Translations under genes and position numbers: made by a program
In this document: piece by piece, positions 1 through 64,000 of the stretch
How positions within the stretch are numbered: position 1 is the stretch's first letter
How the letters are laid out: each line of letters opens with the position of its first letter
Notes under the pieces: model-generated
Database searches by the model: none
The model's input: only the letters and a program-made list of their open reading frames with translations
What the model was told of the DNA's origin: nothing
Assembly (NCBI GenBank): GCA_000004985.1
Contig: GG738925.1
Strand: one strand, 5' to 3'
DNA length: 64,000 nt
DNA from: Naegleria gruberi
Taxonomy: Eukaryota

Positions 1-320
1 CTCAAACCCAAACCCAAACCCAAACCCAAACCCAACCCAAACCCAAACCCAAACCCAAACCCAAACCCAAACCCAAACCCAAACCCAAACCCAAACCCAA
101 ACCCAAACCCAAACCCAAACCCAAACCCAAACCCAAACCCAAACCCAAACCCAAACCCAAACCCAAACCCAAACCCAAACCCAAACCCAAACCCAAACCC
201 AAACCCAAACCCAAACCCAAACCCAAACCCAAACCCAAACCCAAACCCAAACCCAAACCCAAACCCAAACCCAAACCCAAACCCAAACCCAAACCCAAAC
301 CCAAACCCAAACCCAAACCC
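1..320. repeat. Telomeric repeat array (CCCAAA)n on the + strand, i.e. (TTTGGG)n G-strand; C-rich strand runs 5'->3' inward from the left edge, as expected for a left chromosome terminus
   Basis: About 53 perfect tandem hexamers from base 1. One CCCAA 5-mer variant near base 30 and a ctcaaa start. The array ends abruptly at ~320 into unique AT-rich sequence. The tool ORF 2..340 (GLGLGL...) is a translation artefact of this repeat. Confidence 0.9.
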
Positions 321-1059
321 ACGACTAAGGTCAGACCCAATATTTTGACTTTTATTCATCTTAATTAATTATCTCAATAAATACTCATTATAAATCAATA
401 TATTATATATCAATATACTCCAAATTGAATATATAATCATATTATAACATAATATTACATCATTATAATGACTTATATAAGTTAATTTCATATAATAGAT
501 TAGACAATTAGGATATCAATGAATACATTTCAAATTCAATTCAAATCAATATATCACATTATTAATCATGTTAACAACAATATATATCAATTTCAAATAC
601 TTTGGTATCATTTCAGGATATTTACTATTCAACTTGTCAACTGACCTATTCTAACATTGAAGGTAGAAATATATACCACTCCAATTCACTTCCAATACAT
701 ATATACATGATAATGAAATATATTAATATCATTTTGACATTCATCCATATTATACATGTTACATGGCTGATCCACTTGATACCTACAGGGATGTGACAAT
801 GACATCTACTATACAGATCATTATGAAATTGATACAGTACCTTACTAATGGTGAATAAACACAACTGTATCAGTTTCATGACAATTTGATATCATTCAAC
901 ATGTCAGGAGTGTAATCATGGGAATAATGAATATCAAGATAATCAAATCATATTAATTTTGAAATCTTTCAATTATAGCATCATATATAGATCAATTAAT
1001 CATAGTATTTCAATAATTGGTATTGACTTTCATATTAATTCATTCAAACCTTAATGACC

Positions 1060-4000
1060 NNNNNNNNNNNNNNNNNNNNNNNNNNNNNNNNNNNNNNNNN
1101 NNNNNNNNNNNNNNNNNNNNNNNNNNNNNNNNNNNNNNNNNNNNNNNNNNNNNNNNNNNNNNNNNNNNNNNNNNNNNNNNNNNNNNNNNNNNNNNNNNNN
1201 NNNNNNNNNNNNNNNNNNNNNNNNNNNNNNNNNNNNNNNNNNNNNNNNNNNNNNNNNNNNNNNNNNNNNNNNNNNNNNNNNNNNNNNNNNNNNNNNNNNN
1301 NNNNNNNNNNNNNNNNNNNNNNNNNNNNNNNNNNNNNNNNNNNNNNNNNNNNNNNNNNNNNNNNNNNNNNNNNNNNNNNNNNNNNNNNNNNNNNNNNNNN
1401 NNNNNNNNNNNNNNNNNNNNNNNNNNNNNNNNNNNNNNNNNNNNNNNNNNNNNNNNNNNNNNNNNNNNNNNNNNNNNNNNNNNNNNNNNNNNNNNNNNNN
1501 NNNNNNNNNNNNNNNNNNNNNNNNNNNNNNNNNNNNNNNNNNNNNNNNNNNNNNNNNNNNNNNNNNNNNNNNNNNNNNNNNNNNNNNNNNNNNNNNNNNN
1601 NNNNNNNNNNNNNNNNNNNNNNNNNNNNNNNNNNNNNNNNNNNNNNNNNNNNNNNNNNNNNNNNNNNNNNNNNNNNNNNNNNNNNNNNNNNNNNNNNNNN
1701 NNNNNNNNNNNNNNNNNNNNNNNNNNNNNNNNNNNNNNNNNNNNNNNNNNNNNNNNNNNNNNNNNNNNNNNNNNNNNNNNNNNNNNNNNNNNNNNNNNNN
1801 NNNNNNNNNNNNNNNNNNNNNNNNNNNNNNNNNNNNNNNNNNNNNNNNNNNNNNNNNNNNNNNNNNNNNNNNNNNNNNNNNNNNNNNNNNNNNNNNNNNN
1901 NNNNNNNNNNNNNNNNNNNNNNNNNNNNNNNNNNNNNNNNNNNNNNNNNNNNNNNNNNNNNNNNNNNNNNNNNNNNNNNNNNNNNNNNNNNNNNNNNNNN
2001 NNNNNNNNNNNNNNNNNNNNNNNNNNNNNNNNNNNNNNNNNNNNNNNNNNNNNNNNNNNNNNNNNNNNNNNNNNNNNNNNNNNNNNNNNNNNNNNNNNNN
2101 NNNNNNNNNNNNNNNNNNNNNNNNNNNNNNNNNNNNNNNNNNNNNNNNNNNNNNNNNNNNNNNNNNNNNNNNNNNNNNNNNNNNNNNNNNNNNNNNNNNN
2201 NNNNNNNNNNNNNNNNNNNNNNNNNNNNNNNNNNNNNNNNNNNNNNNNNNNNNNNNNNNNNNNNNNNNNNNNNNNNNNNNNNNNNNNNNNNNNNNNNNNN
2301 NNNNNNNNNNNNNNNNNNNNNNNNNNNNNNNNNNNNNNNNNNNNNNNNNNNNNNNNNNNNNNNNNNNNNNNNNNNNNNNNNNNNNNNNNNNNNNNNNNNN
2401 NNNNNNNNNNNNNNNNNNNNNNNNNNNNNNNNNNNNNNNNNNNNNNNNNNNNNNNNNNNNNNNNNNNNNNNNNNNNNNNNNNNNNNNNNNNNNNNNNNNN
2501 NNNNNNNNNNNNNNNNNNNNNNNNNNNNNNNNNNNNNNNNNNNNNNNNNNNNNNNNNNNNNNNNNNNNNNNNNNNNNNNNNNNNNNNNNNNNNNNNNNNN
2601 NNNNNNNNNNNNNNNNNNNNNNNNNNNNNNNNNNNNNNNNNNNNNNNNNNNNNNNNNNNNNNNNNNNNNNNNNNNNNNNNNNNNNNNNNNNNNNNNNNNN
2701 NNNNNNNNNNNNNNNNNNNNNNNNNNNNNNNNNNNNNNNNNNNNNNNNNNNNNNNNNNNNNNNNNNNNNNNNNNNNNNNNNNNNNNNNNNNNNNNNNNNN
2801 NNNNNNNNNNNNNNNNNNNNNNNNNNNNNNNNNNNNNNNNNNNNNNNNNNNNNNNNNNNNNNNNNNNNNNNNNNNNNNNNNNNNNNNNNNNNNNNNNNNN
2901 NNNNNNNNNNNNNNNNNNNNNNNNNNNNNNNNNNNNNNNNNNNNNNNNNNNNNNNNNNNNNNNNNNNNNNNNNNNNNNNNNNNNNNNNNNNNNNNNNNNN
3001 NNNNNNNNNNNNNNNNNNNNNNNNNNNNNNNNNNNNNNNNNNNNNNNNNNNNNNNNNNNNNNNNNNNNNNNNNNNNNNNNNNNNNNNNNNNNNNNNNNNN
3101 NNNNNNNNNNNNNNNNNNNNNNNNNNNNNNNNNNNNNNNNNNNNNNNNNNNNNNNNNNNNNNNNNNNNNNNNNNNNNNNNNNNNNNNNNNNNNNNNNNNN
3201 NNNNNNNNNNNNNNNNNNNNNNNNNNNNNNNNNNNNNNNNNNNNNNNNNNNNNNNNNNNNNNNNNNNNNNNNNNNNNNNNNNNNNNNNNNNNNNNNNNNN
3301 NNNNNNNNNNNNNNNNNNNNNNNNNNNNNNNNNNNNNNNNNNNNNNNNNNNNNNNNNNNNNNNNNNNNNNNNNNNNNNNNNNNNNNNNNNNNNNNNNNNN
3401 NNNNNNNNNNNNNNNNNNNNNNNNNNNNNNNNNNNNNNNNNNNNNNNNNNNNNNNNNNNNNNNNNNNNNNNNNNNNNNNNNNNNNNNNNNNNNNNNNNNN
3501 NNNNNNNNNNNNNNNNNNNNNNNNNNNNNNNNNNNNNNNNNNNNNNNNNNNNNNNNNNNNNNNNNNNNNNNNNNNNNNNNNNNNNNNNNNNNNNNNNNNN
3601 NNNNNNNNNNNNNNNNNNNNNNNNNNNNNNNNNNNNNNNNNNNNNNNNNNNNNNNNNNNNNNNNNNNNNNNNNNNNNNNNNNNNNNNNNNNNNNNNNNNN
3701 NNNNNNNNNNNNNNNNNNNNNNNNNNNNNNNNNNNNNNNNNNNNNNNNNNNNNNNNNNNNNNNNNNNNNNNNNNNNNNNNNNNNNNNNNNNNNNNNNNNN
3801 NNNNNNNNNNNNNNNNNNNNNNNNNNNNNNNNNNNNNNNNNNNNNNNNNNNNNNNNNNNNNNNNNNNNNNNNNNNNNNNNNNNNNNNNNNNNNNNNNNNN
3901 NNNNNNNNNNNNNNNNNNNNNNNNNNNNNNNNNNNNNNNNNNNNNNNNNNNNNNNNNNNNNNNNNNNNNNNNNNNNNNNNNNNNNNNNNNNNNNNNNNNN

Positions 4001-4971
4001 NNNNNNNNNNNNNNNNNNNNNNNNNNNNNNNNNNNNNNNNNNNNNNNNNNNNNNNNNNNNNNNNNNNNNNNNNNNNNNNNNNNNNNNNNNNNNNNNNNNN
4101 NNNNNNNNNNNNNNNNNNNNNNNNNNNNNNNNNNNNNNNNNNNNNNNNNNNNNNNNNNNNNNNNNNNNNNNNNNNNNNNNNNNNNNNNNNNNNNNNNNNN
4201 NNNNNNNNNNNNNNNNNNNNNNNNNNNNNNNNNNNNNNNNNNNNNNNNNNNNNNNNNNNNNNNNNNNNNNNNNNNNNNNNNNNNNNNNNNNNNNNNNNNN
4301 NNNNNNNNNNNNNNNNNNNNNNNNNNNNNNNNNNNNNNNNNNNNNNNNNNNNNNNNNNNNNNNNNNNNNNNNNNNNNNNNNNNNNNNNNNNNNNNNNNNN
4401 NNNNNNNNNNNNNNNNNNNNNNNNNNNNNNNNNNNNNNNNNNNNNNNNNNNNNNNNNNNNNNNNNNNNNNNNNNNNNNNNNNNNNNNNNNNNNNNNNNNN
4501 NNNNNNNNNNNNNNNNNNNNNNNNNNNNNNNNNNNNNNNNNNNNNNNNNNNNNNNNNNNNNNNNNNNNNNNNNNNNNNNNNNNNNNNNNNNNNNNNNNNN
4601 NNNNNNNNNNNNNNNNNNNNNNNNNNNNNNNNNNNNNNNNNNNNNNNNNNNNNNNNNNNNNNNNNNNNNNNNNNNNNNNNNNNNNNNNNNNNNNNNNNNN
4701 NNNNNNNNNNNNNNNNNNNNNNNNNNNNNNNNNNNNNNNNNNNNNNNNNNNNNNNNNNNNNNNNNNNNNNNNNNNNNNNNNNNNNNNNNNNNNNNNNNNN
4801 NNNNNNNNNNNNNNNNNNNNNNNNNNNNNNNNNNNNNNNNNNNNNNNNNNNNNNNNNNNNNNNNNNNNNNNNNNNNNNNNNNNNNNNNNNNNNNNNNNNN
4901 NNNNNNNNNNNNNNNNNNNNNNNNNNNNNNNNNNNNNNNNNNNNNNNNNNNNNNNNNNNNNNNNNNNNNNN
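1060..4971. other. Assembly gap (run of N, ~3.9 kb) in the subtelomere
   Basis: Continuous n characters. Tool ORFs 1017..4976 and 1054..5004 are artefacts of translating N. Confidence 0.99.
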
Positions 4972-5144
4972 GATAGACTATTACTTTTTTTAAAACTTTA
5001 CTAAAAAAACCAACAAAATACCCAAACGGCGCTTAATAACCCTATATCAGATCATAAAGACCATGGAGCCACAGAAGAAACAAATCAAAACAACACGTTT
5101 CCAAACCCAACCAAGTTAATAGCACAAAGAACGATGACTTCAAG

Positions 5145-6029
5145 ATGCCAAAGGTTGGAGGAGGATTCAAAAAACCACCTAACAAGTCTGGATTACCAGC
5201 AACAACAACAGTACCAGAGGACAACAAGTTTTTTGTTGAATTATTTGACGGTTTTATTGAAAAAAACAAATCGGATATTGTGGCAAAGATTGAGGAAGAG
5301 ATTGAAACTTTCAAGAAGAAGAAAGATGAATTGAAAAATATTATTGTAAAGAAGGAAAAGGGAGTGGATGATGAAGAACTGGACTTTTCAGAGAGTGAGG
5401 ATGAATCATCTGTCCAAATTATTGCGGAATACCATGCGGAAAAGAAGAATATCAATGAAGAATGCAAGAAGAATAAGAAGTTGAAAAACATCTCTCCTGT
5501 GGCAGAAAGGCAAGATGCTAAAATTGATGAAATTGGTAAACAGCTTGCCAAAGAAACAAAGAAAAGGAAGCGAGTGGATGAAGATTTTGTATGTGAGCCA
5601 CCAATTCTATCTGCAGCTGATGCATTGGATCCATCTAACATTTTGAATGAAAATGTTGACTCCCTCTTGAATGAGTTTTGTGATTTAGTTGATGCTGACT
5701 TGACAAAGTTAGATATTGGCATGACACAATCAAGCAATTTCCTTCGTTCAGTTGAAGATCGTGTCAAACAAGCAACTCAGCAATTGGATTCCCAAATCAT
5801 TGAATTAGAAAAATCGAGAGAGGAGATACTCAAAGAATTCGATAACAAATTGGAAGCTTTGAAATTCTCCAAGACTCAAACAGTTGGACCATATCTAGAA
5901 ATGGTTGAAACAAGCAAAAAGGTACTTGAAAAACAAACAACAAATTGCAAATTAAAAGCCCAAAAAGCATCAGCCAAAATCAAAGACAGAGTGCAAAGAT
6001 TCCTTGAGGATCCAATAAATGACCAATAA
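5145..6029 (+). CDS. Hypothetical K/E-rich coiled-coil protein (294 aa)
   Basis: Uninterrupted ORF with charged, coiled-coil-like composition. The antisense ORF 5042..5767 is low-complexity S/F mirror sequence and is rejected. No recognisable catalytic motif. Confidence 0.5.
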   Translation: MPKVGGGFKKPPNKSGLPATTTVPEDNKFFVELFDGFIEKNKSDIVAKIEEEIETFKKKKDELKNIIVKKEKGVDDEELDFSESEDESSVQIIAEYHAEKKNINEECKKNKKLKNISPVAERQDAKIDEIGKQLAKETKKRKRVDEDFVCEPPILSAADALDPSNILNENVDSLLNEFCDLVDADLTKLDIGMTQSSNFLRSVEDRVKQATQQLDSQIIELEKSREEILKEFDNKLEALKFSKTQTVGPYLEMVETSKKVLEKQTTNCKLKAQKASAKIKDRVQRFLEDPINDQ

Positions 6030-7714
6030 ATGCCCAATCAAATTGAATTTTTTTTAAATAATTGGCCAATTGAAAAAATGGCCAATCCAATCTCTGTCAT
6101 ACTTTACCGAAAAGCACAATAAGGTAATCAATAGGGAAGAATCTTATTTCCGAAATTAATTTTTACCATCATATCTAAATCATTGAATAATGAATTATTG
6201 ATACAGGAATCATATGTTCAATTGTTATATTCATGTCAGTAATCAGTGAAGGTGACACTTCTCAAACCTAAGCATCAACATTTCAATATCTAGACTGTCA
6301 ATTTCACTGAAACTTGAAATACTACCTGTTTATATGATATAATGATGACTCTTCATAGTAACATGCATGTGAAAACATATATTGACACTTTTCATCTTGT
6401 TATATTTATAGAGATGGTATCCAACAGAGTCAGTTCATAATATTAAATATAGAAACTCATTCTGTATGACATGTTTGATGTATAGAATTGTTTTTATATT
6501 GATGGAAATCAGTTTGAAATAATACGATGAAATTGACACGGTCTAGTCACCATTACATGACAAATTGACCATAGTTTACATTCCATCTCAGTCATTTCAG
6601 CGATTTATTGGTTAATTCCACCATTATATTTCTCATACATTGTAGTACAGTTTATATTTGAAGAGTGATTTCTGTGTAGATTATTATAATCGTAATACCA
6701 TTCAATACCAATAAAACTCAATAGAAGAGTCAATTCTTCTCATTTTCAAATAGATTATTCAATATAGAACACATCTAGATAGTTTCCAGATCATAAAAGT
6801 CAAGATACTATATATGGTCTTTGATTAATTTTAAAAATAGACTGCCGTTAATTACTGGAATATTAATTCAAAGCTTGATGATCAAGCTATTGATTGAAAT
6901 CAAACCGATTATTGAATATTGATCATTGAATTGGTGAACAATCACTCTCTTGATAATGCTACATATTTCATATTGCATGCAAATCAACCTGATTCAATCT
7001 ACAAAGGTTGGTAGTTGCACCACTTCGTGGCGAAACTACCCATCCACGATGAATCAACATGTGATTCACTTCCATTCAACTCAATTTGACCGTTATAATC
7101 AATAAATCAATGAAATGTTACTTTATTAGCAATACCTATTCAATCTAATGAGTAGATTCACGTCCCAAACATTTGACTTCTCAAAGTCCAGAATTCAAAA
7201 GTTAGTTCTGACCTGACCTTTAAATATCTATCAATATAAGAAATGAAACCATCAAATTTACATCATTAATAGATGATAAGAAATATAATCAATGATATGA
7301 ATCTTCACTAAGTAATCTCTTAAATAACCCAAATAAATCAACTCTGAATCCTAACCAACCTCTAGGATTTGAGTATGATCAATCTATTTTCCATCCCTAG
7401 TCATCCAATGGTATTCTCTTGAGTTTTTAGGCATTTATTGAGTAATCCATGTTTTCTCAAGTAGAATTGTATAAAATTAAATATTCAATCTCATATAAGG
7501 ATATAGAACACTGTTTGAATGCTTTGATTTCGTTTCTGAGTAGAGTGTTATCGATCAATGTCCTTCGCATCAATAACAAGTGTTATGGTTCTTTAATACA
7601 TAGATTACCAGAAAATCAACTAGTTCAGTTCGTCCTCAATCATTTGGAACTTGATTCTAAGCCAGTGTGTGAAATTACATTAGATTAAACTGTTGGCTTG
7701 TCCATTTATCACTT

Positions 7715-8656
7715 TTATTGATTCATTGACTTGGAATACCCTTTCATCAAGTGACAATTAATAAAATCACTGTTAACACATTGAACTTCCAATTGAAGAC
7801 CAGCATGTCTGTAACCAGCTCCAACTGGTAGAGAGATTGGAACAATATCTTGACGAGGTCCAAGTAATTCTTTCCATTTAGTGATAACTCTAACGAAATT
7901 TGGATTAACTTGATTGGACTTAGCAGCAAAATTGGCATCTCCAACTCTTGGTTGACCAAAAGTAACAACCTTGATGGTAGCCTTTGTTTCTGGTCTTTTA
8001 CCTGATCCTAAATAATCAACAGCAGCCAATTCAGAAAGAGAACCTCCTTGACTATGTCCATAAAATCCAATTTCATTGAGTAATCCAAGAGATTTGATAG
8101 TGTCGAAAATGTTTTGACGATCAACTAAATATTCACTCAAGAATCCTGTATGAACAGCATATGCTGAACTTCCAATTTGAAAACTAGAGAAGGCTGTTTT
8201 CAAGTTATTGGCCCAGTCAACTGGATCATTCATTTGTGTTCCTTTAAAAGAAACAATTGCTGACTTGGTAGCAGAATTGAAATATACTTTACAATTGGTT
8301 GCTTTAGCAGCATTCACAAAATTCTTAACCAACTTGTATCCTTGAACTGTTGATAGTTCCTGTGATCCATAATTTGCTGCAATTTCTGCTGCCAATTTTA
8401 CATCTGTCAAAGTGACCTTGGCTTTAATTGTCTTGAGTGATTTGGAATATGGTGTAATCAATCCATTGTAAGCATAATTTGCAGGTGCAAAGATCGAAGC
8501 AATAAACTTGGCCTTCTGGCTCACTTCACCAAGCAAGCCAAGTGTCTCAGCACTCAGTGTGTTGTGGGTCTTGCTGCCGTTTACTCGAGATGGATCGCTG
8601 GTTACGATCAACAACAAGACGATCGCAAGGAGAACGGTCAAGGTCAATAATTTCAT
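7715..8656 (-). CDS. Secreted lipase class 3 (alpha/beta hydrolase) protein, 313 aa
   Basis: N-terminal signal peptide MKLLTLTVLLAIVLLLIV. Nucleophile elbow FYGHSQGGSLSELAA (GHSxG) followed by VVTFGQPRVGDANFA, typical of Lipase_3 family members. A-rich context before the ATG (aaaaaaaATG). Confidence 0.8.
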   Translation of the reverse strand: MKLLTLTVLLAIVLLLIVTSDPSRVNGSKTHNTLSAETLGLLGEVSQKAKFIASIFAPANYAYNGLITPYSKSLKTIKAKVTLTDVKLAAEIAANYGSQELSTVQGYKLVKNFVNAAKATNCKVYFNSATKSAIVSFKGTQMNDPVDWANNLKTAFSSFQIGSSAYAVHTGFLSEYLVDRQNIFDTIKSLGLLNEIGFYGHSQGGSLSELAAVDYLGSGKRPETKATIKVVTFGQPRVGDANFAAKSNQVNPNFVRVITKWKELLGPRQDIVPISLPVGAGYRHAGLQLEVQCVNSDFINCHLMKGYSKSMNQ

Positions 8657-9357
8657 TTTTTTTAAAGATGATTATTGGAATGACTAGCACGATGTTTGAC
8701 AACGGATAAAACATGGTGCACATTGAACATAGTAACCGGTTCATAATTAATTTTCAAACAATAATTGATGATGATTGTTGAATAGTATAATTTTCCAATG
8801 ATGATTCATGATAATGATGATGGAAAGAAGATGATGAAATTAATTGATTTTCATATTGTTCTTCATGACCATTAGTGAATGTTATTGTTAATAATACTAA
8901 TAATACTGATGACTTCCGAAATTGATGATGATTTTCTAAAATCTAAATGAAACCACCACAACCAACAATAATAGAACCATTCTTGAGAGATGATAATGAT
9001 GAGGAGGCTCCTCCAGAAACAGTAATACTGCTTGATGATGAGAGAACCTTGTTGACAAGTGTTTTCATTTTTTTCTTTGCTGCTTACCAATCAAAAACAA
9101 TAAAACAACAATTCATGTATTTTTTATATCATTAAATGAATAATATAAAGAACATTTTAAAAACTTCAAATTTGTAATTTGTTAACTTCTGTTCATCCAA
9201 ACATGTAAAATTTGTTCATTTTTATCCAAACTCTCCTAATTTATCTCAATCACTCTCTTTCTGTCATTGTATTCCTTTTTAAATTAACCAAATCGAGTGC
9301 AATTACTTTCGAATAAAAAGCCAACCAACAACCACATCAAATTCCAACAATAAAAAA

Positions 9358-10509
9358 ATGACAAACAATCAAAATAACAATCAATACAAAAGAAAGCTTG
9401 CTAATATCGAAGAAGAACACATTGCCAATGAAGAGGTTTATCAGGATGAAGATCTTTGGTGTAGTGAAGAGGTGGACCAATTGGTGTTCAATCAAACAAA
9501 GAAAAGAAAGGTTTCGAATGAAAGTTTAGACGAAATTGAAGAGAATTCACATGATAATTACTCAGATACTTCATCAGATAGTTCTGTGGAAGACTTTGGT
9601 GAGGTTGGTGAGTTGCTAATGATTGGAAATCGTCCAGAGGACTGTTTTTACTTGTCAGAGTTTACAGGAGAACCTAAAGTTTCGTTTCTTGAAACTAAAC
9701 TTTCCATTACAAAAATTCCAGCAGATTGCTGGGCAATCATTTACACATTCAGTGGCCTGGAACATTACTTCATTAATAGAATTTACAAACTCAATACCAC
9801 CCTAAGAGAATCTCTATATGAAAGTGAACTATTTTGGGAAGGAGTCATTGCTGAAGGTTGGCCAGACGCCAAAAATTTCACCATCAACTGGAGAGAATAC
9901 TTTTTCAAGAAATTCATTGCATTCGAAACTCATAAGCGTTTAAATCCTCAAATAATAACTGGAGATCATCAAGCAACTTTAGTTTCGTTTCCAATTCAAA
10001 GAACTTTCGAAAATGAATGTTTCATTTACAATCAAATTGAAACAACTACATGCGTCAACCAAACTGTCACTCAATCAAACATGAATTGGATTGTAAATGT
10101 TTTTTTGAAAACTTGTCCAAAAATTGTTGGATTGAGAATTCAAGTGAAATTTCCAAATTTGAGACTTTGGGCAACTTTTAATAACAAAGAATTCCCAATT
10201 TTTGATGAAGATCAAGTTGTCCTCAATGGAGTCCAAAATCTTTTCCATGCCATGAATTTAAATGTTGACATTCATGCACCTTTCTTTTTGGATTTTGACG
10301 AAAGATTCCAAAAATTGAGAATTGGAGAATTGGAACAGAGTACTTACTTTGCTTGGTTTTGTAATAGAATACTTGGAGATGTTCCATTTCCAATTGAGGA
10401 AATTTTGGGCCTACATGATTATACGAATCATTTGAGTTTCGGTTTGGAAGAAGAGAGAAATAGAATAATCGAATTGTATTACAAATACAAAAAGCTATTG
10501 GGCTTGTAA
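9358..10509 (+). CDS. Hypothetical protein with acidic N-terminus and possible F-box-like segment (383 aa)
   Basis: Single ORF with aaaaaATG context. The segment KIPADCWAIIYTFSGLEHYF resembles an F-box core. No other motif recognised. Confidence 0.5.
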   Translation: MTNNQNNNQYKRKLANIEEEHIANEEVYQDEDLWCSEEVDQLVFNQTKKRKVSNESLDEIEENSHDNYSDTSSDSSVEDFGEVGELLMIGNRPEDCFYLSEFTGEPKVSFLETKLSITKIPADCWAIIYTFSGLEHYFINRIYKLNTTLRESLYESELFWEGVIAEGWPDAKNFTINWREYFFKKFIAFETHKRLNPQIITGDHQATLVSFPIQRTFENECFIYNQIETTTCVNQTVTQSNMNWIVNVFLKTCPKIVGLRIQVKFPNLRLWATFNNKEFPIFDEDQVVLNGVQNLFHAMNLNVDIHAPFFLDFDERFQKLRIGELEQSTYFAWFCNRILGDVPFPIEEILGLHDYTNHLSFGLEEERNRIIELYYKYKKLLGL

Positions 10510-10721
10510 ATGTTACAATAAAAGCTTTGAATTTCTTTGAAATCAACAGAATTATAACGAAATTCAAAAAAGTAAATTGATGGAGTACGCCAAGTGCCCT
10601 CTTTGAAAGTTTTTCCATCTCGTAGTGGATATTTAGTACATGTAACCTTGTTCTAATCTAAACTTTCACTCACAAACAAAACGATTAAAGTCCAATTTGT
10701 CAGAACAATCATCAAAAAAAA

Positions 10722-12192
10722 ATGACAAGACAAGAGACAACTGACTTTGAACCCAAATTAAAGAAACTCAAGCTTTCCCAACCAAGTGTATCTCTTACCA
10801 ACCTGACCTTTGAAATATTAGCAAATATTTTTGTCTATTTGGATCCAATAACAGATTTACTGCCAAATGTCATGCCTGTAAGTGAAAAGTTTTATCATGC
10901 GTTGGGAGGAAGAGATGAATTGCAGACTAAATTCCCTTTGTATAACAGAATCATTCTCAAACGTAGATTCCCCACCAAGAGAATGCACTGTAGTGAATCT
11001 TTCCTTCTGAGATTAGTCAACTTTATTTCAAGAACATCAACAAACTGTCAAGTGTTAAAAATTGGAGAAATGGCTGAAGATGAATTTGAGGACCGCCAAG
11101 AATCTGATTATGAATTATCCATTGATTTCTTTGAGCAATCTAACAAGAGTGGCTGTTTCAGAAATTTGAAGAAATTACATGTTTATTTCACGCCATTTTT
11201 CACCACAGAATTAGAAACTGAACGAAATGTCAAAATTTTACAAGAATGGTTTTCCAATTTGAAAGATTTGGAATCATTGAATTTGAAGAATGCTTTACCA
11301 CAATCTGTCATGAATACCATTTTGAAAGAATGCAAGAATTTGAGACATTTGACTTGTTCTGGGAATAATCTTGCCCAAATCGATGCAAATATTCCAATTT
11401 TGACTAATTTAGAGTCATTAGCGCCAATTCAATCAGAGAATGACATTTCTGCCTTCTTTTCAAAAGTTCCAAATTTGAAAAAACTAGTTTTTAATGATTA
11501 TTACGAAGTAATGACATTTATTGAAATTAGAAATAATTGTAAACTTTTGAAAGAGTTTCATTTTACTGAGAGATTTGCAAATACTGATGTTTTACATACG
11601 GTAATGCAAATGAATCAATTGGAAAGGATTTCAATTTCAGAAATTGAATGGGATTATGATTCTCTTTTCCATTTCGTTTCTCAGTTTAGTTTGAAACAGT
11701 TTAAAGATTCGTATGTCTTTTCGTTTTATTTGGAAGGACAAACAGCTTGCCTAGATCATTTGGTCAACTACCTTGGAGCATGTGGATGATTTCTTCCATA
11801 CTCAAGATCATTCCAAGTATTTACAAATGTGTAAAAAGTTCAAACAAGCAAGAATTTTAAATTTAACTCAACTCGAACCTACAATGAATCATGGAATAGT
11901 TAAGGATCTGTTTGAGGAATTGGAATATTTGAGAGAAATTAGGTTAAATGCTAGTGGAGAATTCGAAAGTGATGTCATTAAGCAACTTTTTCACTACTTT
12001 GGAGAAGAAAATAAGATTAGTTCAGTTTCACTTGTTCCTATTGGAAACACCTTCACAGTCAAAATTAAAACTCAAAAGAGAGGAGATTTAACATTAAGGG
12101 TGAAAGTAGTATCAAATGATCTTCTTGGACTGGAAGATGAAGAAGAAGAGAATCGGTTTGAGGCTTCTTTCAAAATTTATGTATTCGAATAA
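10722..12192 (+). CDS. F-box / leucine-rich-repeat protein; reading frame shifts once near 11755-11789 (possible pseudogene or sequence error)
   Basis: N-terminal F-box (LTFEILANIFVYLDPITDLL) then LRR-like units (LKNLKKLHVYF, LKDLESLNLKN, CKNLRHLTCSGNNL). ORF 10722..11789 and ORF 11773..12192 overlap in different frames. The second frame opens only after a stop at ~11752 and continues the LRR-like sequence (ARILNLTQLEPT, LEYLREIRLN). No GT..AG intron reconciles the two frames: a 35-nt GTATGT..ACAG candidate gives a third, closed frame. Confidence 0.5.
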
Positions 12193-12338
12193 TTTTGAAT
12201 AAATATAATTTCTAACTTTACTGTAGATTGTTACAAAATATGTTAAGACTAAATTGGGAATTCCCTTCTCTAAATTCTTCACCATCATGTCACTTGTTAA
12301 AAACATCAATCAAACAAATCAAAAAAAATCACACAACA

Positions 12339-15122
12339 ATGCGAAGCAAACTAGAGAGTGATTCTGAACCGAAAACAACATCATCCAACAACACTACCAA
12401 TGGTACCCAAGAAGCAGAAGAACAACAGTTTGATTATGTCGAGAAGGAAATTGACGAAGATTTAATTTGTTCCATTTGTTTACTTCCTTTCGTTGATCCA
12501 ATTTCACATAATTCTGATGCATGTGGAAATACTTTCTGTTTGAAATGTGTTGAAAAGGTTTCGGATTGTCCAATGTGTAGAGAGGTTGATTTTAAGAAGA
12601 ATTGTTCTAGTGCTAAAACTATTGCCAAATTGTTGGACAAATTGAAGGTCAAGTGTGGAATGTGTAAGAACATTGTGTTGAGAGGTGAATTAAAAGTACA
12701 TCAGGAAAAGTATTGTCCTCTTCATGAAGCTTATCAACAAGTGGAAGAATTCAAGAAGAAATTGGAACAAGAATTCCAACAAAAGTCAGAAAAACTTCAA
12801 AGAGAACATGAAGAATTGATAGAAATTGTCAAAGCTGAGATGGAACAACATTTGAGAGAGGCTAAAGAGAATTTGGCAAAACTTGAAGAAAATCTTTTAC
12901 AACAATTCAAAAAGAAGGAAGAATTGTTGGAAAGTAACATGAAGGAACGTGAAAGTAGAATATTGACAAGAGAAAAACTTGAGAATAGCAACAAACCAAT
13001 TCATATAAATGTCAGAGGAACAATCATGACAGTTTCATTGGGTGATTTCATTCATAATGAAAGAGAATCTGATAATTTATTCAAGAAAATGTTCACAGGT
13101 CAACATCCATGTTATCAAACACCTTCCAAGCAATTTGATGACTCAATTTATTTCATTGATTGTGATCCAAATGTTTTCAAACATATGATTGAATGGTTAC
13201 AATATGGTGAGATTGCTGAATTGAGTAATGATATGAGACGATCAGTTTTAAATGCCTGTAAAAAGTTTGGATTGACAAATATGTCAAACGACTTATCAGA
13301 AAGTATTAACAAAGAAAGTAATTCAAAACAAATCATGCCAATGTCACAATTTGACTTTATGAACATTGTTAATCTTACCAGAAGTCAAAAGAGTGCTTTG
13401 AATTTGAGTGGCCTCGATTTACGTAAATTGGTTATTAACAATACAAATTTAGAAAAATCAGAAATTATTGGATCTGATTTCAGTGGAATGAATTTGAAAC
13501 AAACCAATTTCAAAGGAAGTAATTTGAGAGGATGTAATTTCAGTAATTGTGATTTGACAAGTGTAAACTTACAAGAGTGTGAATTAGATGATTGTAATTT
13601 CTCAAATGCAATTTTGGGTAAAACTAATTTTTCCAAATCAAGCTTGTTGAATATCAATTTATCAAATGCCATTTATAAGGAAACAAAGTTTATTGGAGCT
13701 AAATTTGAGAATGTTACAGGCTTCCAAAATAGAAAGCTCGGTTCATTAGATTTCTCCAATTCATCTTTCAAATCAATTGAGTTTTGCAATTCAGATTTGT
13801 CAAATTCAAACTTTACCAATTGTAATGCAATTGATTGTAACTTGGAAAGTACCATCTTGCGCAAAACAAACTTTGAAAAATCACAATTCGATAATTGTAG
13901 ATTCAATAACAAGTGTAAATTTGAAGAAACCAGTTTTAAAAATAGTTCCATGAAGAATGTTAGTGGTTTAATTGGAATTGATTTGGTTAGAGTTGACTTG
14001 TCCAACTGTAAATTAACCAAAACAGATTTTACAGTTTCTTATATTTTTGAAACTAATTTTCTTAATTGTAACTTTTGTATGGAAGTATTGAGATCCAAAC
14101 ACAATATTATTTCTAATTGTGATCTTTCAGGATTATTTTTAAATGGAGATTTTACAGGATTCAAATTTGAAAATGTTAAATTTACAAATACAAATATTGA
14201 GAAATCGAAGTTTGAAAATTCAACATTTGTAAAATGTAAAATTCAAATGAACTTTAAAAAGGACTCTTTACAACATTGTAATGTTATTGAATGTGATTTT
14301 AATGGCTCAATATTCGAAGAAATTGATTTTACTCTAATCCAAGCCAATTTAGAAACCAACTCTTTTAATAATTGTGTTTTTAAGAATGCAGATTTGAGAG
14401 AATTGAAAGATTTATCAAAATTCCTAGGATCTACATTTGATGCATGTTTATTTAATTTTAAAGAATTTACAAACAAACACATTCAAAAAATTCATTTCCA
14501 AAATATTAACTTACAGGATTTAGGAGGATTTAAATTTTCTGCCATTACTGTGGATATTCCTTGGTTTAATTTATTATCTTCCTCTGTTATTGTTAATAGT
14601 TGTGATATTGCAATTGGCTGTGAATTATATTCAAACACTAAAAGTAAATCAATTCCTCAATTATTATACAGAGGATCGAGAGATGGATTCAAAGCAGAAC
14701 ATTTTCATTCAAAATGTGATAATCAAGGTCCAACATTAACAATTATCAAATCAGAACACAATCAAATATTTGGCGGTTTCACATCAAAATCTTGGAGATC
14801 CCGAAGTGGAGAATGTGTCACAGATTCATCAGCATTTATTTTCAAAATTACAGATTCAAACGGAAGTTATCAATTCGAACACTTCAAAATCCAACGAGAG
14901 GAAAATGCCATTCTGGTAAACCAGTATTATTTGGCATTGTTTGGTGCTGACATTCAGATTGAGAGTGATTGTAATTTGAATTACAGGTCACGTTCAAACT
15001 TGGGCAGTTATTATGAATTACCAAAAGGTTACCAAAAGGGAAGTAATGAAGCAAATAATTACTTGGCAGGAAGTTACTACTTCAAGGTTTCAGAAATTGA
15101 AGTTTTTAAAATTAACCAATAA
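12339..15122 (+). CDS. Multidomain protein: degenerate RING + TRAF-type zinc finger + coiled coil + BTB/T1 (KCTD-like) + pentapeptide repeats + C-terminal TLDc domain (KCTD9-like architecture with extra domains)
   Basis: CSICLLPF..CGNTFCLKC..CPMCR is RING-like. VKCGMCKNIVLRGELKVHQEKYCP is a zf-TRAF-like C-x2-C..H..C pattern. IHINVRGTIMTVSLGDFIH..YFIDCDPNVFKHMIEWLQYG is a T1-type BTB. A long run of A(D/N)LxX pentapeptide repeats follows (NLRGCNFSNCDLTSVNLQECELDDCNFSNAIL...). The C-terminus LLYRGSRDGFKAEHFHSKCDNQGPTLTIIKSEHNQIFGGFTSKSWRS...SAFIFKI matches the TLDc signature. Start chosen at the ATG with a caacaATG context (12339); the tool ORF opens at 12228. Antisense ORFs 13385..14020 mirror the repeats and are rejected. 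Confidence 0.75.
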   Translation: MRSKLESDSEPKTTSSNNTTNGTQEAEEQQFDYVEKEIDEDLICSICLLPFVDPISHNSDACGNTFCLKCVEKVSDCPMCREVDFKKNCSSAKTIAKLLDKLKVKCGMCKNIVLRGELKVHQEKYCPLHEAYQQVEEFKKKLEQEFQQKSEKLQREHEELIEIVKAEMEQHLREAKENLAKLEENLLQQFKKKEELLESNMKERESRILTREKLENSNKPIHINVRGTIMTVSLGDFIHNERESDNLFKKMFTGQHPCYQTPSKQFDDSIYFIDCDPNVFKHMIEWLQYGEIAELSNDMRRSVLNACKKFGLTNMSNDLSESINKESNSKQIMPMSQFDFMNIVNLTRSQKSALNLSGLDLRKLVINNTNLEKSEIIGSDFSGMNLKQTNFKGSNLRGCNFSNCDLTSVNLQECELDDCNFSNAILGKTNFSKSSLLNINLSNAIYKETKFIGAKFENVTGFQNRKLGSLDFSNSSFKSIEFCNSDLSNSNFTNCNAIDCNLESTILRKTNFEKSQFDNCRFNNKCKFEETSFKNSSMKNVSGLIGIDLVRVDLSNCKLTKTDFTVSYIFETNFLNCNFCMEVLRSKHNIISNCDLSGLFLNGDFTGFKFENVKFTNTNIEKSKFENSTFVKCKIQMNFKKDSLQHCNVIECDFNGSIFEEIDFTLIQANLETNSFNNCVFKNADLRELKDLSKFLGSTFDACLFNFKEFTNKHIQKIHFQNINLQDLGGFKFSAITVDIPWFNLLSSSVIVNSCDIAIGCELYSNTKSKSIPQLLYRGSRDGFKAEHFHSKCDNQGPTLTIIKSEHNQIFGGFTSKSWRSRSGECVTDSSAFIFKITDSNGSYQFEHFKIQREENAILVNQYYLALFGADIQIESDCNLNYRSRSNLGSYYELPKGYQKGSNEANNYLAGSYYFKVSEIEVFKINQ

Positions 15123-15251
15123 AAATAATTGAATCATTTCAAATTATTGTGTACATTATTTATTACTCCTGTACAATTTACCTTTACACGATTTAGTATA
15201 GCTTAGCTATAGTTTAGATGTTTGTTTACATTCTTTTTACACAGCTTTTGT

Positions 15252-17702
15252 TTACAATTGTTGTTCATTGACCTTTTCAATGGTGCTCAAAATATGTTTT
15301 CCGTAAGGTAACTTTTTGATCTTTTCTTGATGTGGTTTCACAGCCTCAGTAATTGTCTTTCTTTGACTGGCATCACAAGTTTCAATAATCTTTTGAATGA
15401 CATAGTTTGCAAATTGATCTTTCATCATTGCAAAGAGTGGAGTCTCTGAAATATCTCTTGATGTGATATCTCCAATGAGTTCAGTGATCATATTGTCACG
15501 TTCCTTCTTATTGGCTTGTTGGAAACATTTTTCAATAACATTGGAAGCAAACTTATTGATTGACAATTCTTGAATCTTCTTACTCAAGGCTGCAATAATC
15601 AATGACTTGAAAGTTGGTTTACCACGATCGAGAACATGTTGGACAACATAATTTCCGTATGGATCGACAACCAAAGCCAAAATATTGTCTAAAATTTCTT
15701 GCAAAATTGGGACTGTTTGACCTTCTGTACAATGTTCCAAAATACGTTGGATGACACGGCAGCCATAATTATGGATAGCTTGTTCATAAACTTTTCCTTT
15801 GAATCCATCGACAATGAATTGAATAATCTTTGGTGGTACACGTTCAATACACTTTTGAATGACGTGATTACCATTTTGATCTTGTACACACCTCATTACA
15901 TTACCCTTTAATTCACTAACAACAGTATCCTTATCATCATTATCAATAACTTCCAATGCCTTTTGAATAACTCTACAACCATAGGTTTGCAAGGTCAAGT
16001 TCAAGACATTTCCTTGTAATTCCTTTGAGAGTTTCTTCTTTTGAGGAGCATTACCAAATTCAAAGAATTTTTGGATAACATAATTACCAAACACGTCAGT
16101 CATTAATGATAAGGCATATGGTTGAATTTCCTTAAAGATTAATTCCTTTTCACTATTTGAAGCCTTTTCTAACTTTTGTTGGATGAATCTGGAACCATGT
16201 TGATCTCTTGAGAATTCCACAACATGACCAACAATATCATGAAGTTCAAACTTGCGGCCAGATCTTCCATTCTTGAATTCATCCATGAGAGGTGACATTT
16301 GAGTTTGTTGTTCACTACGTTCTGAAGTTGTATTTTGATGATTCTTTGATTTTCTTGAATGGTTATCATGTGATGCAGAGTTTCTATCACCTCTTCCTGA
16401 CTTATTGCCTCCATTAGAGTTTGGAGCCGAATTAGAGTTACTATTTACTGGTTGATTATTAACATTACCACCAGAGGTTGGTGAAGTATTAGCATTATTA
16501 ACAAGACCTCCGACCTTTTGAATATTTTGAGGAGGATAATGGTGTGATTGTGGATATTGATTTTGATGGAATTGATTAGCATATGGAACATTATTAGAGA
16601 CCATTTGTTGTTCAACCGGTATATGTGAACCTTGAGGTTGAACCATAAAAGGTTGAACATAATATGGTGGAACACCAAAATATGGTGGTGCGTTTTGAGG
16701 AGGTATTTGATTTCTCATATTATTTGGAGCATTTGTATACATTCCATCCCTCATTACTACTACCTTATTATAGTTTTGATAATATTCCATTTGTTGTTGT
16801 TGTCCATTAAACATCATTGGAGGATAATCAGCAGAACCCATCCATTGTTGTTGTTGTTGCTGATTCAAATTAACATGTTGGAATTGTTCTTGTAATTGTT
16901 CTTCCTCTTGATCCAAATCAGCGTTTTGATGATAACCGTGTTGTGGATAAGGAACCTTCCTTACATTATTTCCAATCATTTCATTGTTAGATTCATAGTA
17001 ACCTCCTCTTCCAGCTTTCTTTGGTTGAGGTTGTTGAATCTTTGGATAATGATGATGAGAGGTGGAAGACTCTTGTGGAAGAACTTGTTGAGCACCATTT
17101 GAAGTTGTGTTAAACATGACTGCTGTATCCTTATTCATTTGATTGAAGACTGGAGAAGGTGTTCTTGGAAAATCTTGTTGAATTTGATCCAAAACTGATC
17201 TTGGTTTACTCTTCTTTTCTTCACCAACAGCTCCAGGTGAGCTTGGAGGTTGAGTCTCATCCTTTCTCCAACTAGTAGTAAGAATTGGAGGTGGAAGTCT
17301 TGGATTAAGATTCTTGTGTGAATAGTAATAATCATAATATTGAGGATTAGAACGAATATAGAGCTCATTAGCATTTGTGTTTGTTGGTGTATTTGGTTGT
17401 TCATCGAGTGTTTCTTGTGGAGGAGCCGAACTACTTCTATTCATATATGAACCGTGTAATTCTGCGCCACTTGTAACAATAGATGTTAATTTCTTAATAA
17501 TAGGCGGTCTAATAGAATTACCATTGTTACCATTATTATTATTGTTATTGCCGGCAACACTTGGTGAATTATTCATAGGAAGTGAATTGTTATCCGATGA
17601 TATTCCCATGTTGTTCATCTTGTTTTCAATGATAAATTGTCTGAGTTGAGAACCTTGGTTATTTGGTTTTCCGTAATTTATATTTTGTTGATGGTCAAAC
17701 AT
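15252..17702 (-). CDS. Pumilio-family (PUF) RNA-binding protein, 816 aa
   Basis: C-terminal eight PUF repeats with canonical cores: [84 protein letters not shown]. The N-terminal two-thirds is N/Q/P-rich low complexity ([17 protein letters not shown]). Confidence 0.9.
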
Positions 17703-18634
17703 TTTCTTATTGTGTATTATTGTTGTATGAAATTTAATAGATCTGAGATACGTGTCTATTCAATAGTAACTTGTATACAGAAAAGGTATATTCAATATTA
17801 CAGGTTGTTATTTAAACAATATCTAGTGATAATGTTATTGTTTGGTCGTCTTTCTTTTTACAAGGTAATAACAAAATATATAAAATATATACACGTATGT
17901 ACTACTAGAGGATGATGATGATTAGAAAGTAGAATGCTACTTGTATATTTACGTAAATATATATTAGATAGAGAGAGAAAATACACTCTTCAAATCTTCT
18001 CCAAAAAAACTTTGCAAATAATACTACTTTCCAAAGACTTTAGAGGAATTACTCTCTTTAGCTTCTAGTCGTGATGGTCTGTCGGGTTGTTGTTGTTGTT
18101 GTCGCAACAAGAGTGTTGGTCTCAAAGTGTCTCTTTTTCTTGCCGAGTTGTTGTAGAACTCTAGAATCGAACCAAGAATGTGAGTTTTCAAAATTTTTTC
18201 GGGTTGAAAAATTGTCTTTTCTCTTCTTTGTTGTTGGTGCAAGACCAAATAATAACAAGCTTTACCAGAATTATCTTTGTTGTGTGTGTTGAAGACAACA
18301 CTTCGAAAACCGCGGTTCAAAGAGAGGTGAAAGGAAGAAGAAATTTACTGTAATTTTACTTATCGTACGGTTGTTAAAACAACAACAGCACAGAAGGAGC
18401 ACAGTTGAAAAGCAACTAGGATGATGAGGACTAATTGATTCTCTGTGATGGAATATTTGGTAATAATAATAATAATAATATATTGATGATAGTAGAATTA
18501 AATATAATTATAACCAATCAACAATCACAGTAATAATAATATCAAGATATTTAAATTGTGAATTGGAAGATGATTGTAATATTGAATTTAATTGTTCCCT
18601 GTTCGTAATTGATAGCAACAATTAAAACAAAAAA

Positions 18635-19516
18635 ATGTCATTACGGGATACCTTGCTTGAACAGATCAGAAGTAGACGAACACTCGTAGAACAAGGAGAA
18701 AAGAGTATTTTGGAAACGCCCATCTTTCATGGAATAACGTCCAATGGTTTAATGGTGCATTTCACTCAATTTTTCAACAATGATTTGTGTAGTGATTTTA
18801 AATTAATATTAAAGAGGAAAGATCCATCTCAGGTGAATGAATTGGATGCTTATGGAAATAGAAAGTTGAATGTAATTTATGCTCATAAATTTGTGTTGGC
18901 ACAATCAGAGTGGTTCAGAACAATATTTGAGAGTAACATGATGGAACAATTAACGAATGAATTGATCGTGGATGAGAATGAGGAAAATTTGGATACATTT
19001 ACTGCCATGATTGCAATGATGTATGGCAATTATGTTCCATCATTTTCAAGTTTAAATTCTACTCTGGTGATAGATCTTTTAGTTTGCTTTGACAAGTATC
19101 AGGCAACTCAGCTATTTGATAGGGTAATTGCTGGGCTCGTTAAAAACTTGGCACGTGATACACCCAATTATAGATCAGTTAACTTGTTGCACATCTTTTC
19201 AATGTTTGGAGATCGAACCAAATCCAAAGAATTACATGCCTCAATTCTAACACTACTTGTTACACCTCTTTGGACGAAAGGTGTACGAGTTTTGAGACCT
19301 GAAGTTTTCAGTAATGATGAGTTTATGGATTTTTTCAACAAGCAAGATTTCAACTCGTGTTACTTCTTTTTGGAAGAATTTGTGAGAGCCACTCATGCCT
19401 TCGATCTTATTTGTCAATCTATTGATAATTGGATTAAATTTGATGAGGCAGATCGATTTGATAAAGGATTTTTATTGTACAGAGTAGCTCTGAATGCTCA
19501 CAAGTTAATTAGATAA
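18635..19516 (+). CDS. BTB/POZ domain protein, 293 aa
   Basis: SDFKLILKR..LNVIYAHKFVLAQSEWFRTIFES...LIVDENEENLDTFTAMIAMMYG matches BTB fold hallmarks. caaaaaaaATG start context. Confidence 0.65.
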   Translation: MSLRDTLLEQIRSRRTLVEQGEKSILETPIFHGITSNGLMVHFTQFFNNDLCSDFKLILKRKDPSQVNELDAYGNRKLNVIYAHKFVLAQSEWFRTIFESNMMEQLTNELIVDENEENLDTFTAMIAMMYGNYVPSFSSLNSTLVIDLLVCFDKYQATQLFDRVIAGLVKNLARDTPNYRSVNLLHIFSMFGDRTKSKELHASILTLLVTPLWTKGVRVLRPEVFSNDEFMDFFNKQDFNSCYFFLEEFVRATHAFDLICQSIDNWIKFDEADRFDKGFLLYRVALNAHKLIR

Positions 19517-19958
19517 AGGCTATATTTGATAGTTCAACCAATACAATAATTTGGATAGGAGATTTATCAAGTCATATTACCTATGTTTACAACCATCACG
19601 TATAGATCACAAACTTCCAAACAACACGTTTCTGCTTATGGATGTCTATTTGCTCGAAAACGGTTATATGCTCTCCGCTTTATTTAGCGAGTTGCCTCCT
19701 TAATTGTACAGACGAGTGTGGCAAGGTTCTCCTTAAAACCTTAAAAAAATATCATCACATCACCGCTTCTCGCCACTCAAGTTTTATAAAAGGGCAAACC
19801 GAACTCATCAGAGTAAGGCTAGATTAAGCATCATATTTCTCTCTATTATTTAAATAATTATTGTATTATTTAACAATAGCAACCATTAATAATAACCTAA
19901 GGAAAGAGAATTGTTCACTTCAACAATAATTTATTAAATACAATCTGGATAACAGAAA

Positions 19959-22661
19959 ATGACAACAGCTAAGGTAATGCCTATGGCAGCACAGCCTTCC
20001 GCAGCTTCTTTTCTTGTAACCACACATGCCAATTCATATGTAGGAGGTTTGAAGACACAAGAATCAGCGGCTTCAATGGCTCCCACATCTATTGGATCAT
20101 TTGTTGTAGCTAAGGTATGTTTTTCGATATCTTTCCTTACTAAATTGTTCATATCACATGATGATAAAATGCTGAATCACCAACTACATAGAATGACGAC
20201 CCACATACTGATGAACCAAATGCTGATGACACAGAATCATACTTTAACAAATTCAGTGTTTGTTGTGAATGTTCCATTCGAACTACATTAATAATTCTCA
20301 TCTCAAGTTTAGTCTTACTCAGTATTGTGATTGTTGTAGCAACTTTCTGTGCATCCTTCCTTCCAGGATTCCTCTCAGTTAGTAATGACAAACGAGATAA
20401 TGACTTTTTAAATATTGTAAACTTTTCAGAGAAAACATTGAAAGAATTGGTCATTACTAATAAGGTTACACAAATGCAATTTGAAGCAACCTATTCAATG
20501 TATAATTACGAAGATACCGAGTTGAAAATATTCAGAGCATTCAAAGCAGAACATATTTACCATGATGAAATATTCGTGACGACATATGTTGGCGATAGTT
20601 ATGGAACAGCAATTTGTATCATGAAGTGGACAGATGGGCCAGCCTACTTGAATATTTCACTTGTTCATAACGAGTTTCACTATTGCAAAGATTGGGAGAA
20701 CACTAACTTTTGCAACAGGTCTGTAACTCCGGACATATCTGATAATCCCTTCGATTTATCATACCTTGTGCAGGTTTGTAATGAAAATCCCGGAAAGGTG
20801 GTGTATTCAGAGAGTTATGCTGATCCTTCTATGCCAGATATGACTTTTATTACACTGCTGAATTGCGTTCCTAAAAAGACAAACAATGTGAAACCAGGAA
20901 GTACTTTTGAGTATTACTATGCTATTGATACAACAACATCCACAATTTCTTCAAATCTGAAATCATCTACGAAACAGATAGAAGGATCCCATGCATACAT
21001 TGTTGAGGCCAACACTGGTTTCATGATAGCAAGTAAGTAATTTTTTAAACTCGAAAATCATCAACCATTATTCAAAAGCTTATGATAATTCACCACTCAT
21101 GTCTTGGAGCGCAGACCATGAACTGATAAGACTTAAACCTAATGAGTGTGCAAATGAGGAAATTAGAGTAGTGGATGAAAGAATTAAAGAATTATTCCCT
21201 AAGGGTTATAGCACTATAGATGAAGGAAAGGTGTTTTCTTCTACAGCTGATGATCATTTTGTTCTATTCAAAAGATTAAGGACAGATTATGGAATCGATT
21301 GGGTATTCGTTCTGGCAGCTCCAACATGGAATTACAATGCACCAATTGGTATTGCACTTATTGCTTCATTTGGAGGTAGTATTATTGCTATCCTAATCAG
21401 TGTAATTGCTGCTGTTGTAGTTTCTGTGAGGTTGGTGAAACCATTCCATGTCTTGATTGAAATGATTACTTCCATTTCGACAATTGATATAGAACCTGCA
21501 GATCTTTCAAATACTATTTTCACAGAGGTCAGAGAACTTCAATACCAATTTTATCAAGTGGTGAAGAGGTTGAAATTGTATAGATCGTTCATTCCTCCCC
21601 ATTTAATTCAGGAAATTGAAAAACTGGAAAATGAAACTGATGAATCAAAGCAAAATGATATGATCAAGCAAGTATCTCATCAAAATGGCCTCCTTCAAAA
21701 AGGATCAAGTACCTCTCTTATGTCTGCCTCTGGTCACAACTTTTCCTCAAGAAAGAAAAAGATGTCCAAATCCACTCTGAACAGATTTGCATTGTATCTC
21801 GAAAAACGAGTTGTAACTGTTATTTACATGTCTATGGATGGTATATTGGATTGTCTTGATGTTATGGAGCATTCAGATATTGTTTTCATGCTTGGTGACG
21901 TTTTTGAACAAGTGAATCAAATAGGAAAAACAACTTCTGGTTTAGTTTACGGATTTGAAAATGGAGCCTTAATGATTGCTTTCAATGCTTCATCTAATCA
22001 AGTAGCACATCAAGAAAAAGCAGCCACAACCACTCTCACATTGATTGGAAAATTGGATAACGTGAGAAAAACCAAGTGGACTCAAGCTCACTCATTCAAA
22101 TCTAGCAGACAAATTTCTTACATGTTGGATAATATTTCTTTCAGATTCTGTATTACTTCAAGGGAATCCACCTGCGGAAATGTTGGTACAAACGATGCCA
22201 AGATATTTAGTATTTTCGGAAACTTGAGACAGGAATTTGAACTGATGGCTTCAGTGGCAAGAGAAGTTGGAGTCCAAGTGCTTGTAACAGAACAAATTTA
22301 CCAAGTGGTAAATCAAGTATTTGTATTGAGATACATTGAATCTAAGGAAATGTCACTTCCATTCCCTTCTGTTCAAGAATCAGATTCTCGTGGCAAGGAA
22401 GAGTGTCATCTTTACGAACTTATTGAAAGCAAGGTAGTTCAGAATGATGAATGGATGTTTGAATTGGAAGAAAAGAAGAGAAAAGAAAAGTGGAAACTTT
22501 ACAATGAAGCATGCACCTTTTACAAAGATAAGAAACTGGACCATGCGTTGGATTTGTTAAAAATCTTCTTATCAGACCAGCCAAATGACAGACCAACTCA
22601 ACACTTAATTGCTGCATGTCTGCACAAATTACAAGAGAGTGACAAACATTCTAATAAATAA
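19959..22661 (+). CDS. Receptor-type adenylyl cyclase resembling germination adenylyl cyclase ACG (extracellular sensor domain, TM, class III cyclase domain); 3 exons: 19959..20114, 20192..21032, 21079..22661 (859 aa)
   Basis: Exon 1 (52 codons) ends exactly at GTATGT. Intron 1 (77 nt) ends ..catag in phase with the downstream frame. The TM segment TTLIILISSLVLLSIVIVVATFCASFL is followed by a ~230-aa Cys-containing ectodomain. Intron 2 (46 nt, GTAAGT..aaaag) joins in phase to a second TM (IGIALIASFGGSIIAILISVIAAVVVSV). The cyclase homology domain follows: RVVTVIYMSMDGILD, LGDVFEQVNQIGK, FRFCITSRESTCGNVGTNDAKIFSIFGNLRQEFELMASVAR. The total of 859 aa is within one residue of the 858 aa I recall for Dictyostelium ACG. 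Confidence 0.7.
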
Positions 22662-22951
22662 TACTTTACAAACAGTTTTACTCCAGTAACCTTAACCAAT
22701 ATCCATAAAATTATTCCACTTTATTCCGCTTCTTCTAAATCACTTTTGGAAGCAATTAAAAACTGCGCCATCCCTCTTTGACTTGGAATTAAACAAGAAC
22801 CATTCAACAATGCACAGCCATCAAGAGTTTTTAAAAAGAAACTCAAAAAAATCAAAACAGTCTTGCTGGCGTTGTTGTATGATTCATTGTCTGTTATCTT
22901 TATACAAAATCAACATCATCTATCCGAGTAACAACTTGATAATTTTCAAAG

Positions 22952-25900
22952 ATGACGATGAATAACATCAGACGAAATCATCATCATTACTACAGCAGTC
23001 AATATTGTTGGTGGAGAGAATCATCTCTGACTGTCATCTTTATACTGCTGCTGTCGAGTCTTGTACTGTTGAATGGACCAAGCACTCTCATCACTGCACA
23101 AAGACCTGGGCCATTCAATCCGAATAATCCGAGTGGACCTCCATCTCCTAATTTTCAAGATGATTCTACTCAACCACAAGGAATTTGTGCAAATGGCTCA
23201 ACAACATGGGATCAGGATATTTGTACGGAAACTAGTGAATTGTCGTCTCTTTCGATAAGACCTAGCTATTGTAAGAATATTAATCCCTATGTGATTCCGT
23301 ATCCTTTCAGTGATCATGAGTTTAGTGTCAAGTTGAGTCCTGATTGTTATGATTACAAAACTGGATTGAATTCAAATGATATTGAGAGAGCTGAGTGTGA
23401 AACAGTTAAATCAATCAGTTCTGTGGAGTTTGGACCTTTTGTTTTGCCTGATTTGAATGTTACAAGTAAGAGATTTTCATTGTTTGGAATGAATACTGGT
23501 GAAATCTATGCAATGGATTTTAACACGAATGAACTTTTCCAATTTGAAAATCAAACCAGTGACCCAATTAAGAAATTGGATGCCTTTGTGTTGGGATTGA
23601 ACAATACTGCAGCTTATATCATCTCTTCGGATGGTCAACACTCTTTAAAAGTTCTCTATTTTAACTATCTCAATAGAGAAACAAGTGCTCTATGTGAAAA
23701 AATTACCTATAACGAAAGTGTTGTGGATTTTAAGAGTTTGAATGTTGATGGACAATTATACTTGGTTGCTCTGACATCTTCCTCATTGGAATCTTCGACC
23801 AAATATCTTAAATTCTCAAAAATGGATGAATATTGCAATATTGTGATGAATGAATTTACTTATTCTATTCAACCTCCAAAAGGAAGCTCTAAAATTTCAT
23901 TTGACATTTTCACACAAGCTATCAACAATACTGCTTCCTATTCTCCTTCTATTTATACTAGATCTTCATCTATTCCAACCAGAAATATCATCTCTGTACA
24001 AACAGAACAATCAGTTTCAGTTATCAATTTTGTCACTAAAGATTTGAATCTTGACTTGCATAGTAATTCAACATCACCATACTTGGTTTTTACAACCAAT
24101 GCTGGCAGTGGTCAACACATTACCAGTAGTTCTTTCATCACAGAAGAATTGAGAAGAATTGATTTTGCTACCAATTCTTCAACAAGTTGTTCACTTTCTG
24201 AGGGAGAATTGAGATTCCCTTCACAAGAAGTTCACTTACTTGTTACTTTATTTGATGGAACAAACTCAACATTAATCGTTAGAAATTTACCTGAATTTTC
24301 AGCATTTACTCTCAAGAATTTATCTGATATGCTAACTAATGAACATCCATTCAATAGAGATTTTGCGTGTGATATTGCTGCTGGATATTACCAATCTGGA
24401 CCTAATACTTGTGTTTTGGCCAATGAATATAGTATTCCTTTGGAAGCAAAAGCTACTCAAGTTCACTCAAGATTCATTGATATTCCTGAACTTATTAAGG
24501 AGTATTTGGCTCAAGTTACAACAGAAAGCTCCAAGAATACAGAGCAGTTCAGAACAGCTGTTAACTTGTTGTGTATTGTTAGTGCTGGAGGTGATCCTAT
24601 GAATCCAAACAGACCATTCGATCCAAATAGATATATGGCCTGTGTACAAGCTTTGACAACAAGTATGGGAAGTGTCACTTGTCAAGCACAAGCATTTGGA
24701 GCTTTAGGAACTGAAAATCTCAGACAATTGATGAACGATTATTTGCAGTACAACGTTTTCATCACTATGGAGAATAATGCCTTGTTAGTTTTGGGAGTTC
24801 AACAAAGATTTTGTGATCCACTCTCAAAAGAACTTATCATTAAGCCTTTCAACAAGTTGCAACTCATTGGCAGAGCCATTAACACATACATTTCTGGCAA
24901 TGGTCAACATATCTTCATATCCATAACAAGGAAAAAATGGGAAATTGAATCATTAGCTAGATACAAGGAAATTTGTGATATGTTGGAAGAAGACCCAGAT
25001 AATATCTTCCTCAAAGATTATAGAACTTCGTGCATCAAAAATCCAGCCAAACCAATCAATATTAATACCTTTGGTTTCTACCTGTCAAGTTGCTTCCCTG
25101 GCATTTATTGTCCATCTTTGACAAAGAATGAATTGCAAGCAGTTCCTGACAAGTTTTACACTGAGAGACCAAATACACTCCTTCCATGTCCTATTGGCAG
25201 CTTTTGTACATTGGGTTTCAAGAGAGATTGTATCACTGGCTTTGTTTGTGATAAACCAATGATGGTTCTTCCAAAACCATGTACAGATAACGATTACAAT
25301 TGTTATGCTAGTGGATTGGCTGCTCCTTTTGCTCCTTCCAAGGGAACAGTAACTTTGGCTCCTTATTTCCCTACTCTTCCGATTGCTCCTGGATTGTACA
25401 TTGAGAGACATAGTGAAATTGATTTGGATATTAGAAAGTGCAGTGTTGGAGATTATTGTCCTTTAGCAAGAGCTCTTGATGTTCCAACATTTGGAACTGA
25501 GAATGTCAGTATTTTGGACTGTCCTGCTGGTACAGTCTGTTCAGATCCCTTTGTTATTACACCAAAAACTTGTTTTTACAATGGATCATACAGCAGCTAT
25601 TGTCCAACAGGAACTTCTGAAGAATTGCCTTGTCCAGCTGGACATTACTGTCTAGGACCTTCATCTATTAAGGAATGCAGAAGAACTCAGTACTGCCCTG
25701 CTGGTACTCTGATTCCAACTGCTTGTCCTGGTGGCTACTATTGTTCAACTCCTTCTGAAAAATTGATTTGTCCAAAAGGTCATTATTGTCCAGAAGGAAC
25801 TGTAATGCCTCATCCTTGTGGTTGGTTGTCTTTGTGTGGCGAAGGAAAATCCAATGTTGACTTTAATATTCTTGGTTTCTTCTTTGTTTTCATTTGTTTA

Positions 25901-28241
25901 ATGTTAGTTGTTGGTATTCACTCGCTCATTAAATATGTCAGATCTGTTAGTAATAAGAAACGTGATTTGGAACATCAAGAAGCTGCCATGTTGGAAATGA
26001 AGGAAATGTCAGGTGACAATACCAATTCTAAAGATGTAAGATCTGCCTATGCCTCCAAGAACTTGAGACAATCTTACGGAGATAGCAAATTTGGTGTCAA
26101 TATTGCTTTTGAGGACTTGTGTTTAACCATTGAACAATCTGGAAAGACAACTAACATTTTGAGTGGTGTCAGAGGAGAAATTAGAAACTCTGAATTGTTA
26201 GCAGTTATGGGTTGTTCAGGTTCTGGTAAGACCTCTTTCATCACATCTCTTTGTGGTAAAGCATACTATGGTAATGTAACTGGTACCATCAAACTGAATG
26301 GAAATGAAGCCAGTTTGACAAAGTTTAGAAAGTTGACTGGATTTGTGCCACAATTAGATATCATGCAAAGTCAAATGACTGTTTATGAAACATTGTACTT
26401 TGCTGCTCGAACTAGATTGGATAAGAGAAAGACCAATGAGCAAGTAGACAAATTTGTGTCAAGTTTAATTTCCATTCTTGGATTGGATGATGTCAAACAC
26501 TCTATTATTGGTGATGAAAAGAAGAGAGGTATATCAGGAGGTCAAAAGAAGAGAGTGAATATTGGTCTTGAACTTGCAGCAGCTCCTAGTGTTTTATTTT
26601 GTAAGTATTTTGTTTCTTCCTTTCTTAAATTTGAATCTTTAATAATATAACAGTGGATGAACCAACTAGTGGATGTAAGTATTTAACAATGCTATTTGAC
26701 AGTTTTTCTAATTGTAATTACAGTGGACGCTTCTACATCAAGAGAAATTATTGAAATTCTTAGAAATGTTGCTGTTAATCAACACATTACAGTTGTAACA
26801 GTTATCCATCAACCTAGATATGAAATATTTGCCATGTTCCACAAGGTCATGTTGCTAGGAAAGGGAGGCAGAGTTGTCTATTGTGGTCCAAGCATTAAAG
26901 CTGTGGAATATTTTGAGAGTATTGGATTCAAATCTCTTCCAAATGCTAATCCTGCTGATTATATTATGGATGTTATTTCTGGAAATATTGAAAGAGAAGG
27001 TGATCCTGATTTTAAGGTTGAAGATTTGTTTACCATGTGGGAAGATCACAGACATTTGTATGAAGAAGATTCCGCATTGCTTTCACCATCAAGTGCTACC
27101 TCTCCAATTATTGAGAGGGAAGATGCTGATTCTGTGGAAAATTCTGAATTAAGCGGACCTACCAGTGTTGATTGTTCCTATGAAGTATTTAAGAAGGAGA
27201 ATGACAATAGAAAGATCAGTTACTTTACTCAATTCATGATGTGTTTGAAGAGATGTCTCTTCCAACTCACTAGAGACACTTCTGGATTTGTTTTGGATGT
27301 TGGTTTGGTTTACTTGGCAGGTCTCAGTATTGGTGTTATTTTCTATGAAAGTAGATATATTGGACCACCAGCAACCGAAGTGATTGATCAATGTCCTGAA
27401 GTAATGAGATACAAATGTTCCCTTCCAGTTAATGATCCAATCATGACTATGGCATCTATTCTTGGCTTAGGTTTGGCACTTTGTGGATTGATGAGCTCGC
27501 TGAGTAATTTTGGAGATGAAATCACAGTATTTATCAGAGAGTACGAAAGTAATATATCTCCAATGATGTACTTCTTGGCAAAGAATCTGATTCAAATTCC
27601 AATCATTATGATTACACCAGCAATCTTCATTTCCATCTTTTATATTATCAGTAACCCTCAAGGAGAGGTTTGGCAATAGTAAGTAACATTCAAATAGTAA
27701 TATGAACAACTTTAACAAATCAATTAATAGCTATGTTATTTTGATGAGTACAAACTTTGTGAGTTATGGAATTGGTTATCTATTATCACTAATCTTCCCT
27801 GCTTCATTAAGTAAGGTGGCTGGAGTAGTGTTTGTTGTGATTAATTATCTAGTTTCAGGTATTAGACCAACAATGAGTGAAATGGATGACATGTTCTTCC
27901 CAATGCCTTACATTTATTCCCTCTCCTTTTTGAGATATTCTACAGAAGCTCTCTATTTGACAGAAGTGAAGAAATATTCTCAAGTGTATGATGTAAATTC
28001 AGGTTTAGATTTAATGGGCTATGCCTTCAAGAATTTCCCTCGAATGGCCATAACTATTCCACTATTTGGTATCATCTATAGAATTTTAGCTTGTATTGCT
28101 CTTTTAATATTGCCTCCTTCATCACTAGTGAGACGAGTTGTAGGAAAGGTCATTGATTACAAGTCTCACATTGCCAAGATCAAGAAACTGATTGTCAGGA
28201 AAAAGCAACGTGATCATGAACAATTGAGCATTAATTATTGA
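22952..28241 (+). CDS. ABCG-type half transporter with ~930-aa N-terminal Cys-rich ectodomain; 4 exons: 22952..26600, 26654..26674, 26724..27678, 27731..28241 (1711 aa)
   Basis: Signal peptide LTVIFILLLSSLVLLNGPSTLITAQ. The membrane-proximal ectodomain carries repeated CP(A/T/K/G)G..YC motifs (CPAGTVC, CPTGTSEELPCPAGHYC, CPAGTLIPTACPGGYYC, CPKGHYCPEGTVMPHPC) of GCC2/GCC3 (ephrin-receptor-like) type. TM ILGFFFVFICLMLVVGIH. NBD with Walker A GCSGSGKTS, signature ISGGQKKRVNIG and Walker B VLF|LDEPTSG|LD. The Walker B/D-loop heptapeptide lies on a 21-nt micro-exon between introns of 53 and 49 nt (GTAAGT..ACAG/TACAG). The TMD carries about six TM segments after a third 52-nt intron. All junctions checked for phase against the tool ORFs. 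Confidence 0.8.
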
Positions 28242-28334
28242 GTCTACCATTCATCTATTTCTTTGTCCAACAAGTAAAGTATGAAATCATTATCTTTTCA
28301 TTTGTTACTTGCAAAATGTCAGAATTATAATAAA

Positions 28335-28622
28335 TTAATATCTCCAACGTCTGAGTATTCTAATCAAAGAGCCAGCTTGTAACCCACTTTCCGAAACTGT
28401 TTTACCCTCCTGCAACACCTTTGTATGCAAGAACAAAACCTCTCCTCTCTCCATAAATCTCGTCTCACAATTAATTCTATTTTTTAAATTCATAATATCT
28501 TCATCGGGTTCCACAGTAACAATCAGAGAGTGATTATCGTACGTCCTCACCTCAATATCAAATGATTTTCCTGTTGCTGATGATGATGCAGCTGTTGTAT
28601 TCGTGCTATCTTCATTGCTCAT
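28335..28622 (-). CDS. Small ubiquitin-like-fold protein, 95 aa
   Basis: FDIEVRTYDNHSLIVTVEPDEDIMNLKNRI...EGKTVSESGLQAGSLI follows the beta-grasp UBL pattern. No GG terminus (ends RILRRWRY). aaaaaATG context. Confidence 0.5.
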   Translation of the reverse strand: MSNEDSTNTTAASSSATGKSFDIEVRTYDNHSLIVTVEPDEDIMNLKNRINCETRFMERGEVLFLHTKVLQEGKTVSESGLQAGSLIRILRRWRY

Positions 28623-28710
28623 TTTTTTAAAATTAATTTTTATTGTAAATTTTTAAAAATATTTGCCGCCAAACTGAATGAACTTTGAAAAACTCAACCA
28701 AAAAAAAATG

Positions 28711-29814
28711 TTGGATTTGTATGAAGTTTTTCCGTTCGTGATGGATTTGGGGTCATCATCAATAAAGGCTAGTTTGGTGAATAATGAATGCGTTCCGAGA
28801 TGTGATGTGATGAATGGTGTGATGAAGAATGATAAACCTAGATATAAATTTGATAGTATGAAAGGCTTGTTGGTGGAAGATGTAATTGAAAGGCCGATGA
28901 AAGAGGGAGAAATTGTTGATTGGTTTTTGATGGATTCAGTGTTGGGGGATACTTTCTATAAGGAATGCAGAACTGAGGTTGCTGAATATCCAATGGCTAT
29001 TTCTGTTTCTTCATATTTTGGATTGAAAGATAGGTATAAATTGGCAGAAATATTATACGAAACTTATTGTAGCCCTTCTGTGATGTTTGTAAATCAGGGT
29101 AGAGCTTCTTTGAGGAGATATGCCAGAACTGGTGTTGATGTTAGCATTGGAGCAGGTGTTGCCTGTGTTTTACCTGTGGTGGATGGAAAAATAATTAAGG
29201 AAAATATCAAAAAGTTAAATGTAAATGGAAATGATTTAACAAATTATCTTGGGCAATTAATTGCCAAAAAGGGAATTTCAACTGGTACTGAACTGGATCC
29301 AAAGTATTGTGAAGGTGTAAGGAATATTGATACCATCAAGGCAAAGTGTTTCCTTCTAGATGAATATATTGAAGAAAGCACAACACCAGAGCAATCTTTC
29401 ACTTTTGATGACTGCACTATTTCCCTTGGAAAGGAACTGTATCAAGCTCCAGAACCTCTATTCCAACCTCATTTGATTGGTAAGGATTGCCCAGGATTGG
29501 CTGAAGTTATTCATTCATGCATTAGCTCTTGTGAAGTGGATACTAGAGAACAATTGTATCAGAATATTGTCTTTTCAGGTGCTTCTTCTCTCTTTAAAAA
29601 TTTGGCTCAAAGATTAAAGAAGGAGTTAGGCGAGCTTGCCCCAAATAATTACAAAATTGGTGTTACAGCCCCTCCAGAAAGCAAGTATAGCGTATGGATG
29701 GGTACATGCGCTGAAGCTGAAAGCTTTTACAACCACGACAAGTGGGTCACCCGTGAAATGTATGAAGAACAAGGTGAGGCAATAACTTCAAAATTCTCCA
29801 CCACTATTTGTTAA
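28711..29814 (+). CDS. Divergent actin-related protein (Arp), ~367 aa
   Basis: N-terminal VMDLGSSSIKA corresponds to the actin phosphate-1 loop (DNGSGxxKxG). C-terminal KYSVWMGTCAEAESFYNHDKWVTREMYEEQGEAI corresponds to actin KYSVWIGGSIL...WISKQEYDE. Start taken at the ATG in caaaaaaaaATG context (28711) inside the tool ORF 28678..29814. Confidence 0.65.
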   Translation: MDLYEVFPFVMDLGSSSIKASLVNNECVPRCDVMNGVMKNDKPRYKFDSMKGLLVEDVIERPMKEGEIVDWFLMDSVLGDTFYKECRTEVAEYPMAISVSSYFGLKDRYKLAEILYETYCSPSVMFVNQGRASLRRYARTGVDVSIGAGVACVLPVVDGKIIKENIKKLNVNGNDLTNYLGQLIAKKGISTGTELDPKYCEGVRNIDTIKAKCFLLDEYIEESTTPEQSFTFDDCTISLGKELYQAPEPLFQPHLIGKDCPGLAEVIHSCISSCEVDTREQLYQNIVFSGASSLFKNLAQRLKKELGELAPNNYKIGVTAPPESKYSVWMGTCAEAESFYNHDKWVTREMYEEQGEAITSKFSTTIC

Positions 29815-29882
29815 ATTAATGTATTGTTAAGACTTGTAAATTAGATAATGAGGTAATATCATTTTTATCAGAATTTAACACT

Positions 29883-31064
29883 TTACAATGAAAAATGATA
29901 AACCTCTCTTTTAAAATCCAAATCACCAAAATGATATCCACAAATTGACTTGAGTTCAAATTTGTAAAACCCAACATCCACAATTCCAGAAACATTTGTA
30001 GAATATGCCAAATTAGACGAAAAAGGAGTTTGTGAATGATGACATGTTTTCTCTACTATTATGGAAAATGATTCTCCGGTATTCATTATTTCAGGACTGA
30101 CTCTAGCTTTGAGAATATTGTATGGATGAATTTGAGTGCGCTTAATGTACCATCCAGCAGACGAATCTGTAATTCCATAGAAGAAACATCCAATTAATAC
30201 TCTATAGATTCCAACATCTTTACAATCGTGGAAGGTATTTGTGTTATGTTTGTCGTAGATTCGATTTTTAAGAAGGTTTGGTGTGAAATGTCTGTAAATG
30301 CTGTCAATAGTTTTGAGATTGGAGGTAAAGTGGCGAGTCAAATCCAGCATGAAACACGAATTACTACCATCAATTTTACCCATTAAAAAGTAATTACACA
30401 AGTTTGTGGTTGAATTAGTGTCAAATGTCTTGAGTTTGATGTACAGTTGTTTCTTTTCATTATCCACATCAAGAATTTCCACCAACCTCGAAAGAATTTC
30501 ATTCTCCAACATTAAGTTAACATTCTTACATTCAGCAATATTCAAATACTTTACAACATCCACAATCGAATCAAATTTCAAATCAAATTCAATATGCATC
30601 ACATTCGTATTCTTTCTCTCTTGATTCGTATATGAATTGAACATCAAATTTCTCTTATTTTCACTCGCAACATTGAAATCCACATTAGTTTTCACATCCT
30701 TAACAATGCTCTTATGATCAAAATCACATTTAAATCGAATTACAATCTTGGATCTTTTGATATTAGTAAAATATTCGAGTGGATTCGAGCTGATTAGTAT
30801 ATTTCCATTTCTGGTTTGATTCTCAAGTTCTAGATCGTCATTGGCACCTTCAAGTTTGGGATTAATTTTGTGCTTTAACTCCAGCAGACGTTCCTCCAGA
30901 TTTGCAATTCTTCTCCGATCATGAAAATAAACTTTGGTCTTGACAATAATTCCGAAACTTTGTAAAATTTCCAACAATGATGAAGATTTTGCTGATGATG
31001 ATGATCTAGAATGATTCTCATGTTGTTTTTCTTTGTGGTGTTCATAATTTTGATGTTTTGACAT
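29883..31064 (-). CDS. Hypothetical protein, 393 aa
   Basis: Long ORF. Start assigned to the second in-frame ATG (MSKHQNYEHH) because it sits in a ccaaaaaaATG context. No motif recognised. Confidence 0.5.
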   Translation of the reverse strand: MSKHQNYEHHKEKQHENHSRSSSSAKSSSLLEILQSFGIIVKTKVYFHDRRRIANLEERLLELKHKINPKLEGANDDLELENQTRNGNILISSNPLEYFTNIKRSKIVIRFKCDFDHKSIVKDVKTNVDFNVASENKRNLMFNSYTNQERKNTNVMHIEFDLKFDSIVDVVKYLNIAECKNVNLMLENEILSRLVEILDVDNEKKQLYIKLKTFDTNSTTNLCNYFLMGKIDGSNSCFMLDLTRHFTSNLKTIDSIYRHFTPNLLKNRIYDKHNTNTFHDCKDVGIYRVLIGCFFYGITDSSAGWYIKRTQIHPYNILKARVSPEIMNTGESFSIIVEKTCHHSQTPFSSNLAYSTNVSGIVDVGFYKFELKSICGYHFGDLDFKREVYHFSL

Positions 31065-31115
31065 TTTTTTGGACAGGTAAAATTGGTCAACCTGCAAACT
31101 GAAATTGAAACCTAT

Positions 31116-31907
31116 TCACACAATCAATCTCCTCAACATTTTCAATGACTTTTCTAAAATTTGTATTTCAATAGGATTGAAAAATCGAATGAAAATTTCC
31201 TTCATTTCAACTTTTTCCACAAATAATTCATAAATCAATTGAAGAAATTCATTTCCCTCCTTCCATGCCTTCTCTACATGTCTGGTATTCCAGAAAATTC
31301 TACTGCCATCCTTTAAATAGTACATGATTATTGAGTAATTGTCGTTGTGGAGTATTTCAATGTGTTTTGTAATCATTAGTGGAATGTTTGAATAGTCAAT
31401 TGTTTGAAATTGATTTTTGATATTGAAATTGTTCATGTTTTCATATAAAATTTTGTGTAATTTCTGACATTTTCTCTTCAATTTTCCATTTTCAATTGTA
31501 GATTTTCCAATAAACTTCTTCAACCATTCACAATCCTCATTGGCAGATGTCATTTCCAACCTTTTCAATCCTTTTTCAATATATTTCAAACAAGAATTCT
31601 CATTCAGTAACTGCAATTTTCCATCCAATAATCCAATCCTCTCACATTCACTCACAAACTGTGCAGGTAACATGAAAAATGCTGAATAATATTCGGAATT
31701 AATCAAATTCATTGAATTTAAATTATTAAACACTTGTTCCTCATCAATTGCCAATTCCTCAATCTTTTCCTTCTTGAATAATTCATCATGGAAATTATCT
31801 GGAATGAAAATTTTCCTTTCACTTTCCAAATTATTGGAAAATCCAAAATTATTGTAATTGGAATGATGATTGGACGAAGAAAAAATAATTTGCTTCGGAA
31901 TAATCAT
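31116..31907 (-). CDS. Hypothetical protein, 263 aa
   Basis: Uninterrupted ORF on the minus strand with ordinary composition. No motif recognised. Confidence 0.4.
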   Translation of the reverse strand: MIIPKQIIFSSSNHHSNYNNFGFSNNLESERKIFIPDNFHDELFKKEKIEELAIDEEQVFNNLNSMNLINSEYYSAFFMLPAQFVSECERIGLLDGKLQLLNENSCLKYIEKGLKRLEMTSANEDCEWLKKFIGKSTIENGKLKRKCQKLHKILYENMNNFNIKNQFQTIDYSNIPLMITKHIEILHNDNYSIIMYYLKDGSRIFWNTRHVEKAWKEGNEFLQLIYELFVEKVEMKEIFIRFFNPIEIQILEKSLKMLRRLIV

Positions 31908-32129
31908 CAGATCTCCATCATGTGTTTTTTAAATTCGTGAGCAAGAAAATCAATATTTGAAGGATAGGAATGAGGAGAGGAAATTTTGTAAATGTGCATT
32001 TGGAGGAGGTGAATGAATTTTTCAGTTTGAAGTTCTTCCATTTTTTTTTTAAAAATTAATAGAATTCTATTAGAACTTCAAACTGAAAAATTCAGAATTC
32101 TATTAGAATTTTTGCAAATTTGGAAATTT

Positions 32130-32478
32130 TTATTTTTTACCAGAATTGGAAGTTACGATGGATGGAGCCCAAGCATTTCCTTCAATTCCACACTCATTGG
32201 TTCCTCTAATAATGTTTCTCCTCATCCTTAATAAAATTCACAAATTTTAAGATAATTTTCAAAGTGTCATCTTTCAAAACATAAATTATTCAACTTACTT
32301 TCAGACCATGAGTTTGCAACTGTCCAACAAGGTTTCTTTGTTTGAGAATCATCTCCAAATCCATCATGGAGGTCATCTCTGAGACGTGGTGCGTTGGAAA
32401 TCTTGTAACTTGTTGGAATTGATCCATCTTGACATTTGGAATGCATTGTTCAGAAACACCACCTGATTGCATAAAGTA
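32130..32478 (-). pseudogene. Degenerate tandem duplicate of the last two exons of the adjacent cathepsin B-like gene (pseudo-exons ~32299..32478 and ~32130..32205)
   Basis: It starts right after a cttaacag acceptor with YFMQSGGVSEQCIPN, paralogous to exon 4 of the upstream gene ([15 protein letters not shown]). A frame shift and a ~50-codon deletion then remove the catalytic His region (SKCQDGSIPTSYKISNA...GFGDDSQTKKPCWTVANSWSE). GTAAGT donor, then a last exon RGTNECGIEGNAWAPSIVTSNSGKK*. There is no room for 5' exons, because the intact gene's stop lies at 32535. Confidence 0.6.
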
Positions 32479-32534
32479 CTGTTAAGAAAAAAGAAAGAAT
32501 TAGAGAGCTGTCTCTGACAAGTAGATATGTGGTT

Positions 32535-33742
32535 TTAATATTTAACAAATTTATCAACATCAGCTCTTGGAGACCATACATTACTCTCAATTCCACACTC
32601 ATTAGATCCTCTCAAAATCCAAAAATGTCCTTGATCTCCCCATTCTATTCATAAATAAACAAGAAATCAAATTATTAGAAACTCACAGTCTCCAAAAGAA
32701 CAACTTACTTTCTCCCCAAGAATTAGCAATAATCCAATAAGGCTTCTTTGAAAGTGAATCCATTCCAAAACCAATAATGACAATGGCATGGCCACCAATT
32801 TCATTTCCAGTAAGATGAGAATAGACACCTGACTGATAGCTCATCAGATCCTTATAAACTGTCAAACTTGCATGAACTGGTCCATAATTTTGAATTTCAT
32901 ACATGATACTATCTAATCCTTTTATGGATGCATAGGATTTTGCCTTGTAGAAAGATGGAGCTTTACCATCGACACATTTGGATGGACAGTCATCGTCATC
33001 ATTGTTTTTATAAGGTCTACATTGTTCAGAAACTGATCCAACATTGGTCAAGAACTGCAAGAGTTTCGAATAATCAGTGAGAAATGAAACTTACATTCCA
33101 TGTTTTTGGTAGACTTCCTCCACTACATCCAAGATTATCCATATTACAATCAATTTGATATTGAGGAGACATGATTACATTCACAGAACCATTACTAGCA
33201 ATGCAAAATCTATCTGAAAGCACCTTCGTGGCAGAAACTAAATCATTGAACTCAATCCAAACTTCCATTGCCAAATTGAAATTACTTACAAGCCCAACAA
33301 GATCCACAATCCAATTGATTTCTCACAGTATGCACACATTGAGGCCACTTTTGTCTCGAATCGAAATTAGTTGGTGGTGTGTAAGCAGTTGGTGGTCCAG
33401 TTACGATGCTAAATCTTGATTTTGATGATGGTGTTATAGCTTCTTCATGAATTGCTCCTAAATATTTCTATCCTCCGTATACAATTATAACATCGTGATG
33501 ATAATATAAATTGATGATGAATAGAGAAAACATACTTGCTTAAACTCTCCGACAGTCATATTAGCAAACTTTTCATAGACTTTTGCCTTCCATGATGATT
33601 TCGGATTGTTATTGATGGAGTGAATAACATGATGGTCATGAATTGGTTCATGATGAGATGCCATTTCTCCCATAGCTACTATAGCAGAGAACATTAAGGT
33701 TACTGCTGCTAAAACAACAACCAATAAAGAACCCCTAAACAT
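32535..33742 (-). CDS. Cathepsin B-like papain-family cysteine protease, 5 exons (33536..33742, 33290..33467, 33095..33237, 32709..33054, 32535..32644; 327 aa)
   Basis: Signal peptide and propeptide. [25 protein letters not shown]|F carries the active-site Cys and is split by a 52-nt intron. Then [53 protein letters not shown], catalytic His in [15 protein letters not shown], and ANSWGE|[23 protein letters not shown]. Introns of 68, 52, 40 and 64 nt are all GT(A/ATGT)..AG and in phase with the four tool ORFs. The occluding-loop His-His pair of classical cathepsin B is absent. Confidence 0.8.
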
Positions 33743-33795
33743 CCTTAAAATTTTTTATAAAGATTTTCTTATGTACAAGCTCGTATTATTTACAT

Positions 33796-35523
33796 TTATT
33801 TTTTAAGGGCATCAGATGCTTTTTTGATTTTCAAGCCAGATGGTTTGGTGATTGTGGTAGTGGCTGGTTTCTTTTCTTCTTTGACTTCTTGCTTAACTTC
33901 TTGTTTAATTTCTTGCTTTGGTTCTTGTTTGACTTCTTCTTTGACTGGTTTGGATTCAGTCTTCTTGGAGTCATTCTTATTATTCTTCTTGGCCTTGATT
34001 TCCTTTCTCTTTTCATTCTTCTTGTTGTTATTCTTTGGCTTGTCCTTCTTATTGTTAGCCTTCTTTGGCTTGTCAGTCTTTGGTTTAGTTTCAGTTGATC
34101 CTTCTTCTTGAGCCTTCTTTTCCTTCTTGGCTTGTTGACGAGCTTCCTTTTGCTTTCTTCTTTCTTCATTGAAAGGATAGAAGCTTTCCTTTTCCTTTCC
34201 AATAAGATTACCAAAATCACTTCTGTCTCTTTGAGTTTCAAAGAAGGTATGGAAATAGACATTCTTGGCTTGAACAGCAGCAAAGTTAATAGATGGATAA
34301 GTCTTTTGAAGAGATTCAAGTAAGAACTTTTCAGATATACCAACTTTTTGAGCATGTTGATACTTCTTCTTCTTATTTTCTGGTTCAGAAGAGTCAGTGG
34401 TGGAGGATTCAACCTTATCATGCTTACGCTTCTTTTCTTCTTCTGACAATTTCATAACTTCCAAATCGTGTTCTTCATCTTCCAATTTTTCTTCTTCGTC
34501 GAGTTCGAATGGAATTGAAACTTCCTTTCTTGGAGGGGTACCGAGCTTTTCAGTTCTGACTGCAATTGGTTCATCGTGATGATCATCTTCATCATCAGAG
34601 TCAGAATCACTGGAATCTTCAAATGGAACTGATTTTGGAGCACTGATTGGTGTTCTCTTTCCTGAGACAGAGGCTGGAGAAGCCTTCTTTAAAGGTGTGA
34701 GTGGTTTGGTACTTGTGGTTTCAGATGCTTCAGTCATTTTGACATCTTCATCATCTTCGTCAGAATCAGAGTCACTTGAATCAGCATATGGAACCTTTTT
34801 AGGAGTAGAAATTGGAGTACGTTTAACCTTTGCTGGAACATCTTCATCATCGCTACTATCAGCCATATTTGTTGGGAGTGACAAATTGGATGGTTTAGCT
34901 GGAGTGGAAGCTTTCTTTGGAGTGGCAGTATTAGTAGCAACTGGTTCAGCAGCAATATCAACAACAACAGATGAAACAACTTCCTTTCTTGGTGGAGTGC
35001 CGAGTCTTTCAGTTCTGACTGCAATTGGTTCATCATGATGATCATCTTCATCATCAGAATCGGAATCACTAGAATCTGCGAATGGAATAGACTTTGGAGT
35101 ACTAATTGGTGTTCTCTTACCACTAACAGAAGAAGCAGAAGGAGAAGTCTTTTTCTTCAACTTTTCAGCAGTGCTTTCTGTTGTGGCTTTTTCTTCATCA
35201 GAAGAGTCGGATTCAGAATCGCTAGAATCAGCGAATGGAACCTTCTTTGGTGTACTGATAGGTGTTCTGAGTTTAGTGGCAGACTTTGGTGTTGGTTTGG
35301 CTACTGGTGATGATGCAACAACAGCAGATGAAGCCTTGAGTGGAGTCTTCTTTGGTGTGATTGGAACAGAATCTAAAACAACAGAATCTTCATCTTCCAT
35401 TTTGTGTGGTGTCTTCTTTGGTGTTGTTGCTGGAGCTAAAGCTTTTGATGGTGTTTTGGCTGGCGACTTCAAGTCTGCGTCAGTCTTCTTTGGAGTTTGG
35501 ATTTTCTTTGGTGTTGTGCTCAT
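33796..35523 (-). CDS. Lys/Ser/Thr/Pro-rich nucleolar-phosphoprotein-like protein with internal repeats (575 aa)
   Basis: Many (S/T)PKK motifs and acidic Ser clusters (SSDSESDSSDEE). Repeated unit RTPISTPK(K/S)(V/I)PFADSSDS(E/D)SD occurs three times, DDEDDHHDEPIAVRTE(R/K)LGTPPRKEV twice. C-terminal basic region with KK(E/Q) runs. Start assigned to the ATG in aaaaaaaATG context (35523). Overlapping + strand ORFs are mirror artefacts. Confidence 0.6.
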   Translation of the reverse strand: MSTTPKKIQTPKKTDADLKSPAKTPSKALAPATTPKKTPHKMEDEDSVVLDSVPITPKKTPLKASSAVVASSPVAKPTPKSATKLRTPISTPKKVPFADSSDSESDSSDEEKATTESTAEKLKKKTSPSASSVSGKRTPISTPKSIPFADSSDSDSDDEDDHHDEPIAVRTERLGTPPRKEVVSSVVVDIAAEPVATNTATPKKASTPAKPSNLSLPTNMADSSDDEDVPAKVKRTPISTPKKVPYADSSDSDSDEDDEDVKMTEASETTSTKPLTPLKKASPASVSGKRTPISAPKSVPFEDSSDSDSDDEDDHHDEPIAVRTEKLGTPPRKEVSIPFELDEEEKLEDEEHDLEVMKLSEEEKKRKHDKVESSTTDSSEPENKKKKYQHAQKVGISEKFLLESLQKTYPSINFAAVQAKNVYFHTFFETQRDRSDFGNLIGKEKESFYPFNEERRKQKEARQQAKKEKKAQEEGSTETKPKTDKPKKANNKKDKPKNNNKKNEKRKEIKAKKNNKNDSKKTESKPVKEEVKQEPKQEIKQEVKQEVKEEKKPATTTITKPSGLKIKKASDALKK

Positions 35524-36154
35524 TTTTTTTGAAAATAATTTTGTTCCACAAAAAAATGGCGCGTAGAATTTTATTAAAGGATTACGCTGGGATCTTTTTT
35601 TGTTTAACATCTAAAAATAAAAAATTTCCAGTCACTAGTAGAAAATCACAATTTTCACACATTGTAAGATTGTGAAATAGTTACTGAGTGATTTTTGATG
35701 AAAGTTGTAGGAAATGAAAATCAACATACAAAGTGACGTGAATATAGAGCTATAAATGAACGAAATAAAGTATAACATGTCGATGAGCCATTACAATGTT
35801 GTGAATTTAAAATGCAAGTTGAAAAAGTTCACATAAATTCTTGACTTTTTTTCGAATTGACCTTTTCATAGAATAACAATCAGCTATTGGAAACTTCACA
35901 ATAGAATATCAATCTACATGTGTTATAGTGTATACTGCAAAGTTTTAACATGTTTTGGTTTTGTCCTAGTTCAGCCGTTATTATTTCTATTTTTGTGAGA
36001 CTGTCCATATTAGGTGAAGATTCAAGATAACAGCTCAAATCAAACCTTCAATTGGTACACTTTATCACCAACCCAAAAACAATAATCTTTTCACACCAAA
36101 TCCACTAAAAACTACAAAAAATTACTAAAATTACAATTTTTTTACTCTACAGTT

Positions 36155-37245
36155 TTACTTCTTAATAACATTGGCAGCATCTTGATATCCTTGTTGAATC
36201 ATTTCAGCAGCATCTGTAAAACCTAAAAAGTATCCAGGCAACCATTTCGATGGCTTGAATACTCTAATAGTAGCACGATTACCAAATGCATTCTGAGCAT
36301 TCTCAATATCTTTTGTAAAGATATCATCCACAACTCCAAATAAAGTTCTCAATAAGATGAATGGTGTAGTTTGAACCTTATTGAAGATGTCATGACTTCC
36401 AAATTGTAAATCACCAATGGCCAAGATGACATCAACTTCAACACGAGAGGCATTAGTCTTTCTGAAACATTCGGCAATTGTATCTGAAACTGGTGTCATG
36501 TATTTGGCACCTCCATCCACATAGAGAGATTCCTTGCCATTCTTTGTGAGTGGAACTGCTTCGAATACTCCAGGAACTGCACTTGAAGCTCTAGTTGCCT
36601 CAATCAAATCATCTGTAAATTGATCAAATCTTTCGTATGAATTCGTCACAAGATTCGTAGCTCCCAAAAGTAAACTTCTGCCAGATTGTCTAATTTTTGT
36701 GACATTTACATTGGCAGTAAGGAAATTATGTAAAGGAGAGGTATTAAACAATCCACTCTTAATAAGAAATCCCTCAGCAATACCCAATGGCCAATCTTTG
36801 TAAACTTGAGATTTTTGTAAACTCAACCATTTGTTCAAGATGAATGCAACTGCAGCTTTTTCATCTCCAATCTTGTATTGAGAGAGTGCTACAGAGTTAA
36901 TGGCTCCTGCACTGATTCCTCCAATGACTTGATATTGAACTTGTTCTGGATTTATATTTTCAACTGGTGATATTGATTATTAGATTTCGGATATTGCATT
37001 GGAAACCTACCCAAATACTTTAAAACACCAGCTTCATAAGCTCCACGATCGCCTCCTCCACCAAGAGCCAAAGCTCTACAAACCGATGATCCACCATTAG
37101 ATGATGAAGAAACTCCACGAATAATAGACGAAACTCTTGCACTACAATAACTGTTGATCAACAACAAACAAACTAACAAGACAACAACAGCAACCGACAC
37201 TGCACGTTTCATTCTTGCTACTGGCAAAGATTCGCCTCTTGACAT
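36155..37245 (-). CDS. Patatin-like phospholipase with signal peptide, 2 exons (37011..37245, 36155..36945; 341 aa)
   Basis: Exon 1 has a signal peptide and the oxyanion motif ALALGGGGDRGAYEAGVLKYL. A 65-nt GTAGGT..TCCAG intron joins in phase to exon 2, which carries the GxSxG lipase motif VIGGISAGAINS and the catalytic DGG motif LYVDGGAKYMTP. Confidence 0.8.
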
Positions 37246-37497
37246 GTTGTAGATTCTTTTTTTGTGATGTGAGATAGATATGCATCGGTTAGTTGCACTC
37301 TATTCTTTGATCTTTCAAGGTGTGATGAGGAACTCCTGATTGTAACGAGCATTGGAATGGATTTTACAAAGACGAGTGGCCAAACGGAAAATATGGATCC
37401 TATTGTGTGTTGATGTGTGTTTGGAAGGATTGTTCTTATTAAGATTATTTATTTTACTAAAAAACAATAATTTATTTAATTTTCAATATTTTAGCAA

Positions 37498-38902
37498 AAT
37501 GGAATTATTATTATTTAAAAAAATGATTAAAAGACTTTGCAAGGGAGGAGCTTTTTCATCATCAGCATGGAAAGTAAGCCAATTCAATCATCAGCACTGC
37601 TCTTCAATAATTACTCCGAATTTATATAAAAATCAAAGCCTTTGCAAAATTCCGACTTTTCATAATTCATATAATAATTTAATAATTAATTCCAGCAATA
37701 ATAATAATATTAAAAGAGAATTTAGAACGAGTCAATGTACTAATTATCGATTATTTATTCAGCAATGGATCGATTTGTTGGAACCTCTCCATGTAAAGAA
37801 TAAAGTAGAAATGTGGAAGGCTGAACAATATTCGGAACAATTGTTGAATTCAATTATTGAAGAGAGAAAGTTGTTGGCCATTACTCATGAATCTATGAAT
37901 GCAAAGGATATGCTTTTTAAGGTTTTAAAGAATCGATTGGGGAATATGGATGATGACAGAGATTTTGATGAAAAGTTTTATCCATGCGATGATGATTTTA
38001 GAGTTTTGGTAAATAAGTATCATTATGTCATGTTGAAGGATGAAAGGTTTTTTGAGATTTTGAGTGAGAATTACAAGTATTTAATTCCTGAAATGTTGTA
38101 CTTGATTGAGTTTGGAGAGAAACATGATATTGATATTCCACTCAAGGTTAGACAGACATTTGGATTGGATTTTTATAGAACACAAATGAAATTGGATCAA
38201 CTGGACCCAGATCACAAATACTTGACAACCCTTCTCGTTGCTTTTTATATTCATTTGGGTAAGTGCAATAATCCAGATGTTTTGAGGGAGGAATTCTATT
38301 GGATGCTTGATTTATTTGAAAGTGACGAAAGCAACTTGCTCTTGGATTCCATTAGAATCTATCCAGGCAACACTCCATTCTTTTTAAGATCCCTTGTCTT
38401 TGAGGATACTTCTAAAATTATTGAACGAGTTTTGGATGGCAATATCAATCCAATGCTCATCATGTGGGGCCTCTTCATGGCAAAATTGGGAGAAGCCAAG
38501 GATATTCTCGATCCTCAAGACTATGATGATTTGAATAGAAAGAGCTCACAAATTCTCAGATTCCAAGATCCATCCACAGGTAACAATATTCTCCACGAAA
38601 TTATTCGATCCAACAATTCAATTGTTAACAAGATTGCTTCCATACTTCTCATAATTGGGCACGAACAAAACTTTCAAGATACTGACGATGTAATTCTCTT
38701 TGAAATGAAGAACAATGATGGGAAATCTGCTTTTCAATTGAGCACTTTGGCATTGCGTGCTACCTTTACATTAGTCGTGAGTGATTATCTTCTCATTGGT
38801 TTGATGATTTTGTGTGCTCCACTCCTTCTCCTTCTCATACCATGCTTGCTATTTGTTAGAGTATTCGCAAGATTGCTCTTCAAGACTGCCACTTTAAGAT
38901 AA
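37498..38902 (+). CDS. Hypothetical protein with C-terminal transmembrane anchor, ~468 aa
   Basis: Long ORF. Start placed at the ATG after a ttagcaaaATG context. The tool ORF opens at 37352 in AT-rich, promoter-like sequence. C-terminal hydrophobic segment LLIGLMILCAPLLLLLIPCLLFV. No catalytic motif recognised. Confidence 0.45.
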
Positions 38903-39327
38903 ATACTGAACCATTCTCCCACTGCCTAATATTGATCTCTTTCTCAATCTTTAAAATGACGCTAATAACTGTTATTGATTGAGAATACTTGTAGTTTACA
39001 ATACGGACTTTTTACATGAATAGATACCTTAATTCTCATACCATACTCACCTTAGTGTAATCTTTCTTCAAACTCCCATTTTTAGATACCTACAAACCAT
39101 TCTTTCACACTACATAATTCTAATCCATCCTCAAACAATTTTTCACATCATACTTTACGAATGCAACAGTATCTATTTATTCTATTATCCCTTCATCATC
39201 GCGTCTTTTCAACAGGTCCTCCCTTCATATTTACAAATTACTTTCATCTTCTGCCAACAAGAATCCTTTCCATATTGGCAAGATACAAAATTTCACATCG
39301 ACACTCATCAACTACTGATCAAAAAAA

Positions 39328-40272
39328 ATGTGCACACTAACTTGTATTGCCATCTCGCTCATCATTGCTGCTACTATTTACTACTTGAGATTTGTACGTA
39401 CCAAGCCAAAGCTCGATATTCCATCTCGTGATCGTGTGGTGGTTGTGTCAGGAGCTGCCGGAGGTTTTGGAACTGCAATTTGCAGGGATTTGCTCTCTCG
39501 ATTCAATGCACGTGTGATTGGATTGGATATTTCAAAGGAAGTGATGGAAAAGGTTTATAGTGAAGAATTGAAACAATATGGAAGTGAAAGATTGTCATTT
39601 ATCGAATGCAATATTTGCAAATTGGAAGAGTGTGAAAAAGCTAGTGAAAGAATTGCACAAATTTTGAAGGAATGGAAAACTGATAGAGTTTTTGCATTGG
39701 TCAATAATGCAGGTGTTTCAAATTCTCCAAAATGTACTGAAAGAATGGGTATTGTTGAATATCCAGAGGATGAATTGTTGGATGTTTTTGGATCAAATCT
39801 ATTTGGTCACGTGAGAATGACTCGTTTGTTGTATCCACTCATGAAGGACGGTCAAGATGGCCATAATGGTGCCATTATCAACGTTGCTTCAGTTGCTGGT
39901 TTGTTAGCTTTGGGTTTCTTTGGTTTTTACACAAGTTCCAAATTTGCCATGGTTGGCTTTACCGATTCATTGAGAAGAGAAATGAAATCTCTTGGAAAGA
40001 AGGGATTGAGAGTTACTTGTATTGAGCCAGGATTTTCCAAGACTGCCATTTTGAATCTGAAACCTCAAGCAGATACTGAATTTGGAAGAATTGGTGTTAT
40101 TAGGGAAAAGAAATCTGCTGCCATTCTCAGAAATGCTCAACCACCAAAGGTTATTGGCGATGCTATTTGTGAACAAATCTTCTCAAGCAATAATCTTCCA
40201 CATTTAATAATTGATTATTGGTACATGAGATTGGTCTACTTGTTCTTGTATTATACTGGACTTGATTTGTAA
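39328..40272 (+). CDS. Short-chain dehydrogenase/reductase (SDR) with N-terminal membrane anchor, 314 aa
   Basis: TM helix at the N-terminus. Cofactor motif VVVVSGAAGGFGTAICRDL (TGxxxGxG), NNAG motif (LVNNAGV), and catalytic YTSSKFAMVGF (YxxxK). Confidence 0.85.
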   Translation: MCTLTCIAISLIIAATIYYLRFVRTKPKLDIPSRDRVVVVSGAAGGFGTAICRDLLSRFNARVIGLDISKEVMEKVYSEELKQYGSERLSFIECNICKLEECEKASERIAQILKEWKTDRVFALVNNAGVSNSPKCTERMGIVEYPEDELLDVFGSNLFGHVRMTRLLYPLMKDGQDGHNGAIINVASVAGLLALGFFGFYTSSKFAMVGFTDSLRREMKSLGKKGLRVTCIEPGFSKTAILNLKPQADTEFGRIGVIREKKSAAILRNAQPPKVIGDAICEQIFSSNNLPHLIIDYWYMRLVYLFLYYTGLDL

Positions 40273-40315
40273 ATTTTAATTTAAAAACTAATTTATTGAA
40301 ACAATTTTATTGGAA

Positions 40316-42541
40316 TTATCTAATGTAACAATATTTGTACCAATATCTTTCGAATATTTCAAATGTTTCTGGAAGAGATTCTTTGAACCATTGATAGAAT
40401 ATAGGATTGTGTCTACTCAATACAACAACCTTTGATTTGATGCGAGGTTCGATATCAGTAGGAATCTTTTCCTTAGATGTCAAATATTCGAAATGAGTGG
40501 CATCTGCTGTATAATCAAACAATATTCTCAAATTGCAAACATCTTGATTTGGATTAGAATTCAGCATTGAGGTCAAGAACTTTCTATCCTCTTCGCATTT
40601 AGGTTGAATTCGTTTCAGGTCTTTAGTCATGAATCCATTCGAAATACTAGTGCTTTGTAAATTCATGAGAAATTGCTCAGGATGAATTGCACTATTAATC
40701 ATCTTGGCTCCACATGTTATTATAAGTGGTTTCTGATCCGATTTAATTGGTTGTCCCAATAATAATCCATCCCACCTCAAATTAATATCCAAACTTGTTC
40801 CATAAAATGAGCTAATATCAATATCTGTAAATTTGTAATCATATTTGTGAGATCCAATTAATACTTTCCAAATATCCTCACTTTGAATAAGCATTAAATT
40901 AGGGTTGAGTGTAAAATTGCAAAGAAATGATTCTTCACTATTTGATGATTTGAAAAGCACATGATCTGTGAGTGGTTTTCCATTCAATTCTCTTGAAATC
41001 TTAGCCATTACCAATCCACAAACTATTTCAATAGCAAATCCTCTTTCATTTGTATCAGATCTTTTCAAGACTTTCTTAAGCCAACTATTGGAAACTCGAA
41101 TGAGATCCTCCAAATTTAGTGCCTTGTTAACTGAGTACATTAGTAGCGGCTCAGGTATCTTGTAATACTGTGAAGAATCTGATAATGAAGGCACTGTAAA
41201 AGCCAGCTCATTATTAGTAATAAAATTGAGAAGAGACAGGTGATTCACTCCTCTTGTTACCAGTCCCAATTGATGATTCAACTCGTCTACGTTGATAAAT
41301 CCCCTTAGTGAAAGATTTTGCATCACATCATTTTTCAAAGATGCCACATCCATATCTTTCGTATTCATATCGTTGAGACATTTCTTATACATTGAATAAT
41401 GTGACTGTATAACATTCTCCAGAGATGATGTAAGCATTCTAGTTGACCACTCTTCAAGTGAAGTTTGTGATGAATCAAATGGAGGACAAGCTATAATACT
41501 TTCCAACCATTCAAATAATATTCCTCTTCTTCCCTTTGCCAAACTGGCTAAAATTTGCACATACGAATCAGGTAAAACCTTTTTCACATTCAACAGCTTA
41601 TCAATAAAATTGTAAACCTCACTGGAACCAACCACTCCATATCCTGAGATAATTTGATAATCTCTCTTCAATTCTCCAGTCAGGTGTCTAATTGAGCTTT
41701 GTGAAATATTACTACCAGATATAATAGCACTATTGTGAGGATAGGAGAGAAGACTATTGAAAACCTTTCCAATCAAAGTGGAAGGATCCAGCTTACTCTT
41801 GGTTTTACCATCATTTAGAGTTCCAATCACTCCCATATCATCAATGCCGAAAATCAAAGGTTTTTGACCAATTTTTTCACGAATAGTCCTTTGTAAATAT
41901 TTGAATAATTTGTAAGATTCAAAATGCACATTGGCTGTCTCGTATTCCAGTAATTGTTTGAAGACACTATTGAAATGTTCTCTTCCAATTGCACTATTTA
42001 CATAAATCCACCAATTAAAAGGAGTAAAATTATTTGGATTGTTTTTCAAAAGGGTTTGCATTAGGATGAGTTGAGAATTATAAATCATGAACAAGAGTTC
42101 AGTTGAATTGTGCCGACTCTGTTTCTTACCATGTGTCGACTCTACCTCTAAGAAACTCGCTAATAAGGTTAGAATGGCATCACTTGCCAGACCCAGCTCA
42201 ATATTCAACAAAAATGCCGTATTAGTACAAGCAATGTGTGAAATGGAGAAGGATTTTCCACTTCCATGGGGCGAATTGAGTATGTACATGGCTCCTTTTC
42301 TATCACTTTCCTTAATCTTGGTTTGTAAATATTGATGAATGTTTAGAATTTCATTCTCAGAGTTTCGTTCCTGAAAAGATTCAATCAATAGTGGATAGAA
42401 CCTCCAATCTAATCCAGAACTCGTGAATGGCCAAGGATTTTTAAACAAACCTCCCAACTGTTGTTTCAATTTCTCGTCTTTCAAAATTTCACACAATCAG
42501 AACTATTTTCAAAACAACTTACTCTCACTCTTAAAAGCCAT
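40316..42541 (-). CDS. Putative P-loop NTPase-like protein, 2 exons (~42523..42541 and 40316..42477; ~732 aa)
   Basis: A 19-nt first exon ATGGCTTTTAAGAGTGAGA is followed by a 45-nt GTAAGT..TTTTGAAAG intron that joins in phase to the long ORF. Walker-A-like NSPHGSGKSF and hhhhDD Walker-B-like LIFGIDDMG. The large C-terminal region has no recognised motif. Confidence 0.5.
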
Positions 42542-42599
42542 TTCCTCAATTGATTTCAATTCTGAGAATTTCTTTACAATATCCACACCACTCGTTACT

Positions 42600-43085
42600 C
42601 TATGTATCACATAATCCATCTTGAATTTCATTAAATATTTCAAAATCCAGCATAATTTTAATACTCACTGATTGTTCCAATTCTTCAAAGTCAACCAGAG
42701 AAATCTCAATAAGAGATTCTTCAGGTTCTCTCAAATATTCCTCAACCCACGTTACAATTTCTCTACAATATTCCTCATCCAGCAAGAATTTCTCATTCCT
42801 TCTCAATCTCTGAGTCAATTCAGAACAAGCAAACTTCATTCCTCCATTCTCAATATTATTCCTTATCCACAGCAAATCATCTCCACAAAATCCTTCATCA
42901 AAGAGTGGTTTCACATGATAGGACCACAATCCAACTCCTCCCTCCTTGAATAATATTAATTCCGATTCATCTTCTTCATCTAGGTTGCAGCTGGTATTCA
43001 ACTGTGTTGTTTCTTCTTCATTGCTTTGATTTGTTTTTATATTGGATTTAATTATTCTTCTTCTAGTGCAGAGAACAGAGGCCAC
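42600..43085 (-). CDS. ORF of unknown function; the frame stays open ~250 nt upstream with no ATG; probably an internal or terminal exon of a gene with unresolved 5' exons
   Basis: The acidic 161-codon ORF ends in TAG. Upstream in frame the sequence NTNRLSSFISKSNLNIKNIKKASCCQYYHQSKKQQHSDEESIDILSFTEFEQWNAQQ has no Met before a stop. Confidence 0.3.
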   Translation of the reverse strand: MASVLCTRRRIIKSNIKTNQSNEEETTQLNTSCNLDEEDESELILFKEGGVGLWSYHVKPLFDEGFCGDDLLWIRNNIENGGMKFACSELTQRLRRNEKFLLDEEYCREIVTWVEEYLREPEESLIEISLVDFEELEQSVSIKIMLDFEIFNEIQDGLCDT

Positions 43086-43541
43086 TTGCTGAGCATTCCA
43101 CTGCTCAAATTCTGTGAAGGAGAGAATATCGATTGACTCTTCATCCGAATGTTGTTGCTTTTTACTCTGATGATAATATTGACAACAGCTGGCCTTCTTA
43201 ATATTCTTAAATATTTAAATTGCTCTTGCTGATGAATGATGATAATCTATTTGTATTATAATTATTTATTATTATATTATGAAATATAACAACAGATCGT
43301 GATAAATGATATCGCTGATGATTTTGTAGCACTGCACCAGTACATTGATAATATCCTTTCCAATTCATCATCATTAATTTTTTCTAATAATTCTTCATCA
43401 TCTTGATCACTAATTGAAATTCCGTTAGGCTTTGATGAAGCTGTGGTGGCTAGTTGGATATCAAACTCTTTCTAATTGAATTAGCAAATGATCATTTGTT
43501 CTTTTCTAATCATATGATTGCCAATATCTATTAAAAACAAT

Positions 43542-44348
43542 TTAATCACTTTCATCAGAGCTTGAATCAGAGTCATCGGATGTATCATCTGATGAAGTAT
43601 CACTATCACTCGAATCAGAATCATCACTGGCACTTGAATCATCTAGAGCTGCTTTAGCATCAATCTCTCCTGGTTTTTGTCCTAAACCCATTGGACGCGG
43701 AGGTAAATGTTGTGTTGTGGCCATGGACATCATGGAAATTGGTTGTTGTTGTTGTTGTTGAGACATAACAATTGGAGGAAGAATAGTTTCTTCCTTTCTC
43801 TTCTTTGAAATTGGTCCATCAATATCCAAATTATTAGGAGGTGGTGTAACTTTCTTTGGTGGAGTCGTTTGTTTTGGTTGACCTAACAATTGAACTGACC
43901 GATTCGATGGCACAATAGTTTCTGTAATTCCAGCTGTTTTGAGCTTTCCAGTGGAAGAACTGTGAGCAAGTGAAGGAGGTGGATTACTCGTGTCCACAAG
44001 ATTTGTAAAACCTGTTGTTGCCTTCAACTTTTCCAATCTAAATGTCCCACTATATCTATCATAAATTAATACACATTCATGTACATTGGATTTGTTATTT
44101 GGTACGTAGGATCCCTTGAAAACAAACTTGGAGTTTGCTGTCAGTGTTGCTGGAGAGGCTGATGTGTAACTGTCGACAACACTCGAGTCAATATCAAAGC
44201 TTCCTTCCCAATTGTTTTCCTTTAATGTTTTTGGTTTGAAATTAAAGAAGAGTGAGTGATATTCAGTATTAGAGGATGATGTATTGTTATTGGAAATTGT
44301 TTCTCCAACTTCAATTTTGTATTCAGTGTCCTTTTGTAAATTATCCAT
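43542..44348 (-). CDS. EAF (ELL-associated factor) family protein, 268 aa
   Basis: N-terminal YKIEVGE..FNFKPKT..FVFKGSYVPNNKSNVHECVLIYDRYSGTFRLEKL parallels the EAF1/2 N-terminal domain (..FKP..FKGN..DCVLIINHDTGEYVLEKL). The C-terminus is a Ser/Asp-rich acidic tail (SDDSDSSDSDTSSDD), as in EAF proteins. Confidence 0.65.
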   Translation of the reverse strand: MDNLQKDTEYKIEVGETISNNNTSSSNTEYHSLFFNFKPKTLKENNWEGSFDIDSSVVDSYTSASPATLTANSKFVFKGSYVPNNKSNVHECVLIYDRYSGTFRLEKLKATTGFTNLVDTSNPPPSLAHSSSTGKLKTAGITETIVPSNRSVQLLGQPKQTTPPKKVTPPPNNLDIDGPISKKRKEETILPPIVMSQQQQQQPISMMSMATTQHLPPRPMGLGQKPGEIDAKAALDDSSASDDSDSSDSDTSSDDTSDDSDSSSDESD

Positions 44349-45235
44349 CTAGATGATCGCCAAATTAATTTGCTCTTCTTTTTCAATTTGTATTAAATAT
44401 TACAATAAGTATCTTCTCTTTGTCAATAATTATCAAATTATATCAAATTATAATAAAAAAATGATGATCACGAGATGATCTGTGATGGTTGACGATCTAT
44501 TTTTTTGATTTTGAAAAATTTAAAAATAAGAAAAATATTTGAAAATAGCCAAAGTTTTGAAGGAAAAACAACATGAAAGTAATCAGAGGTTTGACAAATC
44601 GAATGTAAAATGTAATTGCCAATAACAACCAATGACTCTACTTCCTATTGTGATATCTAACCAATAGGTGGATTCTCGAGTCATTAATTTCAGTTATTTT
44701 CCAGTAATTTAACTCAACGACCAAGAAACGAAATTTTCTCAATTCTTCACTTGACGATTCCTGATCGAGAATGCATCAAATAGTTACTGATTTTGCAATT
44801 TGAAAACTTCAAGCTTATTAGACGTCATCCTTCTCTATGTGTGATTGGTATCAAATGATGAGCTGAAAACTATTCGAAAGGTTCTTAATCTCGCAATGTG
44901 GAAAGAAATTATAGAAAATCGGTAGCGAAAGAACAAAAACAGCAACCTCAATACGAATGCCCTATCAAGTTGAAACAGTTGACATTTGTTGACAGTACAC
45001 AAGCGACTTGTTATTGAAAATAAGCTTGTCACAATTAAATTCATCAATTTGACATTTCATAAAAAATTGTGTCAATATTAAAGTGTTTAGACTATTAACT
45101 TTCATCCATTTCAGTATTGCTAATTTTACCACAACACAATTTTCCACTAGGTTTAATTTTACTTTCGTCTATTTTCGAGACGAATCAATCAGCTTCAAAC
45201 TTTAAAAACTAATCCATCATCTCATCGTCATCATC

Positions 45236-48026
45236 ATGACAGAACCAACAGTTTCTAATACACCATTAGATTCGAATAGATTCGGTATGTCATCCACAAC
45301 TACTTCTCAACCTCCACCATTAGCACTTCAATCCAATAACAGCAACATCATGAATAATAGTAATAGCAATAATAATAATAACTATAGTCAACATGTTTCT
45401 AATAATTTCATCCAACTTTCAGAACAACAACAAACAAATTCGGGAAATCAAAATATTGGGATTCTCGATATTCTCAGTGGAGGTGGTGGAAATCAACAGT
45501 TAAAAGGAAGTTCTATTCCATTCTCTTCTTCAAATAATAATAATCAAACAGTACCAATTTCATCATCAAATTCTATTCGAAATTTGTAAGTTTAGTTTCG
45601 GATAACATTTTTCATAGACCAAACAATAATTTAATTATTATTACAATTAACATTTGAATAATAGAAATCCATCTGCTAGAAAATCCCTCCCTTCCACTTC
45701 TACTCTCTCTCCCTATCACATACAATCGTCCAATTTAAACGATTCGTCCTTTTCACCTCGTTTCGCCAGACAATTCTCTCAACCACCACTTTCCTTTGTA
45801 AATGAACAAGATGCCTCCAATATGATGATGGGAAATAACGAAGAATTATCAGGTGGAGAAGAGGAATTAGAAATGACACCTCAACAAGCTAAAACTAACG
45901 ACCAACAAAATGGTCAACCAACTTCTTCTAATGGTAGTGGAAATAGTAGAAGAATGAATTATGCATGTACAGAATGTAGAAAAGCACACAAAGCTTGTAC
46001 TGGAGAAAGGTTTGTTATTTGCTAATTGATATCAATTTTGTTTACATGTGATTCGTCAACTTTCATTTTATTGTTGCGACCATGTGCGCTCGTCATCCTT
46101 TTATATTTATGTATTGTGGTAATATGGAATGACAATGTGTGAATTTAAATGTACCATCTTTGGACAACTGCTTTCATTGCTAATATTTTACAATTTTTCT
46201 GAATTTTTCACAAATTCACTTTTCAATGAATCTTCAAATTCCCTTAATTATTAATAATAATAATAATATTGAAATAATTTAATAGACCTTGTGATAGATG
46301 TAAAAAATTGGGAATGGAAGACAAGTGCAAGAGTACCATTCGTAAAAAACGTATTCTCACCAAGAGATATTGGGTTCATTTCATGTCCAACGATGGCAGT
46401 AATAATACCAACTCAATGATGGATGATAGTAGTGCTGGGGATCAATCACCAGCAAGTATTCATCAGCAAGCTTTCTTTCCTAATGTAGGTGCTGGTGGAC
46501 CACAAATGGGAAATGCTAGAAATGCCTCAATGAATTTCAAGAGACACTCTAGTGCTAATTTACCATCCTTCTCATCTATTAAGAGATTGAATCAAGGATT
46601 GAGCGGAGGCAGTTCAAATAGTATGAGCTCATTCCAAGGTAGTGAAATAATGTCAACAAGTGACGCTTCAATGCTCAATCCAAATGAATATAATAACATG
46701 TACAGTGGTGATCGTTCTCCAAGACAAGTTCCTCACTCTTACAATTATCATCCCTATAAGAGTCCACGTGGTCAGCATCCAGAGCAAGTAATGGATCAAT
46801 CCTCTCCAAATCAAACTCTTCAAAACAACAATGGTATGAATCCAAATAGTGGCTTTAGTCCTAGAAATAGTTTTAATAGAGCTGCCTCATCATCTCAAAT
46901 TCCAACTCCATTGCAACAACAGCAACAAAATGGGAGTTATGGCTTCTCTGGAAATGTTGCATCATTGGATGCCTATCGATTGGATGGAAAGATACCAACT
47001 GGTAATTCAAATACCAATTCTGTGGAATCCTCTCCAAGAGAGAGTGGAGTTTTGAATCATTTGAATATGAGTACATTTAACAATTCTATTGGATCTCAAT
47101 TGGATCCACAAACTGTAAATAGACATTACAATAGAGGAAGTATGAGAATTCAACCACTTTTCAATCAGCATACCAAATCCTTGTCAGATACCAACTTGTT
47201 ACCATCACCTTCCATGTTATTGGATCATCAACGACAACAATCCATGTTTAATTTCCCATCTCATCAACAAACCAATAATACTAATGGTAATATTAATAAT
47301 AACAGCATGGCAATGGATGAATTTTCAAATGGTAATAATCAGAATAGTCATCAACATCATAATTTACACATTCCTCCAATCATGCTTGAAAAGAATCCAA
47401 ATATTCCACAATTTACCATTCAACCATCTCCAAATCACTCAAACAATTCCAATTCCAATACACCAAGAAGTGGCATATTCTTTGAAAACTCTCCTCGAAG
47501 TGGCAATAATATGGGAAGTGGTGAATACTATTACTCTCCTCGAAGTGAAGTGGACTACTCTTCCGACATGTCCTCTCTCACTAACAGTCCACGTTTTGGA
47601 ACTGGTGGAGGAGCTGATTCCAACTCCAGCACTCCACGTAGTTTGATAGGAAGTATGAATACCATGTCCATCAATGATTCCTCACCTCTCGCTCAACAAT
47701 TATCTGCTCAGCAGCAATATCCACCTGGATATAGAGGAAGCTTACATTATGACTCTCCCTCATTGATGGTTCCTGGTAATAGAAAGTCAGTGGCTGGATA
47801 CTTGAATCAGGCAGGTAATAGATTTAGTTTGGGGTCGGCTTACCATGGATCTGCCTATGTACAACAGCAGCAGCAACAGCAATCGAATGGTCTCTCACTT
47901 CCAAATTCTACTTCTCCCTCCACATCCACAACAACATACACCAATCATCCAGGAAATAGGTATAGTTTAGGACCTAATCAGGATTTATATCAATACTCTA
48001 CGAGGTCTAACAATTTTAGAAAATAA
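45236..48026 (+). CDS. Zn(II)2Cys6 (GAL4-type) binuclear-cluster transcription factor, 3 exons (45236..45585, 45665..46009, 46286..48026; ~812 aa)
   Basis: Exon 1 is N/S/Q-rich and ends at GTAAGT. A 79-nt intron ends aatag. Exon 2 ends ..NYACTECRKAHKACTGE|R at AG|GTTTGT. A 276-nt intron ends aatag, and exon 3 starts PCDRCKKLGMEDKC. The spliced product has C-x2-C-x6-C-x5-C-x2-C-x8-C, matching the Zn2Cys6 spacing exactly. The rest is low complexity (N/Q/S runs). Both junction phases were checked against tool ORFs 45654..46025 and 46308..48026. Confidence 0.75.
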
Positions 48027-48704
48027 TATTGACTATAGGATTGATATTGAATCATCAGCATTTTCATTATATTGTAAATATATTTTCAATTTGAATCAAA
48101 TTTTCATCATTTATTTTTTTATTGAAAATTAATTATTTAATAATTGAAGGATATTATTAATATTATTTAATTAGTAATAATTGATTATTCATCATTCTCA
48201 ATTGACCGAATGTATAAACATCATTAAGCAATACTAAGCAATCAGGGAACATGATAATTGGAACAGTGAAATATCGGATGGAAGCATTGTTGTACATGCA
48301 GTGCATTCCTAAATCAATTCGTAAATTCGATTTAATTGGCAAGTCTATTTGCTGTTTCAACCATTCCATCTCTTTCACTTACTATCTATCAACAAGCAAC
48401 TGCTTTTCAATTTTCATTATCAGACATCTCTAAAAGTTATCAGTCCATTCATTACCTGAAATCTCCTTCAATGCACATTTGAACGTGTCTGGAAATGGCG
48501 CCAAAACATCTTCATACAAGCAGTTACAGCAGTTGCAGTTCAAATTTGGTGAAACGATAACCCGCCAAAATTTATTGTAGTTTTTCCGCCAAAAATGTTT
48601 TGTTTACAAATCGTACTCAAAAATACAAACAAGCAATAATCCTTAAAGCCTGGCATGATCTGGCTTTTGCCTCAAAACAAAAAAAAATATAACAAAACCC
48701 CTAA

Positions 48705-50069
<1,365 letters not shown>

Positions 50070-50270
50070 ATTCAATAAAATCTAGGTCCTGTACATAAAT
50101 TAAAAGAAACTTTGAAATTTGTTTTGTAAACACTCACACATCTCGCTTATTCTTATTCTTATTTTCTAAGGTTTTTAGGGATTAGGAAGGGGATCAAATC
50201 GGTTAATATTTCCAAGGGTGAATGTCAAGGTATCTCAATGATTGATATTTCTCAACTTTAGATGATATAT

Positions 50271-50388
50271 GGCTACGGCCATATCACGATTCATGCACCT
50301 CATCCCGTCCGATTTGAGAAGTTAAGCATCGTCGAGCCACATCAGTACTGAGGTTGGAGACAACTTGGGAACCTGTGGTGCTGTAGTC
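50271..50388 (+). rRNA. 5S ribosomal RNA gene, copy 1 (~118 nt)
   Basis: GGCTACGGCCATATCACG..CCGTCCGATTTGAGAAGTTAAGC..AGTACTGAGGTTGGAGAC..TGGGAACCTGTGGTGCTGTAGTC. The 5' and 3' ends form a 9-bp helix I. Followed immediately by a T5 pol III terminator. Confidence 0.9.
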
Positions 50389-50476
50389 TTTTTAATTTCA
50401 TTTTAATTTCAACAATTTGTTAGGTTTTATTTACAATGATTTGCCTAGGTTTACAAAATTTTGAGTTATATGGAGA

Positions 50477-50725
50477 TTACCACTTTTTGAATTGTTTGTT
50501 TCTCATTTCTAAAGTATTATGTGATTGAGATTTGGAAGTTTTACTTGTTTCACTTCCAATAGAATTCAATGTTTTGTAATCAATTAAATTTCTTTTTCTT
50601 GTTCCTCCAACAATATTATCCATAGAAATTTCGGAATTAAATTGTGAGGAGGAATTATACATATTTCTTCTTGTTGAGACCATTTTCTTATTGTTGTTTG
50701 TTTTCTTTTGTTTGTTGATTTTCAT
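50477..50725 (-). CDS. Small basic S/K/N-rich protein (82 aa), paralogue of 50911..51207
   Basis: Shares the core NIVGGTRKRNLIDYKTLNSIGSETSKTSKS with the neighbouring ORF core NIISGTRHRNNIDYHYANLNGKQISVKRSSKNS. Confidence 0.45.
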   Translation of the reverse strand: MKINKQKKTNNNKKMVSTRRNMYNSSSQFNSEISMDNIVGGTRKRNLIDYKTLNSIGSETSKTSKSQSHNTLEMRNKQFKKW

Positions 50726-50910
50726 TAAATTTCCTTCATCAAAATATTAATAGAAAAATTCAAACTTCTTGTGATGAGTGGAAAATCCACTAAAAATCGG
50801 AATCACAAAATTAGTGGAAATCATCACGGAAATAAATAGATAATTGTTCTAAAGGATGATGAAATTTCCAAAACAAAACAAAACAACCTAATAACAAACC
50901 TAAGAGCAAA

Positions 50911-51207
50911 ATGCCAGCAAGAAATACTTCATCAAATTCTTCTTCATCTTCCAAAGATAGAATTCCAACAAAAACAGTCTGGTCAAGATCTAAACCAATT
51001 GATTTATCTAAAAGATTACCATTATTTGATATTGATACATCTAATATTATAAGTGGAACTAGACATCGTAATAATATTGATTATCATTATGCAAATTTAA
51101 ATGGTAAACAAATTTCAGTGAAAAGATCATCGAAAAATTCAATTGAAAAGAGAGCTAAACAATCAACCACCACATCTAAGAAGATTACGAAATCGAAAAA
51201 GATGTAA
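50911..51207 (+). CDS. Small basic S/K-rich protein (98 aa), paralogue of 50477..50725, divergently transcribed
   Basis: caaaATGcc start. The conserved SNII(S/G)GTR(H/K)RN.IDY...N..G block is shared with the minus-strand neighbour 185 bp away. Confidence 0.45.
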   Translation: MPARNTSSNSSSSSKDRIPTKTVWSRSKPIDLSKRLPLFDIDTSNIISGTRHRNNIDYHYANLNGKQISVKRSSKNSIEKRAKQSTTTSKKITKSKKM

Positions 51208-51591
51208 ATTACAACTTGTAAATAATTCAGTAAATTGTAAATAAAATAATTTTGAAATAGATGAAGTTTCAATTTAGAATTGATCAGAATATGAGAAACC
51301 AAAATTTGGATCAAGCAATTCACATGGCAAAAGTTCAATAAATAGAAGGGTGATCAACCTTTTCAATTTACTCAACAACCTGTTATTTGAACACAACAAG
51401 ATTCGTCCAGAACTCTTGCCTTCACTGTTCATACAGTCAAAGACTGTAGCGGGATTGTCGCCATATTCCTGGCATGCTTCCCGTCTACAATTACAAAATG
51501 AATTAACAATGGAAAGACAAACAACAAATCTTATTTACTTGAAACTTATTCATTTTTTCAATTTATTATTCATTGTATTAAGGCAATAAAT

Positions 51592-51620
51592 GGCTACGGT
51601 ATATCGTTTCATAGAGTTAA
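51592..51620 (+). pseudogene. Truncated, degenerate 5S rRNA fragment (~30 nt)
   Basis: GGCTACGGTATATCGTTTCATAGAG aligns to the first ~28 nt of the intact 5S (GGCTACGGCCATATCACGATTCATGCAC), then similarity is lost. It is preceded by the same aaATG motif as the intact copies. Confidence 0.5.
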
Positions 51621-51935
51621 ACATTGATTTTGAGTAATGAATAGCTGTACCCAAACCATTTTACAAGTATTAAATTTTTCCAATAATCACCTTTTAATTC
51701 AAAACCATTAAGAGTCAAATTGCATTCAATTCACGAACAACAAGTTAAAATTCAGTATTGCATGTACTTACTAAACATGAACCAATTTTGTGTCCAGAAA
51801 CAAAAATCGGTTCATCGAAAGAATTTCTTTGCAGAAGAACTACTTTCTAAAAATATATAACTCTCAAACAGTTTAAAGCAAGGAACTGTTTTGAATTCAA
51901 GAAAAACCATTAAGAAAAACAGGACAACAAACATA

Positions 51936-52394
51936 ATGCAATTATTTGTCAAGACACTCACTGGAAGAACTATCACTTTGGAGGTTGAATCTAATGATTC
52001 AATTGAAAATGTGAAAAGAAAAGTGCAAGATAAGGAAGGAATTTCACCAGATCAACAAAGACTCATCTTTGCTGGAAAACAATTGGAAGATGGCAGAACT
52101 ATTAATGATTACAACATTCAAAAAGATTCAACTCTTCATTTGGTGTTGAGATTAAGAGGAGGAATGCAACTTTTTGTAAAAACTTTAACTGGAAAGACAA
52201 TCACTATTGAAATGGAATCGAATGATACTGTTGAGAATATGAAACAAAAGATATTTGATAAGGAAGGTATTCCTTCAGATCAACAACGATTGATTTATGC
52301 CGGTAAGCAATTGGAAGATGGAAGAACTATTGGTGATTACAATCTTCAAAAGGATTCAACTGTGCATTTAGTATTGAGATTGAGAGGTGGTTAA
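51936..52394 (+). CDS. Divergent di-ubiquitin (two head-to-tail ubiquitin-like repeats of 76 aa ending RGG-stop), 152 aa
   Basis: Repeat 1 is [76 protein letters not shown]. Repeat 2 is [76 protein letters not shown]. Start set at the ATG in acataATG context; the tool ORF opens 15 codons earlier. Confidence 0.85.
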
Positions 52395-52661
52395 GTTAGC
52401 AAAATATTATAGATTCTCTCAATTGTCAATAAATTATTTATTGAATAGTGAACATGAGTAAAATTTATTCAATATAATAATCAACATCCAAAAACAAGTC
52501 ATTTGTAACTTTTAAACCTTCCTTAAGTACTTTAAAACAAACGAAACATATTGATAGTACAAATTCAGTGGCTGAACAATTGGTTTTGAATAAAGGATTA
52601 TCAGCAATTGCTTAATGAGTGTTATGAGATTGTTTTTATACTAAGAATTAAGATAAATGAT

Positions 52662-52779
52662 GGCTACGGCCATATCACGATTCGTGCACCTCATCCCGTC
52701 CGATTTGAGAAGTTAAGCATCGTCGAGCCACATCAGTACTGAGGTTGGAGACAACTTGGGAACCTGTGGTGCTGTAGTC
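52662..52779 (+). rRNA. 5S ribosomal RNA gene, copy 2 (~118 nt)
   Basis: Identical to copy 1 except one A->G (gattcAtgcac vs gattcGtgcac). Followed by T6. Confidence 0.9.
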
Positions 52780-52848
52780 TTTTTTCTAAAGAGGTTTAAA
52801 GTTTCCTAACATCTATTTATTTATACAGTATTGTGTTGTACAATTCTT

Positions 52849-53298
52849 TCATTTCATAAAAGTTAAACATTTTTCAATCATTGACTTTTCATCAATTTCA
52901 CTCTTGGTTGAACAGTGAATTGTTGCACTCAAACCATTTAATTTTTGTTTAACTGTTTTTACAGTGGCAGCAACTTGAAACTTTTCCTTAACATTGGTGT
53001 CGTTTGGACACCATGTGATAAACATCATTTTCGTTCTGATTCCTTCCCTGAGTGAAGTTTCGTTTTGGGATGGCATTTCGAAACTTAAATGATAGCAAAT
53101 GAAACGGGAATTCTTTGGTGGAAGATTAGCAGTCAATTCATCCAATGAAGAGAGTTGAGTCAATTCTTGATCTATTTGAAGGGAACTTTCTTGCATTTTT
53201 AATACCAGGAACTTTTTATCCTTATTCGAACCCTTTCCCATTCTCATTTCTTCATAGGTTTTGATAATTTCATCACTGAATTGACAATTAAGCATCAT
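52849..53298 (-). CDS. ADF/cofilin family actin-depolymerising protein, 149 aa
   Basis: CQFSDEIIKTYEEMRMGK..KKFLVLKM, LPPKNSRFICYHLSFEM, KMMFITWCPNDTNVKEKFQVAATVKTVKQKL follow the ADF-H fold pattern (..F.LK, ..RY..YD, FI.WcPd.a.vk.KM.YAs.K). caaaATGATG start. Confidence 0.8.
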   Translation of the reverse strand: MMLNCQFSDEIIKTYEEMRMGKGSNKDKKFLVLKMQESSLQIDQELTQLSSLDELTANLPPKNSRFICYHLSFEMPSQNETSLREGIRTKMMFITWCPNDTNVKEKFQVAATVKTVKQKLNGLSATIHCSTKSEIDEKSMIEKCLTFMK

Positions 53299-53564
53299 TT
53301 TGATTAGTTTGAGTTGTTTAGTTGTTTAGATATTTGTTTTGTTGTTGTTTTTCAAAAGTTTCGAACACAATGCAAGTATTTATATTTATTTTGAAGTGGA
53401 CTAGTTGCAATTTGGGAGTAGAGAGGAGACAATTTTGAAAGATTGGTTGTGCATTAACCAATAGAATTGTTTCAAGTTTGATTGATAAGCGGAAATAATT
53501 TGAAAGATAGGCAAGGAACTTGGAACTTTTTTAAAAGGAATTTTTTTTTGAAAAATGAGAGTGT

Positions 53565-53812
53565 CAAATCTTTGATTATTTTCTCGATGGTTTTAAGAGA
53601 TGAAACTTTGAAAATTGATATTTAGCTAGATTGCATTTCATTCCTCCTATGATTAAAAAAGTAAAACTCAAACATTGGGATAAGGCACGAATCTTTATTT
53701 ATTTTCTCAGTGGTTTTAAGAGATAAAACTTTGAACATTGAAAAATAGGTAGATTACATACTATTACCTCTATTATGAAAAAAGCAAAACTCAAATATTC
53801 CAGAAAGAGTCA
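53565..53812. repeat. Two tandem direct copies (~121 and ~127 bp, ~80% identical)
   Basis: Copy 1 is caaatctttgattattttctcgatggttttaagagatgaaactttgaaaattga...aaaaaagtaaaactcaaacattgggataagg. Copy 2 is cgaatctttatttattttctcagtggttttaagagataaaactttgaacattga...aaaaaagcaaaactcaaatattccagaaaga. It lies immediately 3' of the tRNA-Asp gene (on the tRNA strand). Confidence 0.7.
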
Positions 53813-53822
53813 AAAATTATGA

Positions 53823-53893
53823 CTCGATTGCCGGGAATTGAACCCGGGTCGCCAGAGTGACAGTCTGGAATGCTACCACTATACCACACCCGA
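53823..53893 (-). tRNA. tRNA-Asp (anticodon GUC), ~71 nt
   Basis: Reverse complement reads TCGGGTG TG GTATAGTGGTAGC ... CCAGA CTGTCAC TCTGG CGAC CCGGG TTCAATT CCCGG CAATCGA G. The anticodon loop CTGTCAC gives GTC. Canonical D-loop AGTGGTA and T-arm GGTTCAATTCC. U1:A72 and discriminator G, as in eukaryotic tRNA-Asp. One acceptor-stem mismatch. T5 run follows on the minus strand. Confidence 0.8.
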
Positions 53894-54252
53894 TTTCACA
53901 TGAATTATTACAACAGACTTTGACATTATATTTGGAGAAAATTTATTGAAACTTCCATTTCAAAGTTGCAATCAGTTTAAAAAAACAAATCATCACATAC
54001 CATAATGAAGAGAACATTTGGAACACGCTGAGAAGGCAATAGGTTTGGTTTCACTATTATATTTGAGGCATGTAGTGTAATTCTAACATCACGATCAGCT
54101 CATTTCTCTGAAGTGTTGGTGGCGTAACTCCACCCATGCCTTTTTACACACCAATTTTTGGATTATTATTTCTTGTAACATGCAATTTCTTGATTATTAT
54201 TTGTTGTAAAATGCTGAATTTCCAGCTTTCTGGAGAAAAACAGTGAAAAAAA

Positions 54253-57200
54253 ATGTCTGCATCATCGACTACTGCTGCTGATCACTCAGTAAAGAAGAGA
54301 AAAACGTCATCAAATTTTGATGGATCATTGGAAGTGTTTGAAAATGATCAGAATGAAAAGTTGATCGATGAAATTTCCGATGCATTGCATAGATTGTCCC
54401 TCCAGAAGCAAACTGAGGAAATGATCAAGAAATTGGTAGAGCAAAAGGATCAAAGTGTTCTTATTGTTGCTGGTAGTGGTGATGAGACCAGTGATAAATT
54501 GGAAACACTCCAGAAAATGCAACAGGAAGAGATGGTTGTGCTGAAAGTTGGTGGTATGTTATTGTTGTTTGATGATGATGATTTGAATAATTTCATGATT
54601 TTAATTTGATATGATGACAGGTAAATTCTTTTATACAACAATGAAAACCTTGATGGGTGAAAGAGGTAATACTCAAGTTCAAACAAAGAAAATTATTATT
54701 GCTGATAAAGTTGGTAAAGCAACTGGTGCTGGAAAGAAGGGAGGAGAAGATGAAGAAGAAATGGAAGAAGGAGGTGGTGATGAAATGGAAGATGAAGGAC
54801 CAAAAGAAGACGGTATCTCATCACTTGAATATGTTTGTGCTCAAGATAACTTGTTTAAAGTCATGTTTGATTCTGGTTTTGGTATTGAAAGAGATGAAGC
54901 AAACAAGTCTGCAATTTCATTCCCTGACAGAAATCCAGATTATTTCGAATATATTTTAGAACATTTGAGACAAGGTGGTAAAGTTAAATCTTTGGGTATT
55001 GAAAAGTTGAATGCTGACGAATTGGAAAATATTTTAGAAGAATCAAGATATTTTGCAACTGAAAAGTTATCAGAATATATATTATTCTTACTTGACAAGT
55101 ATCACAAATATGATTCAAATTTATCTAATTATGCTGAAATTGAAGAAATTTTGAATGATTCTGTACAAAATTTGAAAAAGGTTGAAATTCCACTCGAACA
55201 AATTCAACAAAGACTCAGATCATTTGAAGATTCAATCAACGAATCCAAGAAGAATGTTAGTGAATATTCCCGCAAATTGGTTGAACAATATCAAAACTTT
55301 ATTTTAGGTACTGATTCAGAAAGTGATTTATCTGTCAAGATTGATATTTCAGGTCAAATTTTCACAATTCCATTCACAAGTTTGAGAAAGTATGAGAATT
55401 TCCTCCTCTCAAAGTACATCTTATCACCAAGCTTTTGTTTAAATGAAAATGGTTGTGTATTTATTGATAGAAATCCAAAGTTATTTGCCCTTATTCATGG
55501 TTACATTATCAGTGGTGGTAAATTTAATCATTTCCCAAAGAATCTTTCACAAGAAAAGAAACTTCAATTGAAACAAGAAGCTGAATTCTATGGTTTGACA
55601 ACACTTGTTCAAGAATATCTTGATCCACTTCGTTATCCAGTTGAAAAGATTGGTAAAGATAACATTGAATTGAAAGAAACTGAAGATAAATTGAGAGAAA
55701 TCTTTGCAAAGGAAAGAGAATCACCATTGTTGAATGACCCATACCTTTTATTATCACCTCTCTTCCAAAATTTAGAAGAAATTAAGAATCAAGAAAAGTA
55801 TAGAATTGATATTGGTCACTGTCCAAAATTATTAGATTTAACAGATAAGACTAGATATTCTAGACAAGTTTCTAAACCAAGACTTGTTAATAATTTGAAT
55901 GGTTTCAAATTGAATTGGCATAGATTCACTCAAGGTGCTTTGGATGGTCTTGATTGGAATAATGTTTTTGCTGCTGGTGGTGGTATTCTTGGTTGTTGTT
56001 TGAAAGATGATAATTTTGATAATAATACTGCAGTATCAACAATTTATCCAACTTCTGTTAATGAAAGAACTGAAACAAATACTTCAAGAGCAGTATCAGT
56101 CATTGATGATGAAAATGATGAAAATGAAGCTGCTGATTTTGGTTTTTGGAGAAGATTCTCAAAAAAGGCAACAACTAAATCTACAGGTGAAGAAGGAGAG
56201 GAAGAAGAACCAAAACAAAAGCAAGAAGATGTTATTAAGTATCCAATTGGTAGATTCCACAATTTGGATTCCATGGGCAATTCATCACTGTATAGTCAGT
56301 ATAGATCTGTTTCTTATGCTTCTCGAGATCAAAGAAGAGCTCGTATCTCTGAAAAAGCAAACTCATTCTTTAACACAGAGGCAAACAAGGAAAATATTCG
56401 TTTTATACCAGATCCTAACATTCCTGCCCCATTTAAGAAATCAGATATCGATCTATTTCTGTATGCTTTGAGCGAAGAAGAAGCTGAAGAAAAGATTAAG
56501 CATATTTATCAAACTATCAAGAAGAATATGGGCAGAAGATTATTAATGAATTATGCTGGAGATAGCTTGAGCTCTAAAAGTAGATATTTTGGCAGACGTA
56601 ACAATAATAATAAGGAAGAGAAAAATACTCTCTTTGAAGATGGTATTATTAGAACTGAACAATCTACAGGTGTAAATGATGATGTTCTGGTTGTTAGAAC
56701 TAAATTTGCTGTCACATTCTATTGTTACAAACTCAGACCAATTCAAGTTGTTTTGAGAATTTACAAATCACCTGCAGAAGTTTTGTTAGGTTTTGATATT
56801 GATTGTGCAACTATGGGTTTTGATGGAAATCAAGTTTGGTCAAGTGCAAGAGCAAGAAGAGCTTTAATGTATCATACTAATCTTGTTGATGTTGATAGAC
56901 AATCTACAACTTATGAATATAGATTATACAAGTACAGTAAGAGAGGTTTCTCTGTTTCAATTCCAGGTTATGATACTGCTAAAGTTCAGAATCAATTGTT
57001 ACAATATCCACGTAGATTTCAATTCATTTCAACTGAATATTTATTGCACGGTTTAGCAAGACTTATTGGCTTTGATAATTCTTGTCGTGCCAAGGATCCA
57101 AAACATATTTTAGGTATTTATGATCGTGATTTGGATGTAGCTCAATTAAAAGAGGAAAACAAGGCCCTCATCCTTTCTGGTGAATTGAATGTCAAGTCAG

Positions 57201-58177
57201 ATTATCTTGATTTGAATGTTATCAAATCATACAAGTATCCTCCAAGCTTTATCTTTGAAACTTTGGAAAAGACACGCAATATTGTATCTATTATTAATTT
57301 AAAGACAGAAGAACCTTCAAAGCCACTGACAGCAATGACTTGGAGACAAAAACATGAGCAAAGAAGAAAGGCAAGAAAAGAATTCAGAAGAAACGAAAGT
57401 GTTAAATTTGATAGTAGATTGAAAAATAATAGTACAGATATCAAAATGGAAAGAGATCCAGATTGGAAACCTCACTTTATTTATTCTTTGAATGATATTG
57501 ATACTATTCTCAATAGTGAAAAGTTTGATTCCAGACTCTCCAAGAAACTTCAATTCCTTACAGTTGATCCAGGAACTCAGAAAATTGGTTCCTTCCATCC
57601 TAAGGATATTAACTTTTATAGAGATGCCTATCAACCAATTCCATTCACAAAATTGCCAGTTTTAAAGGAAATTAAGGCAAGAAGTATTTGGTTCAAGGCA
57701 ATGACTGAACAACCTCCACAACAAGTTCTTGACGAAAGAGAAAAACAAAAAAAGGAAAATCCAAACAAATACGGTTATTATGGCCACCATAAGGATTACA
57801 CTAAGGATCCATTCGAAGAAAGATATCAACAATTCTCAATGTCTAGACCAAATCCAAGTCCAACAACCAGATATGACAAGTGGATTCAAGAAGAAATTTG
57901 GTTTGAAACATTCACACCAGAAGAAAGCAACAAGATTGAACAAGAGTTTAGAAAGTTTATTGTTTATGGAAATCCTGAAAGTTTTGCAATTTCACCTTCT
58001 GAAATTATTGATTTCTCATATTGGAAACTATTCCACGATAGTAATCATCCAACCAATCCAAATAGTGTTATTACCTTGCATAGAAAGAGCTTTTACGAAT
58101 ATCGTGACTATCGTAATGATGACAGAGAAGAGGAAGTTGTTGGCATTGCAACACTTTCCTACAGGTCTTTCTATTAA
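54253..58177 (+). CDS. Large protein with two T1/KCTD-type BTB domains and a long C-terminal region of unknown function; 2 exons (54253..54553, 54621..58177; ~1285 aa)
   Basis: Exon 1 ends ..LKVG|G at G|GTATGT. A 67-nt intron ends atgatgacag, and exon 2 continues GKFFYTTMK in phase. BTB-like blocks SSLEYVCAQDNLFKVMFDSGFG..FPDRNPDYFEYILEHLRQGG and KIDISGQIFTIPFTSLRKYENFLLSKY..VFIDRNPKLFALIHGYIISGG. The C-terminal ~700 aa include the conserved-looking block VTFYCYKLRPIQVVLRIYKSPAEVLLGFDIDCATMGFDGNQVW, not assigned. Confidence 0.6.
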
Positions 58178-58247
58178 AATTCCCAAATTAAAGAATTTAA
58201 TCTAATATGGTTAAATAGAGATATTAAATTATCAAAACGGAACTAAT

Positions 58248-59660
58248 TTATTCGAAAACGCTTACTCTATTCAACCTCTTAAGATAAGGAAAGGCCTTTC
58301 TGCACACGCTTTTATCTAAATAAATTGAATTTGTGAAATCAATCTCACAAAGTCTTTTCATATTTCCACTTTTCATGAATTCTCTAAAACTAGACTCGGT
58401 AATGTTCGTTCTGCAGAGTTTCAAAACTTTTAAGTTTACAAGGGAGCTTTGACTCAAGTATAAAAGACCTTTGGCATAGATTTGATTTCCAGAAAAGTTA
58501 ATTTGTGTTAAATTTTCTAAATATGGAGAATTGGAAATGAATTTCATACTCAAATCAGTTATTACAAATATATTATTAGTAGAAACATAAGTAATAGATC
58601 TCAAACTGGAAGCATATGGAGAGGTCGATATTGTCGATATCCCGTCATCTGTCACCTCATTTTCTGAAACATCGAGTATGGCAAGTTTTGGAGCTATTCC
58701 ACTAAATAATTGAATAATTTCCGTATCATCAATTCCACAACAAGTCAGATTCAAGTTTGTTAAATTTGGAGCATTGTTTTGGAACCAGGATATTGAAAGA
58801 TTATTATGTGAAGCATCCAAACTTGTTAAATTAGGAAATAAATTTAAAGATATTAATTCCCAGCTCATTTTGTCGCTAATTCCACAATTGGACATGTTAA
58901 GAGTTCTCAATGAGGTCAATTTACAGACATCTCCTAATGATTTTGAGAATGGTCGATTTTCAAGGTTTAAATAAGTGAGAGATGGCATATTCCACTTGTC
59001 TATTGATTCTAATGTACTCAAATTCGTATACCCTTCCAAATTCAACGATTCAAGTGTTGACAATGTTCCGATCAGATTCAATTGAGCTGCTTCAATATTA
59101 CAACATGATAAATTCAATGATTTCAATCCAGTTGGACCAAATTTAACAAAATTATAATACCAATTATTAGAAATATGAAGACCACTCAAATTCAACCTTG
59201 TCAAATGTTTCAATTCGGCAATATTCGTATAAATATCATTCGTTATTTGACTATTATTTCTCAAACTCAAACTAGTCAATTGCTTCAACGAACAAACTTC
59301 CTCCAAATCTTTCAACCCCAACCTTCCAATAACTATATGCAAACTAGTAAGTTTCGTCCAATTATTTTCCACAAACAATCCCTTCACTCCATCATTTACA
59401 TTTTTCAAAGTCAAACTCTGAATATTACGAAACGATCCACCACTCGCACACTCATAGATTGCCTTCTTTTGATTGATCGATGGGATTAGTTTAAAATCCA
59501 ACACGAGAGAGCGAACATTCTCGCTCACCCATTCGTAAAAGTTTCGGCAGAGGAGTGAGATGGATTTTTTCAAGGTTTTTGTATCGAGAAATAAAAAGAT
59601 GTGATGATGGAATAGTTCGGGTGGGAGTAGCAGGTGATTTGCTGGTTCGTGTGTTGTCAT
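58248..59660 (-). CDS. F-box / leucine-rich-repeat protein, 470 aa
   Basis: N-terminal F-box LLLPPELFHHHIFLFLDTKTLKKSISLLCRNFYEWV. Then >12 LRRs of the L..L.L..N/C.I type (LTSLSLRNNSQITN, LTRLNLSGLHISNN, LKSLNLSCCNIEAA, LESLNLEGYTNLS, ...). Confidence 0.75.
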   Translation of the reverse strand: MTTHEPANHLLLPPELFHHHIFLFLDTKTLKKSISLLCRNFYEWVSENVRSLVLDFKLIPSINQKKAIYECASGGSFRNIQSLTLKNVNDGVKGLFVENNWTKLTSLHIVIGRLGLKDLEEVCSLKQLTSLSLRNNSQITNDIYTNIAELKHLTRLNLSGLHISNNWYYNFVKFGPTGLKSLNLSCCNIEAAQLNLIGTLSTLESLNLEGYTNLSTLESIDKWNMPSLTYLNLENRPFSKSLGDVCKLTSLRTLNMSNCGISDKMSWELISLNLFPNLTSLDASHNNLSISWFQNNAPNLTNLNLTCCGIDDTEIIQLFSGIAPKLAILDVSENEVTDDGISTISTSPYASSLRSITYVSTNNIFVITDLSMKFISNSPYLENLTQINFSGNQIYAKGLLYLSQSSLVNLKVLKLCRTNITESSFREFMKSGNMKRLCEIDFTNSIYLDKSVCRKAFPYLKRLNRVSVFE

Positions 59661-59802
59661 TTTTTTTTGTAAAGTTTTTGTGAGGTGTTTAGTCTTGTTT
59701 CGTCCAAGATCAAAATTGAAAAAAACACAATTTCCAATGTAATCAAATGAAATTGTTTATTTGATTTTCATATTGTCATGTAATATCACCCTTTCGAATA
59801 AT

Positions 59803-60084
59803 TTACAACATATCATTCATCTTCTTTCCAGGACTAATCTCATTAACAGTCAATCCACCTTGAGGATTTTCAATAACCTTCAAATGAATGTACTCCTCAT
59901 CGCCTACCTTAATTTTCATCTTGTGCAAAATTCCATTTACAACCTGAGTAGTATGTTCAATGAGTTCAAAGTTCTTGTAGGTCATGCTAGTTTGCTTCTC
60001 GACCATTGGTTTGACAATGAAGGCCATTTGAGAGGCTTCCATGGTTGGGGTGTGATGCTTGTTGTGTTGTCCTACTTCGATCAT
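59803..60084 (-). CDS. Cystatin A / stefin-like cysteine-protease inhibitor, 93 aa, no signal peptide
   Basis: QVVNG (QxVxG reactive-site motif) in TTQVVNGILHKMKIKVGDEEYIHLKV parallels stefin A KTQVVAGTNYYIKVRAGDNKYMHLKV. N-terminal segment GQHNKHHTPTMEASQMAFIVKPMVEKQTSMTYKNFELIEH resembles stefin EIQEIVDKVKPQLEEKTNETYGKLEAVQY. Size and lack of leader fit the type-1 cystatin class. Confidence 0.7.
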   Translation of the reverse strand: MIEVGQHNKHHTPTMEASQMAFIVKPMVEKQTSMTYKNFELIEHTTQVVNGILHKMKIKVGDEEYIHLKVIENPQGGLTVNEISPGKKMNDML

Positions 60085-60438
60085 TTTCAGAATCTGTTGT
60101 TGTGTTTCTTGTATATATGTATTCGAAACTTGTGTTTTTTTTTTGATTGTGGAAAGGGATGAATGAGTGCAGGTTATTTATTGTAGATTTTGGTATATTC
60201 CTGATTGGGTCTACCTTTTTAACTCTCAAATCGTTCCAGAATTGTTCTTTGTAAAGTCACAAGATCAGTTTACAATAACAATAATATCTGAAAAGATTTT
60301 TTATAATATAGAATACAAACTCATCACCATTATCCTTTTTTCAAAAACATTTCAATTAATTGTTAAGGTATATTAAGATAAATAAGAAAACAAAATAATA
60401 CTTGAATAAATAATTTATTGTGCGCGCAGTGAGGGATT

Positions 60439-61914
60439 TTAATGGAAAGAAGCAAAGACGGTGGTATTGGTGGAGAAACCATTAGAAACGAGGAGATTTT
60501 CAATGGAGGAATCAAACCATTCTCTACCATATTGGAGATCTGGGCAACCAGACAAGAACATGAAAATCAAAGGAATGATAGACAATGTTAAAGTAGCATT
60601 CAATACAAACTTTAACACTGGATACTTCTTTCTGATACTTCTATCAGTGAGGAAGAAGAATGAAATAAACCATGGAACGAAGAAGAAGAAGAAAAGAAGC
60701 CAATTGACCCAAATGTGAGGTGGGAATGGAATCAAATAGTAACCTTCACTGAATTTGAAGTAAACTAAAATTTCAGTAAAGATGATACCAATAGCAATCC
60801 ATGTGTTGGCACCAATTCTCTTAGTGTTTGGATCACTGATAAATTGGTAATATTCCCTAATGGCAGGCATACCAAGACAGAACCAAATCAAGAGACGGTA
60901 AATGTTAAGCTTGTTTGGTGGTGGAACCCAGAGGACATACTTGAGGAAGAAGGCATTAAGGTCAACAATGTTCATGGCCAAAATAATCAGACAAAAGTAT
61001 AAAAAGTGTTTAGCATCATCAAAGATATGCCAGTTATAGGATGTCCAGTTGAATGGGGTGAATTGTTGAACAATTCTCTTGATTTTTCCAGATGTAGTAT
61101 CAATCTTGGTGACACCAATCCACAATGGATATTTTCTCATCTTTAAATAATCACAAATCCACAATCCGATAATAATACCAAGATTATTACAAATCAAAAC
61201 ATCGAGGACAATGTGATCCCACCAACATTCTTTAAAGTTTGGCAACCAGTGTTGGAAGGTAATTTCCATAATTTCAAAGAACAAGGAAAGACACCAACAA
61301 AGCTTCAAATCACGGAAAAGCAAAGCCTTAGCAATATATCCTAGAATGTGAGCTAAAATGAATTCATCATAAACAGTATCATAAACATTCTTGAAATAAG
61401 ATATTGGATCATCAGGAGTGTAAATGGCACAACTATTTGCATAGTCTCTTTCTGGAAGTGGTTGACCCAATGATGGATCCAAATATTTCATGAATTGTCT
61501 GGCATCATCTTTAGTTTGGAACATTAAGAACACTAAAAAGAGAAGATAAACAATTCCGATACCAGTGATAAGCCTCCAAAAAGCTGGATGAGGTCTCATA
61601 AGTATACTATCACGTAATTGAACAACACAATAAACCAAGAATAATCCAACCATTCCCATTATTCCTCTCTTTACATTTTGTTCCGTACTTATAGCATCAT
61701 GACGAATGAAAGAGTAATAAAACATTACAGCAAATGAAGCCACAAGAATAGTAATAGTGTGTGGTTTGTAAAAGGCATCAATAAATTCTTCCTTTGGTGT
61801 TTTTTCTCCACTAGGCAAATTATCTGCACTCACACTTGTAGTCAAAGTTGATGAAGGACTACTCGTATCAAGGTCGGGAATGTTCTTCCTCTTTCGAAGT
61901 TCCTGTGTAGTCAT
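60439..61914 (-). CDS. Phosphatidylserine synthase, base-exchange type (PTDSS family), multi-pass membrane protein, 491 aa
   Basis: Numerous TM helices. Conserved PTDSS block KECWWDHIVLDVLICNNLGIIIGLWIC corresponds to the ECWWDQ(V/I)(L/I)LD(I/V)LLCNG(G/L)GI motif. Confidence 0.7.
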   Translation of the reverse strand: MTTQELRKRKNIPDLDTSSPSSTLTTSVSADNLPSGEKTPKEEFIDAFYKPHTITILVASFAVMFYYSFIRHDAISTEQNVKRGIMGMVGLFLVYCVVQLRDSILMRPHPAFWRLITGIGIVYLLFLVFLMFQTKDDARQFMKYLDPSLGQPLPERDYANSCAIYTPDDPISYFKNVYDTVYDEFILAHILGYIAKALLFRDLKLCWCLSLFFEIMEITFQHWLPNFKECWWDHIVLDVLICNNLGIIIGLWICDYLKMRKYPLWIGVTKIDTTSGKIKRIVQQFTPFNWTSYNWHIFDDAKHFLYFCLIILAMNIVDLNAFFLKYVLWVPPPNKLNIYRLLIWFCLGMPAIREYYQFISDPNTKRIGANTWIAIGIIFTEILVYFKFSEGYYLIPFPPHIWVNWLLFFFFFVPWFISFFFLTDRSIRKKYPVLKFVLNATLTLSIIPLIFMFLSGCPDLQYGREWFDSSIENLLVSNGFSTNTTVFASFH

Positions 61915-62743
61915 ATTTTCTCAGGGAACAAATTAATCTTCTATACAAATTTAAAATCCTAGGATGATTCTTGTTATCTAGTACTGCTTTGTTTGCCAAG
62001 ATATATTCTTCTTTGTTATGATATTATTATTAAAATCTCGTTTCCGCCAACACAAAACTTGGTACTGTGATGAATGTTAAAATCCTCTGCTTCTACGAAC
62101 GGACACAATTTTTTTCTGTTGTTCTCAAAAGCAAATTCGTTGTGGAGCAAAAATTCCCTCCAAAAAATTATAGTTCTTTCCCGCCTCTCAAAAAGTTAAT
62201 GAGGATAACAGAAGCAAGATTTTGAAGAGGAAATAAGAAAATTAAGAACACAACTTCGGAATGAATTGAAGTTATTTTCTTTGAGATAATATTAATATAA
62301 TAAATCTGATATCAGAGGTTTAAATGATGGCCATCATAAAGGCATCAAAAAAAGTGGTCCAATTAGAAGTCATTAAGAGAGGTGAACAAATGAACATGAA
62401 CGAAATTTACGTAAATTTCCTATCTATTATTAAAAATTATTTTGAAGTTGTTGTAATATGATAATACTCCAATACAAATAATTCGAATTAACGTTGAAGA
62501 TAAATATTGATGGTTCAAAGCTACGGAATTTTAGACCAGAAAAGAGAATCTTCCATTTTCAATGGAAAAGTAGTCGTTGAAGTGTTTTTGATAATACGAG
62601 GGCATTGAAGAATTACAAAATTTGCATTGAAAAGGAATTTAATATTTTGTAAACTACATTGAATTGATATTCAACAATAGCAATTAAGGAATTATTCCAA
62701 ATATTGTAAAATATTTGAATTAAAAATTAGAAATTAAAAAAAA

Positions 62744-63274
62744 ATGCAAAAATCATCAGTTGCCAAATTTTGTGTTGGCATGGTCACTTCTCCAGTACAA
62801 AAAGCCGAATTTATTGCTCAAGCCTTGCTGAAGGATAAGCTCGTAGCCTGTGTAAATATTGTTCCACAGGTGAAGAGTATGTATTGGTGGGAAGATAAAA
62901 TTTGTACCGATGAAGAGGCATTGTTAATTTTGAAAACTCAGGTTGATCTGAAATCACAAGTTGTGGATTGTGTAAAAAAGAATCATGAATATAAAGTGCC
63001 AGAGGTGATTTTTATGGATATTATGGATGGGAATGAAGATTATTTGGATTGGATTAGAAAATCAACAATTATCGGAAAGAAGTTGGAAATACAAAATTCA
63101 TCTACAAATGAAAATACTATAATTGATAAACCTGCTGCTGTATCTTCCACGTTTAAATGTACTAAATGCCAGAGCACTCAGTGTACTTATTACCAATTGC
63201 AAACTAGATCATCTGATGAACCTATGACAACTTTTATTACTTGCCTAAATTGTGGAAATAGATGGAAACAATAA
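62744..63274 (+). CDS. Fusion protein: N-terminal CutA divalent-cation-tolerance domain plus C-terminal TFIIS-type C2C2 zinc ribbon, 176 aa
   Basis: CutA-like [76 protein letters not shown]. After a ~30-aa linker comes [40 protein letters not shown] (C-x2-C-x24-C-x2-C with the QTRSADEPMT signature of TFIIS/Rpb9/RPC11 ribbons). Single ORF, aaaaaaaaATG start, no splice signals between the halves. Confidence 0.7.
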
Positions 63275-63338
63275 TTTTATTATAATTAAATAATATTGGA
63301 AAACAACAATTTAACAGGATGTAACAAAATTGGCTAGG

Positions 63339-64000
63339 TTAAATTTCTTTGAAATCTTGCCAATCTTGATCTTCACTTTCAGTAACGAATTGATAAAAGA
63401 TTCTTTTGCCAATATTAATTATTAAAAGTCTTTTCGGATCTGGATTATTTTCGAGTTCATAATTGAGGATTTGGTACTGAGCTTCTTGGAATATCATGGA
63501 TATAGGTTCGAAATAGTAAGTCTGTGGAGTATACCCTCTCACATACTCAACAGGGAATGGAAGTTTTTGGTTCTTGTAAACACTGGCCAATCTAGCAACT
63601 GACCATTTTTGCAAAATATCAGAGAGGGAAGTATTATCCACAACTTTTAACATCTGATCAAGTGGACTCTTATTTTCTCTCCTCTGGAATAGTATTCTCT
63701 CACCAAGAGTTTCACTCTCAATGCCACTAAATCTCTCTTTGGAGAATGAAACATATCCAATGTGAATATGCTTAAATTCAACAATGGTATTCAAACATTC
63801 GATAAATAAATCAACATAGCCATTTCTATTTGTTTCAATATTGAGAGCTAATTTTTCTGTAGAGGATGGTGAGCTTCTTAATTGTTTATCCATAAAGGTT
63901 GGATGATTTTTCAAAATTCTATTCAATTCATAATTGAGCATGAATTTCAAAGATGATTCTCTAAATTCTGCAAAATCTCTCGTATGGAGAGTGTCTATTC
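63339..64000 (-). CDS. Hypothetical protein, partial (N-terminus beyond the right window edge)
   Basis: The tool ORF 63339..63950 begins at an alternative start. The same frame stays open to base 64000 (..IDTLHTRDFAEFRESSLKFMLNYEL..), so the true start lies outside the window. No motif recognised. Confidence 0.45.
   Translation of the reverse strand, partial: IDTLHTRDFAEFRESSLKFMLNYELNRILKNHPTFMDKQLRSSPSSTEKLALNIETNRNGYVDLFIECLNTIVEFKHIHIGYVSFSKERFSGIESETLGERILFQRRENKSPLDQMLKVVDNTSLSDILQKWSVARLASVYKNQKLPFPVEYVRGYTPQTYYFEPISMIFQEAQYQILNYELENNPDPKRLLIINIGKRIFYQFVTESEDQDWQDFKEI

Follow-up and report, generated by a model that had tools for sequence, protein, structure and literature searches.

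Trypanosomatids, which belong to the Discoba, have TTAGGG telomeres, and TTTGGG is rare among eukaryotes as a pure telomere unit. In Paramecium, TTTGGG is interspersed among TTGGGG units and arises where a single position of the template causes misincorporation or stuttering. The TTAGGG or human-type repeat is probably the ancestral eukaryotic type and is also found in euglenids, another group of the Discoba (Fulnečková et al., 2013; Genome Biol Evol 5:468; PMC3622300). In the same study, 143 genome assemblies were surveyed for terminal minisatellites, the position and orientation of which were judged, and TTTGGG emerged as an unexpected candidate for the telomeric repeat of the heterolobosean Naegleria gruberi. 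The repeat, detected in silico only, is predominantly terminal across the N. gruberi assembly and a convincing candidate, for which the authors still required experimental tests (Fulnečková et al., 2013). Our literature search (BAL31, TRF, TRAP, telomerase RNA) recovered no experimental work on the telomeres of Naegleria or of other heteroloboseans.

We analyzed a stretch of DNA of 64,000 nucleotides (termed the window), which begins with an array of this hexamer. Window positions 1-321 are very probably the assembled part of a telomerase-type telomere at the left end of a nuclear scaffold of N. gruberi NEG-M. An earlier note on this DNA had proposed that the array provides the telomere unit of its source species, and had suggested a comparison with the published unit of that species. 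The unit, TTTGGG, stands and agrees with the published one, but its novelty does not, since it has been the candidate for N. gruberi since 2013 (PMC3622300). The TTTGGG telomere of N. gruberi is already known.

A hexamer array at the first base of the window

The telomeric repeat array at window 1..321, defined by an exact parse and by Tandem Repeats Finder, has the C-rich sequence (CCCAAA)n on the plus strand and the G-rich sequence (TTTGGG)n on the minus strand. Read along the plus strand, it is composed of CTCAAA + (CCCAAA)4 + CCCAA + (CCCAAA)47 + CCCA. The very first unit is a C-to-T variant (1-6), the four perfect units that follow (7-30) are separated by a 5-nt variant unit (31-35) from a further 47 perfect units (36-317), and a partial unit is found at the junction (318-321). 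Tandem Repeats Finder reports a repeat of period 6 from 3 to 321, with 53.3 copies, 99% matches and a score of 631. This is in line with the earlier count of ~53 tandem CCCAAA units and one CCCAA variant, and with the earlier statement that the hexamer is TTTGGG and not TTAGGG. In total the array contains 51 perfect CCCAAA units, and 51 perfect tandem hexamers cannot be explained by chance. Both variants (CTCAAA and CCCAA) fall in the first 35 bases. Sequencing noise is a likelier source of them than biology, because the distal tip is where the ends of Sanger reads are of low quality. As an estimate of telomere length, the assembled 321 bp are a lower bound only.

The array begins directly at base 1 of the window, its C-rich strand reads 5' to 3' inward on the plus strand, and the 3' end of the G-rich (TTTGGG)n strand faces the terminus of the sequence. 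The G-rich strand therefore runs 3'-outward, which is the universal polarity of telomeres and which bears out the previous description of the array as a genuine left-end C-strand. Two hallmarks of TxGy-type telomeres are thus seen at window base 1: a tandem array of a short unit with one G/T-rich strand, and a sequence end towards which this strand runs 5' to 3'. The terminal position of window base 1 is also consistent with the first gene in the window having the lowest protein accession found for the scaffold. On its inner side the array stops sharply, as had been noted, at 321 rather than at 320, and unique sequence (CGACTAAGG) begins at 322. Zero CCCCAA units are present in 1-321. Runs of two or more CCCAAA units were not found outside the array within the 64-kb window, the remaining 59 kb of which are gene-dense; isolated CCCAAA hexamers occur there 29 times, compared to ~20 expected from base composition.

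We read the array as a telomere because it is long, nearly perfect, telomere-oriented and located at the first base, because it ends sharply in AT-rich non-coding DNA and has no second tandem copy in 59 kb, and because an independent survey of the same genome had named TTTGGG as the candidate repeat (Fulnečková et al., 2013). With this array, one chromosome end of the NEG-M assembly of N. gruberi is confirmed; the recurrence of TTTGGG at other N. gruberi ends is taken from the survey (PMC3622300). Our own evidence for the array covers its sequence, position, orientation, purity and species, together with the occurrence of this unit at contig ends from another, heterolobosean-like organism (see below).

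Flanking DNA, source organism and scaffold gap

The telomere-adjacent (subtelomeric) DNA at 322..1059 (738 bp) is unique and non-coding, with a GC content of 24.5% and a longest stop-free stretch of at most 81 codons. It contains no internal repeats and does not significantly resemble any other part of the window, and comparison with the loci fetched from relatives yielded chance-level matches only. It is followed by an assembly gap, a run of 3,912 N (1060..4971). The earlier note had let the chromosome terminus extend over 1-1060 and had not mentioned this gap, of which 1060 is merely the first base. The first gene inside the chromosome end (5145..6029, plus strand) encodes a predicted protein of 294 aa that exactly matches N. 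gruberi EFC36764 / NAEGRDRAFT_75471 and in which no Pfam domain was found. The rest of the window has ~33% GC, is gene-dense and contains long ORFs in the standard code. Short GTAAGT...CAG introns are found, for example, at ~26601 and ~26676, both of which interrupt an ABC-transporter gene at around 26.6 kb. Standard stop codons and short GTAAGT introns had been recognized before.

The organism itself had been misjudged. Full-length identity to N. gruberi NEG-M proteins encoded on a 182,562-bp scaffold was found for six ORFs of the window: EFC36764, EFC36765, the lipase EFC36811, the LRR protein EFC36820, the phosphatidylserine synthase EFC36821 and beta-tubulin. These exact matches identify the source as a heterolobosean (Discoba) and refute the dictyostelid-like amoebozoan that had been proposed. 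An amoebozoan origin is also contradicted by the ranking of homologues, since the next-best relatives of the phosphatidylserine synthase ORF are those of Naegleria lovaniensis (80%), Willaertia magna (72%) and Acrasis kona (60%). The finding alone is of small import, and it corrects this taxonomic guess.

Scaffolding across the N gap is the only connection between the telomere-bearing piece (1,059 bp) and the gene-bearing part of the window. A genuine N. gruberi telomere might therefore have been mis-joined, with the 1,059-bp terminal contig coming from another chromosome end or with the size or orientation of the gap being wrong. In this case, which we consider improbable, the genes at 5-64 kb would not be true subtelomeric genes of this telomere. 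Apart from the 3,912-N gap as the only link, a mis-join would be in agreement with the lack, in 322-1059, of any gene or of any resemblance to other parts of the window by which contiguity might be confirmed; low GC and the absence of genes are, however, just what is expected beside a telomere. The position of the PSS-LRR gene pair could be taken in the same way. In the window the pair lies ~60 kb from the telomere end, whereas in N. lovaniensis it is found at 469-490 kb, in the middle of a 778-kb contig, and therefore the two Naegleria species do not share a terminal location of this block. Such a loss of end synteny between species, however, has no bearing on the present assembly. Sized gaps in a paired-end Sanger assembly are normally backed by several clone mates, which argues against a mis-join. 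The loci fetched from N. lovaniensis, Willaertia and A. kona all fall short of a true chromosome end: the W. magna locus examined stops ~7 kb and the A. kona locus ~2.7 kb before the end of the contig, and other A. kona contigs end inside genes.

TTTGGG arrays in environmental sequences

A metagenome collection was scanned for (CCCAAA)6, which revealed at least 120 contigs with an array. Among the matches listed, 91 contigs have short internal arrays (36-102 bp), 22 have an array at a contig end in telomere orientation and seven have one at a contig end in the opposite orientation. Internal (CCCAAA)6-17 microsatellites are common in environmental DNA among the matches listed, and therefore the hexamer alone is not diagnostic of a telomere. 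In the WGS set JAESGV01, all 13 contigs among the matches listed carry the array at the true contig end and in telomere orientation. The orientation test scored 12 of these contigs, all of which agreed (12/12, p=2.4e-4); the thirteenth is contig L082. Terminal arrays outside JAESGV01, in contrast, show no orientation bias (9 vs 7, p=0.40, among the matches listed). We rejected the global orientation bias as general evidence: at 21:7 it is significant overall, yet it is driven wholly by JAESGV01, the remainder being 9:7.

The JAESGV01 contigs contain long ORFs in the standard code and are therefore not from Paramecium. Word-indexed protein searches with these ORFs returned metagenome proteins only and no named relatives. 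An exhaustive HMMER search with a P4-ATPase fragment encoded on contig L007 recovered 30 relatives among 1.84 billion representatives. The named ones are all heterolobosean, namely three Acrasis kona clusters (51%, 42% and 41% identity) and one N. lovaniensis/N. fowleri cluster (27% identity). Contig L083 encodes a P4-ATPase fragment that is paralogous to the one of L007 and 46% identical to A. kona. These similarities suggest a heterolobosean affinity of L007 and L083. Moreover, contig L042 shares 56% amino-acid identity over 93 residues with the BTB-domain gene of the window. Degenerate CCCCAA-type variants are present inside the terminal arrays of L083 and L082, subtelomere-adjacent in L083, and are compatible with real telomeres.

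A third hallmark of TxGy-type telomeres, recurrence at sequence ends of related organisms in the same orientation, is thus seen in the JAESGV01 contigs. The simplest interpretation is that the JAESGV01 sample contains an uncultured Acrasis-like heterolobosean whose chromosomes would also end in TTTGGG. These terminal arrays support the telomere interpretation of the array in the window, and they hint that the TTTGGG motif is older than the genus Naegleria.

The same data bear on the idea that an interstitial satellite or microsatellite of this hexamer was exposed by a chance assembly break and that the array marks no chromosome end. It draws on the internal occurrence of (CCCAAA)n in many environmental genomes (the 91 contigs among the matches listed) and on the seven terminal arrays in the 'wrong' orientation (also among the matches listed). 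However, the array of the window is, at 321 bp, three times as long as the longest internal perfect array (102 bp, among the matches listed), is telomere-oriented and occurs only once in the window. In addition, the occurrences of the motif in N. gruberi are predominantly terminal according to the survey (PMC3622300), and the heterolobosean-like JAESGV01 arrays listed were terminal and correctly oriented in 13 of 13 cases. An interstitial satellite is thus very hard to credit. Even less probability, close to none, attaches to a contaminant or artefact, e.g., a macronuclear telomere of a ciliate that was joined to Naegleria DNA by scaffolding: while TTTGGG is otherwise best known from Paramecium and the 738 bp adjoining the array are without taxon assignment, Paramecium telomeres mix TTGGGG and TTTGGG and the present array has zero CCCCAA units, the survey found TTTGGG to be the candidate telomere throughout the assembly of N. 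gruberi (PMC3622300), and heterolobosean-like metagenome contigs also carry it.

Proposed mechanism and comparison with known telomere types

For the telomere at window 1-321, the analogy with TxGy-type telomeres would predict extension of the G strand at its 3' end by telomerase, with a stretch of ~1.5 CCCAAA copies in the telomerase RNA serving as the template. The template is expected to be ~9-11 nt long and a permutation of CCCAAACCCAA, and zero CCCCAA units in 321 bp would imply that it specifies T3G3 faithfully. The C strand would be filled in by lagging-strand synthesis. From general telomere biology, both the double-stranded repeats and the 3' G-overhang are presumably bound by capping proteins. 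No Rfam TER family match indicative of a telomerase RNA was found in the window, and the four matches to template-like 9-mers in the window correspond to chance level.

The only mildly new point of our analysis is the evidence, drawn from sequence comparisons, that a second, Acrasis-related heterolobosean lineage probably shares the TTTGGG end repeat. This suggests a lineage-wide change of the telomere motif within the Discoba. It is in our judgement an evenly balanced proposition that TTTGGG is shared by a wide part of the Heterolobosea, including Naegleria and the uncultured Acrasis-related JAESGV01 lineage, and represents a clade-level replacement of the ancestral TTAGGG kept by other Discoba, which is faithfully made by telomerase, unlike the misreading by-product of Paramecium. 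If true, a lineage-wide TTTGGG would help to find the telomerase RNA and the telomere-binding proteins of the group. It would also provide a yardstick for the completeness of chromosome-scale Naegleria assemblies, including those of the pathogen N. fowleri.

The telomere of Paramecium, in which TTTGGG is one of two hexamers, resembles the present one in being a G/T-rich hexamer array of the kind made by telomerase. It differs in that the array of the window is pure TTTGGG without CCCCAA, in that the code is the standard one and in that the organism is a heterolobosean and not a ciliate. The random interspersion of TTGGGG and TTTGGG that defines the Paramecium type is not seen in 1-321 of this N. 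gruberi sequence. A ciliate origin, which the earlier note had already discarded, is ruled out by the standard code and by zero CCCCAA units. With the Tetrahymena-type repeat TTGGGG, the unit of N. gruberi shares a hexamer made of T and G only, the G strand being devoid of adenine, but the former is T2G4 and the latter T3G3. The TTAGGG repeat is likewise a hexamer with a T-rich start, a GGG end and the same polarity, and is presumably made by telomerase in the same way. It is one base apart from TTTGGG, by A to T at position 3, and therefore proteins tuned to TTAGGG, namely a duplex binder of the Myb/TRF type and a G-overhang binder, would, judging from the repeat units, need altered specificity. 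The closest described system is the N. gruberi candidate of the survey (Fulnečková et al., 2013), with which the array of the window shares species, assembly, unit and the kind of evidence, namely terminal position and orientation. There is no substantive difference between the two, and the window is one instance of the surveyed repeat.

TTTGGG-ended contigs in metagenomes

Among the matches listed from a (CCCAAA)6 scan of metagenome contigs, 13 belong to the whole-genome shotgun set JAESGV01 and carry a (TTTGGG)n array at their end in telomere orientation (L007, L029, L031, L042, L054, L077, L078, L082, L083, L084, L102, L115 and L120). Two of them, L007 and L083, encode P4-ATPase fragments within 2–10 kb of the TTTGGG-bearing terminus; all named relatives of these fragments come from Acrasis kona or Naegleria. 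The JAESGV01 contigs probably derive from an uncultured acrasid-like heterolobosean of which several chromosome ends have been captured. Arrays of TTTGGG in telomere orientation also terminate low-GC contigs from other samples (L009, L064, L076, L095 and L106, again among the matches listed), some of which contain long standard-code ORFs. Finally, in the 62% GC metagenome contig L051 a terminal (CCCAAA)6 passes directly into CCCTAA/CCCTAG-type repeats (positions 1–80); this is a mixed, telomere-like end from an unrelated high-GC eukaryote.

Gene-poor stretch and short introns

A stretch of 1.7 kb without a long ORF (6030–7714, 30% GC) is flanked by the first gene on one side and a lipase gene on the other, a length which is unusual for a gap in the otherwise gene-dense window. 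Its base composition is similar to that of the telomere-adjacent DNA (322–1059); no sequence similarity was found between the two. The short GTAAGT introns that the earlier note had described in the window are borne out by the ABC-transporter gene (22952–27679, plus strand; ABC_tran and ABC2_membrane domains), which is interrupted near 26601 and 26676 by two introns of approximately 50 nt each, both of the GTAAGT...CAG type.

Beta-tubulin, 5S rRNA and tRNA genes

The intronless beta-tubulin gene (48714–50069, plus strand) has an ORF of 451 aa and is identical to N. gruberi beta-tubulin. The same protein, without any difference in sequence, is recorded from three separate contigs of N. gruberi (EFC36511, EFC36775 and EFC39761), indicating identical gene copies on several scaffolds, with one copy less than 50 kb from the telomere of the window. 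Directly 3' of the gene are two plus-strand 5S rRNA genes spaced 2.4 kb apart (50271–50389, 100 bits, and 52662–52780, 98 bits; Rfam RF00001), which account for the weak blastn matches between the window and metagenome contig L023. Further downstream, a 123-bp unit repeated 1.9 times with 81% matches (53567–53799) is directly followed by a minus-strand tRNA-Asp(GTC) gene (53823–53893), both within 53567–53893.

Synteny with N. lovaniensis

Genes for an LRR protein and phosphatidylserine synthase are neighbours both in N. gruberi (58248–61914) and in N. lovaniensis (8093–11497 of the fetched locus L001). The N. lovaniensis pair is found at 469–490 kb within a 778-kb contig. Thus, the chromosome-end location seen in N. 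gruberi is not common to the two species.

What the first reader, a model, noticed from the sequence alone, without database searches (positions are those of the whole stretch)
12339..15122. RING/zf-TRAF + BTB(T1) + pentapeptide-repeat + TLDc protein: a KCTD9-like core with E3-ligase and TLDc additions
BTB plus pentapeptide repeats matches the domain organisation I recall for metazoan KCTD9, a Cullin-3 adaptor. Here it is preceded by a degenerate RING, a TRAF-type zinc finger and a coiled coil, and followed by a clear TLDc domain of the kind found in OXR1/NCOA7/TBC1D24. I am not aware of this five-domain combination being described.
Basis: partly seen in the sequence, partly recalled or inferred. 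Interest (0 to 1): 0.6.

Follow-up and report, generated by a model that had tools for sequence, protein, structure and literature searches.

The report
Naegleria RING–BTB–pentapeptide–TLDc modular protein
This is a real, intact gene of the amoeba Naegleria gruberi whose protein joins two ubiquitin-ligase-type modules (a TRAF/LNX-like RING with zinc finger, and a KCTD-type BTB) through a long pentapeptide-repeat rod to a TLDc domain. It belongs to a small, unstudied amoeba-specific gene family and is a curiosity rather than a new kind of system.

Summary
Window 12339..15122 (+) is an uninterrupted 927-codon ORF, identical to the N. gruberi predicted protein NAEGRDRAFT_82104 (XP_002669511.1, UniProt D2W263).

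- RING plus CCHC zinc finger: PDB LNX2 E=1.3e-14. The model has pLDDT 90 and superposes on LNX1, LNX2 and TRAF6 RING-ZF1 at TM 0.7-0.8.
- An 87-residue helix (coiled coil).
- KCTD/T1-type BTB: family profile against KCTD1 gives 3e-8.
- About 380 aa of pentapeptide beta-helix: Pfam 5e-38.
- TLDc: Pfam 2.6e-25, with a fold match to NCOA7, Oxr2 and mEAK7.

The "KCTD9-like core" reading is only partly right. There is no KHA domain, and the BTB is no closer to KCTD9 than to other KCTDs.

The gene is one of at least 12 N. gruberi paralogues. Relatives occur in N. fowleri, N. lovaniensis and Willaertia. Across the family the same modules are shuffled: RING-ZnF-TLDc, BTB-TLDc, a PRP spacer of 36-611 aa, and one member with a weak RGS-like match instead of TLDc.

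All family RINGs lack the canonical His ligand but carry an invariant His just before Cys3.

Best reading: an oligomeric TRAF/TRIM-like E3 scaffold with TLDc as the target-binding head. The function is inferred, not shown. No literature was found on it.

The parts
12339..15122 (+). Complete single-exon CDS, 927 aa plus TAA. It is NAEGRDRAFT_82104 / XP_002669511.1 / D2W263.
12339..12449 (+). Low-complexity N-terminal tail, aa 1-37. Predicted disordered and poorly conserved.
   Evidence: pLDDT 24-29; 19-37% identity to paralogues
12450..12590 (+). Variant RING finger, aa 38-84. Invariant residues are C44, C47, H57, C62, C67, C70, C77 and C80. Asn64 sits where the canonical His ligand would be. 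The E2-contact-type residues I46, P78 and R81 are present.
12591..12728 (+). TRAF/LNX-type CCHC zinc finger packed on the RING, aa 85-130. The ligands are C106, C109, H121 and C126.
   Evidence: Aligned to the LNX2 C-terminal Zn finger. The fold matches LNX1/2 and TRAF6 RING-ZF1. The ligands are invariant except in the P0074 cluster (N. fowleri/N. lovaniensis RING-ZnF-TLDc proteins), where Tyr replaces the first Cys. Pfam zf-TRAF was not significant here.
12729..12983 (+). Long single alpha-helix, aa about 129-215. Presumed coiled coil.
   Evidence: AF2 helix 129-215, pLDDT 71-76. The only Pfam hits are spurious coiled-coil ones.
12984..13328 (+). KCTD/T1-type BTB domain, aa 216-330.
   Evidence: pLDDT 79-89
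13401..14543 (+). Pentapeptide-repeat right-handed beta-helix, aa about 355-735, about 75 pentapeptides. There is a low-confidence interruption at aa 544-588. Net charge is 0.
14544..14651 (+). Flexible linker between the beta-helix and TLDc, aa 736-771.
   Evidence: pLDDT below 50 for aa 740-771; 12-37% identity among paralogues
14652..15119 (+). TLDc domain, aa 772-927.

Best explanation
The gene encodes a modular, probably oligomeric ubiquitin-ligase-type scaffold. It is built on the same logic as TRAF (RING-ZnF-coiled coil-MATH) and TRIM (RING-B-box-coiled coil-SPRY) proteins.

Shown here: the N-terminal RING plus CCHC zinc finger is a true homologue of the LNX1/2 and TRAF6 RING-ZF1 unit. 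It is followed by a long helix, a KCTD-type BTB, a roughly 380-residue uncharged pentapeptide beta-helix, a disordered 30-residue linker and a TLDc domain.

Inferred:
- The RING-ZnF recruits an E2~ubiquitin. The lost canonical His ligand (Asn64) is replaced by the invariant His57 upstream of Cys3.
- The coiled coil and BTB multimerise the protein. KCTD BTBs are typically pentamers and may or may not bind cullin-3.
- The pentapeptide helix is a rigid spacer of evolutionarily adjustable length.
- The TLDc domain at the tip is the target-binding head. In animals and yeast the documented partner of TLDc domains is the V-ATPase V1 sector, so V-ATPase or V-ATPase-bearing membranes are the most concrete candidate target.

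The gene is one paralogue of a lineage-specific family in Naegleria and Willaertia that has expanded and shuffled its modules.
For: Architecture:
- Pfam for pentapeptide and TLD.
- LNX2 5din E=1.3e-14 over RING+ZnF.
- N-terminal model with pLDDT 90.4 matching LNX1/LNX2 (TMq 0.77-0.80) and TRAF6-Ubc13 complexes (TM about 0.71).
- BTB profile against the KCTD family.
- TLDc profile and fold against Skywalker, mEAK7, NCOA7 and Oxr2.

RING likely under functional constraint:
- Seven Cys plus His57 are invariant in 20 or more family sequences, while the canonical His position is N, Q, M or Y.
- Ile46, Pro78 and Arg81 (R/K in several paralogues, but G, N or H in others) occupy positions that contact the E2 in RING E3s. 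This is inspection plus general RING knowledge.
- Ligand substitution has precedent in this clade: LNX has Asp at ligand 8, CP(L/M)D.
- RING, ZnF, BTB and TLDc are conserved at least as well as the rest; coiled coil, linker and N-terminal tail are the least conserved, and the PRP is comparably conserved among close paralogues.

Modular 'scaffold plus head' logic (local domain HMMs, names, Pfam). Family members include:
- RING-ZnF-TLDc.
- RING-ZnF-BTB-TLDc.
- BTB-TLDc.
- RING-ZnF-CC-BTB-PRP without TLDc.
- RING-ZnF-BTB-PRP with a weak RGS-like match.

Spacer role for the PRP:
- The BTB-to-TLDc distance ranges from 36 to 611 aa across the family.
- The PRP net charge is 0, unlike acidic DNA mimics.
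- The PRP-TLDc junction is predicted flexible.

Background from papers:
- All five mammalian TLDc proteins associated with the V-ATPase; the isolated TLDc domains of Ncoa7, Oxr1 and Tldc2 did, those of Tbc1d24 and Tldc1 did not (PMC8608904).
- PDB 7u8o and 7uzg show TLDc on V-ATPase.
- KCTD BTBs oligomerise, and many bind Cul3 at 5:5 stoichiometry (PMC5664961).
Against: - No biochemical, expression or localisation data exist for this or any family member.
- The canonical His zinc ligand is missing, so the RING could be inactive. The His57 substitution is inference from conservation only.
- RING Pfam scores are below threshold.
- Having both a RING and a BTB raises the question of which, if either, supplies ligase activity.
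- The TLDc domain belongs to a divergent, very large subfamily (4,889 hits, about 45% identical, mostly unannotated metagenome proteins). No member of that subfamily has been tested for V-ATPase binding.
- Only the N-terminal half of the TLDc domain aligns by sequence to characterised TLDc domains. The NCOA7 Ser817 equivalent is Lys785.
- The oligomeric preferences of a TRAF-like coiled coil and a pentameric BTB may conflict.
Confidence: 0.5

Rival explanations
1. Cullin-3 substrate adaptor with a pseudo-RING. The BTB recruits Cul3-Rbx1, as in KCTD5, KCTD9 and KCTD17. The His-less RING-ZnF is catalytically dead and serves only as a dimerisation or partner-binding module, like BARD1, MDMX or PCGF RINGs. 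TLDc and PRP bind the substrate.
For: - The BTB is KCTD-type.
- Many KCTDs bind Cul3 with nM affinity despite lacking a 3-box (PMC5664961).
- The canonical His ligand is lost in all family RINGs.
- The best Pfam RING hit of paralogue P0007 is the BARD1-type zf-RING_6.
- BTB-TLDc members without any RING exist: P0077, P0079, P0100.
Against: - Some KCTDs do not bind Cul3: KCTD16 in PMC5664961, and KCTD1, the best-scoring BTB match here, from my memory. Binding therefore cannot be read from sequence.
- The RING keeps seven Cys, an invariant substitute His and E2-contact-type residues.
- RING-ZnF-TLDc members without any BTB also exist (the P0074 cluster in N. fowleri and N. lovaniensis). So the RING unit alone is paired with TLDc.
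Confidence: 0.2
2. Non-catalytic V-ATPase or organelle regulator. The TLDc domain binds V1 as in Oxr1, NCOA7 or mEAK7 and modulates assembly. The RING, coiled coil, BTB and PRP only provide multivalency and reach. No ubiquitin transfer is involved.
For: - The TLDc fold matches V-ATPase-bound NCOA7B (7uzg) and mEAK7 (7u8o).
- The equivalents of the conserved NCOA7 glycines G815 and G845 are present: G783, and G812/G813 (with PMC8608904).
Against: - Strong conservation of all RING and ZnF metal ligands across paralogues is hard to explain for a pure spacer.
- This TLDc subfamily is divergent, and V-ATPase binding is untested for it.
- A family member with a weak RGS-like match in place of TLDc keeps the same front end. 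That points to a generic scaffold rather than a V-ATPase-specific machine.
Confidence: 0.12
3. Pentapeptide-centred function. The beta-helix acts as a DNA mimic or topoisomerase-type inhibitor, as in Qnr, MfpA or AlbG. The other domains are accessory.
For: The best structural matches of the central region are Qnr, MfpA and AlbG-type helices.
Against: - The PRP region has net charge 0 rather than the strongly acidic surface of DNA mimics.
- Its length varies from absent to about 575 aa among paralogues with otherwise conserved ends.
- Eukaryotic cytosolic RING/BTB context.
Confidence: 0.03
4. Annotation or assembly artefact. Two or more neighbouring genes (an E3-type gene and a TLDc gene) are read through as one ORF, or the locus is a decaying pseudogene.
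For: - There is no transcript evidence available to me.
- Several paralogous gene models are clearly truncated: P0003 starts inside the RING, and P0069 and P0070 are fragments.
Against: - The ORF is 2,781 nt without a stop in a 31% GC genome.
- The identical module order occurs in N. gruberi paralogues, in single-exon N. fowleri FDP41_001763 and in independent metagenome contigs (P0006, P0009, P0075).
- All domains keep their conserved core residues.
Confidence: 0.02

Closest known systems
KCTD9 (metazoan Cul3 adaptor: KHA/ubiquitin-like domain, T1-type BTB, pentapeptide beta-solenoid)
   Same: A T1/KCTD-type BTB is followed almost directly by a pentapeptide-repeat right-handed beta-helix. This juxtaposition is the one described for KCTD9 in PMC9658877. 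The BTB profile hits the KCTD9 BTB 5bxh at 1.5e-5.
   Different: - No KHA domain; the N-terminus is RING-ZnF-coiled coil instead.
- The PRP is about twice as long (about 380 aa against about 180 aa).
- There is an extra C-terminal TLDc.
- The BTB scores better against KCTD1 and KCTD15 than against KCTD9, so there is no evidence of specific orthology.
- Cul3 binding is untested.
LNX1/LNX2 Zn-RING-Zn and TRAF6/TRAF5 RING-ZF1 units
   Same: - Sequence homology over RING plus the following CCHC finger: LNX2 1.3e-14, LNX1 7.7e-11.
- The model superposes at rmsd 1.8-2.3 A, TM 0.7-0.8.
- A coiled coil follows, as in TRAFs.
- The only non-family hit of the N-terminal profile in 5.8 billion proteins is a genuine RING-zfTRAF-MATH protein, P0345.
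   Different: - Ligand 4 His is replaced by Asn, with an invariant His shifted upstream of Cys3.
- Ligand 8 is Cys, where LNX has Asp.
- There is only one TRAF-type finger, and no MATH or PDZ domains.
- Pfam zf-TRAF is not significant for this protein.
TLDc proteins (OXR1, NCOA7, TBC1D24/Skywalker, mEAK7/TLDC1, TLDC2; yeast Oxr1p/Rtc5p)
   Same: - Pfam TLD is well above threshold (89.7 bits against 24.5).
- Fold match at TMt 0.62-0.68.
- The core motif around G783 and G812/G813 is conserved.
   Different: - It belongs to a divergent, highly expanded subfamily mostly seen in protist and metagenome data. Members can carry 2-8 TLDc copies per protein.
- The C-terminal half is not alignable by sequence to characterised TLDc domains.
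- It is fused to RING, BTB and PRP modules rather than TBC, LysM, GRAM or a myristoylated N-terminus.
- V-ATPase binding is unknown.
TRIM / TRAF / MATH-BTB style lineage-expanded E3 families
   Same: An N-terminal RING and/or BTB plus coiled-coil oligomerisation module, with a C-terminal exchangeable recognition domain. Lineage-specific expansion with domain shuffling and local gene clusters.
   Different: No B-box, SPRY or MATH domain. The recognition head is TLDc and is held on a pentapeptide beta-helix. No such family has been described, as far as my searches show.

Membership tests
KCTD9 orthologue group | N-terminal KHA (ubiquitin-like) domain before the BTB | tested here: not met
   No KHA hit at E<=1. 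The N-terminus is RING-ZnF-coiled coil.
KCTD9 orthologue group | T1/KCTD-type BTB directly followed by a pentapeptide beta-solenoid | tested here: met
KCTD9 orthologue group | BTB specifically closest to KCTD9 among the KCTDs | tested here: not met
   Profile against PDB: KCTD1 3.1e-8, KCTD15 7e-8, KCTD9 1.5e-5. No phylogeny was done.
KCTD9 orthologue group | Binds cullin-3 (5:5 complex) | not testable with these tools
   Needs ITC, pull-down or multimer modelling. PMC5664961 shows that Cul3 binding varies among KCTDs.
RING-type E3 ligase (C3HC4 cross-brace) | Eight zinc ligands in canonical C3HC4 order | tested here: not met
   Ligand 4 is Asn64 (N, Q, M or Y in relatives). Seven Cys plus an upstream His57 are invariant.
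RING-type E3 ligase (C3HC4 cross-brace) | Homology and fold of a bona fide RING domain | tested here: met
   LNX2 1.3e-14, TRIM21 6.5e-9. Model pLDDT 90.4. LNX1, TRAF6 and TRIM21 RING matches.
RING-type E3 ligase (C3HC4 cross-brace) | E2-dependent ubiquitin transfer | not testable with these tools
   Biochemical assay required.
TRAF family | RING followed by TRAF-type zinc finger(s) and a coiled coil | tested here: met
   Fold match to TRAF6/TRAF5 RING-ZF1. Helix 129-215. Pfam zf-TRAF itself is only marginal, E about 0.1 in the orthologue P0004.
TRAF family | C-terminal MATH/TRAF-C domain | tested here: not met
   No MATH hit. The C-terminus is PRP plus TLDc.
Pentapeptide repeat proteins | Tandem A(D/N)LXX-type pentapeptides forming a right-handed quadrilateral beta-helix | tested here: met
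   Pfam PF00805 128.7 bits, 7 stretches. Register seen. AF2 pLDDT about 90 for aa 380-530. Foldseek matches to HetL, Qnr and MfpA.
TLDc domain family | Match to the Pfam TLD model above the gathering score, and the TLDc fold | tested here: met
   89.7 bits against a 24.5 cut-off. NCOA7, Oxr2 and mEAK7 fold matches.
TLDc domain family | Binding to the V-ATPase V1 sector (shown for OXR1, NCOA7, TLDC2, mEAK7 and yeast Oxr1p) | not testable with these tools
   Only partial residue comparison was possible. The equivalents of G815 and G845 are conserved; the equivalent of S817 is Lys (with PMC8608904).

The most novel reading that the evidence does not exclude
In vahlkampfiid amoebae the TLDc domain has been recruited as the interchangeable target-recognition head of a lineage-expanded, TRAF/TRIM-like family of oligomeric E3 ligases. 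These ligases use a previously undescribed 'His-shifted' RING (C2-H-C5 ligand order) and a pentapeptide beta-helix as a molecular ruler. If the TLDc head retains the V-ATPase affinity of OXR1, NCOA7 and mEAK7, these would be ubiquitin ligases hard-wired to the V-ATPase. That would give a direct handle on how V-ATPase or acidic organelles are regulated by ubiquitination, and on what TLDc domains recognise in general.
Probability: 0.15. Interest if true: 0.6.

Novelty: new variant of a known kind. Interest (0 to 1): 0.35.

Why it matters
TLDc domains are disease-linked through OXR1, NCOA7 and TBC1D24, yet their molecular role is only now being tied to V-ATPase binding.

Here TLDc is repeatedly fused behind RING and/or BTB ubiquitin-ligase modules in a free-living relative of the pathogen N. 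fowleri. That is a natural 'Rosetta-stone' hint that TLDc can act as a targeting or recognition domain in ubiquitin pathways.

The family also offers two further points of interest:
- A naturally permuted RING ligand set, useful for RING structural biology.
- A rare eukaryotic use of pentapeptide beta-helices as variable-length spacers.

None of this is shown functionally. On present evidence it is an uncharacterised lineage-specific domain shuffle, which is common in protist genomes.

Tried and rejected
- Pfam alone does not support RING, zf-TRAF or BTB in this protein. All are below the cut-offs, and zf-TRAF is absent at E<=1. This was resolved with PDB sequence and profile searches and with structure models.
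- The full-length AF2 model gave a poor RING (pLDDT 41-55). Re-modelling aa 30-139 alone gave pLDDT 90.
- Synteny with N. fowleri: the neighbours of FDP41_001763 differ from the window's neighbours. One-to-one orthology is therefore not established.
- Literature:
  - No paper combines TLDc with pentapeptide repeats, or with Naegleria.
  - No paper cites any accession of the protein.
  - The TLDc+BTB hits are incidental co-mentions.
  - One broad protist search was uninformative.
- The Foldseek afdb50 library was unavailable, so no structure-based search for the same architecture in other taxa was possible.
- The DNA-mimic idea for the PRP was rejected on charge and length variability.
- The fusion-artefact idea was rejected on conservation of the architecture in independent assemblies.
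- The weak V-ATPase_G Pfam hit in the helix is treated as coiled-coil noise. It sits alongside Apolipoprotein, Zw10 and Exonuc_VII_L hits on the same segment.
- The organism of the RING-BTB-PRP metagenome contig (L002) was not identified.
Full report
**What is there**

The window is Naegleria gruberi nuclear DNA. The ORF from ATG 12339 to TAA 15120-15122 on the + strand has 927 codons with no internal stop. It is 100% identical over its full length to the NCBI predicted protein XP_002669511.1 / EFC36767.1, locus NAEGRDRAFT_82104, UniProt D2W263. At about 31% GC a stop-free run of this length is not a chance event; my arithmetic gives roughly 1e-33. An in-frame ATG exists at 12240. However, the paralogues have N-terminal tails of the same length as the 12339 start gives, so the annotated start is reasonable. 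The gene needs no intron.

**Domain by domain**

*RING and zinc finger, aa 38-130.*
- Pfam gives only sub-threshold RING hits and no zf-TRAF hit.
- phmmer against PDB sequences aligns aa 29-127 to the LNX2 Zn-RING-Zn structure 5din at E=1.3e-14 and to LNX1 at 7.7e-11. TRIM21 RING follows at 6.5e-9.
- An AF2 model of aa 30-139, built with nine family sequences, is confident: pLDDT 90.4, pTM 0.75.
- That model superposes on LNX1 5h7r (TMq 0.80, rmsd 1.9 A), LNX2 5din, and TRAF6/TRAF5 RING-ZF1 including the TRAF6-Ubc13 complexes (TM about 0.71, rmsd 2.0-2.3 A).
- 'RING + TRAF-type zinc finger' is therefore correct structurally. The finger ligands are C106, C109, H121 and C126.
- 'Degenerate' is also correct. 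The fourth ligand, His in CGHxFC of LNX, TRAF and TRIM, is Asn64 (CGNTFC).

*Coiled coil.* AF2 predicts one helix spanning aa 129-215.

*BTB, aa 216-330.*
- Pfam BTB_2 scores 18.4 bits here, below the 21.4 cut-off. It scores 22.5-30.9 bits in paralogues.
- A profile of eight family BTBs hits KCTD1 (3.1e-8), KCTD15, KCTD9 (1.5e-5), and KCTD17, 16, 5 and 7. It hits only weakly on Kv T1 domains and SPOP.
- It is therefore a KCTD/T1-type BTB.

*Pentapeptide repeats, aa about 355-735.*
- Pfam E=4.8e-38, with visible five-residue register.
- AF2 beta-helix with pLDDT about 90 for aa 380-530, then an interruption at 544-588.
- Foldseek matches HetL, Qnr, AlbG and MfpA.

*TLDc, aa 772-927.*
- Pfam E=2.6e-25.
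- Profile hits to Skywalker/TBC1D24, mEAK7, Oxr2 and NCOA7.
- Fold matches to NCOA7, Oxr2 and V-ATPase-bound NCOA7B and mEAK7 at TMt 0.62-0.68.

No rigid interface is predicted.

**Not a merged gene**

The same module order is found in several independent single ORFs:
- N. gruberi paralogues P0002 and P0003.
- N. fowleri FDP41_001763 (P0004, 1099 aa, 97% query coverage), which is a single uninterrupted 3.3-kb gene.
- Metagenome-derived ORFs from independent assemblies: P0006, P0009 and P0075.

**A shuffled multigene family**

I searched the full protein against 1.84 billion representatives and classified the hits with domain HMMs built from the family alignment. This shows a module kit:
- RING-ZnF-CC-BTB-PRP-TLDc: the window gene, P0002, P0003, P0004, P0006, P0009, P0075.
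- RING-ZnF-BTB-TLDc: N. gruberi NAEGRDRAFT_74355; Willaertia magna ABK040_001416 and ABK040_001432.
- RING-ZnF-TLDc: a cluster in N. fowleri and N. lovaniensis.
- BTB-TLDc: NAEGRDRAFT_69463 and NAEGRDRAFT_75851.
- BTB-PRP-TLDc.
- RING-ZnF-CC-BTB-PRP without TLDc: NAEGRDRAFT_71501.
- RING-ZnF-BTB-PRP with a weak RGS-like match (Pfam RGS E=0.0012, below cut-off): NAEGRDRAFT_59210.

These assignments rest. Further points:
- Every named member is from Naegleria or Willaertia (Vahlkampfiidae).
- The N-terminal profile found nothing else in 5.8 billion proteins except one genuine RING-zfTRAF-MATH protein at 5e-5.
- In N. fowleri several members lie on one contig: FDP41_001763, 1771, 1772, 1796, 1798 and 1807.
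- A RING-TRAF ZnF-CC-BTB-PRP protein without TLDc (P0019) occurs as three tandem genes on an unidentified eukaryotic metagenome contig. The RING-BTB-PRP core is therefore not unique to Naegleria.
- BTB-TLDc repeats also occur in Planoprotostelium, and multi-TLDc proteins in Anaeramoeba.
- The TLDc subtype itself is very abundant in metagenomes: 4,889 hits at about 45% identity.

**The RING variant**

In all 20 or more family RINGs, the canonical His position is N, Q, M or Y. A His located 1-4 residues before Cys3 (His57 here) is invariant, as are the seven cysteines. The simplest reading is that His57 has taken over as the eighth zinc ligand; this is inference. Ligand variation has precedent in the clade: LNX1/2 use Asp at ligand 8, CP(L/M)D, where the family has Cys. 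Ile46, Pro78 and Arg81 occupy positions that contact the E2 or act as the linchpin in other RING E3s. This last point rests on general knowledge and has not been tested.

**Mechanism (inferred)**

The layout parallels TRAF and TRIM ligases. It has an N-terminal E2-recruiting RING(-ZnF), oligomerisation through a coiled coil and BTB, and a C-terminal recognition domain.
- KCTD BTBs are usually pentamers, and many bind Cul3 (PMC5664961).
- The PRP looks like a spacer. The BTB-to-TLDc distance varies from 36 to 611 aa across the family while the end domains are conserved. The PRP is uncharged, unlike DNA-mimic PRPs.
- TLDc sits where a substrate-binding head would. In mammals all five TLDc proteins associate with V-ATPase, though only some isolated TLDc domains bind it directly (PMC8608904; PDB 7u8o and 7uzg). 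The equivalents of NCOA7 G815 and G845 are conserved here (G783, G812/G813), but S817 corresponds to Lys785.
- V-ATPase is therefore the most concrete candidate target, at low confidence.

Rival readings are given in the rival-explanations section: a Cul3 adaptor with a pseudo-RING, a non-catalytic V-ATPase regulator, a DNA mimic, and an annotation artefact.

**Comparison and novelty**

It works like a TRAF/TRIM-type modular E3 and shares the BTB-PRP juxtaposition of KCTD9 (PMC9658877). It fails KCTD9 membership because it has no KHA domain and no specific BTB affinity. It fails TRAF membership because it has no MATH domain. All parts are known domains. The combination, the His-shifted RING and the family have not been described in the literature I could search, although the protein has been in the databases as a 'predicted protein'. 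I rate it a new variant of a known kind, with moderate-to-low interest (0.35). It is a useful hypothesis generator for TLDc biology, but lineage-specific domain shuffles are common in protists and nothing functional is shown.

Noticed in passing
window 1060-4971: A run of N (assembly gap) of about 3.9 kb. The long mechanical ORFs listed at 1017-5004 are artefacts of it.
   Followed up: no
window 10722-12192 (+): The upstream LRR-containing gene is split into two overlapping ORFs in different frames (10722-11789 and 11773-12192). The frame change lies near 11770-11790. There is no obvious GT..AG intron in the few bases concerned. It could be a sequencing frameshift, a tiny intron or a pseudogene.
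   Followed up: partly
window 15252-17702 (-): A Pumilio-family gene (816 aa, 8 PUF repeats, E=2e-79) with a long Q/N-rich N-terminus. It is convergent with the finding; the two stop codons are about 130 bp apart.
   Followed up: partly
window 18635-19516 (+) and 7715-8656 (-): A separate 293-aa BTB/POZ (PF00651-type) protein two genes downstream, unrelated to the KCTD-type BTB of the finding. There is also a class-3 lipase upstream.
   Followed up: no
window 13385-13672 (-) and 13673-14020 (-): Antisense ORFs of 95 and 115 aa inside the pentapeptide-repeat region. They are leucine- and lysine-rich mirror images of the repeat and weakly hit the PRP HMM. They are most likely mechanical by-products of the repeat, not genes.
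   Followed up: partly
L001 (N. fowleri VFQX01000027.1, 596860-620159) and the rest of that 731-kb contig: At least six family members (FDP41_001763, 1771, 1772, 1796, 1798, 1807) lie within about 45 gene models on one N. fowleri contig. This suggests local tandem expansion. The N. gruberi paralogues are on different scaffolds.
   Followed up: partly
L002 1007-8217 (ENA ERZ25074310 ctg10751) and L003: Three tandem genes encoding RING-BTB-pentapeptide proteins (778, 820 and 738 aa, no TLDc) on a contig from an unidentified eukaryote. One of them has canonical C3HC4 RING and TRAF-like fingers.
   Followed up: partly
P0220 = NAEGRDRAFT_59210 (N. gruberi, 1165 aa): It has the same RING-ZnF-BTB-PRP front end, but the C-terminal region has a weak RGS-domain hit (E=0.0012, below cut-off) instead of TLDc. 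This hints at head swapping in the family.
   Followed up: partly
proteins P0068, P0071, P0084, P0202 and the hits: The TLDc subtype found here is extremely abundant in metagenomes (4,889 hits at E<=1e-5 among 8,000 candidates). It occurs in proteins with 2-8 tandem TLDc domains, for example Anaeramoeba ignava M0811_02672 with a kinase annotation. It also occurs as alternating BTB-TLDc repeats in Planoprotostelium PROFUN_02035.
   Followed up: partly
paralogue gene models P0003, P0005, P0069, P0070: Several N. gruberi paralogue models look truncated. P0003 starts in the middle of the RING. P0005 starts inside the BTB. P0069 and P0070 are fragments, with P0070 on a 7.5-kb scaffold. The public annotation of this family probably needs repair.
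   Followed up: no

What the first reader, a model, noticed from the sequence alone, without database searches (positions are those of the whole stretch)
22952..28241. ABCG half-transporter fused to a ~930-aa ectodomain with GCC2/GCC3 Cys-rich repeats, and a 21-nt micro-exon for the Walker B motif
Canonical ABCG half-transporters start with the cytosolic NBD. Here a signal peptide and a very large extracellular region with membrane-proximal CPxG..YC repeats precede an extra TM helix, then the NBD and TMD. This suggests a receptor-like ABC protein. The heptapeptide LDEPTSG is encoded by a 21-nt exon flanked by 53- and 49-nt introns, which gene predictors readily miss.
Basis: partly seen in the sequence, partly recalled or inferred. 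Interest (0 to 1): 0.65.

Follow-up and report, generated by a model that had tools for sequence, protein, structure and literature searches.

The report
Long-ectodomain ABCG28-type transporter, mis-annotated
This is a real Naegleria gruberi gene for an ABCG half-transporter of the widespread but little-studied ABCG24/28/WBC30 type, which carries an outside-facing domain ahead of an extra membrane helix; here that domain is unusually large, and the public gene model wrongly drops the 21-base exon that encodes the ATPase catalytic motif.

Summary
Window 22952-28241(+) is one four-exon gene of 1,711 aa. Its three GTAAGT..AG introns are 53, 49 and 52 nt. A 21-nt micro-exon (26654-26674) encodes LDEPTSG, the Walker B motif. 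The window is Naegleria gruberi.

The public model (1,534 aa) skips the micro-exon and stops at the third intron. The micro-exon is conserved, with synonymous changes only, in two other Naegleria genomes, while the flanking introns have diverged.

The interpretation needs correction. The Cys-rich ectodomain plus extra helix is not a novel fusion. It is shared by most close relatives, which sources name ABCG24, ABCG28-like or WBC30 (Acrasis, cnidarians, chytrids, green algae). Forms with 700-1,400-aa ectodomains also occur in Willaertia, Anaeramoeba, Barthelona and Rigifila.

Pfam GCC2_GCC3 is not matched. A predicted model places the Cys region in the growth-factor-receptor Cys-rich rod class, with the best match to mastigoneme MST1. 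Upstream of it lie a seven-bladed beta-propeller and a neck module.

A receptor role is untested. Verdict: real, worth an annotation fix, moderately interesting, a variant of a known kind.

The parts
22952..26600 (+). Exon 1 (aa 1-1216 plus 1 nt). It encodes the signal-like segment, the whole ectodomain, TM0, the linker and the NBD up to the residue before Walker B, in one uninterrupted ORF.
   Evidence: Translation; ORF list.
22952..23098 (+). N-terminal signal peptide or signal anchor (aa 1-49). Basic n-region (R7, R8, R22), hydrophobic core aa 24-42, possible cleavage after ITA49.
   Evidence: Hydropathy peak 2.05 at aa 24-42. Inferred only; no signal-peptide predictor was available.
23384..24481 (+). 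Predicted seven-bladed beta-propeller (about aa 145-510). Among named sequences it is found only in Heterolobosea.
24488..25051 (+). Neck module (about aa 513-700): four helices, a five-stranded sheet and two helices. The conserved motif NGQH..(R/K)xxW(E/Q)..S..RY..IC..L..DPD..FL lies at aa about 600-705.
   Evidence: AF2 models. Alignment A2. About 100 library proteins match only this part, many of them 1,400-2,000-aa ABCGs.
25067..25855 (+). Cys-rich rod (aa 706-968; 24 Cys; eight C-x2-G-x2-C motifs, regular 15-16-aa spacing in aa 884-962).
   Evidence: pLDDT above 90. Collinear with Acrasis 'ABCG24' aa 129-378, iE 8.5e-61, and with many clade members. Six invariant Cys across 31 sequences. 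Best fold match is the MST1 Cys-rich domain 9b4h_A, E 2.3e-7.
25862..25930 (+). Extra transmembrane helix TM0 (aa 971-993), followed by a basic cytosolic flank with 5 K/R in 19 aa.
   Evidence: Hydropathy 2.72. A TM sits a median of 110 aa upstream of Walker A in relatives.
26162..26833 (+). Nucleotide-binding domain (aa 1071 to about 1260), interrupted by introns 1 and 2. Walker A 26210-26236, Q-loop 26339-26359, signature ISGGQKKR 26531-26554, Walker B plus D-loop 26591-26728, H-loop 26801-26815.
   Evidence: Pfam PF00005, E 3.1e-21. PDB ABCG hits at 1e-40 to 1e-66. Motif mapping.
26601..26653 (+). Intron 1 (53 nt, GTAAGT..CAG, phase 1).
   Evidence: The same position holds introns of 106 nt and 80 nt in two other Naegleria genomes.
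26654..26674 (+). 21-nt micro-exon encoding (L)DEPTSG(L): Walker B Asp1218 and catalytic Glu1219.
   Evidence: Conserved in L001 and L002 at 86-95% identity with third-position synonymous changes only, against 45-54% for the flanking introns. FLDEPTSGLD is nearly invariant in 31 relatives.
26675..26723 (+). Intron 2 (49 nt, GTAAGT..CAG, phase 1).
26724..27678 (+). Exon 3: the rest of the NBD, the linker, and TM1 to about TM3.
27679..27730 (+). Intron 3 (52 nt). The public model reads into it and stops at TAG.
   Evidence: The position is conserved in L001 (113 nt) and L002 (147 nt).
27731..28241 (+). Exon 4: the last TM helices, the extracellular loop, the C-terminal tail and stop TGA (28239-28241). 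Absent from the public model.
   Evidence: Matches the C-terminus of the N. lovaniensis orthologue. PF19055 best stretch is aa 1474-1668.
27227..28109 (+). ABCG-type transmembrane domain (aa 1392-1668), spanning intron 3.
   Evidence: PF01061 E 3.6e-15 and PF19055 E 9.5e-41. Hydropathy peaks.

Best explanation
Window 22952-28241(+) is one Naegleria gruberi gene encoding a 1,711-aa ABCG half-transporter of the ABCG24/ABCG28/WBC30 type.

Shown:
- The order is a signal-like segment, a roughly 920-aa ectodomain, one extra TM helix (TM0), a roughly 95-aa linker, an NBD with all catalytic motifs, and an ABCG TMD.
- The ectodomain, TM0 and most of the NBD lie in a single exon.
- Walker B and the catalytic Glu lie on a 21-nt exon that is conserved in the genus.
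- The public model omits that exon and the last exon.

Inferred:
- The N-terminal segment directs the ectodomain across the ER membrane. TM0, with a basic flank on its C-side, returns the chain to the cytosol. The NBD-TMD core therefore keeps the usual ABCG orientation, and the ectodomain faces outside or into a vesicle lumen, disulfide-bonded (40 Cys) and N-glycosylated.
- Like other half-size ABCGs, two chains pair to form an ATP-driven exporter or floppase.
- The rigid growth-factor-receptor-type Cys rod stands next to the substrate exit. It probably helps the two halves pair, as such rods do in MST1 and in growth-factor receptors.
- The rod holds a neck module and a seven-bladed beta-propeller about 10 nm or more above the membrane. 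The propeller would act as a binding module for an acceptor, a ligand or a surface partner.
- The substrate is unknown.
For: Gene model and motifs.

Species: 100% identity to 'predicted protein [Naegleria gruberi]'.

ABCG identity:
- Pfam PF00005, PF01061 and PF19055.
- PDB hits to Cdr1, AtABCG25, ABCG2, ABCG1 and ABCG5/8 at 1e-38 to 6e-66.

Clade:
- The best named relatives are 'ABCG24' of Acrasis kona (606 bits, 47% identity) and 'ABCG28-like', 'ABCG24-like' and 'white-brown complex homolog protein 30' in cnidarians, Andalucia and others.
- 82 of 106 relatives have a TM upstream of the NBD. 68 have an ectodomain, and 64 of those have at least 8 Cys.
- The Cys region is collinear across the clade.

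Single gene:
- There is no stop codon or intron between the ectodomain and the NBD.
- The N. lovaniensis orthologue has the same layout (1,772 aa).
- A Trinity transcript ORF from Rigifila ramosa (1,575 aa) spans a neck-bearing ectodomain plus the ABCG core.

Micro-exon:
- Conserved with synonymous-only changes in three Naegleria genomes, while the introns differ in length (53/106/80 and 49/88/79 nt) and sequence.
- Without it the protein lacks Asp1218 and Glu1219.

Folds. The MST1 Cys-rich domain is described as growth-factor-receptor type and as mediating homodimers (PMC11015965).
Against: - No transcript or protein data for N. gruberi were available, so exon inclusion, the start codon and signal-peptide cleavage are inferred.
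- Skipping the micro-exon keeps the reading frame, so an exon-skipped isoform cannot be excluded.
- The ectodomain folds rest on AlphaFold models built from only 31 sequences (mean pLDDT 72.8 and 84.0). Residues 50-117 and several loops score below 50.
- I could not retrieve the Arabidopsis ABCG24/28 sequences, so clade membership rests on names given by sources to close relatives, not on a direct comparison or a tree.
- Dimerisation through the rod, the binding role of the propeller and the transport direction are analogies, not tests.
Confidence: 0.85

Rival explanations
1. Receptor-like ABC. The propeller and rod bind an external ligand, and binding is transmitted through TM0 to gate the ATPase or transport, or to signal.
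For: - A large, conserved, structured ectodomain is tethered by a single TM about 95-110 aa before Walker A throughout the clade.
- Extracellular seven-bladed propellers such as LGI1-EPTP and semaphorin are among the fold hits.
- Growth-factor-receptor-type rods occur in receptors.
Against: - No signalling domain is present (Pfam).
- The TM0-to-NBD linker is conserved only within Naegleria (third query).
- There are no functional data.
- The one relative whose localisation I could cite, AtABCG28, sits on secretory vesicles (PMC9195045). That fits a luminal domain better than a surface receptor.
Confidence: 0.12
2. Two genes. An independent secreted or membrane-anchored Cys-rich protein lies upstream of a canonical ABCG whose transcript starts after the ectodomain.
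For: - Gene callers split the homologous loci elsewhere. Willaertia ABK040_012079 (ectodomain, P0138) and ABK040_012080 (ABCG, P0018) carry adjacent locus tags. The same split is seen in L004 at 2375-4978 and 5001-7096.
- The Logan contig L002 is called as several ORFs.
Against: - In the window, the ectodomain, TM0 and 146 residues of NBD are one open frame with no stop or intron.
- A canonical ABCG has no need for TM0. A start after TM0 would still leave the conserved TM0-plus-Cys-rod unit unexplained in 64 or more relatives.
- Single-ORF models or transcripts exist in N. lovaniensis, Acrasis, Anaeramoeba, Barthelona and Rigifila.
- The split models look like caller artefacts at short introns.
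Confidence: 0.04
3. The public model is right, or partly right. The 21-nt exon is skipped constitutively or as a regulated isoform, giving an ATPase-dead ABCG that acts as a regulator or a dominant-negative partner.
For: - Both flanking introns are phase 1 and the exon is 21 nt, so skipping is in frame.
- The 123-nt span 26601-26723 also has GT..AG ends.
- The public model P0001 uses it that way.
Against: - The exon sequence is under clear coding constraint in three species, with only synonymous third-position changes, while the introns are 45-54% identical.
- FLDEPTSGLD is nearly invariant in 31 relatives.
- The same public model also mis-terminates in intron 3, so it is not reliable.
- The N. 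lovaniensis annotation includes the exon.
Confidence: 0.06

Closest known systems
Plant ABCG24 / ABCG28 / WBC30 half-transporters and the proteins that NCBI or EukProt name after them in cnidarians, Andalucia, Acrasis and Anaeramoeba
   Same: - Reverse NBD-TMD core with PF00005, PF19055 and PF01061.
- A long N-terminal extension ending in one TM about 110 aa before Walker A, with many Cys and CPxG motifs.
- Maize ABCG24/28 homologues are 1,040-1,112 aa, against about 600-750 aa for most other half-size ABCGs in that table (PMC9409143 table).
   Different: - The Naegleria ectodomain is about 920 aa. The median is 179 aa and the maximum 587 aa among the 64 closest relatives with a Cys-rich ectodomain.
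- It adds a beta-propeller and a neck module.
- The Arabidopsis sequences themselves could not be retrieved for direct comparison.
- AtABCG28 is reported on secretory vesicles of pollen tubes (PMC9195045). Nothing is known for Naegleria.
Acrasis kona 'ABCG24' (P0017, 1,068 aa), the closest named non-Naegleria relative
   Same: - 47% identity over 89% of the TM0-NBD-TMD part, E 3e-176.
[quoted passage not shown]
   Different: - No propeller.
- The Walker B region is uninterrupted in the genome, so there is no micro-exon (L003).
Giant-ectodomain ABCGs of other protists: Willaertia magna P0139 (1,546 aa), Anaeramoeba flamelloides 'abc transporter g family member 28' P0168/P0269 (1,560-1,572 aa), Barthelona P0257 (1,391 aa), Rigifila ramosa P0214 (1,575 aa), and unnamed contigs up to 2,012 aa
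   Same: - Neck motif plus CPxG-rich region plus TM0, then Walker A at position 840-1,532, then five to six TMs.
- Willaertia matches the whole aa 50-705 profile.
   Different: - Outside Heterolobosea only the neck module (profile positions about 560-671) matches. Their N-terminal parts are different.
- No Pfam family covers any of these ectodomains.
Structurally solved ABCG half-transporters (human ABCG2, ABCG1, ABCG5/G8; Arabidopsis ABCG25, ABCG16)
   Same: NBD and TMD are homologous (E 1e-38 to 1e-52). All ATPase motifs are present. These transporters are obligate dimers (established knowledge).
   Different: They begin with a cytosolic NBD. A 2026 survey describes half-size ABCGs as having a cytoplasmic N-terminus and no N-terminal membrane association (PMC13257379). 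They have no signal peptide, ectodomain or TM0.
Growth-factor-receptor Cys-rich domain, as in Chlamydomonas mastigoneme MST1 (PDB 9b4h, 8wa2)
   Same: This is the best fold match of the aa 510-968 model: E 2.3e-7, 311 columns, 19% identity. It is a rod of disulfide-stapled hairpins, and in MST1 it mediates antiparallel homodimers (PMC11015965).
   Different: There is no detectable sequence similarity to any PDB chain. MST1 is a filament protein, not a transporter. The comparison uses a predicted model.
Pfam PF07699 GCC2_GCC3 / ephrin-receptor-like repeat
   Same: Short Cys-rich repeats containing C-P-x-G and an aromatic residue. There is a weak fold hit to Elapor1 (E 0.22), which to my recollection carries such repeats.
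   Different: There is no HMM hit at E<=10. The motif here is C-P-x-G-x-[YF]-C with 6/9-10 Cys spacing, not the C-x2-C-x2-G-x-Y pattern I recall for PF07699.

Membership tests
ABCG subfamily (half-size, WBC type) | NBD lies N-terminal to the TMD (reverse topology), with an ABC-2-type TMD. | tested here: met
   PF00005 at aa 1071-1222 precedes PF01061 at aa 1392-1618 and PF19055.
ABCG subfamily (half-size, WBC type) | Complete ATPase motifs: Walker A, Q-loop, signature, Walker B with catalytic Glu, D-loop and H-loop. | tested here: met
   GCSGSGKTS, VPQ, ISGGQKKR, VLFLDEPTSGLD and VIHQP are all present. This holds only if the micro-exon is spliced in.
ABCG subfamily (half-size, WBC type) | Sequence homology to solved ABCG transporters. 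| tested here: met
   Cdr1 5.9e-66, AtABCG25 1.7e-52, ABCG2 7.7e-50.
ABCG subfamily (half-size, WBC type) | Functions as a dimer and hydrolyses ATP to move a substrate. | not testable with these tools
   Needs biochemistry.
ABCG24/ABCG28/WBC30-type clade | The closest named relatives carry these names. | tested here: met
   Acrasis 'ABCG24' is the top hit. ABCG28-like, ABCG24-like and WBC30 names recur among the top 120. Anaeramoeba 'g family member 28'.
ABCG24/ABCG28/WBC30-type clade | An N-terminal extension with one TM about 100 aa upstream of Walker A. | tested here: met
   TM0 at aa 971-993 and Walker A at aa 1087, a distance of 116 aa. The clade median is 110 aa.
ABCG24/ABCG28/WBC30-type clade | A Cys-rich exoplasmic module homologous across the clade. 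| tested here: met
   phmmer with aa 706-968 hits more than 40 clade members collinearly. Six Cys are invariant across 31 sequences.
ABCG24/ABCG28/WBC30-type clade | Monophyly with Arabidopsis ABCG24/28/WBC30 in a tree. | not tested
Membership rests on source names of relatives.
Pfam PF07699 GCC2_GCC3 (ephrin-receptor-like) | HMM match at or above the gathering score. | tested here: not met
   No hit on the full protein at E<=1 or on aa 706-968 and aa 874-962 at E<=10. Absent from the precomputed Pfam lists of all 120 relatives.
Growth-factor-receptor Cys-rich domain class | A rod of disulfide-stapled beta-hairpins, structurally superimposable on known members. | tested here: met
   Foldseek to MST1 at E 2.3e-7, with weak TNFR (4-1BB) hits. 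The query is a predicted model (pLDDT above 90 in this part), and the disulfides are unverified.
Seven-bladed beta-propeller | Fold match to solved propellers. | tested here: met
Spliced micro-exon | Canonical splice sites, frame preservation and conservation in orthologues. | tested here: met
   AG|21 nt|GTAAGT in three Naegleria genomes. Exon 86-95% identical, introns 45-54%.
Spliced micro-exon | Junction reads in RNA. | not testable with these tools
   No RNA-seq access.
Cleaved signal peptide | n-, h- and c-regions with a (-3,-1) cleavage site. | tested here: inconclusive
   The h-region at aa 24-42 and ITA|Q at aa 49 are plausible. The n-region is long and no predictor was run. An uncleaved anchor would give the same exoplasmic placement.

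The most novel reading that the evidence does not exclude
The ectodomain is a functional receptor or acceptor module. Ligand or partner binding to the propeller, relayed through the dimerising Cys rod and TM0, would gate an ABCG exporter. That would make the ABCG24/28 clade an ancient class of ligand-coupled ABC transporters. The in-frame, skippable Walker B micro-exon of Naegleria could additionally provide an ATPase-dead isoform as a splice-level switch.
Probability: 0.1. Interest if true: 0.75.

Novelty: new variant of a known kind. Interest (0 to 1): 0.38.

Why it matters
Practical value: the reference N. gruberi protein (1,534 aa) lacks the Walker B Asp and catalytic Glu and the last TM helices, so it would be scored as a dead or odd ABC protein in any inventory. 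The corrected 1,711-aa model restores a complete transporter. It also shows how a 21-nt exon and short introns mislead predictors. Related loci in Willaertia are split into two gene models.

Biological value: it draws attention to a neglected, apparently ancient ABCG clade whose members place a disulfide-rich domain on the exoplasmic side through an extra TM helix.
- No Pfam family covers that domain.
- A recent survey of ABC architectures still describes half-size ABCGs as having a cytoplasmic N-terminus.
- The heterolobosean versions, with a propeller on a rigid stalk, are good candidates for asking what this ectodomain does. Possible roles are dimerisation, substrate hand-off as in ABCA ectodomains, sorting to vesicles, or sensing.

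Tried and rejected
- Fold search against afdb50 was unavailable, so no UniProt-level structural neighbours were obtained.
A direct search for an exact transcript-derived copy was therefore impossible.
- The ABCG28 paper (PMC6589667) is not held.

Searches that returned nothing useful:
- Literature searches for a description of the N-terminal ectodomain of ABCG24/28/WBC30, or of Naegleria ABC transporters, found nothing. The clade may be described in papers outside the library.
- PF07699 and all other Pfam families were negative for the ectodomain.
- A PDB sequence search with the Cys region was empty at E<=1.

Readings considered and rejected:
- A non-standard ciliate-type genetic code. Rejected because 1,216 codons are free of TAA and TAG, and the gene ends in TGA with a well-aligned C-terminus.
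- An ancient micro-exon. Rejected because Acrasis and a Willaertia relative have an uninterrupted Walker B.

Tool caveat:
- The ABCG-only word-index search did not return P0001 or P0002, which must match. That tool's recall is incomplete, so counts from it are lower bounds.

Full report
**1. What is in the sequence**

The window is AT-rich (about 35% GC). Position 22952 starts an ATG-initiated frame that stays open for 1,216 codons. Joining four exons gives a 5,136-nt CDS of 1,711 aa:
- Exon 1: 22952-26600
- Exon 2: 26654-26674
- Exon 3: 26724-27678
- Exon 4: 27731-28241

The three introns are 53, 49 and 52 nt, and each is GTAAGT...AG. The second exon is 21 nt. Together with the split codons on either side it encodes LDEPTSG, so the protein reads VLFLDEPTSGLDAS. 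This is a textbook Walker B plus D-loop.

**2. Species and existing annotation**

The protein is 100% identical to 'predicted protein [Naegleria gruberi]' (P0001). That public model has only 1,534 aa, for two reasons:
- It reads ...VLF|LDASTS..., treating 26601-26723 as one intron and losing the micro-exon.
- It ends at ...EVWQ, running into the TAG formed at the third intron and losing 170 C-terminal residues, which include the last TM helices.

The N. lovaniensis orthologue (P0002, 1,772 aa, 58% identity over 97% of the query) contains LDEPTSGLDSS and the full C-terminus.

**3. Is the micro-exon real?**

I fetched the orthologous loci of N. lovaniensis (L001) and of a third Naegleria-like genome from a Logan assembly (L002).
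- Both have AG|TGGATGA(A/G)CC(A/C)AC(T/C/A)AGTGGAT|GTAAGT at the same place. The flanking introns are 106/88 nt and 80/79 nt.
- The exon is 86-95% identical between species, with third-position synonymous changes only. The introns are 45-54% identical.
- Intron 3 is also conserved in position, at 113 and 147 nt.
- FLDEPTSGLD is nearly invariant in an alignment of 31 relatives.
- An ENA protein (P0027) reads through into the first of these introns at exactly this point.

In Acrasis kona 'ABCG24' (L003) and a Willaertia magna relative (L004) the Walker B region is uninterrupted. The pair of introns is therefore a Naegleria-lineage feature.

No RNA data could be consulted. Because the exon is 21 nt with phase-1 introns on both sides, skipping it would stay in frame. 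An exon-skipped isoform cannot be formally excluded.

**4. Domain content and topology**

- Pfam finds ABC_tran (aa 1071-1222), ABC2_membrane (aa 1392-1618) and ABC2_membrane_7.
- PDB sequence hits are Cdr1, AtABCG25, ABCG2, ABCG1 and ABCG5/8, at 6e-66 to 4e-38.
- All ATPase motifs are intact.
- Hydropathy gives an N-terminal hydrophobic core at aa 24-42. It also gives a very strong helix at aa 971-993, followed by KYVRSVSNKKR, and the TMD helices.
- Residues 50-965 hold 40 Cys and 12 N-x-S/T sequons.

The inferred topology is an exoplasmic ectodomain, with TM0 running out-to-in and a cytosolic NBD. An uncleaved N-terminal anchor would give the same placement.

**5. The ectodomain is not a novelty of this gene**

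I searched with TM0 plus the ABCG core.
- The best hits are Acrasis kona 'ABCG24' (606 bits), Willaertia, and many proteins that their sources name 'ABCG28-like', 'ABCG24-like' or 'white-brown complex homolog protein 30'. These come from cnidarians and Andalucia.
- Unnamed homologues occur in chytrids, zygomycetes, Capsaspora, Amoebozoa and Trebouxia.

Of the 106 hits with a recognisable Walker A:
- 82 have a TM upstream of the NBD.
- 68 have an ectodomain before that TM.
- 64 of those ectodomains hold at least 8 Cys.
- The median ectodomain is 179 aa (range 66-587), and the median TM0-to-Walker-A distance is 110 aa.

The query's Cys region (aa 706-968) aligns collinearly with these ectodomains, for example Acrasis aa 129-378 at iE 8.5e-61. 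Six Cys are invariant across 31 sequences.

The Cys-rich ectodomain plus extra TM is therefore a shared feature of a widespread clade. Maize homologues named ABCG24/28 are 1,040-1,112 aa (PMC9409143 table). AtABCG28 is cited as the one ABCG located on secretory vesicles (PMC9195045).

**6. What is special here**

I made a profile of aa 50-705 from the window, two Naegleria orthologues and three partial relatives (alignment A2). I searched it against 1.84 billion representative proteins. It found 133 proteins at E<=1e-3.
- Matches to the whole profile are Willaertia magna (P0139, 1,546 aa), an N. lovaniensis paralogue (P0143, 891 aa) and unnamed contigs.
- About 100 proteins match only profile positions about 560-671, which correspond to protein aa about 600-705.
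- Many of these are 1,400-2,012-aa proteins with Walker A at position 840-1,532 followed by five to six TMs. They include Anaeramoeba flamelloides 'abc transporter g family member 28', Barthelona sp. and a Rigifila ramosa Trinity ORF.

Giant-ectodomain ABCGs therefore exist in Discoba, Metamonada and CRuMs. The N-terminal roughly 500 aa of the Naegleria protein are, among named sequences, heterolobosean.

**7. Folds**

The AlphaFold2 model of aa 50-968 has pLDDT 72.8 and pTM 0.70.
- It shows a beta-rich domain at aa about 145-510.
- Foldseek agrees.

A second model, of aa 510-968, has pLDDT 84.
- It shows a neck of four helices, a five-stranded sheet and two helices, followed by a hairpin ladder with pLDDT above 90.
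- Its only significant PDB matches are the Chlamydomonas mastigoneme protein MST1 (9b4h_A, E 2.3e-7, 311 columns).
- Weak hits to TNFR 4-1BB and Elapor1 follow.

Pfam GCC2_GCC3 is not matched. No Pfam family covers the ectodomain in seven diverse relatives either. The repeat is C-P-x-G-x-[YF]-C with alternating 6 and 9-10 residue Cys spacing.

**8. Mechanism**

Shown: the protein has a complete ABCG NBD-TMD core preceded by TM0 and a structured, Cys-rich ectodomain.

Inferred from established ABCG biology:
- Two chains dimerise and export or flop a substrate using ATP.
- The ectodomains sit next to the extracellular exit.

Inferred by analogy with MST1 and growth-factor receptors:
- The rods contribute to pairing.
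- They hold the propellers away from the membrane as binding modules.

The substrate and the cellular location are unknown.

**9. Rivals**

Each is given with evidence in the rival list.
- A two-gene reading is contradicted by the single open exon and by clade-wide conservation of the TM0 unit.
- The exon-skipped public model is contradicted by coding constraint on the exon.
- A receptor role is neither supported nor excluded.

**10. Novelty and score**

The gene is already in databases, and the architecture belongs to a named clade. This is not categorically new. Three things are new:
- The corrected gene model.
- The evidence for a genus-specific Walker B micro-exon.
- A structural description (propeller, neck, growth-factor-receptor-type rod) of an ectodomain that Pfam does not model and that the literature I could search does not describe. 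A 2026 survey still states that half-size ABCGs have a cytoplasmic N-terminus (PMC13257379).

I rate it a new variant of a known kind, with interest 0.38.

Noticed in passing
window 1-320: About 53 tandem CCCAAA units (TTTGGG on the other strand) at the very start of the window. This is a telomere-like array, so the window begins at a scaffold or chromosome end. It is followed by 17%-GC unique sequence up to 1059.
   Followed up: no
window 1060-4971: An assembly gap: a run of 3,912 N. The long 'ORFs' listed at 1017-5004 are artefacts of this gap.
   Followed up: no
L004 2375-4978 and 5001-7096 (Willaertia magna); also locus tags ABK040_012079 / ABK040_012080: In Willaertia magna the ectodomain and the ABCG core of homologous genes are annotated as two adjacent genes only 22 nt apart. 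This is probably the same kind of gene-model error, caused by a short intron or frame issue, as in N. gruberi.
   Followed up: partly
P0143 (N. lovaniensis C9374_004976, 891 aa): A Naegleria paralogue matches the whole aa 50-705 ectodomain profile (E 6e-53) but has no ABC domain in its model. It is either an ectodomain-only paralogue or another truncated model.
   Followed up: no
P0115, P0116, P0119, P0124, P0108 (Trebouxia and unnamed contigs): Some members of the same ABCG clade carry EF-hand pairs (PF13499, PF13405). In P0115 the EF-hand lies at aa 585-643, downstream of the ABC_tran match and upstream of the TMD match. This hints at Ca2+ regulation in those lineages.
   Followed up: no
window 28678-29811 (+); L002 14660-15196: An actin-family gene (PF00022, E 5e-56) lies just downstream of the ABCG gene. 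It also lies downstream of the orthologue in the Logan Naegleria contig, so local synteny is conserved.
   Followed up: no
window 12228-15119 (+), 15255-17702 (-), 54611-58174 (+), 58251-59660 (-), 60442-61914 (-): Other long ORFs with Pfam hits: pentapeptide repeats fused to a TLDc domain, a Pumilio-repeat protein, a BTB_2 protein, an LRR protein and a phosphatidylserine synthase.
   Followed up: no
tool behaviour: The word-index homology search with the ABCG core did not list the N. gruberi (P0001) or N. lovaniensis (P0002) proteins, which must be the best matches. Its recall is incomplete, and absence from its lists is weak evidence.
   Followed up: no

What the first reader, a model, noticed from the sequence alone, without database searches (positions are those of the whole stretch)
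32130..33742. Cathepsin B-like gene followed by a decayed tandem duplicate of its exons 4-5
The intact five-exon gene ends at 32535. Only ~57 bp further, after a polypyrimidine tract and AG acceptor, lies a copy of exon 4 (YFMQSGGVSEQC..) that has lost ~50 codons including the catalytic His and changed frame. Then comes a GTAAGT intron and a copy of exon 5 (GTNECGIEG..). Splice signals are retained, so it could still be used as an alternative 3' end. The intact enzyme also lacks the occluding-loop His-His, which in classical cathepsin B underlies exopeptidase activity (not checked against alignments).
Basis: seen in the sequence. Interest (0 to 1): 0.5.

Follow-up and report, generated by a model that had tools for sequence, protein, structure and literature searches.

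The report
Protease gene with decayed duplicated tail
A Naegleria gruberi cathepsin B-like protease gene is followed directly by a broken, non-functional copy of its own last two exons; this is an ordinary duplication relic, and it matters mainly because the public gene model wrongly splices the relic into the protein.

Summary
The window is the Naegleria gruberi reference sequence. On the minus strand there is an intact five-exon, 327-aa cathepsin B-like gene (33742-32535). It has a signal peptide, a propeptide, a full Peptidase_C1 domain and the catalytic Gln/Cys/His/Asn residues.

After a 56-bp spacer comes a degenerate copy of exon 4 (32478-32299), intron 4 (32298-32227) and exon 5 (32226-32130). 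The homology is far beyond chance (blastn E 1e-17, Smith-Waterman z 23). The copy shares two intron positions and 13 derived residues with its neighbour, so the two are each other's closest relatives.

The copy is dead:
- a net 34-nt frameshifting deletion,
- a 44-codon deletion that removes the catalytic-His region,
- TGG changed to TGA at the start of exon 5',
- a further 13-nt frameshift.

It also evolved faster than the parent (13 versus 3 unique changes). Any use as an alternative 3' end would give a truncated, inactive protein, and nothing supports such use.

The missing occluding loop is real, but it is shared by all 10 relatives aligned explicitly. The public model XP_002669558.1 is a chimera that skips true exon 5 and reads the pseudo-exons. 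Overall this is ordinary and of low interest.

The parts
33536..33742 (-). Exon 1 of the intact cathepsin B-like gene. It holds the ATG at 33742, the signal peptide and the start of the propeptide.
   Evidence: Spliced model. tblastn and the public model agree on this exon.
33290..33467 (-). Exon 2. It holds the rest of the propeptide and the mature N-terminus, including the oxyanion Gln and catalytic Cys ([10 protein letters not shown]).
   Evidence: The acceptor is GGATAG|AAATAT and the donor is GTAAGT.
33095..33237 (-). Exon 3 (..[28 protein letters not shown]), ending in phase 0.
   Evidence: The 52-nt intron 2 gives a gap-free alignment to homologues. The public model's 28-nt intron instead inserts WIEFNDLV.
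32709..33054 (-). Exon 4, 346 nt. It holds the shortened occluding-loop region, the catalytic His ([11 protein letters not shown]) and the catalytic Asn (ANSWGE). It ends in phase 1.
32535..32644 (-). Exon 5, 110 nt ([36 protein letters not shown]). The stop codon TAA is at 32537-32535.
   Evidence: With this exon the Pfam domain is complete, 2-219 of 220.
32479..32534 (-). 56-nt spacer between the true stop codon and pseudo-exon 4'. It ends in a pyrimidine-rich tract plus AG and must contain the duplication or deletion breakpoint.
   Evidence: The four genuine acceptors of this gene have no comparable pyrimidine tract.
32299..32478 (-). Pseudo-exon 4', 180 nt against 346 nt in the parent. Codons 1-12 (YFMQSGGVSEQC) are in phase. 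A net 34-nt deletion then shifts the frame, and the homologous reading continues as HSKCQDGSIPTSYK ... GFGDDSQTKKPCWTVANSWSE with 44 codons missing, including the catalytic-His region.
32227..32298 (-). Pseudo-intron 4', 72 nt, GTAAGTTG...TTATTAAG, at the same position and phase as intron 4.
   Evidence: The collinear alignment runs through it.
32130..32226 (-). Pseudo-exon 5', 97 nt against 110 nt in the parent. TGA replaces the parental TGG at the first full codon, and a net 13-nt deletion follows. The remaining ORF MRRNIIRGTNECGIEGNAWAPSIVTSNSGKK* is out of frame with exon 4'.

Best explanation
The segment 32130-32478 is a non-functional relic of a local tandem duplication of the 3' part of the adjacent Naegleria gruberi cathepsin B-like gene.

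The simplest history has one event. A unit of about 0.55-0.6 kb, running from inside intron 3 to just past the stop codon, was duplicated head-to-tail, for example by unequal exchange or replication slippage (inferred). Translation ends at the stop codon of the proximal exon 5; that transcripts also end near there is inferred, because the poly(A) site is unmapped. The distal copy was therefore never needed. It drifted and picked up two frameshifting deletions, a 44-codon deletion that removes the His region, and a stop codon (shown).

The intact gene most likely encodes a secreted or lysosomal endopeptidase of the cathepsin B-like type that lacks the occluding loop. This is inferred from its signal peptide, propeptide, complete catalytic residues and absent His-His loop. 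The relic does nothing, except possibly being carried in the 3' UTR. It has misled automatic gene prediction.

The confidence given (0.65) is for this specific single-event history. That the segment is a dead duplicate of this gene's own exons 4-5, whichever history produced it, I put at about 0.92.
For: - Homology to exon 4, intron 4 and exon 5 is significant and collinear.
- The copy keeps the parental intron positions and phases: phase 0 before exon 4' and phase 1 at SW.E|. A Naegleria fowleri homologue has its single intron elsewhere, so these positions are lineage-specific markers.
- Among 113 full-length homologues, the neighbour is the best match to the fragment: 40 of 64 alignable residues, against a maximum of 35 and a mean of 27.8 for the others.
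- The two share 13 derived states, including GFG in place of the 97%-conserved GWG.
- Disabling lesions are present: net -34 nt, -44 codons, TGG to TGA, and net -13 nt.
- The relative rate is 13 unique changes in the copy against 3 in the parent, binomial p 0.02.
- dN/dS is 0.35 (bootstrap 0.16-0.67) with dS about 0.85 on 64 alignable codons. This fits one constrained and one free lineage, and an old event.
- No remnant of exons 1-3 and no other cathepsin copy occurs in the window.
- The five-exon model scores 197.6 bits with a complete domain. The public model that includes the relic scores 159.6 bits and is truncated at profile position 193.
- N. gruberi is reported to have lineage-specific cathepsin B expansions, with 35 C01 genes (PMC8296547).
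Against: - No transcript data could be consulted, so non-use of the pseudo-exons is inferred from the lesions, not shown.
- The donor GTAAGT and both AG acceptors survive despite about 30% nucleotide divergence. The chance of this under pure drift is a few per cent by my own rough estimate.
- dN/dS of 0.35 is somewhat below the roughly 0.55 expected if the copy was neutral from the start. However, the confidence interval includes that value, and using only alignable codons biases the estimate downward.
- A single partial duplication cannot be separated from a whole-gene duplication followed by a deletion.
Confidence: 0.65

Rival explanations
1. The fragment is the 3' remnant of a once complete and functional tandem paralogue. 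The whole gene was duplicated, both copies diverged under selection, and a later deletion of about 0.7 kb or more removed the intergenic spacer and exons 1-3 of the downstream copy. The remainder then decayed.
For: - dN/dS of 0.35 and retention of family motifs (GFG, KKP.W..ANSW.E, RG.NECGIE) at dS about 0.85 would fit a period under purifying selection.
- Cathepsin genes are clustered and expanded in Naegleria.
Against: - It needs two events where one suffices.
- The upper bound of dN/dS (0.67) includes the value expected for a copy that was neutral from birth, and the estimate is biased by using only alignable codons.
- There is no trace of exons 1-3.
- A degenerate-pattern scan of metagenome contigs found no intact relative carrying the fragment's own motif PCWTVANSWSE.
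Confidence: 0.27
2. The copy is a functional alternative 3' end. Exon 3 or exon 4 would be spliced to exon 4', giving either a catalytically inactive secreted isoform or a transcript with a regulatory 3'-UTR intron that is degraded by nonsense-mediated decay.
For: - A GTAAGT donor, AG acceptors and a pyrimidine tract are present.
- Frame 0 of exon 4' is open for all 60 codons and matches the phase of exon 3.
- The public model XP_002669558.1 uses part of these exons.
Against: - The exon 3 to 4' product is 242 aa. It loses His and Asn, is non-homologous after 12 codons, and matches only profile positions 2-98 of 220.
- The open off-frame is expected by descent: P is about 0.07, and the parent's same off-frame is open over the alignable segments.
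- The homologous frame meets TGA at the start of exon 5'.
- The copy shows accelerated change, including at otherwise conserved positions.
- The public model needs a 28-nt intron, an internal AAG acceptor and an out-of-frame reading of exon 5', so it looks like a prediction artefact.
- The real acceptors of this gene have no pyrimidine tract.
- The exact public model was the only sequence of its cluster in the protein collection, and no transcript-derived protein was found there.
Confidence: 0.05
3. The similarity is due to chance or low complexity in an AT-rich genome, and there is no true duplicate.
For: The region is 34% G+C. Many short spurious matches appear at E > 0.01 in the same blastn run.
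Against: - There is a collinear 216-column alignment with E 1.3e-17 and a Smith-Waterman z of 23.
- tblastn gives E 2e-9.
- The fragment alone matches Pfam Peptidase_C1 with E 0.0012 at 19.4 bits, just under the 20.7-bit cut-off.
- The order, intron position and phase are conserved.
Confidence: 0.01

Closest known systems
Naegleria fowleri cathepsin B-like protease (UniProt X5D911, P0003) and Fowlerpain-2 (A0A1L1XWF9, P0009/P0013)
   Same: - They are the closest named homologues outside N. gruberi, at 49% and 46% identity.
- They share the signal peptide, short propeptide, catalytic Gln/Cys/His/Asn residues and the same short segment in place of the occluding loop.
   Different: - The window gene is a divergent N. 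gruberi lineage with no hit above 49% identity, other than the public model of the same gene.
- It has GFG instead of GWG, an acidic NNDDDD insert and four introns. The Fowlerpain-2 gene has one intron at another position.
- No duplicated 3' relic was examined or seen at the N. fowleri locus.
Giardia cathepsin B-like proteases without occluding loop (e.g. giardipain-1/CP2)
   Same: These are cathepsin B-type sequences that lack the occluding loop. They are described as endopeptidases only (PMC10454693). The window protein likewise lacks the loop and the His-His pair.
   Different: They come from a different eukaryotic lineage, and no direct sequence comparison was made here. The activity of the Naegleria gruberi protein is untested.
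Classical cathepsin B (human CTSB; Schistosoma mansoni SmCB1, PDB 4i04/3qsd)
   Same: These are the best solved-structure matches (E 1e-55 to 1e-48), with the same fold family and catalytic residues.
   Different: The alignment breaks at the occluding loop: query residues 187-209 correspond to chain residues 162-213, so the query is about 29 residues shorter. His110-His111 and the loop disulphide are absent.
Unprocessed (duplicative) pseudogene fragments, i.e. relics of partial tandem gene duplication
   Same: - The fragment has intron-containing, collinear homology to the neighbouring parent.
- It carries frameshifts, a premature stop and internal deletions.
- It shows an accelerated rate.
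   Different: Nothing essential differs. The only unusual point is how well the splice-like signals have survived, which fooled the genome annotation.

Membership tests
Papain-family cysteine peptidase (MEROPS C1A / Pfam Peptidase_C1): intact gene | Full-length Peptidase_C1 domain above the curated cut-off | tested here: met
   197.6 bits against a 20.7-bit cut-off, covering profile positions 2-219 of 220.
Papain-family cysteine peptidase (MEROPS C1A / Pfam Peptidase_C1): intact gene | Catalytic Gln, Cys, His and Asn at the conserved alignment columns | tested here: met
   [21 protein letters not shown] and ANSWGEKWG align with the catalytic motifs of human cathepsin B and of the Naegleria homologues.
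Cathepsin B subfamily (sequence relationship): intact gene | Closest solved and named relatives are cathepsin B rather than the L, H or C types | tested here: met
   The top 23 PDB hits are cathepsin B or B-like (E 1e-55 to 2.5e-44). Types C, H, L and K score lower. Named database hits are cathepsin B.
Cathepsin B subfamily (sequence relationship): intact gene | Short cathepsin B-type propeptide (Pfam Propeptide_C1, PF08127) | tested here: inconclusive
   20.8 bits with E 3.8e-4, which is below the curated 32.7-bit cut-off.
Classical cathepsin B with peptidyl-dipeptidase (exopeptidase) activity | Occluding loop of about 20 residues carrying His110-His111 | tested here: not met
   The region is about 29 residues shorter than in SmCB1. 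In the alignment with human CTSB, the PPCEHHVNGSRPPCTG segment is absent. The same absence is seen in the 10 relatives aligned.
Classical cathepsin B with peptidyl-dipeptidase (exopeptidase) activity | Measured endo- or exopeptidase activity | not testable with these tools
   This requires recombinant enzyme assays.
Unprocessed duplicative pseudogene fragment: segment 32130-32478 | Significant homology to a parent gene, with introns retained at the parental positions | tested here: met
   blastn E 1.3e-17 through the intron. The phases match, 0 before exon 4' and 1 after it.
Unprocessed duplicative pseudogene fragment: segment 32130-32478 | Lesions that prevent production of the parental-type protein | tested here: met
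   A net -34 nt frameshift, a 44-codon deletion including the His region, TGG changed to TGA, and a net -13 nt frameshift.
Unprocessed duplicative pseudogene fragment: segment 32130-32478 | Relaxed constraint relative to the parent | tested here: met
   13 unique residue changes in the copy against 3 in the parent, measured against the consensus of the other homologues in the alignment, p 0.02. The pairwise dN/dS of 0.35 (0.16-0.67) is compatible with this but not decisive.
Unprocessed duplicative pseudogene fragment: segment 32130-32478 | No productive expression | not testable with these tools
   No N. gruberi transcript data were accessible. The exact five-exon product is not in the protein collection, and the public chimeric model is the only member of its cluster.
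Alternative or mutually exclusive duplicated 3' exons | The duplicated exons keep an open, homologous reading frame in phase with the upstream exon | tested here: not met
   Only the first 12 codons are homologous in the in-phase frame. The rest is out of frame and stops six codons into exon 5'.

The most novel reading that the evidence does not exclude
The pseudo-exons are still spliced in vivo, either exon 3 to 4' or as a 3'-UTR intron 4'/5'. The duplicate would then act as a regulatory device: an unproductive isoform sensitive to nonsense-mediated decay, or a secreted, catalytically dead fragment made of the propeptide plus the N-terminal half (L-domain) of the protease. This would explain why GTAAGT and the AG acceptors survived about 30% sequence divergence.
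Probability: 0.05. Interest if true: 0.35.

Novelty: new member of a known kind. Interest (0 to 1): 0.14.

Why it matters
The main value is for annotation. The public N. gruberi protein XP_002669558.1 / D2W270 (NAEGRDRAFT_75481) is a chimera. It drops the N-terminus of the signal peptide, inserts 8 residues from intron 2, skips the real last exon and appends pseudo-exon sequence. Its protease domain is therefore truncated. This sequence feeds into UniProt, EukProt and comparative counts of Naegleria cathepsins, which are used when searching for pathogenicity factors in N. fowleri.

The corrected 327-aa model restores a complete cathepsin B-like enzyme without an occluding loop. Biologically, the relic is one more trace of the duplication and decay turnover expected in an expanded protease family. 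It offers no new mechanism.

Tried and rejected
- Two first attempts at exon boundaries gave stops. The correct exon 2 acceptor is GGATAG|AAATAT, and exon 4 ends one base earlier than first assumed.
- I first assumed that exon 4' and exon 5' join in frame. Concatenating them showed ...SWSER* instead: TGA plus a 13-nt shift.
The public N. gruberi proteins P0001 and P0104 are not on record there, so no annotated N. gruberi context and no paralogue gene structures could be fetched.
- A homology search with the 92-aa 'repaired' fragment returned nothing, because the word index needs three shared 5-mers.
- Two metagenome scans found nothing. One used an exact 34-mer from the end of exon 4, and the other a degenerate pattern for the fragment-specific PCWTVANSWSE. 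No other strain, transcript or intact relative was recovered.
- I considered whether the fully open frame 0 of exon 4' means selection, and rejected it. P is about 0.07 from off-frame stop frequencies of 17 ORFs in the window, and the same off-frame of the parent is open over the alignable segments.
- I considered whether the fragment derives from a different paralogue, and rejected it. The neighbour is its best match, with 13 shared derived states and shared intron positions.
- A literature search for the locus identifiers found no paper.

Full report
**Source and orientation.** The window is AT-rich eukaryotic DNA, about 33% G+C. The feature lies on the minus strand. A protein search identified the organism. 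The top hit is 'predicted protein [Naegleria gruberi]', with accessions EFC36814.1, XP_002669558.1, D2W270 and locus tag NAEGRDRAFT_75481. I could rebuild that public protein exactly from the window sequence, so the window is the N. gruberi reference assembly itself.

**The intact gene.** After correcting two boundaries, the gene has five exons: 33742-33536, 33467-33290, 33237-33095, 33054-32709 and 32644-32535. The introns are 68, 52, 40 and 64 nt. The donors are GTATGT and three GTAAGT, and all acceptors are AG. The 327-aa product has several expected features:
- a hydrophobic N-terminus;
- a weak cathepsin-B-type propeptide match, at 20.8 bits, below the curated cut-off;
- a complete Peptidase_C1 domain, at 197.6 bits over profile positions 2-219 of 220;
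- best matches among solved structures to cathepsin B of Schistosoma and mammals, with E 1e-55 to 1e-48;

**The occluding loop.** The HMMER alignments to cathepsin B structures break exactly at the loop. Query residues 187-209 correspond to SmCB1 residues 162-213, so the query is about 29 residues shorter. In the multiple alignment the human segment PPCEHHVNGSRPPCTG has no counterpart. However, the same holds for all 10 relatives aligned: N. fowleri cathepsin B-like and Fowlerpain-2, two other N. gruberi paralogues, Willaertia, Acrasis, Kipferlia, Andalucia and one Exaiptasia protein. It is a clade trait, comparable to the loop-less cathepsin B-like endopeptidases described for Giardia (PMC10454693).

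**The downstream copy.** The true stop codon ends at 32535. A 56-nt spacer follows (32534-32479), ending in TTCTTTCTTTTTTCTTAACAG. After it come three elements:
- a 180-nt segment (32478-32299) that begins YFMQSGGVSEQC, where the parent has [12 protein letters not shown];
- a GTAAGTTG...AAG interval of 72 nt (32298-32227);
- a 97-nt segment (32226-32130) containing IIRGTNECGIEGNAWAP, where the parent has [17 protein letters not shown].

The homology is not chance:
- tblastn finds the two strongest pieces with a joint E of 2e-9, and finds no other cathepsin-like sequence in the 64 kb.
- blastn gives a single collinear alignment through the end of exon 4, the intron and exon 5, with E 1.3e-17.
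- The Smith-Waterman score is 50, against 12.5 +/- 1.6 for shuffles.
- The repeat finder independently reports the same pairs: 74% over 73 nt, 80% over 51 nt, and an exact 14-mer GTTTCTGAACAATG.
- The repaired fragment alone nearly reaches the Pfam cut-off, at 19.4 against 20.7 bits.

**State of the copy.** Relative to the parent it carries four lesions:
1. A net 34-nt deletion right after VSEQC shifts the frame.
2. A 44-codon deletion between ..YK and GFG.. removes the strands carrying the catalytic His. A His two residues before GFG may or may not be its remnant.
3. TGA replaces the parental TGG at the first full codon of exon 5'.
4. A further net 13-nt deletion occurs in exon 5'.

These are shown.

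No combination of the canonical splice-like sites yields a homologous continuous reading. Splicing exon 3 to 4' to 5' gives a 242-aa product that is out of frame after 12 codons and stops six codons into exon 5'. It covers only profile positions 2-98 of 220. Frame 0 of exon 4' being open for 60 codons is not a sign of constraint. It is the +1 off-frame of the homologous reading, in which stops are rare in this genome (0.054 per codon, P about 0.07 for 48 codons). The parent's same off-frame is also open over the alignable segments.

**Origin of the copy.** In the 64 codons that can be aligned, the adjacent gene is the best match to the fragment among 113 full-length homologues: 40 of 64, against a maximum of 35 and a mean of 27.8 for the others. 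The two share 13 states that differ from the family consensus. These include Phe for the 97%-conserved Trp of GWG, Glu for Asp in VSEQC, and the Pro that ends the NECGIE.N.W.P motif.

They also share both intron positions and phases. The N. fowleri Fowlerpain-2 gene has a single intron at a different place. The fragment therefore descends from this gene's own lineage by local duplication, with its introns. It is not a retrocopy and not a stray piece of another paralogue.

Divergence is old: dS is about 0.85, and 70% of the 192 aligned nucleotides are identical. The copy has changed faster, with 13 unique residue changes against 3, p 0.02. Pairwise dN/dS is 0.35 (bootstrap 0.16-0.67). That is compatible with one constrained and one unconstrained lineage, given the bias from using only alignable codons.

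**History and mechanism.** The most economical history is a single head-to-tail duplication of about 0.55-0.6 kb. Its breakpoints would lie in intron 3 and just past the stop codon. Translation ends at the proximal exon 5, and the distal copy drifts.

I cannot exclude a whole-gene tandem duplication followed by deletion of the downstream copy's 5' half. The somewhat low dN/dS and the known cathepsin B expansions in N. gruberi (35 C01 genes, PMC8296547) leave room for it, but it needs two events. Functional use as an alternative 3' end is unlikely, for the reasons above, though it is untested.

The survival of GTAAGT and of both AG acceptors at this divergence is mildly improbable under drift, a few per cent by my rough estimate. 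It is the only point in favour of residual use.

**The public annotation.** XP_002669558.1 (343 aa) corresponds to exons 33694-33536, 33467-33290, 33261-33095, 33054-32709, 32427-32299 and 32205-32153. It has these problems:
- It starts at an internal Met.
- It uses a 28-nt 'intron' that inserts WIEFNDLV, where all homologues are gap-free.
- It skips the true exon 5 inside a 281-nt intron.
- It enters exon 4' at an internal AAG, and reads exon 5' out of frame.

Its protease domain is truncated at profile position 193 of 220 and scores 38 bits less than the five-exon model. The relic has thus produced a chimeric database protein. No paper mentions the locus.

**Limits.** No N. gruberi transcript data or close-relative genomes could be reached. 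The contig index does not hold the N. gruberi models. A fragment search was blocked by the word index. Two metagenome scans were empty.

**Verdict.** The feature is an ordinary duplicative pseudogene fragment beside a loop-less cathepsin B-like gene. Its practical consequence is a correction to the public gene model.

Noticed in passing
window 3-321 (and gap 1060-4971): About 53 tandem copies of CCCAAA, which is TTTGGG on the other strand, sit at the very start of the window with the C-rich strand running 5' to 3'. This is a telomere-like array at a scaffold end. TTTGGG was already proposed as the candidate N. gruberi telomere repeat (PMC3622300). It is followed by AT-rich subtelomeric sequence and a 3.9-kb assembly gap of Ns.
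   Followed up: partly
window 32014-32094: There is a perfect 23-nt inverted repeat, 32014-32036 with 32072-32094, and its 35-nt loop contains the palindrome TAATAGAATTCTATTA. It is unique in the window. As RNA it folds at -33.6 kcal/mol, z -6.9. It lies between the pseudo-exon 5' stop (32130) and the ATG of the next minus-strand ORF (31907). It could be a terminator-like or promoter-proximal hairpin, or a small foldback element. Its function is unknown.
   Followed up: partly
window 32153-33694 (public model XP_002669558.1 / NAEGRDRAFT_75481): The public gene model is a chimera. It has an internal start codon, a 28-nt intron that adds WIEFNDLV, and a 281-nt intron that swallows the true exon 5. 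Its C-terminus is read from pseudo-exons, partly out of frame.
   Followed up: yes
window 53567-53893: A tRNA-Asp(GTC) gene lies on the minus strand at 53823-53893. Immediately beside it is a 123-nt unit repeated 1.9 times at 53567-53799.
   Followed up: no
window 33796-35610 (minus strand): The upstream neighbour is a 604-aa single-ORF protein, rich in Lys, Ser, Asp and Glu, with internal repeats such as ...RTPISTPK..PFADSSDSDSDDEDDHHDEPIAVRTE.LGTPPRKEV.. occurring twice. Short tandem DNA repeats lie at 33873-34083. It was not characterised.
   Followed up: no
L001 4001-5073 and 8437-9073 (Naegleria fowleri VFQX01000043.1): The Fowlerpain-2 gene has a single intron, within YQDFFS|YKSGVY. A second Peptidase_C1 gene lies about 3.4 kb away on the opposite strand, so cathepsin genes are clustered in N. 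fowleri too.
   Followed up: partly

What the first reader, a model, noticed from the sequence alone, without database searches (positions are those of the whole stretch)
45236..48026. GAL4-type Zn2Cys6 transcription factor outside fungi, with the zinc cluster split by a 276-nt intron
The spliced product has exact C-x2-C-x6-C-x5-C-x2-C-x8-C spacing, but only after removing an intron five times longer than any other in the window. That intron sits between Cys3 and Cys4. Zn2Cys6 factors are largely fungal, with a minority in amoebozoans. The predicted protein is otherwise N/Q/S-rich. The long intron may hold a regulatory or ncRNA element.
Basis: partly seen in the sequence, partly recalled or inferred. 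Interest (0 to 1): 0.55.

Follow-up and report, generated by a model that had tools for sequence, protein, structure and literature searches.

The report
Ordinary Naegleria zinc-cluster factor, ordinary intron
This is the already-annotated Naegleria gruberi gene NAEGRDRAFT_75488, one of about 78 "fungal-type" Zn2Cys6 transcription factors in that amoeba, and the 276-base intron that splits its zinc cluster looks like an ordinary intron with no sign of a hidden RNA or regulatory element.

Summary
Splicing 45236-45585 / 45665-46009 / 46286-48026 gives an 811-aa protein with CTECRKAHKACTGERPCDRCKKLGMEDKC, the exact Zn2Cys6 spacing. It scores above the Pfam PF00172 gathering cut-off. The 276-nt GT..AG intron lies between Cys3 and Cys4.

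The protein is 100% identical to the annotated N. gruberi protein XP_002669518.1 (NAEGRDRAFT_75488). So the organism is a heterolobosean, not a fungus or an amoebozoan.

This is not new. Herman et al. 2021 (PMC8296547, Table S3) list Zn_clus as the largest transcription-factor family in Naegleria, with 78 genes in N. gruberi and 56-58 in N. fowleri. The N. fowleri ortholog of this gene is in that table.

The intron sits at the same codon and phase in five Naegleria-type lineages, with lengths of 276, 220, 214, 95 and 89 nt. Two more distant homologs have no intron there.

The N. gruberi intron shows no sequence similarity to the others. It has no Rfam or tRNA hit, no excess folding energy, no repeats and no ORF. 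It is about 3.5 times the gene's other intron and about 1.4 times the published genome mean of 203 bp.

Verdict: a real, known gene with an ordinary intron at a conserved position. Interest is low.

The parts
45236..45585 (+). Exon 1 (ATG at 45236). N/S/Q-rich N-terminal region, including the conserved island GILDILS.
   Evidence: The GSILDILS island is conserved in N. lovaniensis, N. fowleri and Willaertia orthologs.
45586..45664 (+). Intron 1: 79 nt, GTAAGT..AATAG, 20% GC.
   Evidence: The annotated orthologs have an 80-nt (N. lovaniensis) and an 81-nt (N. fowleri) first intron.
45665..46009 (+). Exon 2. Ends with the first half of the zinc cluster and the first two bases (AG) of the Arg231 codon.
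   Evidence: The FSPRFxRQFSQPP island is conserved in N. lovaniensis and N. fowleri.
45966..45998 (+). Codons for Cys1-x2-Cys2-x6-Cys3 (CTECRKAHKAC, aa 218-228).
   Evidence: Invariant in six homologs. PUT3-like CRKxHxKC.
46010..46285 (+). Intron 2: 276 nt, GTTTGT..AATAG, phase 2, 26% GC. It splits the cluster between Cys3 and Cys4.
   Evidence: Same position and phase in five lineages, at 276/220/214/95/89 nt. No Rfam or tRNA hit. Fold z-scores +0.13 and -0.42. No alignable conservation for the N. gruberi intron. No repeats.
46252..46268 (+). (TAA)5.7 microsatellite inside intron 2.
46286..48026 (+). Exon 3. Holds the second half of the cluster, a basic extension, and a long low-complexity C-terminal region with conserved short islands and [ST]PR motifs. 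Stop codon TAA at 48024-48026.
46290..46331 (+). Codons for Cys4-x2-Cys5-x8-Cys6 (CDRCKKLGMEDKC, aa 233-246).
46344..46376 (+). Basic extension RKKRILTKRYW (aa 251-261), five residues after Cys6. It is the most conserved stretch of the protein outside the cluster.
   Evidence: Invariant or near-invariant in all homologs. Aligns with the RKKR that follows the cluster in S. pombe Pho7, PDB 6o19/6e33.

Best explanation
The region is the annotated Naegleria gruberi gene NAEGRDRAFT_75488. It is a three-exon gene for an 811-aa sequence-specific transcription factor with a single Zn2Cys6 binuclear zinc-cluster DNA-binding domain.

**Shown**
- The six-Cys cluster is present, with a Pfam match above the gathering cut-off.
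- The gene structure is conserved.
- The gene belongs to a Naegleria/Willaertia orthogroup.

**Inferred**
- The cluster binds two Zn(II) ions and reads CGG-like triplets in the major groove, as PUT3, Gal4 and Pho7 do. The Cys2-Cys3 segment CRKAHKAC resembles PUT3 CRKRHIKC.
- The invariant basic tail RKKRILTKRYW after Cys6 adds backbone contacts and/or acts as a nuclear localisation signal, as in the monomeric binder Pho7.
- The long N/Q/S-rich tails act as activation or interaction regions. They carry conserved short motifs and 10 [ST]PR sites that are probable proline-directed phosphorylation sites.

**The intron**
- The 276-nt interruption is an ordinary U2-type spliceosomal intron.
- It has occupied the same phase-2 position, in the Arg codon of GER|PC, since before the sampled Naegleria lineages diverged.
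- Its sequence and length drift freely. It must be removed to make a functional DNA-binding domain, because retention gives a stop after 4 codons.
For: - **Identity.** 100% identity over 811 aa to XP_002669518.1.
- **Domain.** PF00172 scores 23.1 bits, above the gathering score of 21. The best PDB sequence matches are Zn2Cys6 DNA-binding domains: PUT3 1ajy (E 0.0035), Pho7 6o19/6e33, then Cep3, AlcR and HAP1.
- **Fold.** The AlphaFold model has short helices starting at each C-x2-C. Its only Foldseek PDB hit is the HAP1 DNA-binding domain 1pyc, at rmsd 1.9 A over 31 columns. Both are weak evidence: pLDDT is 55 and E is 1.1.
- **Orthologs.** N. lovaniensis, N. fowleri, two environmental Naegleria-like contigs and Willaertia share the cluster, the basic tail and C-terminal islands. 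Beta-tubulin lies downstream in three of these loci, as it does in the window.
- **Gene structure.** Independent annotations of N. lovaniensis and N. fowleri use the same two-intron structure: 80+220 nt and 81+214 nt.
- **Intron position.** It is identical in five lineages while length ranges from 89 to 276 nt.
- **Published context.** Zn_clus is the largest TF family in Naegleria (78 in N. gruberi). N. fowleri gene g4595, isoforms t1-t3, all keep the intact cluster. Mean intron length in N. gruberi is 203 bp.
- **Negative tests on the intron.**
Against: - I could obtain no N. gruberi transcript spanning the 46009/46286 junction. A degenerate spliced-junction pattern found nothing in metagenome contigs.
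- The Pfam score is only 2 bits above threshold, and the structure model has low confidence.
- No coiled-coil dimerisation element or fungal middle-homology region was detected. The binding mode (monomer or dimer) and the target site are therefore guesses.
- The three long introns share the rare hexamers TGTGCG and TGCGAC. P is about 0.005 by shuffling, but the test is post hoc and two of the species are sisters. A very small cis element is not excluded.
Confidence: 0.9

Rival explanations
1. The long intron hosts a functional element, such as an intronic ncRNA, an snoRNA or an enhancer, and that explains its extra length in N. gruberi.
For: - It is the longest intron I could recognise locally. 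It is also the longest in the syntenic N. lovaniensis and N. fowleri loci, at 220 and 214 nt against 118 nt or less of total intron per neighbouring gene.
- The rare CG-containing hexamers TGTGCG and TGCGAC are present in all three long introns, and CGTGCG is present in a fourth.
Against: - No Rfam family matches inside the intron, even at E<=10. There is no tRNA.
- Folding energy is indistinguishable from shuffles on both strands.
- The N. gruberi intron does not align to any orthologous intron (z<=1.6). Only the sister pair N. lovaniensis/N. fowleri keeps residual similarity, z 4.1.
- Two lineages manage with 89-95 nt at the same site.
- The genome-wide mean intron length is 203 bp.
- The hexamer sharing is post hoc, and the motif positions are not fixed relative to either splice site.
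Confidence: 0.05
2. Splicing of this intron that splits the DNA-binding domain is regulated. Intron retention or the in-frame acceptor 12 nt downstream would act as an on/off switch for a functional DNA-binding domain. Alternatively, an internal start at the conserved Met of LGMEDKC would give an isoform without the domain.
For: - Retention gives a stop after 4 codons.
- An in-frame alternative acceptor at 46297/46298 would delete PCDR, including Cys4.
- The intron position has been kept in five lineages.
- The 5' splice site GTTTGT differs from the GTAAGT/GTATGT seen in the orthologs.
Against: - There are no transcript data.
- The N. lovaniensis and N. fowleri exon 3 sequences begin ACCTTGTGAC rather than ACCTTGTGAT, so whether the alternative acceptor TGATAG exists there is unchecked.
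- All three N. fowleri isoforms listed keep the intact cluster.
- Conservation of intron position alone is normal for neutral introns.
Confidence: 0.04
3. The two parts are separate genes, or the upstream part is a pseudo-exon, and the matching cysteine spacing is coincidental.
For: Prokaryote-style gene callers on environmental contigs call the two sides as separate ORFs: P0004, P0005, P0009 and P0011.
Against: - Each half alone has only three Cys and cannot form the cluster.
- Both halves are invariant, and GT..AG boundaries lie in the same codon and phase in five lineages.
- Two distant homologs encode the whole cluster in one uninterrupted ORF.
- Three independent eukaryotic annotations join the halves.
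- Only one GT..AG pair restores the cluster.
Confidence: 0.01

Closest known systems
Naegleria Zn_clus transcription-factor family (Herman et al. 2021, BMC Biol, PMC8296547, Table S3). Direct orthologs: N. fowleri FDP41_013604 / Nfowleri986_g4595 and N. lovaniensis C9374_013439.
   Same: - Same DNA-binding domain, differing at two positions (Thr/Ser after Cys3; Thr-Ile vs Ser-Val after Cys6), and the same basic tail.
- Same C-terminal motif islands.
- Same two-intron structure, with the second intron in the same codon.
- Same downstream beta-tubulin neighbour.
   Different: - Overall identity is only 37-48%, because the low-complexity regions diverge.
- Intron 2 is 276 nt here against 214-220 nt.
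- The upstream neighbour differs: an EAF-domain gene here, a BTB gene in the other two species.
Fungal Zn2Cys6 DNA-binding domains with solved structures: PUT3 (1ajy, 1zme), S. pombe Pho7 (6o19, 6e33), HAP1/CYP1 (1pyc), Gal4.
   Same: - Six-Cys spacing within the canonical C-x2-C-x6-C-x5-12-C-x2-C-x6-8-C.
- Pro before Cys4.
- Basic residues between Cys2 and Cys3 (CRKAHKAC against PUT3 CRKRHIKC).
- RKKR after Cys6, as in Pho7.
   Different: - No recognisable linker plus coiled-coil dimerisation element.
- No fungal middle-homology domain (PF04082 or PF11951) in the Pfam scan.
- The cluster lies at aa 218-246 rather than at the extreme N-terminus.
- The rest of the protein is N/Q/S-rich low complexity.
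Amoebozoan zinc-cluster factors: 22 in Acanthamoeba castellanii and 3 in Dictyostelium discoideum (Clarke et al. 2013, PMC4053784).
   Same: They are non-fungal eukaryotes carrying the same DNA-binding domain family.
   Different: They belong to a different supergroup. Naegleria has far more copies (78), and there the family is the most numerous TF class. No orthology to this gene was tested.
Intronless heterolobosean-like homologs P0007 (JGI 3300062135) and P0008 (GCA_016850925.1 contig JAESGV010006110.1).
   Same: The cluster plus the RKKRxLTKKYW tail is 64-70% identical, and these proteins have even denser [ST]PR repeats, 17-18 each.
   Different: Each is a single uninterrupted ORF with no intron in the cluster. 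They are shorter (487-496 aa), and their genomic neighbours are different.

Membership tests
Zn2Cys6 binuclear zinc cluster (Gal4-type; Pfam PF00172 Zn_clus) | Six cysteines spaced C-x2-C-x6-C-x5-12-C-x2-C-x6-8-C | tested here: met
   CTECRKAHKACTGERPCDRCKKLGMEDKC has spacing 2/6/5/2/8, at aa 218-246 of the spliced product. All six Cys are invariant in six homologs.
Zn2Cys6 binuclear zinc cluster (Gal4-type; Pfam PF00172 Zn_clus) | Profile match at or above the curated gathering score | tested here: met
   23.1 bits against a cut-off of 21, E 8.2e-5, covering profile positions 1-38 of 39. The margin is small.
Zn2Cys6 binuclear zinc cluster (Gal4-type; Pfam PF00172 Zn_clus) | Sequence similarity to experimentally solved Zn2Cys6 domains | tested here: met
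   Top PDB hits are PUT3 (E 0.0035), Pho7 (0.0073 and 0.011) and PUT3 1zme (0.017). Cep3, AlcR and HAP1 follow at weaker E-values.
Zn2Cys6 binuclear zinc cluster (Gal4-type; Pfam PF00172 Zn_clus) | Fold: two short helices, each starting at a C-x2-C, packed around two metal ions | tested here: inconclusive
   The AlphaFold model from a 6-sequence alignment has helices at residues 15-20 and 31-36, which are the two C-x2-C sites, but mean pLDDT is 55.5. The only Foldseek PDB hit is the HAP1 DNA-binding domain 1pyc, at E 1.1 and rmsd 1.9 A over 31 columns.
Zn2Cys6 binuclear zinc cluster (Gal4-type; Pfam PF00172 Zn_clus) | Binds two Zn(II) ions and sequence-specific DNA (CGG-type sites) | not testable with these tools
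   This needs metal analysis and EMSA, PBM or DAP-seq on aa 205-270.
Canonical fungal Gal4-like architecture | Linker plus coiled-coil dimerisation element after the cluster | tested here: inconclusive
   No coiled-coil predictor was available. By eye no heptad region follows the cluster. The model shows only one 10-residue helix, at fragment residues 54-63.
Canonical fungal Gal4-like architecture | Middle homology region (Fungal_trans PF04082 or Fungal_trans_2 PF11951) | tested here: not met
   The Pfam scan of the full protein at E<=1 returned only PF00172.
Naegleria orthogroup of NAEGRDRAFT_75488 | Shared DNA-binding domain plus RKKRILTKRYW tail, shared C-terminal islands, shared intron position and shared synteny | tested here: met
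Intron-hosted ncRNA (snoRNA, miRNA or other Rfam family) | Covariance-model match, stable structure or cross-species conservation within the intron | tested here: not met
   No Rfam hit lies in 46010-46285 at E<=10. Fold z-scores are +0.13 and -0.42. Alignment z-scores for the N. gruberi intron against the other four are at most 1.6.

The most novel reading that the evidence does not exclude
The intron position in the loop between the two Cys3 half-motifs has been kept in every sampled Naegleria lineage because it is used. One possibility is a splicing-dependent switch for producing a functional DNA-binding domain, through retention or the 12-nt-downstream acceptor that removes Cys4. Another is that it carries a very short conserved cis element (GTGCG core) that controls the gene.
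Probability: 0.05. Interest if true: 0.4.

Novelty: already known. Interest (0 to 1): 0.1.

Why it matters
It matters little as a discovery.

- The gene model is in RefSeq.
- The orthologs are labelled Zn(2)-C6 in UniProt.
- The expansion of zinc-cluster factors in Naegleria is published.

The useful result is the correction. 'Fungal-type' zinc clusters are not an oddity in this genome but its largest transcription-factor family. The intron that splits the cluster is a lineage-conserved, otherwise unremarkable intron.

If anyone studies Naegleria transcription, this orthogroup is a tidy candidate for DNA-binding assays. It has an invariant DNA-binding domain with a basic tail, dense [ST]PR motifs, and conserved adjacency to a beta-tubulin gene.

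Tried and rejected
- **Literature searches.** Naegleria paired with Zn2Cys6, binuclear cluster, Gal4 or Zn_clus found nothing relevant. 'Zinc cluster' found only the Acanthamoeba genome paper. Zn2Cys6 with Dictyostelium gave only fungal papers.
- **Papers not held.** de Mendoza 2013, Iyer 2008 and Fritz-Laylin 2010 are not in the library. I therefore could not cite the N. gruberi median intron length or the earlier TF surveys.
- **N. gruberi annotation.** It is not in the contig look-up, so I could not list all annotated introns of the window.
- **Spliced-junction search.** A degenerate pattern found nothing in metagenome contigs, so there is no direct transcript evidence.
- **More orthologous loci.** The search for related loci in metagenomes only re-found L006.
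- **Domain-only homology search.** It was under-powered for a 68-aa profile against 5.8 billion proteins and gave 5 hits. These included ORF fragments that read into the intron on genomic contigs.
- **Willaertia genomic DNA.** It could not be fetched, so intron presence there is unknown. The two Willaertia isoforms differ only by 19 N-terminal residues.
- **Structure prediction.** Confidence was low, so the fold search is only suggestive.
- **Crude intron scan.** My scan merged two ~50-nt introns and a micro-exon into a false 102-nt intron. I corrected this. Several long 'introns' in that list are probably intergenic joins.
- **snoRNA idea.** I looked by eye for C/D boxes. N. fowleri has several TGATGA motifs, but there is no conserved C/D pair across species, so I rejected it.
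Full report
**What is in the sequence.** The window is AT-rich eukaryotic DNA of about 33% GC, with an assembly gap at 2001-4000. Joining 45236-45585, 45665-46009 and 46286-48026 on the + strand gives a 2436-nt CDS and an 811-aa product. The product contains CTECRKAHKACTGERPCDRCKKLGMEDKC at aa 218-246, which is exactly C-x2-C-x6-C-x5-C-x2-C-x8-C.

Both introns are GT..AG. Intron 1 is 79 nt and 20% GC. Intron 2 is 276 nt and 26% GC. Intron 2 is phase 2, inside the Arg codon (AG|A) of G-E-R|P-C, so it lies between Cys3 and Cys4. Read unspliced, the frame stops after GERFVIC, and every frame has stops in the intron. Among all in-frame, stop-free GT..AG combinations nearby, only 46009/46286 rebuilds a six-cysteine cluster. 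An acceptor 12 nt downstream would stay in frame but remove P-C-D-R, including Cys4.

**Is it a Zn2Cys6 domain?** Pfam PF00172 (Zn_clus) matches aa 216-254 at 23.1 bits, against a gathering score of 21, and covers profile positions 1-38 of 39. Nothing else in Pfam matches the protein at E<=1. A sequence search of the PDB with aa 205-269 puts Zn2Cys6 DNA-binding domains at the top: PUT3, S. pombe Pho7, then Cep3, AlcR and HAP1. The Cys2-Cys3 segment CRKAHKAC resembles PUT3 CRKRHIKC. The RKKR after Cys6 aligns with the RKKR of Pho7.

An AlphaFold model from a shallow 6-sequence alignment has low confidence (pLDDT 55.5). It does place short helices at both C-x2-C sites. Its only Foldseek hit in the PDB is the HAP1 zinc-cluster domain, which is not significant at E 1.1. 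I accept membership of the DNA-binding domain family on spacing, profile score and PDB similarity. The fold test is inconclusive. Metal and DNA binding are untestable here.

**Whose gene is it?** The 811-aa product is 100% identical over its full length to 'predicted protein [Naegleria gruberi]' = XP_002669518.1 / EFC36774.1 / NAEGRDRAFT_75488 / UniProt D2W277. The organism is a heterolobosean amoeboflagellate.

Orthologs were found in the following:
- N. lovaniensis (995 aa)
- N. fowleri (976 aa; UniProt name 'Zn(2)-C6 fungal-type domain-containing protein')
- Willaertia magna (638 or 657 aa)
- two environmental Naegleria-like contigs
- two shorter, more distant homologs, P0007 and P0008

The alignment shows an invariant DNA-binding domain followed by an invariant basic tail RKKRILTKRYW. 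Further conserved islands sit in an otherwise low-complexity protein: YHPYKSPR, GL(D/E)AYKLD, KSLSDxNLLPPPS, HIPPIML, YSPRSD..SSLTNSPRFG..NSSTPRGLIGSM, RKSxAGYLNxAGNRFSLGS and NHPxNRYSLGPNQ(D/E)LY.

**Is a zinc-cluster factor in this organism surprising?** No. Herman et al. 2021 (BMC Biol 19:142, PMC8296547) scanned Naegleria proteomes with 81 DNA-binding-domain models. They report Zn_clus as the top family: 78 in N. gruberi and 56-58 in three N. fowleri strains, ahead of Myb (38-41) and RWP-RK (26-39). N. gruberi has about 243 TFs in total. The N. fowleri ortholog of this gene, Nfowleri986_g4595 (isoforms t1-t3), is listed there with the domain YACTECRKAHKACSGERPCDRCKKLGMEDKC... at aa 270-309. 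Outside fungi the family is also recorded in Amoebozoa, with 22 in Acanthamoeba and 3 in Dictyostelium (PMC4053784). The 'outside fungi' point is therefore true but already known.

**The intron.** I fetched the orthologous DNA and located the two half-clusters. In all five lineages a GT..AG intron interrupts the same Arg codon in the same phase. The lengths are 276 nt (window), 220 nt (N. lovaniensis), 214 nt (N. fowleri), 95 nt (Logan SRR15442818) and 89 nt (JGI 3300002220).

Reconstructing the annotated N. lovaniensis and N. fowleri models reproduces their proteins exactly, with two introns of 80+220 nt and 81+214 nt. These species therefore have the same two-intron structure as the window gene. 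The two distant homologs P0007 and P0008 are single uninterrupted ORFs. The intron is therefore specific to the Naegleria-type lineage, or was lost elsewhere, and is not a feature of the domain family.

**Does the intron carry anything?** Every test was negative.
- Rfam at E<=10 over 45000-48300 gives eight chance-level hits, none inside the intron.
- ARAGORN finds nothing.
- RNA folding energy equals that of dinucleotide shuffles on both strands, with z +0.13 and -0.42.
- The five introns do not align beyond the splice sites.
- In pairwise global alignments against shuffles, the N. gruberi intron scores z<=1.6 against every other intron. Only the sister species N. lovaniensis and N. fowleri retain residual similarity, z 4.1.
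- BLAST of the intron against the whole window finds only AAT-type low-complexity matches.
- There are no direct or inverted repeats, and only a (TAA)5.7 microsatellite.
- ORFs in the intron are at most 41 aa.

One small residue remains. The rare hexamers TGTGCG and TGCGAC occur in all three long introns, as TGTGCGAC in N. lovaniensis and N. fowleri, and CGTGCG occurs in the JGI intron. A shuffle test gives P of about 0.005. The test is post hoc, two of the species are not independent, and the motif positions are not fixed relative to either splice site. I record it as a weak lead.

**Is the length exceptional?** Locally it is the longest intron I can recognise, but not by five-fold. The gene's own first intron is 79 nt, a 3.5-fold difference. 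Other credible introns in the window are about 40-82 nt. The Zn-cluster intron is also the longest in the syntenic N. lovaniensis and N. fowleri loci. Genome-wide, the published mean intron length is 203 bp in N. gruberi and 126-144 bp in N. fowleri (PMC8296547 Table 2). On that scale 276 nt is unremarkable.

**How it most likely works.**
- Shown: the gene encodes a protein with one Zn2Cys6 cluster, and the cluster exists only in the spliced mRNA.
- Inferred from the family: the cluster binds two zinc ions and recognises CGG-like triplets. The invariant basic tail provides extra DNA contacts and/or nuclear import, as in Pho7. The N/Q/S-rich regions serve activation or interaction.
- Inferred from motif counts: the 10 [ST]PR motifs are probable proline-directed phosphorylation sites. 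About 0.6 are expected by composition, and every homolog is enriched, with 7-18 each.
- Not found: a coiled-coil or a fungal middle-homology domain. Oligomeric state and targets are unknown.
- The intron behaves as a neutral spliceosomal intron fixed at an old position. It lies in the loop between the two Cys3 half-motifs. Because distant homologs lack it, this is more likely a coincidental insertion site than a relic of domain assembly.

**What is missing.** I have no N. gruberi transcript evidence. The spliced-junction pattern was absent from metagenome contigs, and the ENA and JGI fragments that read into the intron are genomic. The support for splicing is comparative: five lineages, three independent annotations, N. 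fowleri isoforms and intronless homologs. It is strong but indirect.

**Verdict.** This is a known gene from a known, published family expansion, with an ordinary intron.

Noticed in passing
window 46286-48026 (exon 3); proteins P0001-P0008: All eight homologs carry 7-18 [ST]-P-R tripeptides each, against about 0.5 expected from composition (maximum 3-5 in 1000 shuffles). Several lie in conserved islands: YHPYKSPR, YSPRSD, SLTNSPRFG and NSSTPRGLIGSM. They are probably proline-directed phosphorylation sites or a binding motif.
   Followed up: partly
window 48714-50069 (+): An intronless canonical beta-tubulin gene lies 688 nt downstream of the transcription-factor gene (PDB beta-tubulin hits at E about 1e-293). 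The adjacency of this factor and tubulin is conserved in N. lovaniensis (L001), N. fowleri (L002) and the Logan contig L003. The upstream neighbour is not conserved: an EAF-domain gene at 43542-44348 here, a BTB gene in the other two species.
   Followed up: partly
window 26601-26723 (+): In the ABC-transporter gene (about 22952-27679) the Walker-B motif (L)DEPTSG(L) is encoded by a 21-nt micro-exon at 26653-26673. It is flanked by two ~50-nt GTAAGT..ACAG introns, 26601-26652 and 26674-26723.
   Followed up: partly
window 46075-46088; L001 about 4983-4990; L002 about 5087-5094: The rare CG-containing hexamers TGCGAC and TGTGCG occur in all three long orthologous introns, as one 8-mer TGTGCGAC in N. 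lovaniensis and N. fowleri, and CGTGCG occurs in the 89-nt JGI intron. Each hexamer occurs only 2-3 times in the whole 64-kb window counting both strands. The shuffle P is about 0.005, but the test is post hoc.
   Followed up: partly
window 46286-46298: An in-frame alternative acceptor (TGATAG|) lies 12 nt downstream of the annotated one. Using it would delete Pro-Cys-Asp-Arg, including Cys4, and so inactivate the cluster. N. lovaniensis and N. fowleri read ...TGTGAC rather than ...TGTGAT at the first 10 nt of exon 3 that I inspected. Whether the alternative acceptor exists there is unchecked.
   Followed up: no
window 51891-52394 (+): A polyubiquitin ORF with two or more ubiquitin repeats (Pfam PF00240, E 2.6e-60).
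   Followed up: no
window 2001-4000: A run without G or C calls (GC 0.000), which is presumably an N-filled assembly gap. The flanking 1-2000 and 4001-6000 are unusually AT-rich (17-18% GC).
   Followed up: no
L008 (ENA ERZ929261 metagenome contig, 1163 nt): An environmental contig is 98.8% identical to window 44926-46099, including intron 1 and the first 90 nt of intron 2. A very close N. gruberi relative is therefore present in that metagenome (PRJEB11402).
   Followed up: yes
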